A DNA stretch of 64,000 bases, from assembly GCA_012295275.1 (NCBI GenBank), contig CM022670.1:9734001-9798000 (forward strand), read 5' to 3'. The notes below the pieces were generated by a model. It made no database searches, was not told where the DNA came from, and was given only the letters and a program-made list of their open reading frames with translations. Within the stretch, counting starts at the first letter, position 1. Each line of letters starts with the position of its first letter. This stretch comes from Chrysomallon squamiferum. Lineage: Eukaryota > Animalia > Mollusca. The translations under genes were made by a program, and so were the position numbers. Of the stretch, positions 1 to 64,000 are shown piece after piece.

Positions 1-829
1 AAACGGGGAGAGACATAGTTAGTCCGACAAGACTTGATAATGATATATTTTCTGCTCTTTTGTATATCCTTGATGTCATTGATGTGACTTTTGATACTGT
101 ATTATACAAATATTATTTAAACGAAGTAAATTGTAAGCTTGACTGTCTAAAATTATCAGCCAGTCATCCTAGAGGACCTAGGTAAACCGTAGGTTATTGT
201 CTTTATTCTGATAAGGACCAGTATTAATTCTGTATTACAAGGTTACTGATAATAAAATATGCCGTTAAGGATTAATTAAAAATTATCCAGTTAGGAATAG
301 AGTTGTAATTCCTTTATTAATTAAGTTCTCCTGGCTGCGTTTCTCAGTTATCAGTCGTGTATGTGTGGGATCACGTGTATGTGTGGTATCACGCGTATGT
401 GTTGTATCACGTGTATGTTTTGTATCACGTGTATGTGTTGTATCACGTGTATGTGTGGTATCACGGTGAAGTGAATAGAATATTGTGCAAACTAGACACC
501 TGGTGATTAACTAATTAAGTGAGTAATTCTGGGTTGTTATTATTATCGTTGTTGTTAGATATTTAACTGCGGCAAATATATTAGTCAGCTTAGGATTAAT
601 ACAGATTCCAAAATGTATTGTGTTTTGTTGTGTTTTCTAGTGAACTAACGTGCTATGTTATATATAGTATATACTTTATACAAGATCTTATCTCTGATCA
701 TACCTACAGCCAAGCCACTCGGGTATCGAACTACCCCATTCAGAGAGATCTAATAGATATCCAGTTTGGAGAGATATTGTGGATAATCGTCTTTTATTCA
801 GTTACGGGTATTATAGGATCCCCGTGACA
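1..829. mobile_element. Probable LTR end (solo LTR or terminus of an LTR retrotransposon), truncated by the window edge
   Basis: Block ends abruptly in ...GGATCCCCGTGACA at 829 (reverse complement TGTCACGGGG), matching a TG...CA LTR terminus. Composition changes after 829 and the block has an internal 18-bp tandem array. The other end and the TSD are outside the window. Confidence 0.45.
356..465. repeat. 18-bp tandem repeat (ATCACGTGTATGTGTKGT), about 6 copies
   Basis: Read directly; most units contain the E-box CACGTG. Confidence 0.9.
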
Positions 830-2151
830 CTTACAAATGTATTACAAATATAATAACGACAACAACAACAACGACGACGACGACAGTAATATTAACAATA
901 GCATTAACAATAATAAAATCATACTTCTGTTAACTGCAAAGTGATTTATTCATGAAACCAAATATCCAACACCTACCTGATGTTTTCTTGGTAATTTACT
1001 GATATGGATTATTACTTCCCTTGTCCTAGAAATGTTTTCTTTCTGGGGTTTTTTGTTTTTGTTTTTGCATGATCTTTGCTCTAGAGACTAAATGCGAGTT
1101 CGTCAGGTGTATGATAGATTTACGAGCTTACTGTTACTTTCAGAAAACAGATTATTTTTTTTCTTTTCTTTTTTTCTTTCTTTCTTTATTTATTTATTTA
1201 CTTGTCTGTTTGATAAATTATGATAAATAATCCAAAATGTTTATAAATTAGATAAATATTTAAAGAAAAAATGATTAAATCAAAACTACAGTACCTTTCT
1301 TGTCAGCTTTATTTATAAAGAAAAAATCGGAACTTTTCAGCTGTAAAATATATGCATATGTACCTCGAAATCACTGCACGTAACGGCATGAAATCTGGAC
1401 TACATTAATTAAACTGCTACATAATGATAATATAAATAACATAAAATTCACCTGTAAATATGCGTATTATCTCGAGCAAATATTTACATTGTATACTTAA
1501 AGAATACAGATGCGCCTACAAATAACAATATTAAAAATAGACATATATATATATAAAATACAGTGCAGGATTATCAACGTATCACATGAATGTTCGTTTT
1601 CCAAATACGTGCAACAAATCAGGAGTAGAGTCAACAGACACGGAATCCTACTTGGCCTCTTTCGCTTCATAAATAATGCTGTCGACCACGCAAGTTCCCA
1701 TTAAGTTGATGAACTCGTCACACCTAGCTTTTGACAGATAGGATGTGATTCCTTTGCCTTTACTGGAATAGCTTGTGATGTGCTCTCTATTAATATTTTA
1801 AATAAAGAGTGATTGAGATTCGAATAATGACTTAATCTGGTAAAATATGTAGTTTTTTTCCCAGAAATAATTTCGTAAATAAGGACTTGCGAAAGCCTGA
1901 TGTATCATTTTAATGCTAAATACTAATCAACAATAATAATAGTGCGCCATTAAAAGAAGGTACATGTAAAGAAATCCACAACACATCATATCCAGATATT
2001 AACACGTATGCTCCAAAGGCACCCACGGTGATGACTGCAAATGGGTCCAACTATTTACCGTTAAGACACTCCTAATATATCACAAGATGTCCCAAAGATA
2101 CACTAAGACTTCAACAATATTGCTTACTGTTGTAAAAATAAGACTTCGAAA

Positions 2152-2978
2152 ATTGCTTAAGAAAATAAAGGGCCCATTCGAAACATTTAGTTATTTTCAC
2201 GTTTATTTGTAATAAATAGAGGTTTAAATTTCTTACGTGAAAATTACAATAGTAAGCAATATGCCTACGTGCGTGACCGTGGTTTACGTTATCATTTTTA
2301 GCGCGTCACGTGATATTTCTACAAGTTACACACGTCGACATAAAGTTTTGTTTAACGACACCCCAGCTGACTCAGCTGGAAATAAAGCAATGTAAAATAC
2401 ATCTGAGTTCGCTGGTACCACAAAAATATTATTTAGTCGAACATACTCGCGCTACAAAAAGAACGTTTGTTTCAGTCTCAAAATAACGAATTAGACCTTA
2501 TTTGTTCCCATTTTAAACTACAAAAACACTTTTGTCGTTTTTCCCACTGGATACGAAAACAGTGCTAGGTTTTGCTATATTGTAAGGTTCAGCGGCAAAA
2601 GGTGATTCCCGGCCTTAAAAACCTTCATTCTCACATACCTATAGCCCATGAATAGTGCTTCCAGTTACTGAGTGTCAGATATGCGCTTTACACACGATAG
2701 TTTGTTCTCAGACAATGCATCAGACAACTGCTTAAGAAATTAAAGGTCCTATTCGAAACATTTAGTTACTTTCACCTTTATTCGTAATAAACTGAGGTTT
2801 AAGTTTCCTTCGTGTACTTTGTACGCCTAAGGGTGGTGACCTACTTGAGTGTTTTACGTTATCTTTTTTTATCGCGTCACGTAATATTTCTACAAGTTAC
2901 ACGTCGACATAAAGTTTTGTTTAACGACACCCCAACACACAGTCTAATCAGCGGCTGTTTGGTATCAAACATAAGGCA
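2152..2978. repeat. Dispersed direct duplication of about 210 bp (2152-2364 vs 2728-2933), each ending in a SINE-like fragment
   Basis: Shared blocks TTCGAAACATTTAGTTA, GCGTCACGT.ATATTTCTACAAGTTACAC and GTCGACATAAAGTTTTGTTTAACGACACCCC. The last motif resembles an abundant gastropod interspersed repeat (from memory, not searched). Confidence 0.75.
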
Positions 2979-4632
2979 TTTGCGACAAAGCAACTAGTGA
3001 ACTAGTTGTGGCCCACTGGCTAATGAGGAAAGAAACTTTCAACAACATACCTCTTAACAAAAAACAAATACCAAAAGCTATAGTACAAATCGTGATACCC
3101 AGCATTTTAATATTTAAAAACTGCGGGGCTCGTAGCATTTGCTTCAACTGCTACGTTGTTAATCCGACAGTGCATATGTAGTATAATATTTAAATAACTC
3201 CTGTATTCGTATCATATCAAATACCTAAATATTCTTAGTGTTCAGATACGCCTACAAATATCACTATTAAAAATATTAACATATATAAAAGATTTAAAAA
3301 AATAAAATAAAAATAAGTTTAAATAGAGAAAAAAAAAAAAAAAACCCAGCAACATTCGTTTACCCTTATTGTGTTATATTCTTATAACGCCTACAAATAT
3401 CAGTATTAAAAATGCAAACATATAAAAGACAAATAAAATTAACAGTATAAATAGAGAAGAAAAAAAAAAAACATTCCCATACCTGTAAAGTGAACAACCA
3501 ACACAAAAATGATTAATAACGCCCACCTGAAACTATTCCTAGTAATTCTGATGTAAACTCTTCGCTTTTCCTAGAAATGTTGTTTCCAAGAAGTGTACTT
3601 TAAAAGCATTACATGGATGTTCCCGATGTAACACTCTACCGCCGTTCACGATTCTTTTGTCAGTAACATATCTAAGGATATTGCCTTTTTTAGCTTACGA
3701 GAAATTTCCGTGGACCGATACGCTTCCCAGCACGATGTAAGTGAGGGGTTGCATCAAAATAAGTAGTTTACTTCACAGAATCACTGTATATGCAGTATTT
3801 GTACATATATAAGTATCTTTCTATAAAACTGAGCAGAAATCTGTGCGTTTTCTTTTCTTTTAGTTAGCTAGTTTTAGGCTCTTGTGATTTTTACCGTGTG
3901 CAACCGTTTATATATTATCATTCACATTTAAGCTACATATAGTTTAACGTCAAAATACATAACTATTTGATGTTGAAAATGATGGTATCTAATACGTTTA
4001 TACAGCATTAGTTTCGTGTATTTAGAAAATACACAGAGAAAAACAGTCTTTGCAATTTAAAATGGAACAAATAACTGTTCTGTATTTCGAAATTGAAACC
4101 ATGTTCTTTTAAAACTATTAGCGAGGTCCTCCATCATCCTATACTGACACAACCCCTCCATCAAGTCACGCTTCAGTTCACAGGCGTAGGATTGGGTTTT
4201 TTCTTGTATTGTGTATACACTTGTCAGGTATTATTCCCCAAACGACATTAACCTACATCTGGCGGTGAAACCGATATCCACACAAATACCCGATTTGTTC
4301 TTCACAAAAGGACACTAAATTGTATATACCTGTAAGGTTGTTTTCGAATGCATGTCAGTGTTTCCCAGATATTTTATTCTTACATAACAATGAAATACCC
4401 ACATCATACCTATAAAGATCTTTACTCAAACATATTTGAATACATACATACATTCACCACTTTCAAATTCATGTACGCCACTTAAAATATTTTCTTACTT
4501 GGTTTATCCACTTTTATTTCATCCGAATCAAAGTTAAAATAAAAAAACAAATTAAAAAAAACCCCTTCAAATGGCAAACAAAAGAAACAAAACAGTAAAT
4601 TAGAATGTTTCTTTAATTCGTAATTTATCAGT

Positions 4633-4708
4633 TTATTTCGCTACAGTTGTTGGGGCTGCAGGAGCTGCTTTGCGTGGCTTGGGAACTGTACCTTCACGGA
4701 AACCATTT
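4633..4708 (-). CDS. RPL37: RPL37 exon 4 ([13 protein letters not shown]...stop)
   Basis: TTTTTCAG acceptor; the TAA stop overlaps an AATAAA signal. Confidence 0.95.
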
Positions 4709-7700
4709 CTGAAAAACAAAACAGTAACTAGAAAACTATTTTCATTTTATCAAAATCCTTTCTCAATAATGATTGTTTTGTTTATGTCAGAAACAAAGAT
4801 TTTATTTTCCACTGAAATAGCAAGCAGGAAAACTATTCAACATTCACCATCAATATATTAAACTTTTATGTTTTTTAAAACTGATTAGCAATTACAAAGT
4901 CATGATTTTTGGGGGCCTATGATATATTTGAACGTGGTTTTTACACAAATTTTATGCCATTAATCGCTCTGCACTTTTTAAAATGGATAAATAACAAAAA
5001 TTTCTAAATATACATTCAGTGTATTTCTAATTATCGAGACCAACCAACAAATTATGATTGTAAATTTAGTAAAATTACTGTACCCGAAACTAAGTGAAGA
5101 ACACTCTTCAACATCAACATATTAAATTTTTATTCGTTTTAAAACTGATTAGTAATTACAAAGTCCTGATTTTTTTGGCTCATGATAAATTTGAACATAT
5201 TTTCTACCACTAATAACTGCACTTTTTAAAATGGATAAATAATAAAAAATTTCTAAATATACATTGAGTGTATTTGTAATTATGGAGACCAACCAACAAA
5301 ATATACTTGTAAAACTTCTGATTTTGTTTTAACGAGACACTGGCATTACAGGTAAACTGATTTCCATTAAAAAAAATTCTTACACCTCTACATATTATCA
5401 TCTTAGTTGACAGACTGAATTTTCAAAATTTAATTAACGACATTTTATAACAGTACAGCTATCCAGACATGTCAATATGTGTGCTAAAATATTTTGTATG
5501 CCTCAACGTTTGGCTGCAAAGAATTACTCAGCTGACATAATGGGAAGATATTTATCTTGAACAAATTGCAACTGAAATAAACCTATGATTTGGAAAGTGA
5601 AATGTACCTGAATCGTCTAAAGACTTTCTTCAAATGTCTCATTCTCCCTGTTCCAGTTGTTCGCCTCCTCTTTGACTTGATACTCCAGTTATCTACATGG
5701 AACACAAATAAGAAAATTAAGAAAAATTATCAGTTAAAATTTCACAACAAGCTACTCAAACCATTAGTTTATTAGACAATCAAACAACCAGGGATTTTCA
5801 GATATTTTAGAACTTTTTAAACTAACTGGATAACCACAGAGAAAGGACCAGGTATCTCCCTATCCAACTTTTTCCAGTGACAACGAACAATCTCAAGTGA
5901 AACAAGCAATAAACATACGTACATTTCAGTTACTGGATCATTCTTGATATAATGTGAACAAATCTTCAATAATATTATCAGTAGTTATGTATGTATGTAT
6001 AATGTGAAAGAAAAACCATATTCTTTTCCATAAATTATGTTACTACTTACTGAATATTATGATGCTAGTCATTTCAAAATGACCAAGCTAAAATTGGGAA
6101 AAAGTGGAGTTCCTGTTATGTATCATGTGTAACTATTTTTCACTCTAAACGTGATCAGTGATCAGTTACATAATATCAGCTGTATATTAGATTAGAACAC
6201 AAATGCATTCATTATGTGCAACTATCTTCAACTTGTGTACGAAGATCAGTATCTGGCAATCTTGTTACTGGCCAAAACAGTGTTAATTCCATTTCCTGAT
6301 GGGCAAAGTTGCCATATATTTTATGTGCACCTAGAAAATATACGTACCATTTAAAATGATTATACTGTTAAACTACCTTAATGTATAAACTTATTATCAT
6401 TCAGTGCATGTTGTTTTTTATATTTTAATAATTTGTGAGATTAATTTTCTTCTTCGTTCTGACTTCCAGCACATGTAACATGAAATTGATGAAAAGGTCC
6501 AAAAATGAAAGAATCGTTTGAAATACTCTTTGCTGTGAATTATGAAAAAAAAATGTCAAAATAGTGTATTTTCTTTATTATAGGTCACATTCACACATAA
6601 AATAACTATTGGTTCTGGTATTTATTGGAAAGTTAAAATAATTTAATCAGCTTGATAGTGATGGCCTCCAAAAAATTCTTATGACCAAAAGCAGGTAAGA
6701 TTAAATATGATACTGGGTTATGCATGGAACAATGCTAGACACAATTAATAATCTTACCTTTGATCCTTAGCATCAAAAGATACATTCACTATACAATGAA
6801 TACACACATACTTCATTCATGAGAAAATTTAAGAATGCATTGAATGATAAGATTAATAATATAATCATTTTAAACAGTGTAAATCCTTTCTAGATGTCAG
6901 TTTCAACATATATTCATTGGCGCTCATGTTATATTATCTCCTTGGGATTCCAGCATAAAAACAAGGGCAATAAATCCATAACTGTCTCGAGTCTCTATGT
7001 CTTGGTGTAAAATTTTAAAAATGGCCACCCAAATTTTGCATTATATTTTATATCATGATTTGTTTATTTTATTTTATTTTTTTTTCATTGTTTGGTTTTG
7101 CCCAGAAAAAGTAGTTAGTTAAAATGTAGCAGTTTTCAGTCACAAGCCTCTACCATCTTAAACAGTGTTTAACTGGACAAAAATATGCATCTATTATGAA
7201 TTTATGGGCTTTGAAATTACGGCTACTGCCTTAATATTCAACATATTTACTTAATACTGGTATCATTTTAAAGGGATTTCCAAGGTCTGAAAACTTTATC
7301 CATATAAATATATACATCGAACAGAATTAGACATTATTAATAATCTTACCTCCGATCTTTAATATCAATTGATACATACACTATAAAATGACTGCACCCA
7401 GATATGCATTTGAATACACATACACTTCATTCATGAGAAAATCTGAGAATGCATTGAATGGCATATGATGATTTTAAATAATGTATATCCTTTCTAGCTG
7501 TCAATAAAATGTTTGGCAGTTTCTAGGTATGTGCAGATAATCACCATTAGCGGCGGCCATTTTTTACCAATTAGCTGTTCCACTTCACACGTATTTTGCA
7601 TGAGGGGGCACCGTTTGTTCACTTTTCATTGGCTCGGGTTATATTCTTTCCTTGGGATTTCTGCATAAAAACACAGACAGGATATTCATAAGTGCTCACA

Positions 7701-10700
7701 ATTTCGAATATTTTGATTCCATTGAGTTTTGCTGTGCCTGTGCTGCTTTTTAGAAAATTACGAATTTTCAACACGCTTGAACCACTAAAACCAGCTACGT
7801 CACACGAACGAAAGGTAAGTGGACATTATAATTAGTTTTTTTTATCTTATTGTCTTTAAAATTTTATCAAAATGCTTGGACGCATTCAATTGTTATGATC
7901 GCCTCGTGAAATATGGTCTGTGTGTCATTTCGGTGTTCGATCGCCATTGTTACACTTTTTGGGAATTTTCAACATGCTACAGTAACTAAAACCGGTTAAT
8001 TGAGACGAATGAAAAGTAGCTGGACATAATAATTAGTTTTTTATCTTATTGTCTTTGAAATTTTGTCAAGCAGCTGCAAGCATGCTAACTAGAAACTCTA
8101 ATCTTCACCTCGTCAAGCATGGTTATTTCAACGTTACATCGCCGAAGTGAAAGTGTCATTGTGAATCAAACTTCCTGTTTAAGGACTTACGTTTGAGAAC
8201 GGATTATGCTGACTTAGTCTTCTTAAATTATCTTACATAAGAATGATGGAATAACATGTTCCTAACAATATATTAGTATTTTCATCCATAATTGTCTCAA
8301 AATCTCAGATGTTTTAGGATTTTAAAATCATAAAATTGACCAAACAATTATAATTTCTAAACACCAAATCAAATAAGCACTTGCTATTGCATTCTGTGTG
8401 GATTTAATTTGTACTGGTCATTCAAATTTTGCATTTCTTTTCATATAATTTTTTTTTTTTTTTGGTTTGACCCACAGTTGATGTTTTCATTTTGGTAATA
8501 CTGTGTCATAATTTCAACTTATTAAAACTTATTTCAGTTGTCTTCTCAGCTCTTTTCTTGTTATTTTCAGTGAATAACCAAGAGATGCCCTTGAGTAACA
8601 AGAAACAGTGCCCAATTAGATGTAACCAACCAAGCTTAGACAACATCTGCAAGAAAAGTATTCCACAGTTCCTGCAACAGATGAGTTTTATATTTACACT
8701 AGCTGTGGTAATGGTCAAACAACAACAGTTAGTGAATTATGTAGTCACTCCTAACCCTTCTGTGTTGAGACTTTCTGCTGAAGTAAAGAAAGTTGTGTAC
8801 CAGTTCAATAAGTTTTGAAATCTGGCTTATGCTGTATAATTTACCAAATTTATGTGTTTGTGTTCTGAAAAGTTTTTGAGAATGTAATCTTGAGAAAAAA
8901 AACAAGATGAGCCCCAACCTGGACTGAGTTGCAACCCACAATATGTTACTGCTTCCCCAGAACCACACAATTTATTGGATAGCAGTTCATACTGGGGAAA
9001 AGATTCAGAGGAATCTGCCATTCCAATATTGACAAAACCACCCATGAAAATCAGACAAACAAAAAACTGCCAGTCATGCAAGTTATTAAATAACTCCTTA
9101 ACAAATATGAGACTAAAACAGCTACAGCTTCAAAGGTCTACACACATTGCAATCTGAGATGTGAGAGCACAGCAAAAGAAAAAGGGATATGTAAAATTCT
9201 TAAACCATACAATCAGACAGAAAGAGGAACAGATAGCAAAACTTAAAGAAAAAGTACCATTTCAAAGGTTATGATGCATCTGCTCTGTCGAACTTTAAAA
9301 AAAGCCATGAACTGAAAAAGTACCACAGCGAAAAAAAAATAAAAAACTGAATTAGAAACTCTGCTCTCTGCCACAAACAAAATTTCTGAACTTAAAATTA
9401 AACTTGAATTAAAACAAATGGAGATAATTGATCTCCAGAGAGATAAAATCCTGCTTGAAGAAAAGCTTCATGAGTCAGTTAGTAAACTAAAATCAACAAA
9501 GTATAATGGAAAGGTCTATTCTGCAGATCTAAGAATGATTGTATTTGATGCCATTGTTAATCAGGTGCCAACCAGCAATATCCCTGTTCTTCTTCAGAAT
9601 TTTTTGTTTGAGGTGTGGTGTTCCACTGAAGGACATCCCACATAGAACCACTACTGAGGCAATGATAAGGGAACTTGGAGTAATAACTGAATTACAGGCA
9701 GCTGAAGCTGTAATTGAGAATAAAAGTTGTTCACTTGATTTTGATGCCACAACACAGGAGGGCACACATGTGAAAGTGTCCACATTGCCACACCAGAGAA
9801 CTGTTTGTTGCTGCAGTTGATGAACTGGCTGGTGGGACTGCTGATGATTACCATGAGCACATATCTGACTCCATTAATAACTTACTAGAACATACTTAAA
9901 CTTTCATGAGGATGATTATCAAACTGCAAGAACAAAAATAATTTCTAATATTTGCAATACCCTTACTGATCGATGCCCTGCAAATTATGCTGCAATTCAG
10001 CTTCAGAATGAAAAGTGGAACAAAACACTCAATGAATTAAATTGCCATGAACTGAAAACTCAATTGCAACAAAAACTCTTGCTGCTCTAAAGGTATGTGA
10101 AGCAGAAATCAGAATAGAAAAGAAACTTAAAGGGACAGACTGTTTAGATGGAAACATAGTAGTGCAGATGAACAAAATGAGGTTTATGGATAGCAAGGGT
10201 GATCCTCATGGTTTCACCATTTTTCTAGACCACAAAAACTTGGCACGTGGGATCTTGCCCAGATACAGAGGTAACCACCTACATATCCTTTTTCATATAT
10301 GTGGCGTTTTCACTCACTTCCATAATTTATTCACGAGTTTTCTGCAGAAGTGTGCATCGTGTGGTGGTTTACGGCATAGCATCCTAGCAGGCTTTGTGTT
10401 TGTTCCTGCACAAGTGGAAGTGCAGGTGCTTGGACTTATTGGGAAACTGCTCAGTGGACCTTGGATGAACAAGTTCTACCATCAGCAGTTGCCCCAGAAC
10501 AAGTAAACCACATTCAGGGCATTGAGCTTGTTAAGCAAGTTATTGCCAAACTGAAAGTCAGTGCACAGGCCCCTGAAGACACTGTCATGCAAGATGGATT
10601 TTTTTGGACATACACTTTTGCAAGAACCAACTCTGGAAATGCTCCAAGCAGCACCTAAAGACATCTCCCTGTTTACAAACATGATGAAGAGTTGTTTGAA

Positions 10701-13700
10701 TGCAACAGTTGTTGTCCTTGAACGGCAGTACAACAGATACTTCCACTGCAATCTCACTGACAGACTGAGGAATGAGACAAGGTTGGCCAGATGTCACAAC
10801 ATTGATGCAGAAGAGATCATGGGGATGTTTAGTTTCTTAAATGCTACTCTCTGCTACATCTCATGTAAAATGAGGGCCATCAAAAACAGGACAGTGGATT
10901 ATCTTGATGCCCTAGACAGGGAGACAAAAGATCGTATTATTAAAAAGGTGATCCACATGGGCCAACAACACAGACAGGACAAGCATACCAAGCAGAAGAA
11001 TCCGAGGAAAGAACAAAACAGGAGACAAGTACAGAAGCTGCAGGCAAAGGAGACCACAGAGAGGAACAGATTGGAGAGAAGATTGAAAAGTGTACACATC
11101 GACAGACTCTGTTGAATTCTCGGATCTCTCAGAGTATAAATTGGAAAACGTAAGTGAACTTTTATCTGGGAATTCAGTGGGTAGCATGATTTGACATATG
11201 TGGATTGATGATGGAGAAAGAGCAATATACAATGGAAAGATAGAGAAGATTACATGCAAAGGTAAGAAATATGTTGTAGCATACTGGGGAGCAAATGAAT
11301 CGTATGCAGATGCAGTAGACTACTGTATGAACATTCATGCTCTGGCTGCAGGTCTAACTGAGGATGATCTAACTATATAATATTTAATTTTGAATTCTAG
11401 TAGATTTTATGTACAGTTAGAAAGGTCAATTTATCGACATATTTCAAATATCATTTTTAATAAAATATTGTGTATACACGTGTGCTTGCATTTTAATTTT
11501 AAAATGTGCTAGAAATATCTGGTGCTGTTGAAAATGATTATATTTCTATGTTGTTTATATTTTTAATAGCTTGTAGGATGCATATTTTATTAAATGTTGT
11601 GACTTTTAATAAATACAATATGAATTTGTTCTGAAATAAACAAATTAATATTGTTTTGCCGATTACTAGCATTTGATGTTTAACTATATTCCTCTGCAAT
11701 ACATAAACTCATATAATCCTTGGAGTCGACTCCAGAAAAGTGTTGCCGGTCTTAATTAGGAGCAATACAATGTGTATGTAATTATGACACTAAGACAATT
11801 AAAGGCACAGGTATGGTAAGTGTCATTTGAAGCAGACAAAAGAATTTTCTTGGCTTTGTGTTTGTACTTCCTGTGCTTTGACAGCAAACAAAAGATACCT
11901 ATCAATGTATCATGTGACCATCGCTGACGTTTTCTCTGATAGAGCAAGTCAACACTTGAAGCAAAAATAGCCTAAGTTTTAAAACTGAACACTTTATGAT
12001 TTATCAGTTTATGGTTTTACGATAAAAAAAAATAAGTTATACATTTCTTATTTAATATTCTATGAATACCTCTGGTACTTAGATTCACAGAATAAATTCA
12101 TTGTACTGTTTTGTAGTACAGTTTGTTATGTTTATGATTTTTAATTTGCCTTTAATCGCAAGAATTTTTAAAGCAAAATATGAAGTTAGTTTATTTCTGA
12201 TCATATTCGTATTATAATGTATATACTTTAGAAATCCGAACACAGAAGAAACCTATCCATCCCAAAAGTTACTAAAAATATAAACATAGTTTCTATCGTT
12301 TTAAATAACAGAGGTTCTTTTATATGTTTCTTACTTTTGTTTCTTTCTTTCTTTCTTTCTGTTGTTTTTTACATTTATTTTTAGGCAAGCAATATACATT
12401 TGCGCACATAACTTTTGTTATAAATTTATACGCCATTGGTACTGATAGCGACGACATGTACGTTGTTAGAAATACCGAACTTTCACTTTCCTTAGCCAGT
12501 GTTAAGCAAAGGCGACACCGCCTTTATCTGAGGGCTTTGTAGAGTGACACCGCTTTAGCTTTAGGGCTGTTCACAATGGGCGGCGGAGTTCATTTACCCC
12601 CACCACATTTAACACTCTCATACAGACTACTGATTTAACACTTAACAAAAACAACATCACCATTTAAAAGAGCGCATATTAATCTGTATTTGAGTGTATT
12701 TGTTTTTCATGTTATATTTTACAGAAGGGATTTGGGACTGGTGGGAAATGGACAAAATCAGCACTTTTAATTGCTTTGTCCAATTATGTTTGTTAGGCTG
12801 CTGGTACCTTAATTAATATTCTTTTTAATTTTTACAAATATAATTGAACAGAGATTGGCATTGGTCTTCACTGAAAATTTCATCAAGAAAGCTTGATTAT
12901 TAACAAAGATACAGGGGAAAATGTTAAAATATTACTATTTTTGGTCACAAAACTCAATGACTTAAATAGCATTTAACTGGACGAAAATAAGTGTTTATTA
13001 AGGGGGTTTAAAATTGCTGCTACTTCCTTAATTTTTAACATATTCACTTGATTTTGGTATCATTTTAAAGAGGTTTACAAGCTCTACCCAACTGTCTTAT
13101 TTATTTTTGAAAAATGTGTCCACATACCTACAGTTTCACCACATTCCTGAAGATCAATTCATTATCTTTCACTGCGAACTTGTATTTAACGAGTCGCAAC
13201 TCTAAATTATAGTACAATATACAGTCTCTTTCTCACATGCATGAAACCAACATGGACGTATGACAGTTGAACTTACATGTCCGTTTTCTGGGTGCTGGAT
13301 AACCGCATGATGCACATGTCTTTTTTTGTATATGATATGAACGACGGCCACACCGACGACAGTGTGTATGAGTCTTGTTATGTCGCTTACCAAAGCTGGA
13401 CGTTCCCTTCGTCTGTTGAAAGAAAATATATATATTTACCAGGTTGATTTGGTAATGACAGATTTGCTTTTCTGATTTTTCGATTATTTGTATGATATAT
13501 TTAAATAAACAAATCTATCCCAGTATCCGACAAGTGAGAGCTATCGTATCTGTATCGTTATCATTATATTACATTTCACGTGTTTAATCAATATCAGTAA
13601 TACCTAAAATAAGCTCAAGTGGATAACAAAATATTTTCAAATTTGGTTTCTTTAAATGCTCATTTGTCAAAATGACTATTTCCATACATAACGCAAATTG

Positions 13701-13754
13701 TTTATTTAGGGTCGATGAAAACAGATTCTCAATATTGTCTTAAACACCAACCAT
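4633..13754 (-). CDS. RPL37: 60S ribosomal protein L37 (eL37), 4 coding exons, 99 aa
   Basis: Exons 13752-13754 (ATG), 13277-13412, 5608-5692 and 4633-4708 join through GT-AG sites to give [99 protein letters not shown]. The C4 zinc finger is intact and the CDS totals 300 nt. Confidence 0.97.
4850..5315. repeat. Tandem duplication (about 260-bp period, 2 diverged copies) in RPL37 intron 3
   Basis: AAAACTGATTAG.AATTACAAAGTC, TGCACTTTTTAAAATGGATAAATAA and GAGACCAACCAACAAA each occur at 4850-5065 and again at 5110-5315. Confidence 0.85.
5608..5692 (-). CDS. RPL37: RPL37 exon 3 ([29 protein letters not shown])
   Basis: 85-nt exon with AG/GT flanks and the hallmark [10 protein letters not shown] motif. 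Confidence 0.96.
6905..7300 (+). mobile_element. Degenerate, internally deleted relic of the same hAT-type family
   Basis: 6913-6990 resembles the element's left subterminal region (7625-7700: TTCATTGGC...CCTTGGGATT...GCATAAAAACA). 7135-7290 resembles its right subterminal region (12940-13085: TTTAACTGGAC.AAAAT...TGGTATCATTTTAAAG.G). No TIRs remain. Confidence 0.7.
7524..13130 (+). mobile_element. Full-length decayed hAT-superfamily DNA transposon (hATw-like), 5607 bp, in RPL37 intron 2, antisense to the host
   Basis: Perfect 10-bp TIRs TAGGTATGTG (7524-7533) and CACATACCTA (13121-13130). Perfect 7-bp TSD CAGTTTC (7517-7523 and 13131-13137). Internal transposase pseudogene and subterminal direct repeats (7762-7875 vs 7963-8075; 12513-12570). 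7-bp TSDs are the recognised signature of the hATw group. Confidence 0.88.
8586..11380 (+). pseudogene. hAT-like DDE transposase pseudogene with multiple frameshifts and stops, plus a C-terminal Tudor/Spindlin-like segment
   Basis: Fragments in alternating frames: N-terminal coiled coil; [10 protein letters not shown] (D at 9743); LTDRCPAN (D at 9968); LNCH (10037-10048, CxxH region); [11 protein letters not shown]; [13 protein letters not shown] (E at about 10810, equivalent to hAT ERxFS); basic coiled coil; terminal domain 11177-11380. Confidence 0.85.
13277..13412 (-). CDS. RPL37: RPL37 exon 2 ([15 protein letters not shown]...CRRC...CASCGYP)
   Basis: 136-nt exon with CAG acceptor and GTAAGT donor. 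Confidence 0.96.
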
Positions 13755-13795
13755 TTTCGTCCAGCGGAAGTTAGAAAGGATTCACAGGAAGTTAT
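13752..13795 (-). promoter_or_regulatory. RPL37: RPL37 exon 1 with TCT (5'TOP) initiator and ETS-like GGAAG sites
   Basis: Minus strand reads TCCTTTCTAACTTCCGCTGGACGAAAATG|GTTGGT: a polypyrimidine start typical of ribosomal protein genes, with ATG directly followed by the donor. CGGAAG and CAGGAAG lie at about 13765 and 13785. Confidence 0.8.
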
Positions 13796-15386
13796 TCTTC
13801 CCTAAAGTGAACCTCTTAACGAGGAGCATCAATTGATGGGTTGTCGTTCGTATATTGATACAAACTAAAATATTAAATTACAAAAATTACAGATATATCT
13901 TTCAGTTTTATTATTATAACTGAAACGATTCATTAACAATTATCGTATTATATTTTTCTATTATAAATGAAAATATTATTTGAATAAAATAACACCACTG
14001 ATTTTCAAATAAAATGAATCCGTATCAAATAATTGTGTGCAAAGCATTTAAATATTAAATACAAATATATCTTACATCAATAGTGGGTTTCTGTCTTGTT
14101 ATTCATATGCTCATGAACCATATGCATTAGGTAACTGTAGATTAAAAGTGCAATATTAAATAAAGCATTCCTTCATTCAGTCATGCATACTTACATAAGA
14201 AAACATACATGCATATTTTTATTTTTTTTTTTTCTGAACATTTTGTGGAACTAAAGGAAAAACATGCCTCGATTAATAAAAATGAAATATCCTTCTGCTT
14301 CTTGCCATCTCTGTTTTTTAAATATATACTTTTTTCACAAGCCATACCAATATATGCAAAAAATAACCAAAAACAATCAAAAGATAAAACAATATTTTTT
14401 ATTATAAATAATACTTCCATAAAAAAAAAATAATAAAAAAATTAATAATAAAAAAATCCCTTCAAAACCAATAAAATATCAATTTTAATTCACTTGGATC
14501 GTCTTATCAAAATGTGTGCAGCTTTCAACTCAGATTCAAAATGACATTTATTACAAATACTGGAACATATTTAACCTCTTGGGCAGATCAAAAATGCAGT
14601 GTTCACTATAACCCCAAAATATGTTATTTGTAATTTATTTTTATTTATTATTTTTTTAACTATAAAAATGACCAAACATTACATAAAATTCTTACAATAT
14701 TAAAACATTTTTTAATAATATGTTTATTTTCAGATGTTTTATTTTATTAGTACTTAGTTATTACAAAGTGCCTTAAAAAAGTTTAAATGAAATCCAATAA
14801 AAAGTCAGTACATGAAATATGGAGGCTTTTATGTCACATTATTTTCACTTTAGATAATCTTTTTTCCTCTCTTTTTCCTTTTTCCCTTTTAATCCATGAA
14901 AAATCTGGAAAAATCACCATGTTCATGTGAAAATGTTATTATTATAAATGAGATATTTTTTAATATGAAGATCACCTTTTTTCATCTGAAGTAGTTCCAA
15001 AATCTGTATCATTTTATCTGTTTTATTTTTTATATATATATAATTATTATTATTATTTGATTTTATTTAGTTTGTTTTTCAGGATCTTTCATTTTTTTTT
15101 TTTGTCTTTATTTACTCAGTCTTTATATTTTATTTATTTATTCATTCTTTTATATTAAAATACAATACATACAATGCTTATTTCTTTTTTATGTTTTTGA
15201 GAGAACACTTCTAAATTCTTCGGTACAATTTCCCAAACTTTCTTAAAATAATTTTTGTTCTTTGATTTTTACCCAATTTATTCATCGGGTCTTCACACAA
15301 AACACTCGAGATATTCCTGTATGATTCCATGAGAAGTTCCAAGTATACAGACCACTCTTATTTTCAGCATTAAAAATTATGTAATA

Positions 15387-15606
15387 TCATTCAGGCTTTT
15401 TTAATGATAAAAACAAAACATCTTTGATTATATTTCTCTCTGGGTTAATGCGTTTCAGTAATTGTGCAATTGTATGAGTCATTTCTTCATTTGTCATGTT
15501 CAGTTTTTTTGCAGTTTTCTTGAATTTTTGTGACAGGTCTTTTGTTGTCATTGGTTTCCTCATAAGATATCTTCTTATAGCTTCCTCAGTTATTCCATCA
15601 CTGGAA

Positions 15607-15641
<35 letters not shown>

Positions 15642-15862
15642 CAACAACAACAACAATAATGAATAAGATGATGCAGTTTGTAACATGAAACTGTTATCTG
15701 TAAAAATAGTCAATAAATAATAATAATAATTATAACGATAATGATGATCGAGATGCAGTTAGTAATATAAAACTATTATTTCTAAAAATAATAAGTTAAA
15801 TAACAACAATAATAATAACAATAGCATAAATAACAACAACAATAATAAATATTAACAATGAC

Positions 15863-15912
<50 letters not shown>

Positions 15913-16290
15913 TAATAAATAATGATAATGATAATCAGAAAACACACCTTGTTGAACTGACTCCTTGCATTGTAAGGGGACTCTCTGTTCTTGGTTTCTT
16001 TGAAGATGTCTGATCACTTTCAGCCTTTCTCTTCAAAGCTGTGAAAATAACAATTATCATTTCAGTTTACAAAATGTTTAAGTCTGTAAAAATATAATCC
16101 TCCCTTGCATGTAATTTATAAAAATAAAAAAAAAAAACATATGTAATATTCACCACAGAAAATAGGTCAAGATTTAGTATCAAATGATTACTTCAAAGCA
16201 GTAAATGTTTCCTGAATATTATTTTTTTTGTTTTTACAGTAATAACAATAATCTGTAAACAATATGTCTCAATCATATAATGTTTGTGTC

Positions 16291-16354
<64 letters not shown>

Positions 16355-19184
16355 TTATATTTATTTATTTATTTATTTATTTATTTACCTTTCTCCTCAG
16401 ATCCTGCAAGTTTGGGAGAAGCTGTCTTTTCTCTTTCTTTAATCTTATCTAAATGTTTCTGAAATGCATACAATTTTATGATAAACATTTACACACAAGT
16501 GCATAAGAATGTAAAAACTGTTTATAAATATACATTACTTTGTAAAATAAAAACAAACCCTGTTAATATAAAACCATAAACACATTTAATACTTACACTG
16601 GTTTCTGCAATTGAAATATACCAATAATCATTTTTTTAATTTAAAAAAAAAATTTATTACAAGGCTGTAATACTTCTTTATGGTATAATTAAGACAATTT
16701 TAAATTAATTTATATGGATCCTTGGGGAAAAGATCTTTCTTTATAATTGTCTCCTAAAATGATAATGTTTCAGAATCTGAGCAAGCTGAATGCCTAAAAA
16801 GGAGCTTCAATACACAGAGTAAATCTGGTAAATTAGAAACCAGAATCAAGATTTCAACCAAAAAACTGAAACATATCAGTTGTAGTAAATTGCCAAAATA
16901 TCCTTAGATGTACTAAGTCACCATCATATTACAAAGTCCTGAAGGGATGCGATGAAACAACGAATTAGACATGTGTTCACTAGCTGAGTCTGAGTGTTTT
17001 CATTACCTGCATCAACAGAGCTGATGTGACAGTGGCTTCTTCTTCTATGTCAGAATCACTAGCTGAACTAGAACTGCTGCTGTCGCTATCAGATTCTGCA
17101 ACATAAATGGTTAACTTCTTGAAAACTGTTTGCAAAGCTGCAAAGTTTTGACCATCCCATTGCCTGCTCTGATTGCTTTAATAGCAATAAACAGATTAAC
17201 AGAATTTTCAGTAAATCATTTACATTTGTCCAGTACAATATCTGGGTACAGGTCAAAAATATACTTAAAAGATAAATTAAGCAATGAAAAATAAAGGATG
17301 AACATTATGATACAAAATTATTACACTTTTAAAGTCAGTTTTCTGGAAGTTGTATAAATGGTCTGGTACCCATATTGTCTAATTTTACCACAGGTGAATT
17401 ACTGCTCGTGTATATTTACAAAAAAATATTTTTGCTAAGGAATAAAAAATGAATAATAAAATAAATGAATAAAAATGGAATAACATTTTCTAATTTGTTT
17501 CATCAGTTTTATAAATGTAGTATGTGGCCAGGCAACAATGGTAAATTATGTTGTTTACAACAAACAAAGTAATTTACATCTGAACACAAAAGTCCAAATA
17601 TAAAAAGAAACGTTAGTTTAAAACATTTGCCTGCATTTTTCCCTTTTTCGTTTTTGTCTTTGTCGTCTTCATTTTCATCCTCCAGTTTGTTTTCCTCATT
17701 CTCTTCCTCCTCTGCCTCAGCCTCTGCCTCCGAGTCAATCAGGTTCCTGAGACCTGCCTCTTCATCCACCCCTTTCTCTTCACAGTTGTCTGGCTTCGCA
17801 GCACTTTCCTCCAACTCTGACTCACTGATACACATATAAAATTCTAGTTTATAACACAAAAAGTTTGCACATTTTATGATCACACACAGACACTCACACA
17901 CGTACACAACACTAATACAGACAACATTAACACACACATGCGCACAGACACACACACCAACAATGAGCATGAAGTTACATTTTAGTTTTATTCTGTTTTA
18001 GTCTTAGAGTATGAAAAAAGTTTTCAGAGATTTACAAATATTATACTACACAAAATAAAAGGAATAAATATTTATTTTTAAAATAATGAATTGTATTATA
18101 CTTCATCAAAATTTATAAATAGCAGAATGTCTGTATGTTTTTTTTTTAATCAAATACATATATATATATATTTTTTTTTTTTTAATTTATTAGGGTTTAT
18201 TTTGTTTGTATAAAGAGAACAGTGATATTTCAGACAGTATAATAATTAAATAAAGTAGAGTTTTCTGATCTTAAGTTAAAATGTTCTTGTTGATAATTTC
18301 TTAACCTGCTTGTGTCTGATATGTAGTCCACCTCTCGGTCATCATAATCCCCCTCATCACTCTCCTCAATCGCTTCATCATCAGAATTATGTTTTGAATT
18401 TTTCTTCTTTTTTGCCGGACCTTTTGTATTTTTGCCCTTTTTCTTGCCTTTTTTATCTGTCAAATTTTAACAATAAATTTTCATGTTATAAATTTTCTTT
18501 AACTGATACATTGAATGTTTTGTTATTGTTTGAAATTAATAATTTTACAGTAAGGTTCTTTTTTTTTTTTTTTTTTACAAGATACAAAAATGCTTAAAAT
18601 TGACATCTTCATGCAAAACGTTCAACAAAACCACTTTTTATTTTATTTTGAAATACATAACTTTTAATATATATAATCAACCTATCAGTCCAGAAAATAG
18701 GGTATTATCAACAGATATTGCTATATAAAAAATCCTTCTCTTTTGTTTTATCAAGCATATTTTTTGTCAAGCTACATTTGTTCAGTTAAAAGAGCTAAAT
18801 ATCTAGAAAGTCAGAAAATATTCTTATTATCAAACACACCCATTAACTCACTAACACACTCTCAGTCACTCACATGCTTAAACACCCCTACTCACACAGA
18901 CTAACTCGTTCACACACACACACAAAATTTCTATTTACTGTATGTAATCCACTAAATGAATTCAGATATTTATTGTTAAGAAAATGCTTTTGTTGTTAAA
19001 ACAGAACTGTACCTGATTCATCTTTGTCTTCCCCATCCTCATCATCAAACTCATCTTTGTCCTCTTCATCAGACAAGTCAGCCCAATCATCCATGTCTGT
19101 CAGAAGCTACAAAAAAAAAAAAAAAAAAAATGTTTTTAATGTTTTTAAATTTAAAAAGTAAGGGCTATGTAATCACTCTGACAG

Positions 19185-19215
<31 letters not shown>

Positions 19216-22106
19216 AATAAATAAATAAATATATAATCAAAATATATTTTTGGTCGCCCATATTGATTTGTTTACATTTCTGTCTGTGAAAAATCATCCT
19301 AAAACAAAATATCAACTCAGTTTTACACATTTTTATAATCCATTATTATAATTAATTATGAAAAACGAATAAAGCTATTATTTTGCAGTGAATAATTATG
19401 TACTTAGACATCTGTACAGATCACCAAAGATACTCTTTAATAATACTCACCAAATCGCTTTTAGACTTTCCTTTCTTTTGTCCTTTTTTCTTAGGCTTTT
19501 CACCTTCTTCTAAATCAGTATCTTTGTCTTCATTTCGCATTCGTTTTTTCAACATGATATTGAAGTAATTCAAAGTTTTGTCTCTCCTTCAAGTACAAAT
19601 AATTATGTTTTTAGATTGTTGTAAGAATTTATTTTTGTTCTCAAAACATTGTTTACACTTTTATTTATTGTTACTATTATTATTATTAGCAGTAGCAGTA
19701 GTATTGTAAACTATTTACTTTTATAATTAATTTTTTTTTAATTTTTTTTTAATTTATTTATAGTCTCCCCAACAAAAATATACATCTACCTTTAAGTTTA
19801 ATCTAAAAATCTGAAAATAAAATTAATTTCCAACATTCTCAGAATATATTTACTTACCTTGTGAATTCCTCCTCAGCCTCTTCCGAGTTTAGAAATTTAT
19901 ACCTAATCTGAGGTGCAAAATTATACCATTCTTCTACAGGGAATGCTTCATAGGCCCCATCAGCAGACTGCATAAAAATGTAGTAAGATGTATTCTCTGT
20001 AATGGTACCCTCTCTCAGACCTTTATATCTAAACAAAAAGTTATATCCAAGAAACCACTGCTGAATTCATAATATCAGAAACTTATTTATAACAATTAAC
20101 TACACAAATTTTGAACCTTTTTATATAAATACAAATATTTCAGAGGAAAAAAAAAAGTATGGAATGTACAATAAAGGTGATTTTCAAATATAATAATAAA
20201 AACTATTTACACATATCCTAAATTATTTAAATATTTTGGAGAAAAAAAACGAATGTGGAATACACAACAAACTTACAAAATAATAATAATAAAAATAATA
20301 AAATGCATAGTCAAAATATTACACAATCTATGTATGAAATATTAAAATTATCAAGAGATTTCTAATAGTTGTTTTTACTTTTTAGCATTTTTTCCAGATC
20401 CAACTTTCATAAGCCATGGCTGGTCTTCTGGTTTGTATTTTTTAATCATAATTCCATATTTTTTCTTACGAGCCTCTTCTTTCTGTTCCCTGCCATATTC
20501 ACTGCCAGCACCAAATTTAGGCATCATATCAATGTCATTAGCTAATTTATATTCTCTCAAGTTGTTTTCCCTTTCAATTTTAACTGAAATCTGAAACAGA
20601 AATGAGATAAATCTACACATCTTAAACTTCTTTTATGGAAGTTGTTATATAAATTATATTTAAAATATGGTTGTGAAACATTCACTAACCAAACTATAAA
20701 CATATTGGTCATGTGTGTATTTGTGCATGCCCATGTCTGTGTATCAAATTCTAAATATAAATTTATATAAAGTAAAGAATTCAGAGCATTCCAAAAAGTT
20801 TAAAACAGAAAACATAAAAACAAATATTAAAAATTGTAAATTAAATCTAAACTAAAAAGCAAAAAAAAAAATGTTTTACCTGAGTTGTTTTAAGAAATTC
20901 TACTTCAGTACCTGAAGCAAATTTCATAATGCTGAATTTTTTTCTACAATCTCTGAAAATTAATGAAAAAAAAATAATGAATAATGAATAATTTACATAA
21001 ATCTGAGAATTAATATCAGATAGTGTTTATTTTGAATAACCTTCCTGACACATTTGTGTACTAAACAGAGGTAAATAAAACTTTTAAATTTGGGAGAAAA
21101 TGATTCATTGCATTATATTACAACGTGATGTTACGTTAATCAGATTATACACAGTATAGCAATCTCATCAAAATGATTTAATAACATTATAATCATTTTA
21201 AACAGCTGCTTATAAAATGTACTTTGCCCAATAAGTAACAAGTAACAAGATCACCAAACACTGATTGTACTACTAATACATATTTTAACTATTTAATAAT
21301 ATAATTTGAAACCATGAAAAACTGATTTTTATTTTATGCAATTAACTATTAAGAGCTGAAAAATATGTTTACCAGTTTGCTTCAATGGGGAACTAACTCT
21401 GTGAATGTACTGAAAAAAACTAAAATTTGATTCTCTCTTAAATAAACAGATTTCAAATTTGCTTACCTGGGAACTCTAACTACATGTTCTTCTGTTGTTG
21501 ACATGGCCCCCTGCAAAAGAAAGTTACAAACTGTATTTAATGTAAAATATTTCTGCATGTAAATGTAATTCAACTTCAAGCGTGCTCACAAATTTCAAAT
21601 TAATAGAATAATAATGTTTATTGTGCAATCATATATGGCTTAACAAAAGTATTATGAGTCACACTTTTAATGTCACATATCAATATAATATCATGATTAT
21701 CATTATGTTGATAGATTTAACAAAACACAAACACATACAGATAAAAAAAATAATAATAACAATAAAATTGTAATTTTTTTTTACTAAACCACGATGATCA
21801 GAATATAATATATGCTAGCCACACTAAAATAACGAATAAAAAATACGAGTACAGTTTTTATAATTTTATTTTCGTTTTGTCTCAATGTCTCATTGTCTGG
21901 TGTTCCAAAACTTTCGGAGGGAAAACTAGCATCAGAATTTAAAAGAAAAAGGATTAGAAAAAGGATGCTTTCTTTCTATTTTGTATTTTATTTTTTTTTT
22001 TATAAATAGTGGTTATATTTAATACAATTCGACCTATATGAACAACACAATAAGTGACAGGATGTTATATTTAATAACTTGCCAGTCCAACAGATGTCGA
22101 TGCCAT
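15387..22106 (-). CDS. GTF2F1: General transcription factor IIF subunit 1 (RAP74/TFIIF-alpha), 13 coding exons, about 520 aa
   Basis: Exons 22083-22106, 21467-21510, 20880-20952, 20379-20590, 19858-20028, 19451-19586, 19013-19106, 18306-18456, 17631-17824, 17007-17095, 16389-16458, 15948-16038 and 15387-15600 are all phase-consistent (1563 nt). Motifs: HVVRVP, MPKFGAGSEYGREQKEEARKKKYG, EAFPVEEWYNF, acidic middle region, C-terminal winged helix GITEEAIRRYLMRKPMTTKDL. The first coding exon is less certain because there is an alternative ATG in the 21467-21510 exon. Confidence 0.95.
15862..15935. repeat. (AAT)n microsatellite
   Basis: Direct reading; GTF2F1 intron. Confidence 0.9.
16293..16350. 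repeat. (TG)n microsatellite
   Basis: Direct reading; GTF2F1 intron. Confidence 0.95.
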
Positions 22107-22379
22107 TATTTTAATTTGTCTCTTCCTTTTTTCTGAACATTTCTTATTTATGAACTGTTGCTTTTCCCTTTGATTCGCCTTTTATTTATTTAACATACTT
22201 TTTGTAAATGTACAAATGTGGAACACTCTATTTACTAGTGTTTACCATTTAACCAGTCAATTGATAGCAAAGTTTTATCCAAAAGCGTTTTATAATTGTT
22301 ATTTAAAAATTTTGATTTAAATTAACGCGTATATTTGTTTTTGTTTTTTTAAATCCATTGTGATATGCCATAGGACATA

Positions 22380-22560
22380 AAATAAATACTTGCTTCCAGG
22401 ATGTTTCGGCCTTCACTTCGGTCATTACTTACTTAAATATTTCTATCAAATATTGGATAGTTCAACATTGTTCATTACTCGAAATCAATTTAATAAAAAT
22501 TTAATTTATATGAAACCGTTTGGATCTGCAGGTTGAGGATAATACCCATACTGAATATAT
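22380..22560. promoter_or_regulatory. Putative bidirectional promoter between GTF2F1 (-) and the ISY1-like gene (+)
   Basis: Start codons are only about 700 bp apart (22106 and 22801). Candidate 5'UTR-exon donors lie at about 22389 (minus, GTATTT) and 22532 (plus, CAG|GTTGAG). CpG is locally retained. Confidence 0.6.
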
Positions 22561-22800
22561 TAATATATCAATAATATTAACGTTTGGTAATCATGCAGTT
22601 TCTCAGATGAGATTATTTGGCAAGATTTGTTGTTTAAAATCTTAATATTAAAAGGTAATATAAAATACCTAAACTGATTATATCTAAACTGCAGAATTAC
22701 CAAAATTTTATATTTTATTTATAATACATAAATATTAAACAAATTATAATGTATTTGTATCACATTGTGTTTTCAGTTAATCATCTAAAGTTCCTTAGAA

Positions 22801-24377
22801 ATGGCAAGAAATGAAGAAAAACAACTTGCTCGACTGAATAGATTTTACTTGCAAAAAGATAAAGAAGGTAAATAATGCATCTGTGTTTTAGTTTATTTAA
22901 ACTTCAAATCTATTCCATGTAAAAATATTCCAAATTTGCATCCTAAAAATATTGTTAATGTAAAAAACAACAACAGTATAATAATATTTTATTTACAAAA
23001 TGGAGTAGTGTTTCTTTTTTCAGTATAGGCCTAATGCCTCATTTTCCAAATTATCTGTTTAAATATGTCAAATGATTCACTCAGGAATTTTGTATGTAAC
23101 ACCTTTTCTTTTGTTTCAAATCTAAAGACTGTAGTTTTATATATTACATAAATATTAAGACACTGTACATAAAATATATCTTGTGATATCATTTGAAAGA
23201 GAAATCTTGTTACCAAAGTGTATCTGTTATAATATATGAATATTCCTTAATGAATTTATTTATACTTTACAGTTACAAATATATATTTATATACACACAC
23301 AACAGACACACATGCACACACATGCATCAGTATATCAGTAACATCTAAACTTCATCTAAATCCATTAACACATGTCATATATTTGTATATCTCTTGTTAA
23401 CAGCACAAAAAAAAAAGAATCCACCAAGACCTAAGTTGGTGAGTTTATTTTATAGTGTGTAAAGTACTGTTCAGTCAAGATACATTTCAGTATAGTATAT
23501 TGATAAATTATTAACCTTTCTGAGTAATTTGCAGAGCAGTTTTATTTTAAAATGCAGTCAGCTGTAACAACATATTTGTAATTTACTGTTACATACAAAG
23601 TATTTTAAATACTGTAAAGAATGGAAATTTTTCATTTTAAAAATAATTTAATACTGTCAAAATATTTAATGTGAATTTTGTCATGATCTCATAAACTTGC
23701 ATATTGATTATTGAAATGATAGTGAAAAAAAATGTTTACCATAAAAATGTTTACCTGCTTTATGATAATTAGTTAATATTGTTTACAATTATATTCCTGT
23801 CAGTTACCAATATATGTTCTGTGTGGGTGTGTGTGTTTTGGTAACTCATAAAATATTTATTGTAAAATGCTAAAACTGTACATTATTCTGTGAAGAGTCA
23901 AATATTATTTCATAGTTCTGACATTGAATAATCTTGCCTGTTAAGTATGATTAATTTCTAGTTGAATACTTTATATGTTTACTGAAATTAAACTAAAGTT
24001 TATCATTTTATTAGGAAACATTACAAACCACTACTGAGATCCAGAAATGGTTGCCTTCCATCAAGCGAGATCTTGATTTCTACATAAAGGTATTGTCGTA
24101 TTTTTCACATTATTGATCCTGTGCAGATTTTTTTTTTTTTTAAATTATTTCCAGCTTTCATTTCAATCTTTTGTTTTTCTACTTTTATTTTTTTTTTAAT
24201 TTAAATAATCATCAGTTAAATCAGCCCAAAGTATTTGTTTAACATTTTTTTTATTATTCTTATTTAATTTTATACTTGTTTGTTAGTATACATACTAACA
24301 AACAAATATAAATTTAAATACATATTACTGTTAATTTTAATATGCTTTCGGTAAACTGATTTTATTTTATTTTAAAA

Positions 24378-24412
<35 letters not shown>

Positions 24413-24720
24413 CAGCAAAGTGAAGTTACATGTTACACTCAAAGTAAAATTGACCAGTTTTCAAGAAAAATAAATGCTCTGAAATGGGAGTACAGAGCTT
24501 TTGTGCAGAAGCTTCGTGAACTGAATCCTGGACTGAAGGTAACACCATGGACAGATCGACCATACGCTGGACAGAAAAGAAAAGCTGAACCATCACATAC
24601 AGGTAAAAAATCAGTATGTTGTTGTTTTTTCCTTGTGGTTTTTTTGCTAATTTTTCTCATTTTTCTAAAAAAAAAATTCTTTCTTTTCTTTTTCTTCTTA
24701 TTATTTTTGTGTTTGTTTTA

Positions 24721-24790
<70 letters not shown>

Positions 24791-26203
24791 GTGAGCTGGG
24801 GTTTCTTTTTTGTTTTGTTTTTTTCTGTTTTTTTCCTTCCTTTTTTTTTTTTTCAGTCAAGAATTATTATTAACTATAACATTGCACAATATGTAGAACT
24901 CAACAAACTGAAATTAAAAAATATATATTCTTTCTCTTTATATTTAACATCATTTATGCATATGTCATACAATTTAATGTGATTTTCAGAAAGCTAAAAA
25001 AAAAATCATAAAAAACAACTTTATTTAAAATTCAATCCATCCAGGATTCAAGCAACCATCATGATTTTTGTTGTAGTCAGAGAATCATATTTTAAAATCT
25101 TGTATTAACACCTGATCATTTCATACAATTCATATCTTAATACATAAACACATCTTTAATTAGTTTTGTTCATCTGATAATGCTAATAAATAGACCTACA
25201 CACATTACTTTTGTGCATAATAAATATTTTTGATCTTTTACATTGGAATTCTCATAATTTGCTTTTTGTAGAAAATTCATCAGTTCATCCAGATAGTGAA
25301 CAGACACCTGAAAAAGATGTGATGCCAGGTTCTCCTCCAGTATGCACAGAAAATGATAGCATAAGCAAAAGTGTTTCACTCTGTGACAGTCAAACAGTGG
25401 ATACCTCAAACAGCAGTTACCTGATAGCTGTCAGTTCAGAAGCTAACGTCATCAATGCTTATATGTTTACACCTTTGTCTACACCAGTCCTTGCAAATGA
25501 TAAATCTTACAGTGACATGTATGGCTACAGCAATCCTGCTCCAGTGATTTTGAATACCAGTAAAGAGTTGGAAGATTTGCCTTTAGAATTCAGTGGTTTT
25601 GGTAATAAAACAACAGACAGAAATTCTGATGAAGTGTCTTTAGAATTCAGCAGTTCAGTTAATAAAACAACAGACAGAAATTCTGATGAAGTGTCTTTAG
25701 AATTCAGCAGTTCAGTTAATAAAACAACAGACAGAAATTCTGATGAAGTGTCTTTAGAATCCAGCAGTTCTGATAATAAAATAACAGGTGGAAATTCTGA
25801 CATATTAATCAGCAATTTAGTTAAAAAGACAGGAGAAAAAAATGGATTGTTGGAATGTACTGAAGGGTCTCAGAAAAGACTGGACATTACTGAAAAATCT
25901 GATAATTTGGTGGAGAAATCTGATACAGATATTTTTAAGAAAACCAAACTGAAGCAATTAACACAAGAAGACCAAAAATCCAGAACATATCAACATTCTT
26001 CTGTTAAATCAATTTTAAATACAAACCAGAAAACACATCATGATGCTACAACAGCTGCTGGAACACCTGTATCTGTCACAAATCCTAATTCACTTGTTTC
26101 TGACAGAGAAAATCTTTCATTAATAACAGAATCCACTAACCTTATAGACTCTAGTTCTTTCATTGTTCCTTATTCAGACTCAGAGAGTGAAACTGATACA
26201 TAA
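22801..26203 (+). CDS. ISY1-like (Isy1 splicing-factor N-terminal domain) protein with a long Ser/Thr/acidic disordered tail, 5 exons, about 431 aa
   Basis: Exons 22801-22867, 23404-23438, 24015-24089, 24416-24602 and 25272-26203 are phase-consistent (1296 nt). The N-terminus MARNEEKQLARLNRFYLQKDKEAQKKKNPPRPKL...EIQKWLPSIKRDL...KINALKWEYRAFVQKLREL aligns by eye to the ISY1 N-terminus (MARNAEKAM..L.RF...RP...EKW...I...INKL..E...IKEL), but it is too divergent to be ISY1 itself. Confidence 0.85.
25582..25801 (+). repeat. Coding minisatellite, 57-bp (19-aa LEFSSSVNKTTDRNSDEVS), about 4 copies
   Basis: Units start at 25582, 25639, 25696 and 25753; the central two are identical. Confidence 0.92.
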
Positions 26204-28844
26204 AAAAAAGAGGTAAAACTCCAGTTTAGAAAATGAATATCAGATGATTCTGTAACATTATCCTGTGTGCCACAGTGATTCTATAAATAAAGTTGAATAT
26301 AAAATTAATTTTCACTGATCATTCAAAGTAGCAATACACAGCAATTTAAAAATAAAAAATATTTTTGCTATAAATTAGCTGCTTTTTTGGCAAATTTTAT
26401 AATTAATTAGTTTTCTTGAAACTGAAGCATTCCAATTGTTGATGATTTTGTAATTCCAAATCATAGTTATTTGACTATTACTGTGGGTTTTTGTTTTTTG
26501 AGGGGTTTGGAGGATCATTTTATTCTGATTTTTTTAAACCACCTGTGGGTTTTGTTTTAGTCAAAAACAAAAGTAAAGTATATTTTATTCAATATTTTCC
26601 TAAAACTAGGTTAGAAAATAGAATGGAGTTGAATTTATTTACAGATAGTTCTTTGTTATAAATGTCTCAAGATTTTCCTAAAATTTCATTGTTGATCATC
26701 TTTGCCACCTAAGATAATGTAAGTTTATTAGTTCTGTTACTCTGTACAGTTTTAAACTTTTTAAAAATTATTTCTGATTAAAACTAAAGCAGTGTTTCTG
26801 ATTGCTAGTGGAAACTAACAATAAGGTAATATTTAAGAAAATGAAACTAGAATTGGTACAAGAAAATTTTATTTCCAAATCTATCCACACTTCATGGAGT
26901 GCAGATGGTCAAGTAACAATACAAATCATACAAACATCCTACAGTGTATATTTTACCATCAGTAAGTATTACATGATAATGCAAAAGAAATAACCAAAAA
27001 TATGTGATTAATACAAGTTCCATTGTAATGCAGAAGGTCAGTACAGATATTTTCAAAACTATTTATCAGTGTTAAAAATAACTGGTTTCCTTCCATTTTA
27101 TTTATTTATTTATTTATTTAACATTTAAAATTTAAAATTTAGTCTAAATTTTAAAATTACTTCAAAAAAAGATAATGACTTGTTTAAAGCAATTTGTTGC
27201 AATGATTACTGTTATTGGTAATGTACCTTCCAAGTACTAAAATTAAAAAACAGATAAAATGTGATAAGTAAATAACAGTCAGTGATTATAACTTTTATCT
27301 ACTGGCTAGATGTTATTTAACAAAATTAGGCACCAACATTATTATTAGTGTTATCATTTATTTTATTTTTTTTAAATATCTTGTCCAAATTTTAAATAAT
27401 ATAAAACTTTTTGCTAATGTGCTAGTAATATTATGAACACTATCACATTTTACTTTCATGCAAATTCATCAAAACTATAAAATTAAACAGTAAAATAAAA
27501 GCTAATGTGGTTTATGAATAAAAATGGTTATTATTAAAGCTATAGCAAAAGGTTTTTAAGCCAAAAAATTAAAACAGGAAACATATTTGTAAATGAGATA
27601 TCAAATAGAATATTATGCTAAGACATATAAATGGATTAAGACTATTATAAAGGTCTTAATTATGCAGATCTGCAGTCATTATCACAGATAAGCACATAGA
27701 CTGAAAAATATATTATTTTTAAAATACAGTAAATAACACTCAACAGTAACTAAATATTGATCCTACCATAAAAACTCTTTCCAGACCGAGTAATCACAAA
27801 ATATCCTCAAAAGAATGAGCAATACAATCTTGACAAAATTTAATTCCACCTCAAAACATAAATGTGCCATTTTACTTTGATATAATTTATGACTTGATAT
27901 AACTTGTCAAAACACAAATTACAATATGTTTTAGATGTTTACTGTCTACAGTGAATGCTGTATATAAAAGTTAACTATCCCTCTCAAGTATCAAAATAAT
28001 TCTTTAAAAAGAAATTTTTGAAACTATGGACATATTATTGGTAATTCATATTAATGCCATAAGTTATGTAATTATTATTTTGAAACATTAAAATTTTCAC
28101 TTTATATACTTTCTATAATGATTTCTATTACGCAAAAAAATACAGTTCTTTCATGTATTTTCTATAAAAGTTTCTATGCTGTAAGAAAGTTACGCATAGC
28201 CTATCATGCTGTAATAAAGATAAATATAAATTCTATCACAGACACTATATTATTTATTTTGCACACATAAAAGCTAATATGAGAAGGCTTTTATTATTAA
28301 CAATTGTCAATGCTAAAATATTATATAAATGAAACAAAAAAGTATAACATTTACCAAACAATGCAGAAGCTTTGGCTGACTGAAAATTGGAAAAACAAAA
28401 GAAATAATTAGCAAACTATTTTTAACAGCTGTATCACTAAATGAACTTTGTTTGATTTCAGTGCAAGTAAAATGATGTTCAGCTATATATATGTTGCACA
28501 TAAATAACAAGTAAAACTACACACTTGTAATAGGTCTCACCTATGATAAATGTACACGCTGTATTTAAAAAAAACCCACAATGTTATCCTATAAACACAA
28601 GTGAAATTGTGGTGGTCTTTGTTTTCTAACACTGATAAACTCTCCCATTATGGTTAATTTCAAAACCACAATTTAAGAGATTGCACTAAAATGTTTATTG
28701 TTTATTATATATATTTTTTTAATAAACATCAGGTAGGCATAGTTCACATCCCCAGTGAACAACGTCTGCCATGAAACCTGAGATGTTGGCACAAACAGCC
28801 TGTGTATGCTCTGACAGAGTAGTGTCCCCTGGATTGCACTAGCT

Positions 28845-30700
28845 TTAGTTTTTACACACAGGACAACATAGCTCCTCTACTTCTATGGGAGATTCACAGT
28901 ATGGAACGGGACAAAATTCTGTTTTACACTCAATCTGGCCTCCCTGAAAAACAAAATTAAAAAAACAGATCATTATATTAACACTGAATTGAAAGATAAA
29001 TGAATTATTTGTTTTAAGGACACAGTAACAATCATTTTGCATTTTACATATAATTATTGGACAGTGATAATTTTTACCTGATTTTTTACTTGTACTTAAT
29101 TTTTTTTTTCTCATAAATTCATGGTCTTTGATAACAAACAAAGAATGATTTGATCAACCGGTGTAACTTTTAAATGTCAGTCATACTAAAGTATTTTGAT
29201 TAAACAAAGGCCAGCTGATGTTATATAAATAAATGTGTGTTATTTTATTCAAATTACATTACTTATGGCACAAAACAAAATATACTGAGCTAAAAACCAA
29301 AGACATAAAACCATTTCTGATTATTGATAACAAAATTCTTACACAGGTCAAATTAGTAATATATTTTTTTTTATAATAAACTAAATCCAGGTCTATAATT
29401 AAGTACATTCTACATACGTAAATGTATTAGATTTGTACACATTTGGTAGATTTAATGAAAGTAAGTCAGCTGTCATTTGAGAAAACATGATTCACTGGTT
29501 TTACTTACTTTGCACATGCATGTTTTGCATTTGTCGACTTTCCACTTAGAACCATTCACATGTTTTCTTCTGTTTTCATCTCGACAGTGAAGACTTGTTT
29601 TGGCCTTCACCAGGCGATATAAATATTTCATCTGCAAGTAAGAGCTTTACATAATAACCTGACATCACTCTTCCTTTCACAAACATAAATTTTTTTTTAA
29701 AATCCTTATCTTGGTATTTACTTTTAAATCATTGCCTGTGAACACAAATTTATTGCTGAAACAAAAATTATTATATTATGTAAACTTCTTTCAAGACAAT
29801 AAAATAAAAACAGAATTTATTTTTAATTATCATTTTTAGTTTTATTTTTTTTTTTTTATTTAAGTGAACGAATACAAGATATAGAATAAATTTATTTTGT
29901 TTTGTCTTGAATTGGTAATGAATGTTTTCAAGACAAAATTTTTTCCTTTAAAAACACATTACTCTATAACATTAAAAAATGATTTGACAAATTATTAATA
30001 TTATTTATGAACCCCTACTTCTGCACTATCATTATATCACTGCACAGAACACAGCTATTACGCCTATCCAAGTGATTAAATGACAATGAGCCATAACAAA
30101 TCAAAATTAATGAAATTGTAGCAGAATTTGGGAACCGAACGTTTAAATCTTCACGTTCCATTACATTTTAATTTTTCTCATTTCTTTTTATTTTTGAAAC
30201 ACTAAAAATAATAATTCTATAAGAATATGTTGCAAATACTATTTTTTGCCACACCATTTTTTTTTTTTATCTTCTTTTTCTCTTTTAAATCTTAAATTTT
30301 AAATTGCTGTAATTTTTGTTTAACTGCAATGTTTATTAAAACACATATTTGAAATAAAAAGACAAAATAGCTACCCTTCTCTGCAGCTGATGCATCGTGT
30401 CTGACATTTCTTCCAAAGCCGCCTCCATTCCTTCTATCCTGGAGTCCAGCTGAAACACGTCTTTCTTTACAGACTCAGACAGGTTCTTTGACAACCAGCT
30501 GCTGTCAAAATGACGAGGAATCTTTCTGGCTTTGCCACCGTCCACCTCCAGCGTGGGGTACTCCAAGTAGGTGATGGTGTGCGTCGAGGTGTTTGAGGAT
30601 TCTTCATTTATGGGTTTCTCGTAAGCGTAGCTGTGTTCAGCTGATCTGCGGCCGCGGAAATGTGGAGCAAACGAATGAGGACGATTATCTCGTCTACAAT
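28845..30700 (-). CDS. PXDN: Peroxidasin C-terminus: RGRR convertase site, coiled coil and vWFC domain
   Basis: HFRGRRS at about 30645-30656; [22 protein letters not shown]; [24 protein letters not shown]...CCPVCKN*. Confidence 0.9.
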
Positions 30701-31698
30701 CTGAAATTTTCAAAAAGACTGGGTCAATTTTACAATAAAAAAAAAAAAAAAAGTATTTAATATGCAAGGTGTTCTCAAATATGATGTATTGATGCTTGTA
30801 AGAAAACATTGATTTGCAGTCTTGTCAGGAAAATTAAAATCTTTGATGTGTTATTACCATTTGACATATGTGTTTACTGCTTGTTGATCTTCAATTTGTC
30901 TCATGAAATTAAGGTTAATGTCTGTAGATTATTAATATTTTAAACCATTATTTTTTCTATTATTTATTTATTTATTGCTTTGTGTAATTGTTGTACTGAA
31001 TATTTCCAATACAAATTCAAGAAAGGGGAAAATAAAAAATCTTATAGAACAGTACAAGTCACTTGCAGAGATCTCTCTTTTCATTTTTAGAATGCCATCT
31101 TGATCTAGGGTATACAGGTGATGTCTTCACCATCTCCTGTTACCTAATGTTATCCTCCTCACTTACCTGTTGATGTAGTTTTTGCTTTCACTCACCTTCA
31201 CAGCAGTCGGTCCACATTCTGAGATCAACGCGTGGAATGTCATCACAGCTGATGTACTCCTCGTCTGATTCTACCCTCTTGAACACGTCCAGCTGCACTC
31301 GGTCTATCTGGTCGCCGTTGTCACAGATGACACGAGCCAGAGAGGCGCGTTTTATCTGAGCGACTTGTTCCGCTGGGAAAATGCTGGGATTTTCATACCA
31401 GAACCTACGACAATAAAATTGTTTGGTGTTGCAGAGAAGAAAAAAAACAGTTTTGGAATAGTATAATAAAACCATAAACACAAGTTTATATAATTTTTGG
31501 TTTATACGTGGTGAAATTCCTGATTAAAAGTAAAAATTAACAAATAAGTACAAGAAAATAAATATATATTTTTTGTAATCTTTAGATATTTTTTGTTTCT
31601 AAAATTTTTATATATATACATATATATATCATTTCTAGAAACCAAAACAATTCATATAACTTAATTAACTTATACATACATACATATATGGATGTGTA

Positions 31699-31766
<68 letters not shown>

Positions 31767-31772
31767 TGTATG

Positions 31773-31809
<37 letters not shown>

Positions 31810-34800
31810 TTGTATATGTATATGTGTATGCATGTACAGTATATGAGGTTTTATTTTTTATGGGGGGAGTCATCCTTTTAAAATATTTTATAAATTCTGG
31901 CAGACAATGGGTAATCTATGATTGTTTATTGTGACAAATTCAAAGTGATGATAAATGAAATATACTTTAACACACCAACATTATTCAGTCATAACTGATT
32001 AACAACACAGCATGTGCAAGTTATGTTAAAGTATCCAGAAAATAAATGAAGCAAATCATTTTTTTATCCTAGTATAATTAACAAATTTTTATAGTTTCTA
32101 TTCACATTGCTTGTGTGTAAAAGAAATATAACACTAACTGCATTTAAAGCAAAGGAAAATGTAATTGACATGTAGTTTCTGTTCATGCTCCTTGTAATAA
32201 TGTATGTAAAGAAAACAGTGAAAAGTTAATTTAATGTATACATAACTAACCAGTAATTGCTGTTAGCACTGACTGAGCTTGTGATTGATAATGTATGTAA
32301 TTAAATTGTTTATTTTCTACAAGCAAAGAAATAAATACCTATCACCATCTCTTAGTCTCTTGAACTGGTCTGCCAAGATACACACAAATGTTGGACCAAT
32401 TTTTGCACCCTCAAGTGGTGTCTCTGACAAAGCTCCAACAAACAAGTCAACATTATCTGCAAAACAAAATATGGTTTACATATATACCACAATACATACA
32501 AAAATGTGTTTGTCGTTGTCTGTTCATACATGTGTATATAATTATAAATATAAATGCACACACACACACACACATAAAGACACATACTAAAATCCCAGAT
32601 CAAAATAATCAATCCAAATTACCTGGACTGCCATAGAGTGCCTGCATCTTCTGTCTGGTGTCTCGGTCTGTGATTTCATTTCTGAAGTCGTTAAATGATG
32701 CAGCCACACTCAAGTTACAGAACTTTCTGTATGAATTGTAAAAAGGCATGCCATGGTCACGTCCCCGCTGAACATTCAGTGAAGCAAGGTCCATCCCTAT
32801 TGCGTTGGACAGGATAAACAGCTTCTCAGTCAGTTCTGAGTTCAGCAGTTCATTTGGTTCTTTCTTCTTGGCCGGAACAGCGAACATGCCTCTAAGTAAT
32901 GGATCGATTCCTCCTTCCTCCATGATACGATATGGTGAGAAGAATGCTTTGTGAAGAGGAAGATTACCTTCTGGAATGGGAAGAAGCGATTCATTCAGCC
33001 GGTACATGATAGGCTGGACTATTGAATGTCCAAACCTGAAGGCAGCCGTAGCAAATTCATTTACAATTGAAGGGTTTACATTCGGGTCATAACCTTTGTA
33101 TTCTCCAATCATGGCCATTCCTTTGGGTCCAATGACATATGGAAGCCAGTGTGAGTAAGTGATGTGTTGTATGATGGCTCCTATCAGCTTCCTTGTGGTG
33201 TGGTAGATCTTGTTGCCATCCCAGTGTGGATTCAACTGGCGAAATATTGTTGCAATCCGATTGTGTTCTCTGAACCAAAGTGTGTGCATGGATGTGAGAG
33301 CCAAGTGTTCATTGACTCTGTGGTCTCCAGCTATGAAACAAGGAACATGTCTCTTGGATGATTCGATCTGGCAGTCCATTTCTGCCAGTTTATTGTCGTC
33401 AAATGGCAGAAAGCGTGACCCATGAATTGTAATTGGTCCCTCTCTCAGTAAACCCCTCCCAGTGGCCAGTTCTCTTAAATGCTCGGCTTCCCTCGCTGTG
33501 CTACCATAAATCTGCGAGGCATCAATGTAAGATGTCAGGGTGTTGATCTGTTCTCTAGGTGCCACGGTGTTGAAGAAAATGGACGTGGCTCCAGAGTTGC
33601 AAATGGCGCTTGATCGTGCAAAGCCCATACACTGGTTGCGTAACTCTGAGATCACTGTTTGGCACTGGAATGGGAAAACAGGGACTCTGATTTTCACAGG
33701 TTTCGTTGCACCGTCTCCCATCACTGAACCTCGCTGCACTGACTGCCTGTGGAGTGAGGGACATGTCATGGTCCATGAACTGACCCCACTGCATCAGCAT
33801 GTGCGTGTTCTTCTCATCCTGGGTTATGTGATGTGCCGACATCATCAGGGACGACACCAGACGTGGACTAGGAAGATGGTGTCCATTGTAAAGCTTAGCT
33901 CTGTTCCAACCTGAAAGAGTAAAAATGCATTTTTGTAATTTTATATGGTCTAGTTTTACACTTAATTTTTCTCTCACAGTTTCTTTTTTTTTTTTTTTTT
34001 TTTTTTTTGTTTTTAATTATTTTTTATCTGTGGTGATTTTATATTATTCTTAATTTTTAATTAGTACAGATAGAAGACAGTTAGAACATTGTATAATCTT
34101 TTGTTTTGTTTTTCATTTTCCTGGGATTCATTTCTTCTTTTTACTTTCCATTCAATGTAATATTTACTTATAAACAAAGAAAACAACTAACTGTCAGCTT
34201 CTATTAAATGTAGAAACAATAATTTGGTTACATTCAATAATTCACTGAGCAATGAGTTGATTACATTCAATATTTCACTGAGCAGTAAACCAATCATATT
34301 TGATATTTCACTGAGCAGTAAACTGACTACATTCGATATTTCACTGAGCAGTAAACTGACTATATTCGATATTTCACTGAGCAGTAAACTGACTACATTT
34401 GACATTTCACTGAACAGTAAACTGACTACATTCGATATTTCACTGAGCAGTAAACCGATCATATTCAATATTTCACTGAACAGTAAACTGACTACATTCA
34501 ATATTTCACTGAACAGTAAACTGACTACATTCGATATTTCACTGAGCAGTAAACTGACTACATTCGACATTTCACTGAACAGTAAACTGACTACATTCGA
34601 TATTTCACTGAGCAGTAAACCGATCATATTCAATATTTCACTGAGCAGTAAACTGACCACATTCAACAATTCAGCGAGTTGTTAACGGAGCATACCTACG
34701 GGGGTGTTAAATCCATTTTCATATATTGGAGGCAGCAGTCTCTCGAAAGCCATGTTTGATGCCCCCCACTGAGGGTGTATCTGGTTGTTGCAGGTTCCGT

Positions 34801-36036
34801 CGTGGGTGCGGTACTTGTGGTGGAAGCAGGTGTCTGAGCAGTCGACGTGGCGCGTCTGCTGGTTGCAGCCAGACATGTTTGCTATCAGTGCTAGGTGAGC
34901 AGGAGAAACCAGCTCTCGGTATCGGTTTTCTAGGAGTAACATAAATAAAAATTTGTAAATCTTCAGCATACTAATTCTGTTTGTAAGGTATATATATATA
35001 TATATATACAAAATGTATTTAATCTTTTGTATTTAACTAATAAGAACAGTTAGAATAATTTCACAAAATTTAAAAAAAAAAAAAAAAATTAAAAAATTAA
35101 AATGATTGTTAGTTTTATCACAGTTTTAATAACCAACTAAAACTTATTAAAACCAAACACATCAGTAGAATGGACATTTTTTTAACTCTCTTTTATAATA
35201 AAAATTATTTAAAGTGGGGTTTTGTTTGTTTTATTTTTATCTTTTATTTTATTATTATTATTTTTTAAATCTGTGGTGACTGAAATAAATAACCTTTTTT
35301 TTAAATTTAAAAAAATTGTTTTGGTATCTTGACCAATCTTTACTAGCAATAACTTATATTTTTATTTTACTTTGAATCAGACTGCTGTGATCCTCTTTAG
35401 ATAATGTATTAACTAATGTTATAAGAGAAAAAAGGAAAATGGCTGTGCCTAAAATCTTATATTTTTTGATCTTCAGATAAGAAACTTTAATGTACCATGT
35501 CCCTCCAGATTATAGTTGTGTCCTTGTCTAACATGGTTTGTAATTATCTCCAGCGTTTGTTCAAATATCTCCTCAGCTCTGGCCAGCTCCAGGGCCTCTG
35601 GTGCTGGATATTTGAATAAAAACATCAAATCCTGCACAGAATGAGTTCGGCTTCGGTTAAACAACTCCAGCACTGTGTTGTTGATTGCTTCGTTGACACT
35701 GTTAGTTGCATCCCGGATAGCTCCCAGAACAAACCTGTCTCCTGGTCTTGTCTGGGTTGAAGTCCCTGTTAAATACAAATACAAAGACAGACACAGTGAA
35801 ACAGACTATATGGGATATTACAGGCAGTGAAACAGTGTTAGTGCTAAAACTATGAGTATAGCAAGCTATTGTATTTTGAATCACACTATAATATTTGTAT
35901 AATCCACTGTATTTATATCCAAAGAAACATTTTTTGTACTTCATGTTAGTTTTAATAGACTGTCATTTTATTATTATTATTATTATCATTTTACCCACTT
36001 CATAATTTTAGACACTGTAATTATTAGAAATTTAAC

Positions 36037-36074
<38 letters not shown>

Positions 36075-39000
36075 ATTTTATAATACCATTAAATAAAATA
36101 GGGTATGATTTAAAGTTTTGGAAATTTTAACTGCACAATTAATAATCTGTGAATTATAATTTCAAATTGGTTCAAAAGATGAAATATGTGAAAACACTCT
36201 TTATGGGTCTAAGGCTTATTAACCAGTATGAAATTGGTTGAAATTATGAATTATGTGAAGCACTGTATATGGTAGAGTCTACATGACCATTTCCAGATAT
36301 GATTTAGGCACAACATCTTGAGTCAAAAGATCAATAATAAAATAAATTCCATTGACAGGGTAAAAAAAACAACCAACACAGCCACATTCAGTTTCAAGTG
36401 CTCACCTTGAACTAAGAGATTGATGGATTTGACTGCTCTTCCTGCAGAGTTGACAGCAATGCAGTCATAGCGACCAGAGTCACCCAGCTGAACGTTCCTG
36501 ATGGTCAGTCGTCGTCCACTGAGGACAAACTTGGAGCTGGTGTGGACTCGGCGACCTTCTCTCTGCCAGCGTATCTGAGGTTCTGGGGTGCCCAGCGAAG
36601 AACACTCGAACGTGATGTCAGAGCCAGTGGTAGCTGTTGTGTCAGCGCGTTCTTCTCTGAACGATGGTGCCACTGAGAGAGAAAACGTTTTTGTAAGAGA
36701 ATGTAGTAAATGAAATTGAAGTTTATATTTTAAAATCATGTCTGAGATGAAATGTTTTTAAGGTCATATTAAATTAATGAAATTAAAAAAGGAGTAATAG
36801 TTAAATAAGTGAACTCAAAATCAAGACAAACTGTATGAATATATGGATTTTTTGGGGGGGTTTTAACAGTTAAATTAGTAATAGTTTCATTTCAATCAAA
36901 TATGAATTGTTTTAAATATTAAATCTCTTTATTCAAGAAATTTCTTAGATTCAAAAAATCAGAACTGTTTTAAATATGAAATTCCGTTTAATCAAGAAAT
37001 TTCTGTAATCCATCTATTACTTTAAGACAAAAAAACAACACAAACCATTGGGTATTATTTTCAGATCAGCATCAGCACTGGCCTCGCCAGCAGCATTCTC
37101 AGCTTTACAGGTATATGTGCCTTCATCGTCAGCCTCTGTGTTCAAAACAGACAGCTGTCTGCCTCCATTTCTGATCTGGTATCTATGGAGACTTCTAAGT
37201 GGATGACCTGCAGAAATTATTTGTTGTTCGTTAACAAACATGGCTAAATGTATATGTCTTTTAAAGATGAAGAATATCCATAGTATAACAGAAGTTAGTA
37301 ATTTCTTTACAGACATCACTAAACATGTATACCATAAAAATGATACACAAGTTGCAGGAACATAAGAGAATCCCTTTAACAAATGCAGAATTGCATGTAC
37401 TTTGAATACATAACAAAAAAACAACAAATATTAATTTATCACTGATAATTGCAAAATGGACAATATCTCATTGTTAGTTCAGAGAATTGGTTTCGTCTTT
37501 TAGACATATGTAAGGAAGTTACAACTAGTTCAGTCATGTTAATAACATACATTAAATATAGTTTCTTGCTTGTGGAATGTTATTTATAAAAACAAAAACT
37601 TCATGACTGCATTTCAGTGACAACAGTCTAATTAAAAAACACAACAGTTCAGACCTGCTCTGTAGTATTTTGTGTTACTAAAGCCGTATTCTAACAAACA
37701 CACAATTAATCTTAAAAACCTTTTGGCAATATAACTGACAGGATAACAGAGAATACATTAAACAAACTAACAATCGAGAATTTCAAAAACTATGAACAAT
37801 TAGATTTTACTGATCGCAATTTTTTAAAACGGAAATCTTTATCTCAGAACCTGTCACACGGAATATTACAAATTGTTCTGTCAATGTTACAGAAATGAAT
37901 TAAATTTTAAAATATCTCACCATCTTTTGACCATGTTATGATGGGGCTGGGATCTCCCTCTGCAGAACACATGAAGTTAGCTGTGTGTCCTTCCAGTACC
38001 AGCACGTCCTGGGGGTTCACGATGAATGAAGGGGAAACTGAACAAAGAAAACAACATATTTTAAAGCTGTATCGTTCCAATAAAGTATTTTATTAATATC
38101 AGTTACCTTCTCCACCTCCTCATCTTTTAGTGTCAAATGAGGTGAGATAAGATTAATATGAGGTGGATTCAGATTTGGAAAGATCAAGCAAGGAAATGTC
38201 AAGTTTAGATCAGAATGTCAAAATATAATAAGAGTCGGGTTGGGTTGGGTTGGGTTTGGTTGGGTTATGACAGATCAGGATAGGTTGGGTCAAATCAGAT
38301 GAAATCATGTATTTGTAAAATAATGATGGATAATGATAATGATAAACATGACAGATATCAATTATAATAAATTCTCCAGCAAGATATATATTACAATGCA
38401 AACTTAATGAACTATTCTCTGAAGGTATAAATCTAACAAAATAACAAAGTACCTTGAACACTGACTCTTGCAGATGCTGAAATAGTATTGACACTGTTTG
38501 CGGCTCTGCACTGGTACAGTCCACGATCGTCCACCTGAAGGTTGGTGATGGACAAAGCTCCATTGGCCAGCAAGGAGTATCGACGACTGATTCTGAGTGG
38601 ACGTCCATTCTTTGTCCAGGTGATGTCTGGTCTGGGGTTCCCAATGGCTCGACAAGGTAGTGTGATAGACCGGCCAGCCACTGCTGTAATGTCATCTGGC
38701 ATCTCCATGAACTTTGGCTTTTCTGTAACACAGTTAACAGAGACAATAAATATCATCAGTTTAAATTCAGAAGGACTGCTTAGCTGGTGTCTATTAAGGT
38801 TTCAAATCTATACTTTTTTGTACATAATCTGAATACAGTGTATATAGAAATCAAGCCTTTGATAACTGTTGCCAAGAAAAAAATTTCCATGGTAATTTGT
38901 TCTTTCAGCAATACAACAAACTGAATAATTCCTCATCAACATGGCTCAAGCACAACAAATCATGTTTTTAAATTCATGTGGTAGTTTTCTTACCTGGTTC

Positions 39001-39170
39001 TCCAAAATACCTCAGCTCCACTTTGTTAGTTTTCACCTCCCCTGCAGCATTCTTAGCTACACATTCATAAACACCCTGGTCACTGTCAGTGGTTTCCTGA
39101 ATCATCAGAGTTCCATCTGCCAGAATACTGTACCTGGAGTCTTGCTGATTGATCTCATTGCTGCAGAATA

Positions 39171-39242
<72 letters not shown>

Positions 39243-39320
39243 TAACAATAATAATAATTAATATAATAGTAATAATAATAATAATGAATGAATGAATAAT
39301 ATCATAATATTAATAATGAT

Positions 39321-39359
<39 letters not shown>

Positions 39360-42300
39360 AAAATATATAGTAATAATTACAATAATAATAATAATAACAG
39401 TAACAAAAGTGTAATGCACAACAATGTAAAACATGTAAATAATATGTAACATGTATAATTTAAAGCCAAGAAAAATAACAGCAATAGTGTAATGTACAAC
39501 AAAATAATATAATACACAACTACACAATAATGTAACTGATAACTATGTGATAAATAACCAGAAAGAGTAGAATTATACAGTTCTGAGATATATCTGTTCT
39601 GGAATAAAAATGTCACACAAAACCAAAACAAAGTATTTCCCACAGTAACAATATCCATTCTGAACATCATTCCCCAGGATAACAGCCCAAACAAAAACAT
39701 ACCCCACCCCCTACAAAGACAAAATGATAACATGATAATATCAAATTAATTTTGTCATTCAAGTTAAATTTTTTGCTTACATTAACCCATAAAAAATATC
39801 AATAAAATGAATACTGAAAAAAAAAAAATAATAATAATAAAATGAAAATTAATAAAATATGAAGAAAAAATGCAATATGGCTCTTAGTTTACATCTGCAT
39901 CATGTGCTAAAACAAAGTGGTATTTTGTATTATTTATTTATTTATTTATTAAATGGAGTTTAGTTTTCTTCTTTAAGTTTTATTTGATTTTTTTCTTTTG
40001 TTGGGGGTGGGGTAGACTAGAGGGATGTCCATCTCTGCTAATATTATCATTACTTATTCACTAACAAACAATTCTGGGGAAATATACCCACTTGTTATGA
40101 TACCAGACAATTTCAGGGTTGGGGCTTCCCTCAGCCCTGCAGGTGAAGTAGGCAGTGTTTCCGAATGTCACATCAACATCGCGCGGCTCCATTGTAAATC
40201 GGGGCTTTTCTGAAATACAGAACCAAATCTTCATCAATTCTGTCAATCCAAGGTATATACACAAAGTATACAGTAATACAGATCAATTTTGCACATTTTC
40301 AAAACTTAGTAAACTCTATAATTTATTTCAGATTATATTTTCAAATTCTGTATTTCAGAGTTTAATAAAATATGTTTTCTGTGTATTAAATTTTGATGAA
40401 ATTAATATTTAATAACAAAGATTATTAACAAACTATTTCAATTTCCATTATGATGGAGAATAGTTGTATAAAGCAAATTATTATGTAATATGTCCATTCA
40501 AATACATAAAGGTTTGTCAGTGATATATTTAAAGATGTTAAGAAATTGTTATAACTATTCTATATGTATGATGCATTATTAATCACAACTAAATAATTAT
40601 TTGCATGTGTGTTTGTATTTCTAGGTTTTTACTTACTTTTTATTTTTAATGATATTTATTTATGGGTATATGAGAAAGAGAGAGAGAGAGATTGTGTATG
40701 TGTATGCATGTATGTGTGTGGCTGTGTATATACATTGTGCAAAAAAATATTTATAACAAAAACAAATAAAAGAACAATAATAGATAGAGACAGAAATAGA
40801 AGCAAAATGAAAGAAAGGCAGACAGGCAAATAGTCTGATATATAAACAGACATACATACAGACAGATATATAGACAGATAAACAGATAGATTCATTGATA
40901 GATAAAGTGATACACAACCAGAGAGGGTAAACTCATAATATTTATGCTTTATTTAATATCATCATAAAAAAAACTGATTAATATTTCCACTTCATTTAAT
41001 CTATATTATTTGTAAATATTATTATGTATGGTAATAAAAACCATTATTACCTAGCACAGATTAAAATATTCTTATTCCAGTTCTTATGTGGTTAATAAAT
41101 CATATTACACACATGCACTTAATCTATTTGTAAGGGAAATCTTGAAATCAGAGCCACAATATCTAAATGAAACCTGCTTTGACTTTAACATATAAAAACA
41201 AATGCAAAAGTTCATGATGCACATAGCTAAATAATTATGTATAAAATGTTATTATTATTATTATTGCTGTTGCATTAGTTATAATTTAGTTTTGAACATG
41301 AAAGGACCATCTTACATACATGCATACATACATACACATACACATACATTACAAAATGTACATCCATAAACACACGCACATACAAGTATTTATTAGATTA
41401 TATATACATAAACATATGGACACATACACTTACTACAACAATAAATAAAATGACCTGAACCAATAGCTTATGTCATATCATTCAGTGATGCTACAGTGGT
41501 GACATTCAGCGGTGTAACCCAGTTTGGGGCAATTAAGGTCAAGATAGGCTGAAATAATTATGTATGTCCCTCTCACTGACTCAATGACCATTTAACCCCC
41601 TTACAGCTGGCAATGTAGGTGGAGAGAATTTGTTGACAGATAAATGAAGAACGTGATTAAATTTTTAACAAGTTAAGTATGGAATTTGCACTGACAAACT
41701 CAAACAGAATTCACAGGAAATAATAATTATGAGTACAGCATCGAGTGTACAATCAAGGGATAGGCTTTTCTCTTTCCTCCCTTACTGACACTATTTTGAT
41801 ACCCTAGTTAGAACTGGAAACAGCCAAATAAACAAACTCATTCTTGACTGAATTTGTAAGAAGTAAAAGTCATGCTGGTGAATTAAAAAGAAAGTGAAGT
41901 CAAAAGACCAGTATTTAGTTTTTTGTTTTTATTTCGAATATATTTCACACTATTTAGGAATTTTACTTTATGTTAAGCATGATTTTCACAAAGATTTAAA
42001 ACATTTTTTTTTTTTTTTTTTGTATTTTTTATTATTATTACTATTAACTTGGAATTATTGTATCTGAAATAAAGAAATTTAATATTTCTAATTTCAAAAC
42101 AGAAGAATCATAAAAATTAATTACACAAATCCACCTCATTAAAATAAACATAATCTTACCAGATTTGATTTTATATTCCAGTAAGCAATAATAAAAAAAG
42201 AAAAAAGAAGGGTATAAACAATATAATAATAATAATAATCAGCATCATTATCATTAAAATAATTTCCATTATATGATTTATTTATAAAAATATAAACATC

Positions 42301-42677
42301 AGTTTTCATTAAATACTGTGTATATGTGTGTATCTGCGTGCATGTGTGTGTGTGTGTGTGTGTGTGTTTATAATCTTACCTCTACAATCTAGAGAAATAA
42401 TATCATTTTCATTAAAGTATACATTATCAAATATTGAAACACTGCCTAATTTGGGAAATTACTCAAAATAAGAAACATGTAGCAATACATTACATATGAT
42501 AAATGTATTGGCCATAATAAGAAAAAAACTAAATATGTTGAAAGATGCTAACCATGCTACAGATAATCTATGATCTTTACAGAAAGTCTAAGACAATTTT
42601 TTTATAATATATTTACAAAAAATAGCTTGGTTAAAAAAAAAAAAAAAAAAAGATATATAAAGTTTTTTTCTGTGGGT

Positions 42678-42725
<48 letters not shown>

Positions 42726-43466
42726 CCCCTAAATTTACTGATACTGAAATCATATTAATCAAATAGGCTTGCAAATAAATAAAACTGTCAAGGAAACATG
42801 TCTAAAAAAGAAAAGAGGAAAAATCATAATAAAACCCCCCAATCCCTCCTCCCTCCCCGCAAAAAAAACAACCGACACCAACCCATTTAAACAAGGTGAA
42901 ACAAGCCAAACGTTAATAGATTAAATCACAGAGATAAAAAGAGAGCTTTATCATCCATAAATAAAAACAACATTATAAAGCAATTTACAAGGAGGTAGCA
43001 ATTATCAGGGGCGTTAGCTTAATGAGAAATTTTTATGACAGGGAAATACTAATTAAGAGAGCTGAAACCTGATTTCATGCATCATCTCATCATCATCATC
43101 AGATGCAGGATACATTATACTGATAGGAGGAAATTCTCAACATATCGCGAATGCTACACTTTGTCGATTATGTTGCTGATGTAATGCACAGTGCTGTAGG
43201 CCCATTTATTATTTCTTTAGTTTTTCTTTTGTGTGCATGTGTATGGGGGTGAGTAACTGTGTGTGTATGTTTGGCATGTGTGTCAAGTGTGTGTGTGTGT
43301 GTGTGTGTGTGTTTGTGTGTGTGGTATTTGTGTGCATGGTATTTGTGTGTGAAGTTATGGATATCTGTTTACTGATGTATGTATATACATATATATACAT
43401 GAATGTGTATGTGTGAAGGTGTGATATTTGTGTGTGTAGTTATAGATATCTGTTTACTGATATATG

Positions 43467-43501
<35 letters not shown>

Positions 43502-43958
43502 AATGTCTATGTGTAATGTGTGTGTGGCATGTGTGTGTCTGGACATGTTATTACGGATATATCTATGTGTATGTCTCTCTCTATGCTGATTCATTTTCTG
43601 CCACAGACTGTTGATTATAAAAATAGTTATTTATTACAGTTTGTTTATCTTACTTTACCTGTGGTGGCTAAATACAGACAAAGTTCTTTTTATCTCTGAT
43701 GTTGTTTTCTTTTTACCATTTGATGTAAAACAACATATTAGGAATATGTATATATAAAAAAAAAAAAAAAAAAAATGCACCATCCATCAAACTCAGGACA
43801 TGTTATGTTTGTCATACTTTATTATTAGCAATGGATAGTTTTGAGTGACTAAGATTAAAGAAAGAAAAAAAGAAGATTCATGCAAAATAACACTTGAAAT
43901 TTTTAATTTATGAAGTTTTTTGATAATGTGATTCTGTGTTTTAACTGGAAAGAATATG

Positions 43959-44005
<47 letters not shown>

Positions 44006-47000
44006 AGATCAGCAATAAACAGGGAGTGTTAGTAACCACAACTTGCTTACAGATACACTTTGAACAAAACTGAAATATATGTAAAATTATTTTGAGTTTT
44101 GGCCAAAAATCAATGTTACATAAAATCTAAACACAACTTACACAAGATTAATAGTTTTAGTGATTCTGAAACTAGAATTATACATCATTCATTTTAGTAT
44201 TTAGTATTTCTTCTTTAGTTCATTAATACTGAAGCTTGATAAACATACAGCCAGGTCAGTTGTATGAGGCATATCTTTTTCAACACATTACTCACCAAAG
44301 CTCAAGGACAATATTATTTTTAAAAACAATATTAAAGACACTAGATCATTTGTCAATTTTAGGTAACAATTACCTGGACTGACTAACAGATGTGTCAAAA
44401 TGTAGAAAAACTTGTTTGATTTGTAAAGTAAATAGAGGTTAAATTCATAGAATTAAAACATACATACACATACATGTGTATCATATGTATGTATATATGT
44501 ATATATAAAGTTAATGAAAATTTAAAAATAAATTATTAAGTACTTATTACTGCATTCTCTGTTGATATTTTTAATTCCCAGCTATATTACAATACAGTGT
44601 TCATAATAATACCAAATTAAAATATGACGAATGTACGCCTTTCACAAAATTTTGGGAATCAACTGGTGCTGTTGCCTAAAAAGAAATGGATGATGCAATA
44701 GAAATAATTTAGTATAAAATATTCCAGATATAGTGTCTTTAACCTAAAATGCAATAGCTTGTTCAGTCAGTAATATACATATGTTAACTGGGTGGCACCA
44801 ACCTCCAGCAGTGTGATTGGTCGAAGGGGCTGTGAAAAAATGCACATTATAATAATAAATATTTCAAATTAACCTCATTTGTTTACAATTTGTGAACCGA
44901 CAGATAAAATGAACATCAAATGTTAAAATGGAAATCATTCTTTTACCAACTAAACAAAAAAATTAAAATAATGATGAAGTTTAAAACCTTAAATATTAAA
45001 TTTAAAAAAGCCTTCTGTTTTGGGTTTAAAATCTCCTTTCTACATTGAGTTTTTATTTATTTAGTCTATTTAAGACCAGTTTAAAGATTAAATTATTTTA
45101 TTTTTTTTTGAGGGGGGATATTTTTAGTTATTTACTTGTTTATTTATTTTATATATATAAAAAAAAATGCTTTTGGTGTTTTTTAAAATGGGAAAATGAT
45201 CATAGTAAATGTAAAATAAATTTTTCATAATTATGTGAGACAAAACAAGGCTTTGTAGATTCACTTTACTATATTTAGCAGTGCTCATTCTACAGCGAAA
45301 AATAAAATCTAAATAGTTAAAGAGGCCAGTAAATTACTATTCACTAACCATTATCTTAATTAAGTAGATACAGTAACCTAATTTATACAGTTTAACTTAC
45401 TGCAGTGAAAGTCTCGTTTTGAGATACTCATGAGTGATCTCCCTTGCAGGTTTGATGGGTATTCACAGGTGGCAGCAGCCTGAGTGTAGCCATGTTTCTC
45501 CTTCAGCATCTCAGCCAACCAGATCAGTTCACAGTCACAGACAAGAGCATTGGAATCAAGTCGGCTGCAAAACAAATGTTTGGTGTTACAAATTAACATG
45601 TGAAGACATTTCTTGGATTTTATCTGCTACAGTTAAAAATACAACTTTGGCAAAACTAATGCTTTAAGAAAACAACCCTCAGAGCATTTCCTGTAGTTTG
45701 TTTTCAATTCTGAACCAAAACAATTTTTGAGAAAATTTTTACTACTCATTTAAAGCAAAACAAAAAATTATATATATATATATGATTTTAAAATCACTGT
45801 AATTCCTACAGCTGATAAATGAATCATTATCATCATATAATCATTTTAAATTATTATTTTATTGATTGTTTTATACTATTATTGTTATTATTGTTATTAT
45901 TATTATTATTATTATTACTATTATTATTGTTTTTTTGGTAATTTACATACATATTTGTTTTTTACTTTAAGTTTTATAATTTTTATTTTTATTTATTTTT
46001 ACTTTTTTCTTTTTTTTTTTTCATCATTGTTGATCATTAATCATAATTCTTTTCTTTTTTTTAAATTACACAGTGGCAAACAGACCATTTTTAAAAACTA
46101 GTCTAGCGAGAAATGAATTACTGAGAGTTCTTCTTAGAAAATTTTAGTGCCATTATGTATTCTGAAAATACTTTTTCAATCACCACCATTATTGAAGCAT
46201 GATCCATTTACAATTTTATGCAGAAGCTCTACAGTTAGAATTTCAATATCAAGAGAAAGTGGCTGGGTGGCCTTTTAACAGTTCTATGAAATACGAGACC
46301 CATACTTACAGTCTGTGTAAATGATTATTGGCCGAAAAGACACCCTTAGGCAGACGCTTTATTCTGTTGTTGTGTAAAAACCTGAGAAAGTAAAAAAAGA
46401 AAACTGGTATAGTTGTGTTCTTAAAAGACCTAAAAGACTTTAAAAAGCAGAACAAAAATTAGTATTTCTTTATCATTAAATGGATCTACAACAGAAGAAA
46501 AATGGAAACTGAAAAGAGAAGAGAAAATGAAAATATTAATTAAGAAAAACAAAAATGGAGAAATGATTTGAGTTTTGTTACATAAAATATCTGTAACATT
46601 TAAACCTAAATGAATTAATAATAAAATTAAAGAATGAAAAAAAAAAAAAAAAAAATGAAAATGAAAGAAAATATTATGAAAAGAAAGAATAAAAAATGAA
46701 AGGAAGAATGAAATAAGGTAATGTTAATAAATAAAAAATAAATAAATAATGAAACAAAGAAAATAAGAAAATGATTTAAAAAGAAAAACAATTTCAAAAT
46801 AAAAATCAGTGTAAACTGATATATCTACAGTCTTCAAAACCAAAATCTGAACAAAATGAAGATGTATCTGCAAACAACTGACAAACAAACTGCCTGTCAG
46901 CCACAGTTTAAAACACATCAGTTTAAAAAAAAAAATCATCTTAATCTCCCCAATCAGTCATGTTCTCCAACAGAATTGATTTCTTTCTGTTTGTTTTATT

Positions 47001-49099
47001 TTCTTTTGTTGTGTTTTGATTTATTTTATGTTATTATTTTTATATATATTATCTTTTTTTTTTTTTTTTTTAAACAAAATTTTCTACCTCTTTTTAAACA
47101 ATTTTAAACTCCAGTGTGTTTATTTATCCCTGTTAGACGGTCAACATAAAAAAATAAAATTTAAAAAGTGCATCTTATGAAACATATACTTACAGCTGTT
47201 CCAACTTTGGAACATCATCAAAAACTTTACTTTCTATAACTTCAATTTTATTCTTGTATAGGTATCTGAAAAAATTAAAATAAAAATTAAAATTAAAATT
47301 AAAAAAAAATTGAAACAATTGAAAAAAATAATCATTTGTTTTACTTTAAAACTGTTCATAAAGAGACCACTAAAATTATCACCAAAATTACCAGTAAAAA
47401 TATCACTAAACAGATATACTGGTATTATAACCATGAATAATGTCAATAATCATTTTCAGTAAATCATACATATGTATTAGATATTAAATATATTATGAAA
47501 TGAAAATCTATATACAATTTTAATAATTACTTATATTTTACAATAACAAAAGACAAATGGATACAATACAATTTTTTTTAAATATTTTCCAACATTATAA
47601 TATTTAACAATATTACCATTAACAAGAAATCACAGAGAATAAGACAAAAGGATGAACTTACAAGTATCGCAACTGCTGCAGGCCTTGAAATACTCCATCT
47701 TCCAGTCGAGTAATTTCATTATTATTTAAAAGTCTGAAAACAACAGCACAATATAAATGATTATCAAAAATATCCATCAGATTCACATGTATCCTTTGTT
47801 TAAAGTTAATGTAAAGAGGTATACTATGAGATAATGGTAATATTATTTGACATACTATACAATACATCAAAACAAGGTGAAATAACAACCTGTATACATT
47901 TCCTAAGCATGATATGCCTATATATACATATATATTCACTATTTTTACATTTGTGAAAATATCCTTTCTTTTAATAAAAAAAACAACAAAGAAAAACAAA
48001 GAACAAAAACATTCTTTGCTGTTTGATATCAAAGAAAATCTATCAGCAGTAACAGAGGATTTCCTTTGTTTTCAATCCAAACATAAATAAAATCCAAAAC
48101 AGACAGCAGAAGATAACTGGTGGATGCCCAAAAGAGTGTTTGTACCTTTGTTAAATTTGTAACATGTAAAAGAACCGTTTACTTTGGGAAATCAAAAAGA
48201 AGTAAAAGTTATTTGATTTTGTTTTTCTATTTTGCTTTCGTGTCAGTAGGATGTCTTTAAGACTTTGTTTCAGAATTCCTTTACAATTTGGCAGGTTTAT
48301 CAAAAAACCTGTGATATTTGCTTTACTGCCCATGTGTAGGTGTATATAAAACAGTGCTTACTGCTAAACAGTAAGGGTGGCCCAGAGAGTGCTGTCTGTT
48401 GGTTTACTTTCTCAAAGCACTGACACCTAATATCTATTATTTTTATTAAGTGTTGAGATGTTGTTTATGTTTTATTCATGGTGAAATAAAAGTTCATATA
48501 AAATAACCACTGAAATAATAAAAAACTATTTTTATAACAGTTCTGTATAAATATTTTTTTTCTGAATGAACTGAACTGATATTAAAAAATGTTTGTTTTT
48601 TATTTTTCTGGTTATTTAAAGGACCAAATTTAAAGTAAGGTTGAAAAAAAGAATTTTGTTTCTAAATTAATTTTATCACTTCCAAAGTAAAAAACTGAAG
48701 AAAGAAAGAAAAACATTTGTTGAAAATTGATTTCATCACTTTCAAAGTAAAACCAACTCTGTTTTCTTTTGCTCTTGAAATTGTATTAATTCACTTTAAA
48801 AAATAATTTTTTTTATAAATTTAAGAAATTAAATTAACTGTCATATGGATGGATTTGTGAGTGGATCCAGGATTTAAGAATAGTCAAGAATACCAAAATC
48901 ACAATGAAAATAGTTTTGTTATAATGTAACTAATTTGTTTTTAGATGGATTTATTTTTATTTTTATTTTTTTTAATTTTATTTTTTATATTGCTGTTTTA
49001 AAAGGTGTAATAACAAAATATACTTACAGTGTGTTCAGTCTGTGTAGATTGCTAAAACTCCCAATTGGTATACTTCTAATTTTATTGAATCGTAAATCA
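28845..49099 (-). CDS. PXDN: Peroxidasin (LRR - 4xIg - haem peroxidase - vWFC), 5'-partial, 19 exons visible
   Basis: Exons 49028-49099, 47662-47733, 47194-47265, 46310-46381, 45401-45564, 40092-40209, 38994-39160, 38453-38722, 37921-38037, 37046-37207, 36406-36672, 35496-35765, 34696-34929, 32623-33910, 32339-32456, 31196-31404, 30375-30700, 29509-29631 and 28845-28943. All are phase-consistent except one +1 frameshift near 33642. The signal peptide/LRRNT exon was not found up to 64000. Confidence 0.96.
31196..34929 (-). CDS. PXDN: Peroxidasin haem peroxidase domain exons
   Basis: [19 protein letters not shown] (distal Gln/Asp/His), [24 protein letters not shown] (proximal His), [26 protein letters not shown]. 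Confidence 0.95.
31670..31830. repeat. Compound (TG)n/(TA)n/(TATG)n/(TATATG)n microsatellite
   Basis: Direct reading; PXDN intron. Confidence 0.9.
34230..34672. repeat. 33-bp intronic minisatellite (ATTCGATATTTCACTGAGCAGTAAACTGACTAC), about 13 copies
   Basis: Read directly; accounts for the spurious ORFs 34187-34669 and 34224-34685. Confidence 0.95.
36406..40209 (-). CDS. PXDN: Peroxidasin Ig I-set domains 1-4 (six exons)
   Basis: [26 protein letters not shown]...[21 protein letters not shown]...[20 protein letters not shown]...DSGRYDC. Confidence 0.93.
39167..39400. repeat. (AAT)n microsatellite tract abutting a PXDN 3' splice site
   Basis: Direct reading; on the minus strand (ATT)n runs up to the CTGCAG acceptor (AG at 39161-39162). 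Confidence 0.9.
45401..49099 (-). CDS. PXDN: Peroxidasin LRR exons (four 72-nt exons) and LRRCT exon
   Basis: [24 protein letters not shown]; [24 protein letters not shown]; [24 protein letters not shown]; [24 protein letters not shown]; [16 protein letters not shown]...CEYP. Confidence 0.93.
46790..46867 (-). pseudogene. Decayed remnant of a peroxidasin LRR exon (YLHFNQI-type)
   Basis: TTGTTTGCAG acceptor followed by A TAC [AT] CTT CAT TTT GTT CAG ATT, which reads Y-L-H-F-V-Q-I with a 2-nt insertion. It lies between the YLYKN and FLHNN exons, and there is no good donor at +72. Confidence 0.5.
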
Positions 49100-51400
49100 C
49101 TGAAATAGAAAAGTATTAAAAATGCATTAAAATTTTACCTATTATATCCAGCAAAAATTAAATATATCATATTTTTAAAAAACAAAAAAAAAAAAAAACA
49201 TTAAAAATTAAAATAACTATTTTAAATATATATTAAATAAATATCAAAATAAATAAAATGGGTAAAGCATAAAATATACATTTATTTTATTTTTATATTG
49301 TTTCCAAATTATTAAATGTTATAGCTTGTGGAATATTTGAAGAAAAACTGTGACAGTGATTTATTCCTGGGTATGTAGATACACATCATTATTCTTCAAA
49401 TCATTCACTGTAAGCATTCTCACTGGTATCTGATCTAGAATGGTATATTATGAGAAAAGGTAAAAATGATTTATAAAAATACTTGTAACTATCATCTTTA
49501 ATACCAGTAGCAATAGTAGTAGTAATAGTAATAGTAGCACTATAGTACTGGGGTAGTGACTCTAGCAGCAGCAATAGTAGTAGTTTCATTTCATATTTGT
49601 ATAAAAGGTGTGATATTAATGATATTACACTGCTAAAATATCAAAGGTATTTTTCCTTTAACAAATACGTTACGGTTCTTATGACCTTATTAATCTCACT
49701 TAGTTTTCATTATTATACAGTTACATTTATGAGACTGTCAAACATATTATTTTATTTCAGAAATGATAGGAAGTTTGTAAATAGCTAGAGATGGAGAGAC
49801 AAAATAATGAATTATAGCTGATGAAGTATATGGACAGAGACAGACAAACAAATGGATGAATAAACCAGTTTTTAATGCGATATTCACAACAGAATATATA
49901 TCAGGAGAAAAATGTTGGATGAGTAATATACACACATACATACAGAATTACATATCTGCAATGATAAATGAACATGTAATCACTGAAGCCGAAACAGCTG
50001 ACTGGGACAATGTAAATATCTGGCAAAACATAAATACACAACAGAGAGGAAGCAATAACATTTTTCTAGTGCAGGTTACACGCACAATCAGGTGCTGGAG
50101 GACCCAACTGAAGACATTTCACAGAGTTCTATTAATATCAACAGTCATTTTGTGTGGTATAATTTGTTACAGATCCCCATTATCATCTTTGTGTTGTGAT
50201 AATCACATGGAAGTTTAGACAGGAAGAGAAAGAACAAAAAAAAAAAACCAAAAAAAAAATCTCATTATTTGTTAGGTAATACAAAACCAATGACAGATGT
50301 TCCTTTTTGGAAAACAATGGCTCTGAAGTTTACATTTCCTTAGTGAGAGTTAAGTGTAATATGCAATAAGAAACCAGCAACTATGTAGTTACTGTTTACA
50401 TTGCTTTGACTATAGGTGTTAATACCAAAGTGGTTGATGTTTATATTTCATTGACAGTTGAATGTAATATGCCACAAGAAAGAAAACTACTACAGATGTG
50501 GTTGAGTTTACATCTGTTTCAGTTGTAGATGGTGTAATATAAAAGAGGAAACCAGAAATGTTGCTCATGTTGTATTAATCAGTTAGGCTACTATGACCTG
50601 ATATTTACTAACATTTTCTTCTCGGTGTAAATAACACTACAACAAATACCACAGTAAGCATGGGCCCATTCAACCATAGGTCAGTGAAATAAACTGGCTT
50701 GGTGCTTCTGACTTAACATCAGTGATCTCTTGGTTTAGTGATCAAATCCCCAAAAAGTACAAAGAAAATATATCAGAGTTTAATTGTCAGATTAAAATTA
50801 AAATTTAATATAAAATGAAAAGTTTAAATTCTAGGTTAGAAGAATAAAACCAGATCATTTCACAGTAAAATCTTTGCAGCATTGTTTTTTTTTTTTTTTT
50901 ATGTTTATTTTTGTTAAAGTTTCTTTTTATAAACTATTTTAAATTTCAAATTATGAAATGAAATATCTAATATCTATTTATGGTTAGACATTAAGCAAAT
51001 CAAACATGTATCAGTGTAATAAAATATGAAATGATTGACTTTACAGTGAGCAGTAAATCATTTATATTAAAGAAAACTAGTAATGAGAAACATATTACCA
51101 GTAAAATAATTGGATCTTAATACTGTAACCCGATTGTGTAAGGTGTGGCCTTGTGATCTTAATGGTGAAAATTCACTTTAAATCAGATAATGGGTGTAAG
51201 ACAAAGCTTTTCTTATGCTGTGTTATAAACAGGTGACAATGAAAGCAGCCTGTGCAGAACGTGATGACTGAGGGGTACAGAGACTGGTTCAGTGTTGCCA
51301 TTAGCTCATGAAAAACCTTCACATTTATTACACATCTTGCAAGCAGATTTGGTAAATATTGCTGTGTTGTTATACAGGATATAAAATCTGAACTTTTGTA

Positions 51401-51439
<39 letters not shown>

Positions 51440-54400
51440 CTCTTTTGAAAAAAAAAAAAAAAAAGACAAAAAGTTGAGGATGCATTATTTTTTTAATTAT
51501 ATATTAAATTTATGTACGTTTTATTATGTGTTTTATTACTCTTATTTCTTTTATTTCATTTTCTATTCTTTTCTTTTTATTATTCTTATTTAATTTTTTT
51601 TTTTTGGTTGTTTTTCTTTTTTTTTTTTTCTTTTTGTCCTATGTATATTTAATATCTTTTTTGCTTAAAATAGATTTTTCATAAGAAGATTACTTAAGTA
51701 ATTTTAAACCTCTGTTTTATAATCTGCATTCAAATTGACATTTATATTCAAATGTTTATGTTTTATATTCCAGTAAGAAATCTTTGTAAACTATTTATAA
51801 TTAAATTTAACAAGCCAGTCTTCAAAACCTATTATACACTGAAAAAAAAAAAAAAAAAATGGCTTTAAGAAAATCTGGCATTCAGATTTTAAAGGGAAGC
51901 ACTTATTATCAGAAACTTCCTTAAATTCTGTCATGCTGAATAGTGCATTTTACTTTGTTGCTCTAACAGAACTTTCTAACATCAATATACTACTTCTTTT
52001 TTTGAAAACTGGAATTTTGTTTTCTTTTTTTTAACTCCATAAGTACCTTGATGCCAAATGCCAGAATCCAGAAAGGTATGTTACATAGTTGTTTTTATTT
52101 ATGCAACCATTCAAACAGTTCTTGTTTTTTCTCTCAAAAATCCAAGCATAATAGCATGTCAGTTTATGCCAGTGTAAATATTTTTACCAGTGTAATGTTG
52201 AGACAGGTAAACAATAGAGCATATGTTTCTTATGTTCACTGATCCAAAAACTTACACTGTAAAACTGCACCGATTTATACAACTGGATTATTGCAGAAAA
52301 CAATAAACAGTAAAAATGGATGACGGTACAATTAATTAATTAATTAATCAATTAATACTGTTACAAATAAATAAATAAAGTTTTAAGAACAACAACAACA
52401 GTAACAGTAACAATAACAATAACAATAATAATAATAATAATAAATAAAATAAAATAATTAAATAATTTTGTTTAATAATAATATGCAGTAATTAAATTAA
52501 TGATAAAAATAAAAATGAATAAATCAAAAGACTCAAAACACAAACTTTTTTCAATTTTTTAAATTAAAATATATACTAAAATCTATAAATATTTTTCTCT
52601 GCTTCTTCAAGTAACTACATAAATACCACTGGAACATGATAAATACTGTGAAAAAAAAAAAAAAAAAAAAAATGAACCTTAATAAAGGCAGTTCCAGGAT
52701 TTAGAAGTAAGTGGGGTGGGGAGGCATTGTTGTGAATGTAAATTTCATGATGAAAAGGATATCATCATAAAGGTAAAAATGTGAAGACTTTGGATATGCT
52801 TGTATTGACCACCAGCTTTCCATGATGGATTAACATAGTTATGTATTTAAGTGAATGCTTGAATTCACCAGAGACAGTCAGGTATAATGCATTATATAAG
52901 AGATGAAAGGTAGGTGGGCAAAGAGTCAGGTGAATCAGAAGATGATTCACGTGGCTTGTCATGTGTATAAAACTCAGAGATTTTATCATTTCCAGCCACA
53001 CGTTGGGATTACAACTAAACTGTTTAATATTTCATAAATCTTTAATGGTTTATTTTTGTTATAGGAGATAATTTTTATATTTTATATTTTATATACATAT
53101 TTATTTTTTTCCTGTTCAAAACATTAAAGATGATTAAAATATATACATATACATATATATATATATTATTTTATTTTATTTTATTTTATTTTATTTATTA
53201 TTTTGTGTTAGAGAAAAGTTTTTTTTTTTTTTTTCATCTGTTCAACATTTACAACTATTTTAATAAGAGCTTGACAAGCACCAGATCATTTAGTTTGATT
53301 ATACAATATTTTTATTTTACACAATTACGATAATTAAATTTTATTCCCTTCCCTATACTCTAGACATTTACTGCCAATTACAGCAGTATGAAAAGTGAAA
53401 TAAGATACATCTGCAATGCTTATCTCAGAAATTATTTTAACAAGCCAAGTTTTCATTTGCCATCACAATTTAATCTTTCTAATAAATTAGGGTCAATTAG
53501 CTTTATTTCTTTCTGTTTCATGGATACATTTATGGCTTAAAGCAACAACATAAAAGGTGAAATGAAAATTTATAGCTAATCTTAGAATTATGTTTAACAA
53601 GCCCAGCTTTCGTTTACAATTTATACATTCCATTTCATCTGACACTAATCTTATCTGGCTAAAAATACACTTGTTTTCTAATTTAATTTTAAATGATATT
53701 AAATATCTGCTCTTGCATCCATCCATTCATGACAGATGTGGAAAGAAGAGAAACATCCATCCTGAAAATAACACATAAAATCACTTCAGAGTGAGATTAA
53801 AGCTAACTGGTGCTGTCATATCACTTGAAATGAAGAAGTCAGACATTTTTGAGACTGCAGGTGCAGTGTAAGTAAGATATTTATTACATATAATCAAAAA
53901 AAAAAAAAATGTTTTTCAACTAGACTCCATTTCTATTAAATACAGTTAGTAATGCACTGTAATAACACATGCTCTCTGATGCATAACATTAATATCTCAC
54001 AGCAGCATGTGTGTAACCAGTATATTTAATAACAGTATTTATTTTATGTTTACACAATATGTGTCAAAGAGGACTGTTATTTATTTTATTTTTTATTTTA
54101 TTTTTATTTTTATTTTTATTTTTATTTTTATTTTTATTTTTATTTTTTTATTTAATTATTTATTGTATTTTATTTTTATTTTATTTATTTTTTTAATTAA
54201 TTGAATACACGGTTCAATACTTTCCAGTCTCTCTCCTGAATTATTTCCAGTTATACCCACTACCCTTTGACTAGTTTATAAACAGCTCTGTAGCATGTAA
54301 GGAAAATACATATAAAAATACCTTGCAGCTAATAAAAAAAAGAAAAAAAAAAGTGACGCATTACTGCACACTGTTATGATAGTTTTTACACCTACAGCTT

Positions 54401-55335
54401 ACTCAGATCCCCTGACAGACATTCCATCCAGTTCAGCTTGTAAGGTTAAAAAAAAAATTTAAAAATTAAAAATTAATAAGTTTGAAATGTTATTTTAATA
54501 AAAACAAAGTTAAAAATCAGAATCCTAAACGTTTAGTTCTTCTTTCCAGCCCAGTGTGAGATGTACTGCGGTGATTTTTATATCTCAGTGTATTGTACAA
54601 CAGGTAGCAGGATCCATCCTGCGCCAAGCTTTCTAGCAATCTCCTGTTTCTCAAAGCCAGTGATACATTTTCTGTGAAGATATATATATTGTATTATATC
54701 TTTCACTTTGTTAAAGATTGTCCAAGGAGTGATAGTTGTGGTTGTTTTGGTTTTTCTCTAACATAAGCCTAACATAGAAAGTCCTAAAATTTAATAAACC
54801 TGCATACAAAGTTTTATAACTGTAATTCAAATTCATTCATTTATCCCGATTAAAAAGAAGAAGAAAAAAAAAAATGTAAAGTACATGTTCTTTAACACAT
54901 ATATTGTTCTCTATATATGTTATTGAAATTAACATGACAATCATTTGAATCATACACGAAAGATCATAATTACATAATAAATATATATATATTTTTTTTT
55001 TTTAACCTCCACACAATTTCTCCATTTGTGTATCACATAACACCGATCCATTCATGCATTAAACAACATTTGCATGTGAAAGTAAAACTAACAGTAAGCA
55101 AACATTCAGATGACTTCTGCTGACTGTGAGCAAACTGACTTGGGGGAAAAGAAGATAAAAAAAAATTGTACATGCTACTTGGCAGAGTACTTCTCAGTGT
55201 GACAGCTGTAAGTGTGGCCAATTTGTCACAGCACTTTGATGTTATCATATTCAAGTTTTTCAAGTAGTTTGAGTAAACATTACAGTTTAAGTGCGATTCA
55301 GCTTACTGCAGCTACTGAGTAAGCATAACAAACAG

Positions 55336-55505
55336 AAATACAACTGATGCAAGGTAGAGATTGATGAACTAACATAGAGGTTTTTGAAATACAACTGATG
55401 CAACTGATGTAAGGTAGAGATTTATGAACTAACATAGAGGTTTTTGAAATACAACTGATGTAAGGTAGAGATTTATGAACTAACATAGAGGTTTTTGAAA
55501 TACAA
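55336..55505. repeat. 51-bp tandem repeat, about 3.3 copies
   Basis: AAATACAACTGATGTAAGGTAGAGATTTATGAACTAACATAGAGGTTTTTG repeated, with a 9-bp internal duplication in copy 2. Confidence 0.9.
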
Positions 55506-55753
55506 ATGCTGAAGAAAAACATTATGTGAATTCAAAGGGAGAGATGATATTTGTGACACCTCTGTTTATTTACAAGCTAAGGAGCTTTTTTTCTGACACT
55601 GTCATTCAATTTTTTTTTTTGAAAGCTGTACTGTGTGATATGTCATCAGCAAACGCAAGGCTTGTTACTTAGATCAAATCAATCTTTAAAATGAAAAAGC
55701 AGTTATACATGCATGATCCATCATCCAGTATTACAAAACTTCATTTTCAATTT

Positions 55754-55804
<51 letters not shown>

Positions 55805-57427
55805 TACATACATACATACATACATTTTTTTTTTTATTGTTTACAAACTTTTGAAAACCAATTTTATTTCCTTTTTAATTTAATTTTTTTTTTTTTTTTT
55901 AAATAAAGCAGCATTTATATCTTTCGTGTTTATTTATATTTATATTACCATGTATTACAAATTTTACAGAATGTTTTCCTCACAAATAAGAATTTATACT
56001 ATTTATAATGTTATCATATAAAAGATATTTGTCCTGTGAAAATGTTCTTATACTTTTTATACCAGACTCAACCACCTTCATGTTTCTTTTTCTTTTGATT
56101 ACATTATCAAGGATCTTCCCTAATGACAATTATGTCAACAGAAACACATTCATCAAAAACAACCATTTTGTGAACATTCCTCCAAAGTGAATTGCCAGGC
56201 TGATGTGCGAGTTTGTATGTTTACTGGCTGATATAAGACAAATAAACTGTATATTGTTGTTATTCACTTCCAGGCGTCCAAGGCCATTAACCGCAAACTG
56301 AAGTATGAGATACAAACAGGTGAAGAGAAAGAAGAAAAAGAAGAATGGTAACATGTCGGTGAACTCTTTTACTATTTCAGTTATTCAGTGTATAATATTG
56401 TTATCTTCACATTTTCCAGTTTCGTGTTAAAGGGTTGCAAATGTCATCACCCACAAAGGAGCCTATTTCAGAGGCCTGATCTGTATTTATAAAATAAACA
56501 GAAAGAAAAAATATGTATATCCCATAGGATCATAATAATTTTTTTTTAAATTCTTTCCAAACATATTTTCACCAGTAAAGAAAAAGGTTTATGTTTTTCT
56601 TGATGTTGAAAACAGCATCTGGCTGGTGTTTTAAGAAAAGTGTGTAAGAAAAGAAACCAAGAGAAAACTGGATAAACTGCTGAAAAAGGAAAGTTTCAAA
56701 GAAAGGACACCTTTGTGAGTTATTTGTTCAGCAGTCATGAATTACTCTACTCACATGTATCACTCAGATATAGGGCAGCAGTAAATCATAGACTGGTCCC
56801 TCTTTGTTCAGAAATCTTCAGTGATGTCAGACACCAAGTCCATGACAACTGTGTGGGTGTCTGTGTCTGTGTGTTTGTTCTTTTACTTGTTAAATAAAGG
56901 ATATTGTCCTTCAACACTAATGTTAAATGAAAGCAATTTTACAATGGTTTACATTGTAAAATCTGAATTAACTGAAGTAAATAAAAACCACTTGCTTATT
57001 AAAATAATAATAATAAATATCCTTTCTATGATGAAAATCTTTTGATTTACTCTTTTCTATTACTTTTTTCATTCCCTTTTTGTAATTCAAGATCATGTTA
57101 CCACTTGCTGAAACTAATTTCTTGTGTTCACCAAATCGTATAATATATTTTTTTTAACTTTTTTTTTATTCCTCTTTCCAAAATTCAAATAACCCCCACC
57201 CCCACCCCATCCCCCAATCACCTGTTGCTGAAACCACACTCATGGCATTAATTAATGTTATTTCCAGCTCACCTTTGGACCATTCTAACATGTCATCTGG
57301 AGTAGATTTATCTTCCCTGTCAGATACCTGGTTTGCCTTGTCAAACAGAGATTAGCTGACACATTCTGTAATTGAGATTACAACCAACTAGGCATGAACA
57401 ATTTCCTCATCTACTTCTGAGAAAGAA

Positions 57428-57472
<45 letters not shown>

Positions 57473-58127
57473 CATAAAGAGGTGAAGCTAGTACAGGTTG
57501 TGTAACAAAACCCACAAATGATGAGGTTGACTTTCTCACAGAATTTGGTGCAGAAAAGGAACATGTTGTAACTCTGCGATGGTCTCCTTATCTGATAATG
57601 ACTGATTATAGGATCAGTCTTCCTCAGAATGCGCTAGGAAGAGACTGTGTTTAGTGTAGGGCAGCAGGTCTGGCATCCACTCTCACTGATCTTCCCACGG
57701 AGTGGATAATGGTATTTACAGTTAGAATACAAGCTTGAGGAACAAACTGTCTTGGGATAAAATCTTCCTAAGTGTCCACGCAGATCAATTTTCCATTACA
57801 AAAATGTCTCATGAATTATTTAGCAAAGGTTATGGTATATCTTTCAGGAGGAAAGTGAATACTTTGTTTATACAAAAAAAAAGCATGTATTTGTTTGAAA
57901 GTATTCAGTCTGACCAATGGACTGCAGCTTATGTCTATAACTGGGAAAATTGATGAAAAAATACCTTACTGTTAACCATGGAGACATCACTTATGTCAAT
58001 CATATCAAAAACTTTTAAACATTCAAGTACCATTAACATATATATAAATATGAATAACCATTAAACAAATTTCTGATACAAACATCATTACTAATCGAAG
58101 TTATGCTTCAATACCACATGAAAATAT

Positions 58128-58602
58128 ATTCTGCATCAACCCAACTACAAATAATGTTCTGCATCAACACCACTACAAATACACTGTCCTGCATCAATAC
58201 CACTACAAACAGTTCTACATCAACACTACAGTTCTACATCAACACCACTACAAACAGTTCTACATCAACACAACTACAAACAGTTCTACATCAACACCAC
58301 TACAAACAGTTCTACATCAACACCACTACAAACAGTTCTACATCAACACCAACTACAAATAAACTGTTCTGCATCAACACCACTACAAATACACTGTCCT
58401 GCATCAATACCACTACAAACAGTTCTACATCAACACCACTACAAACAGTTAGTTCTACATCAACACAACTACAAACAGTTCTACATCAACACCACTACAA
58501 ACAGTTCTACATCAACACGACTACAAACAGTTCTACATCAACACCACTACAAATAAACTGTTCCGCATCAACAGCACTGCAAACGAACTGATCTGCATCA
58601 AC
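58128..58602. repeat. Minisatellite of about 26-30 bp (CAGTTCTACATCAACACCACTACAAA), about 17 copies
   Basis: Read directly; includes a higher-order repeat (58156-58225 vs 58366-58435) and explains ORF 58103-58591. Confidence 0.92.
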
Positions 58603-59095
58603 ATGGTACTGATGACTGAGCTCTCAATTCTGTTTTAGTTAACTTCAGTGGTCACGCCATGTTAAACATTACAGATCTGACAGCTGTTTATCTAAAGAAC
58701 ATCGGTATATTTGATACATCCTGAGTTTGCACCACAGCTAGAAATTTAATTTAATTTTCTGACATACTGAATCTTTTTACTGGTTATACACGAGATACAG
58801 GCGTAACAACTACCACCAGTGAAATATGAAAAAAAAAAAAAAATGCAGACAGTTATTGCTGCTAATAAGACACAAATGTCAGAGTTAAAACATCTGTAAG
58901 TGTCCTCTTTGTGCAGGAGAAATAAAAAAAAAGTAGCTTTTGAAAAAGACTTCTTTTTTTTAAAAATGGCCCTTTTATCTATCTACTAATCAGAACTAAT
59001 CTTGGCAGTGCAGGTAATTATATTCACATGAGAAAAAGTACTGAGATATTTTTAAAAATAAATTAGTAAATCATTTTTCAAGAAAGCTTTTCATA

Positions 59096-59100
<5 letters not shown>

Positions 59101-59144
<44 letters not shown>
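59101..59144. repeat. (TG)n microsatellite
   Basis: Direct reading. Confidence 0.95.
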
Positions 59145-59145
<1 letters not shown>

Positions 59146-60238
59146 AAATGGACAGAATTAAGCCATTTTTTTACTATTCATTTAGCTTTTAATGATCTTG
59201 CTGGTTAATAAGTATAGAACAAAAATGAATATTTTATACTGGGTCATCATGTCTGTCATTATATACAACCTCTTTTAATAAACATACTGGTTACCAGAGC
59301 AAATATAACAGATATTGTACAACTGAATAAAACTAGCTCTGAAGCACTGGTCGGAATGAGAAATAACACAAATTAATACACCAACACAGTTTGATGTAGC
59401 AACTGTAAGTACCCCAAGCCAAAACCTAAACTTGCCACCGTACAAAATGATACAAATACATGGAGTATAAATCCAAGCTGATATCAGGAACAAATAGGTC
59501 AGGCAATCTAACATCATTTAAATGCTGCCAGCAGAACACATACACATAATGCAAATCTTTGGACTATGTAAACACCTGAGTAATTGACTTACATTCTGCA
59601 CTGATTATGTAGGCATTGGCTATATCCTTTATATATCAAAAAAACTAACACAATAATTGTTAGAGGATGCTAAATCAAGAAGTGCCTGAAGCTGTATCAA
59701 AACACTGGTCAAAACAGCAAAAGCTCAACAGCACATACCATTATTTTACTTTAATAGAACTAATTTAACTGTTGATGTATTTATTCTTATCTTAAATTTA
59801 TTCATTTTTCCTCTTTCATTTGTTATATTCTCAATTTATTAGTTTCCAAATTTTTTTTTTTTTTTTTTTTAAATTATTAATGTTTCATAAATATTATTAT
59901 CAATTATAATGTTATCAATACTTAATAGACAATATGTAATACTAAACACTGCCAAAAGTACTTTTAATTATTTTTCTTATTCTTGTTTGTTATTCAAGTT
60001 TGTTATTAATAATAACAATAATAATAATAATAGGAGGAGGTATATTAACAAAAACCAGAACAACGCTATAATTATTATTTATTTATCCAACTAAACTGTA
60101 CATTTATTTTTATTAAATCTACATTTTCTTCAGTGTCACTTATGGAACAATTGTAAAATCAGCATTAAAATCTACACATTGTCACACATAAGATGGGTTT
60201 CCCTGTTGTACTGTTTCTAATGTGGTAAGTACACACAC

Positions 60239-60274
<36 letters not shown>

Positions 60275-63031
60275 CATGAAAAACAATAATCTTGTGTTGC
60301 AAGATGCACTACTGTAATTTGCCATCATACATCAAAACAAACCAGAACTGGATAGATTAAAAACCAGCAACACAGACACTGGTTGTATTGTAACCAAGTA
60401 AATTGCCTCCATCATCAAGCACTGATATTAAGAGAACTTTCACCTGCTGATGGCAAACATCTGACATTAATATCTGTTAAGACTGATTTCAGTGTTCAAG
60501 AATTTATCAAAGTTTAAATTAGGTGGGACAAAGCTTGAGGCTTATTGGCGAGAGTGTGTGAGTGAGGAAGAATCTTTCCTATCTGGATTTGTTTTTCCCC
60601 AAGATAAGAAGTACATAACTGTTAAATGCCATTGTTTGTTTATGTTTTAAGGATAATAATTACACTGGATGCATTGGAATTTCCCAGCCTAACAAATACT
60701 CTGCTGTTAATGGCCATGGTGTGTTCGTGTTTTAAAGATAATAATAACATTCATTTTAATTTGCAAAATGGAAAAAAAAAAAAAAAGTTTAAATAAACAA
60801 ATCACTGAAAATACAGATAAAATGTTTGCTAATAATAAACATAACATTTTATTATTAAATCTGAATTGTTTAAAAGAATATTTTCAGTTTGTCTACTAAA
60901 TAGGGGAAGCAAACTTTAAAAGAAAATGCCCCAAATCTTTTACACTTACTAAGCTAAATGGATTATTCTAGTCACTGAATACTGAATAACTTTAATGTGA
61001 ATAACTGTAATCTTCTAATAAAAAAAACTGTATTGAACAGAAAGAATACTATACAAAGTAGAAACCATCCAACATTCTTTATAAACACTGACTTATCTCA
61101 TTGTAAAAGACATTTTAGCATTCTGCTTCAGTGGAACTCAACCACGATGACATGCTTTGTAGAAAACTAATTTGACAGTTGAGCCAAACTCCGCACACAA
61201 TGGGTTAAAGATCACACCTCTCCCAAAGGCCTGCCAATGAAAGGTGACTTTAATGAGAAATTCTAACACAAACTTGTCAGATGTGTTAGAGTGGGATTCA
61301 ATGATAAACATTTATATTAAGTAATTAACTGACTCAGTCTAGACTGGGGCTGCCCCTCCAGCTCTGCATTGTTGTTCTGTTGATACTACAGCAGAAAGTC
61401 AGTGGACATTCTGGACTCAGGGGCTCAACAGTCATGGTGGACTCAATGTATCAGTGCACTTCTGGACTTACTGTATCAATGGACTCTTCGACTCAGGGGA
61501 CTAAAGGAGATCATAAATAACAATTGCCTTAAACGCTGTGGATTGCAAAACCAATCCTTCACACAGAGATTTTACCCTTTCCTTTACTATGACAAAGAAA
61601 CCATAAAATGTATATATAAAATATATGATGATATATATAACTAAATAGCCCAGTGGAAAACTTGGGTATCTTATCAACATGACTGCATCATAATTAAAAG
61701 AAAACCCCAGCAGCAACATGTCTGCAGGATGATGAAACACAGCCCAGTGGTTAACAAAGTATCAACACATTTAAACCATGGTAGCAGGTAACACAGATTT
61801 CCAACACAGTGACTGCAACGTGACAATAGAATAGATAATAAAATATTTTACCAATCCTGCTAAACTATCAGCTACAATGCATCTGTCATTGAAAATGCAG
61901 TGTTAACAGTTAGGAAAACAAGATGTATCATGTTATTGTCTAGACACTGACTGTAACAGAAACCTTCCTTTGAGCTGACTGCATTGTATGCAATTTGTTT
62001 TACACACTTTGATTGTAAGCTTCCTTCATGTCCATTGGTTCATGCACCTATGCTATTATTGAAGCTGACAACAGCTATTAATTTATGTCAAGTCTACTAT
62101 ACATCCTTCAGGCTTGTAATTCTGAATATAATGGGAAAAATCTCACTCACTGTCAGCATAATTCCCCACTCTGTTGACTTACATACCAGATATTTAGATG
62201 CGGTGCTACCTTAGAATACCTAGAAGATTAATATTCAGAATTTTGTTCAGTTAACATACTTCAGCAGATAATATAAGCACATGCCTTCTGTACATATTTG
62301 TCTAAAATTAAGACTAAAAGATAATTAGATGTAATCTTTAGAAAGTTTAACTAGAATTAATATTTAACTCAGGTCTGTTATAAAAATGAAAATCAGGTTA
62401 ACAACCAAAATGATAATTGTAAATAGATTGATTAAAATCTTAAATGAAAATTATAACCAACTGACATTAGTTATTAGATTAATAACTAACTGGAATTAGA
62501 TTAGTAATAAGATTAAATTTAAAATCTTCACTTTTATAAACATGACCTAGTGAATTCTATAATGTTTATTTTATTTAAAGTAGATATCATTTATTAGACA
62601 TTTACTGGTTTCTTTCAGTTCTTTTAATGGGTTACTGATGCAGGATAGTCTGTATTAACTCTACAAGCTCTATGAATTCCATCACGACAGACTATTACTC
62701 TTGTGTTTACCAGACTGACAGGTATCAACCAGTCAGTGGGTAATTACTAGTGGTATGTCACCTCTTGCCAAACTACCACCAGTAAAATTATTCAGTGCTT
62801 GTCACTATTCTTGACAACTCTTAGACTTTGCAGTATACAAAAAGTGTAAATTAATTTTAAAGAATAATAAAAATAATAATAAATAAAAAACAGGGCCAAG
62901 AAAAAAAAATTTGAACCTTTAATTTGCCCCCAAAAATTGGGTATGTTAGAAAGTAATACCTGCTAGTACTTATCAACTTTTAAAGAAATGAGGAACATAG
63001 AGAGTGGTTTTTATATGTATTTCTCTCTGTT

Positions 63032-63033
<2 letters not shown>

Positions 63034-63108
<75 letters not shown>
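63034..63108. repeat. (CT)n microsatellite
   Basis: Direct reading. Confidence 0.95.
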
Positions 63109-63112
<4 letters not shown>

Positions 63113-64000
63113 CAGCCAATAGACCTATCTATCAACCTCACTGAGTATCTACATCTATCTCTTCTTCTTTCTATCTCTTTCTTAATAACAAATGCAATCA
63201 TCACACCTTAAATTAGAAACTTATTTTTTCTTTTTTTTTGAAAGGAAAACAAAAAAAATGAAAGATCCATTAACATAAGCTCCTCATCGGATTTGTTCTA
63301 ACACCTGTAAAGTGGAACTAACAGATGCCTTTGTGATTCTATCAACTACAGAGTAAGCACGGTCTTACTATTTAAAGTGTTTTAACACTATCTCAGCTGA
63401 TAAAATCAAAGTGGTTTTACTCAGATTTCCTGATTACATCAGAGTATATCTACAGGCCAGCTAAGCTGATACCACTCTCTTTTTTTCAAAATGTATTTTG
63501 GACCTATGCAGTTAAACGCCTCAGCAATATATAAATGATAAGATTTAGTTTAAAATTTAAAAATATTTATACATTACAGTTAAATGTGTATGCTTGTCTA
63601 CATGAGTATCTCTGTTTGTATAATTGATTTCAACATGAACTAATACAGTTATTTTGTTATCCTTCAGATACAACACCTATGGTATGTAATTTCTTGAAGC
63701 AACAAAGATTTTGTTTAAAAAGATCAACTAATACTAGTTCAAGAATAACCCTTTATTGATAGTATATCCATATCTGTCTTTATTTTTCAGATAAGATTTT
63801 TTTTATTTTTTTTAATGCATTACGCATGTTTGTCTCGAATAAACTACATATGGAATTTCACATAAAATTCTGTTTTAAACAATTAGCTGCCATTACTGGT
63901 GATGTTACAGCGGCAAATATCTTTTCCAACAATGCAGAAAATAAACGTGACTTCTTTGTTATACAAAAAAAACAGCTGATGCAGAGTTTTTCTACAATCT

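Follow-up and report, generated by a model that had tools for sequence, protein, structure and literature searches.

Does a cut-and-paste transposon of animals carry a histone reader of its own, and could such a reader have brought it close to the start of an active gene? These questions are raised by a stretch of 64,000 nucleotides from the mollusc Chrysomallon squamiferum (contig CM022670.1, positions 9,734,001 to 9,798,000; hereafter “the window”). A preliminary description of the window, made from the letters alone, had noted a hAT transposase whose tail resembles the Tudor-like repeats of the Spindlins and which was inserted near the start of a ribosomal protein gene. Here we ask what the element is, whether the tail belongs to it, what the tail resembles and what the position of the insertion can tell us.

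A decayed hAT-like element in an intron of RPL37

By comparison of its two ends, the element was delimited as a decayed DNA transposon of 5,607 bp (5.6 kb) that occupies positions 7524-13130 of the window. Both ends start with TAGGTATGTG. The terminal inverted repeats, at 7524-7537 on the plus strand and 13117-13130 on the minus strand, are identical over 10 bp and agree at 12 of 14 positions. They are enclosed by an exact 7-bp target-site duplication, CAGTTTC, at 7517-7523 and 13131-13137 (plus strand), for which base composition gives a chance of about 5e-5 per site. We call the element hAT-like with a 7-bp duplication.

The left junction was spanned by contigs in all three DNA-type runs (the runs come from three studies, and the window itself may derive from one of them), and contigs of at least 90% likeness stacked over the element far above its flanks, although depth of this kind is not copy number. 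Because the junction is bridged and contigs pile up over the element, we conclude that the insertion is real and that the family is repeated in C. squamiferum. The copy itself contains multiple stops and frame changes, and its CpG ratio is 0.09-0.26 over 8-11 kb, as would be expected for an old, methylated copy. An empty-site joint was not found among the 15 listed of 53 contig joints, a type of evidence in which contigs cannot show absence.

An older repeat-like stretch (6310-7518) adjoins the left end and has inverted arms at 6310-6364 and 7464-7518 (73%). The possibility that the element had landed in one arm of this repeat was rejected, as the sequence after 13137 does not extend the arm (925 of 1000 shuffles scored equally). 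Positions 7118-7288 resemble the right subterminal region of the element (12923-13085) at 74% and in the same orientation. The 10-bp terminal motif occurs a third time at 2632-2641, oriented like the right end and with no partner in the window (about 0.1 expected by chance); this is possibly the end of a non-autonomous relative. Finally, contigs of all four runs join 9182 to 11377 and represent a derivative of the family with an internal deletion that removes core and tail.

The host gene was identified as RPL37 (4600-13779, minus strand; Pfam L37e, E 1e-22). Its introns, given by one RNA contig, are 13413-13751, 5693-13276 and 4709-5607, and the exons (13752-13779, 13277-13412, 5608-5692 and from 4708 down) encode a complete L37 protein. 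Intron 2 holds the element, which is antisense to the gene and 139 bp past the exon-2 donor. Intron 2 minus the element measures 1,970 bp, and the RNA contig indicates that RPL37 is still spliced across the element. In addition, high-depth DNA contigs of two runs join RPL37-like sequence across 4649-5686, and these may derive from a processed or repeated fragment at another place in the genome. Upstream of the RPL37 start, at a distance of 1.6 kb, is the last exon of TFIIF-alpha (15390-15758, minus strand); further on, a peroxidasin-like gene with haem peroxidase and Ig domains lies within 30300-48100, also on the minus strand.

The transposase core is predicted to resemble that of Hermes

The element encodes a decayed transposase (9035-11106, plus strand), 40-70% identical to intact relatives by tblastn, with a coiled-coil region, a catalytic core and a long helix; at least four changes of frame and several stop codons interrupt it. 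Intact relatives align by tblastn along 9035-11377, in several frames and at 37-71% identity. The catalytic motifs are legible in the window copy: the first Asp in FDATTQEG, the second in TDRC, the NCH of a CxxH motif and the Glu in HNIDAEE.

We folded an intact relative of 976 aa, P0010, together with 16 other sequences (pLDDT 75). The best structural match of P0010 was Hermes (Foldseek E 1.3e-6; Z 15.8, rmsd 3.9 Å over 345 residues), while the next row after Hermes reached Z 10.6. This agrees with the assignment to hAT made in the preliminary description. The predicted order of P0010 is a small helical N-terminal domain, a disordered linker, a coiled coil, a DDE core (about 350-815), a 58-residue helix (819-876), short helices and a Tudor barrel (909-975). 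From the fold, its catalytic residues would be D423, D499, C524-H527 and E778, the last of which is invariant.

The likeness to the hAT superfamily and its Hermes transposase (PDB 8edg, 4d1q, 6dwz and 2bw3) consists of an RNase H-like DDE core with a helical insertion, a CxxH motif and short terminal inverted repeats. On the other hand, identity to Hermes is 10-12%, and the proteins of this family, which are 930-1020 aa long, add a coiled coil, the long helix and the Tudor tail. In 20 relatives no Pfam match at E<=1 was obtained for the BED finger or for the hAT dimerisation domain, and no Pfam transposase family matched these relatives. The usual hAT duplication is 8 bp as compared with 7 bp here, at one site.

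Elements of the hATw type make 7-bp duplications and occur in Hydra. Proteins of Hydra vulgaris belong to the transposase family described here, and we presume that hATw is a candidate label for this 7-bp hAT-like family. In PMC13465017 and PMC12905397 the label is used for transposable elements of Hydra and amphioxus. PMC12730594 describes hAT subgroups with 5-, 6- and 7-bp duplications; its name for the fungal families with 7-bp duplications is hAT7, and it groups them with Ac/Tam3.

A metagenome scan for related loci produced 73 pattern matches, from which 23 loci were taken. Three of these loci (L002, L004 and L011) had a TAGG-type end on one side. Among eight long loci there was no second complete element and no end pair with a duplication; the 7-bp rule therefore rests on one site. 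Two other structures were observed in this set. In a related family, subterminal arrays of repeats of about 88 bp and of 188 bp lie downstream of the transposase (L011, positions 13570-15040; also L016, L022 and L006). In locus L005 a related transposase is bracketed by a 370-bp inverted repeat (78%; 5414-5771 and 13132-13498), which suggests that some families have long terminal repeats or that a second element is present.

The tail is part of the transposase and is conserved

The transposase tail (11108-11380, plus strand) comprises a helix and the Spindlin-like Tudor domain (approximately 11177-11377). The frame 11102-11377 crosses one TGA (11192-11194) and ends at a TAA (11378-11380), exactly as the peptide had been read in the preliminary description, that is, through a single stop. 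A second defect of the window copy is a frame change near 11106, which takes the tail out of the reading frame of the transposase upstream. Contigs of sibling copies from all four runs have TGC (Cys) at the position of the stop and two extra bases behind 11106, and because of these two bases the tail joins the frame of the core in the sibling copies. Furthermore, position 84 of the tail is Asp in sibling copies and Gly in the window copy. Since the sibling copies do not have these three defects, the stop, the frameshift and the lost Asp are peculiar to the window copy.

The 20 relatives were found with the fragment 10555-11112 as the query, and the state of their tails was read by eye. Fifteen of them have, like the sibling copies, a complete tail in frame with the transposase; one breaks inside the tail, three end ahead of it and the remaining one is a fused gene model. 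A profile of the tail gave 406 matches at E<=0.001 among 1.84 billion cluster representatives. Among the 150 matches listed (149 of them new), 68 of the new ones have more than 60 aa of upstream sequence, which matches the transposase in 64 cases, and 108 of the 129 complete tails end no more than 2 residues from the domain. The tail is thus one full domain at the C-terminus of a transposase, whereas the Spin/Ssty proteins combine three repeats in a single globule.

Hydra vulgaris is one source of named relatives; the others are the sponge Ephydatia, the fish Leuciscus and the bivalve Solemya, and the stored records of these three themselves have no tail. Intact near-identical copies of 931-976 aa exist. 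Mean pairwise identity is 58% in the core, 45% in the tail, 39% in the long helix, 31% in the N-terminus and 30% in the coiled coil, which makes the tail the second most conserved region after the core. One gene model of Solemya velum, P0021, joins a piece of the transposase to NAA35 (Mak10); this fusion is probably an annotation artefact.

The tail is predicted to fold as a Tudor barrel

We modelled the tail of the window copy, with X at the stop, together with 13 relatives. In the model (pLDDT 89, pTM 0.75) a strand barrel is preceded by one helix and closed by another, so that a Tudor/SH3-like barrel is predicted for the last 70 or so residues. The Tudor fold of the tail is well supported.

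A Foldseek search with the tail returned nothing at E<=0.001, and its matches were mostly Tudor, chromo and Sm folds. When 986 candidate chains from Foldseek were structurally re-aligned, the top 18 rows were Spindlin1 or 2B, all of them through repeat 2 (residues 123-192 approximately), with 21-24% identity, rmsd 1.9-3.3 Å over 62-67 residues (best 1.9 Å over 62) and Z 6.2-7.2; here as elsewhere all Z values of the tail are below 8, a range that the tool calls common. An unbiased search of 48,161 chains gave the Tudor domain of plant RDM15 (Z 6.2 at 27% identity), TraI (6.1), Spindlin-4 (6.0) and the Tudor domain of BAHCC1 (5.4), and three of its six top rows, namely RDM15, Spindlin-4 and BAHCC1, are methyl-lysine readers. 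Non-reader barrels score close to these, TraI at Z 6.1-6.2 and Tn7 TnsB at Z 5.3.

With a 42-sequence profile of the tail, 17 of the 22 matches in the PDB at E<=10 were Spindlins (best E 0.0031). These rank first among solved structures at E 0.003-0.04, values that sum two Spindlin repeats, the best single repeat reaching E 0.77. An unrelated hydrolase was also matched (E 0.028). Our first profile, of 14 sequences, had three Spindlin and five SMN rows among 13; a second profile (19 tails) and two single tails retrieved no Spindlin from the PDB at E<=10. The Pfam Spin-Ssty family (PF02513) was recognised in 2 of the 149 members (best E 0.041) and in no sequence of the first alignment, which had 14; its gathering score was not reached. 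The most frequent Pfam match was instead PF21743, the Tudor domain of plant PTM/DIR17 (12 of 149, best E 2.7e-5), and none of the Pfam matches passed its cut-off. The Spindlin signals are modest: the E-values add two repeats, the second profile and the single tails miss the Spindlins, and Pfam is weak.

The structural match to repeat 2 of Spindlin1-4 (PF02513; PDB 7e9m, 4mzh, 6qpl and 4uy4) spans the whole repeat, from the leading helix to the C-terminal end. As compared with this repeat the tail has about nine extra residues, mainly in an acidic loop after strand 3. RDM15, PTM/DIR17 and BAHCC1 are host chromatin proteins that read mono-methyl marks, not transposases. The earlier reading of the tail as Spindlin-like thus stands insofar as repeat 2 is the best match by structure and by profile, and falls short at the Pfam cut-off; Spindlin as the nearest kin of the tail is the best reading and is not proven. 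An evolutionary link to the Spindlins had also been suggested as possible. The comparisons do not single out the Spindlins among Tudor readers for such a link: RDM15 scores no more than 1 Z unit lower, and PTM/DIR17 gives the best match in Pfam.

A candidate aromatic cage and an acidic pair

As described in PMC3967050, Spindlin1 holds K4me3 in a cage formed by F141, W151, Y170 and Y177 and anchors H3 Ala1 and Arg2 via E142, D189 and D184, of which D184 serves Arg2 and D189 serves Ala1. We compared these positions in 127 complete tails, using the numbering of P0001 (all coordinates on the plus strand). By profile alignment, Trp34 (11201-11203) corresponds to F141 and is aromatic in 121 of 127 tails, Tyr43 (11228-11230) corresponds to W151 and is aromatic in 124, and Tyr61 (11282-11284) corresponds to Y170 and is Tyr in 125. 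The printed alignment ends at Y170, and the counterparts of Y177, D184 and D189 lie beyond the residue-by-residue match. Tyr74 (11321-11323; aromatic in 111 of 127) is the putative counterpart of Y177 and fourth cage residue. Positions 84 and 89 (11351-11368; Gly and Asp in the window copy), each acidic in 123 of 127 tails, are the putative counterparts of D184 and D189. Their register is taken from the end of the structural alignment, where residue 92 of the model falls on residue 192 of the chain, and holds if the last nine residues are gapless.

Of the 127 tails, 117 have an aromatic residue at each of the first three cage positions, 101 at all four, and 95 have all four along with both acids. 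For an aromatic cage of the kind referred to in the preliminary description, the three residues that align to Spindlin1 are conserved candidates. The counterpart of E142 is not kept, being acidic in only 7 of 127 tails, and the invariant Trp62 has no counterpart in the Spindlins. Among the C. squamiferum siblings, Tyr74 reads His in all contig depth of two runs and in a minority in the other two. Past the YW motif, the second half of the domain averages a net charge of -7.1, and the first half is mildly basic (+2.4); the domain is acidic overall, with a Lys-rich loop between strands 2 and 3.

A possible chromatin tether

The reading that we prefer, with a probability of roughly 0.55, is that the window holds a dead copy of a hAT-like family whose conserved C-terminal domain is predicted to fold like Spindlin repeat 2; through this domain the enzyme would be tethered to chromatin, with a methylated histone tail as the likely ligand. 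Binding of a methylated histone by the tail is a prediction of the model, and a likely one. The cage would take methyl-lysine, most likely H3K4me2/3; this mark is favoured because two acidic residues sit where Spindlin1 anchors Ala1 and Arg2 of H3. The 58-residue helix could act as an arm that keeps the barrel away from the catalytic core, and several barrels in each transposase multimer may provide avidity for nucleosomes. The outcome would not be a fixed landing site but a soft bias toward chromatin with the mark, or else improved access to the donor ends.

It could be speculated that the barrel does not read histones and is an SH3-like module for DNA binding or multimer assembly, as in Tn7 TnsB, TraI and the C-terminal domains of retroviral integrases, its aromatic residues being structural. 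TraI and TnsB do score close to the readers and the Lys-rich loop would suit such a role; moreover, neither a BED finger nor the hAT dimerisation domain is matched by Pfam in this family, and another part of the protein must take over their functions. However, TraI and TnsB share 9-14% identity with the tail as compared with 21-27% for Spindlin1 and RDM15, the sequence profiles select Tudor readers and not TraI or TnsB, and the domain is acidic overall. We consider a non-reader module unlikely.

Another possibility is that the tail is a methyl reader of a different mark (H3K9me, H4K20me, H3K4me1 or methyl-arginine on a host protein), which would lead the transposase to silent chromatin or to a cofactor rather than to gene starts. 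The structural neighbours are varied in this respect: by their entry titles RDM15 goes with H3K4me1, BAHCC1 with H4K20me1 and Spindlin1 also with H4K20me3 and K9me3, and the SMN Tudor domain is among the matches of the first profile. Against this reading, if the register of positions 84 and 89 holds, two conserved Asp residues occupy the K4-register positions of Spindlin1. We consider a different mark unlikely.

The insertion near the RPL37 start

The distance to the gene start, given earlier as about 640 bp, was found to be 642 bp from a RPL37 start at 13779, which was placed by a pyrimidine-rich motif (the RNA contig reaches 13773). The kilobase 13001-14000 is the most CpG-rich of the region 4-16 kb (observed/expected 1.07), and the insertion is at its edge. 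H3K4me3 is expected at a CpG-rich promoter region of this kind. Targeting of promoters by the family would nevertheless rest on one insertion, and the RPL37 site fits this idea but is no test of it.

The most probable explanation for the position is chance or open chromatin, whatever the tail does. DNA transposons, hAT elements among them, favour open chromatin even if they have no reader, and this is a single insertion that was noticed because it fits. The window is also gene-dense: besides RPL37 it holds TFIIF-alpha, the peroxidasin-like gene and probably a fourth gene. With about four starts over some 58 kb, about 14% of sites would lie within 1 kb of a start, an estimate for which only the RPL37 start was located. 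Against this, the site is at the edge of the CpG-rich kilobase, where H3K4me3 is expected. The related loci had no complete ends with annotated flanks, so no flanks could be tied to gene starts.

The most far-reaching form of the idea is that a widespread cut-and-paste lineage of animals, equipped with its own reader of H3K4me2/3, lands near active gene starts and that its domain is directly co-descended with the Spindlin repeats, by capture in either direction. Taken as a whole, we regard this as rather doubtful.

Discussion

These data reveal a real and conserved new combination of domains on a known kind of element. Our literature search, which had most subscription journals and Repbase Reports outside its coverage, found no hAT transposase described with a Tudor or Spindlin domain. 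Similar arrangements, in which a methyl-histone reader is attached to a DDE recombinase, are the chromodomain integrases of chromoviruses and the PHD finger of RAG2. Their reader folds and their elements differ from those of this family, and RAG2 is a separate subunit. Chromodomains steer integrases to heterochromatin, and to our knowledge the choice of chromatin by a built-in reader is known mainly for retrotransposon integrases.

A histone reader inside a DNA transposase would, if confirmed, mean that a cut-and-paste element is able to choose chromatin. The system is compact, with a domain of 60 residues and intact copies of 931-976 aa, and it bears on how transposons choose safe or expressed sites and on the steering of transposon vectors. 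It also bears on the origin of the Spin/Ssty repeat, which PMC3967050 describes as a vertebrate-conserved family. Mammals use Spindlin proteins in chromatin reading, and a shared origin of these with the mobile domain, if true, would mean that one was captured from the other.
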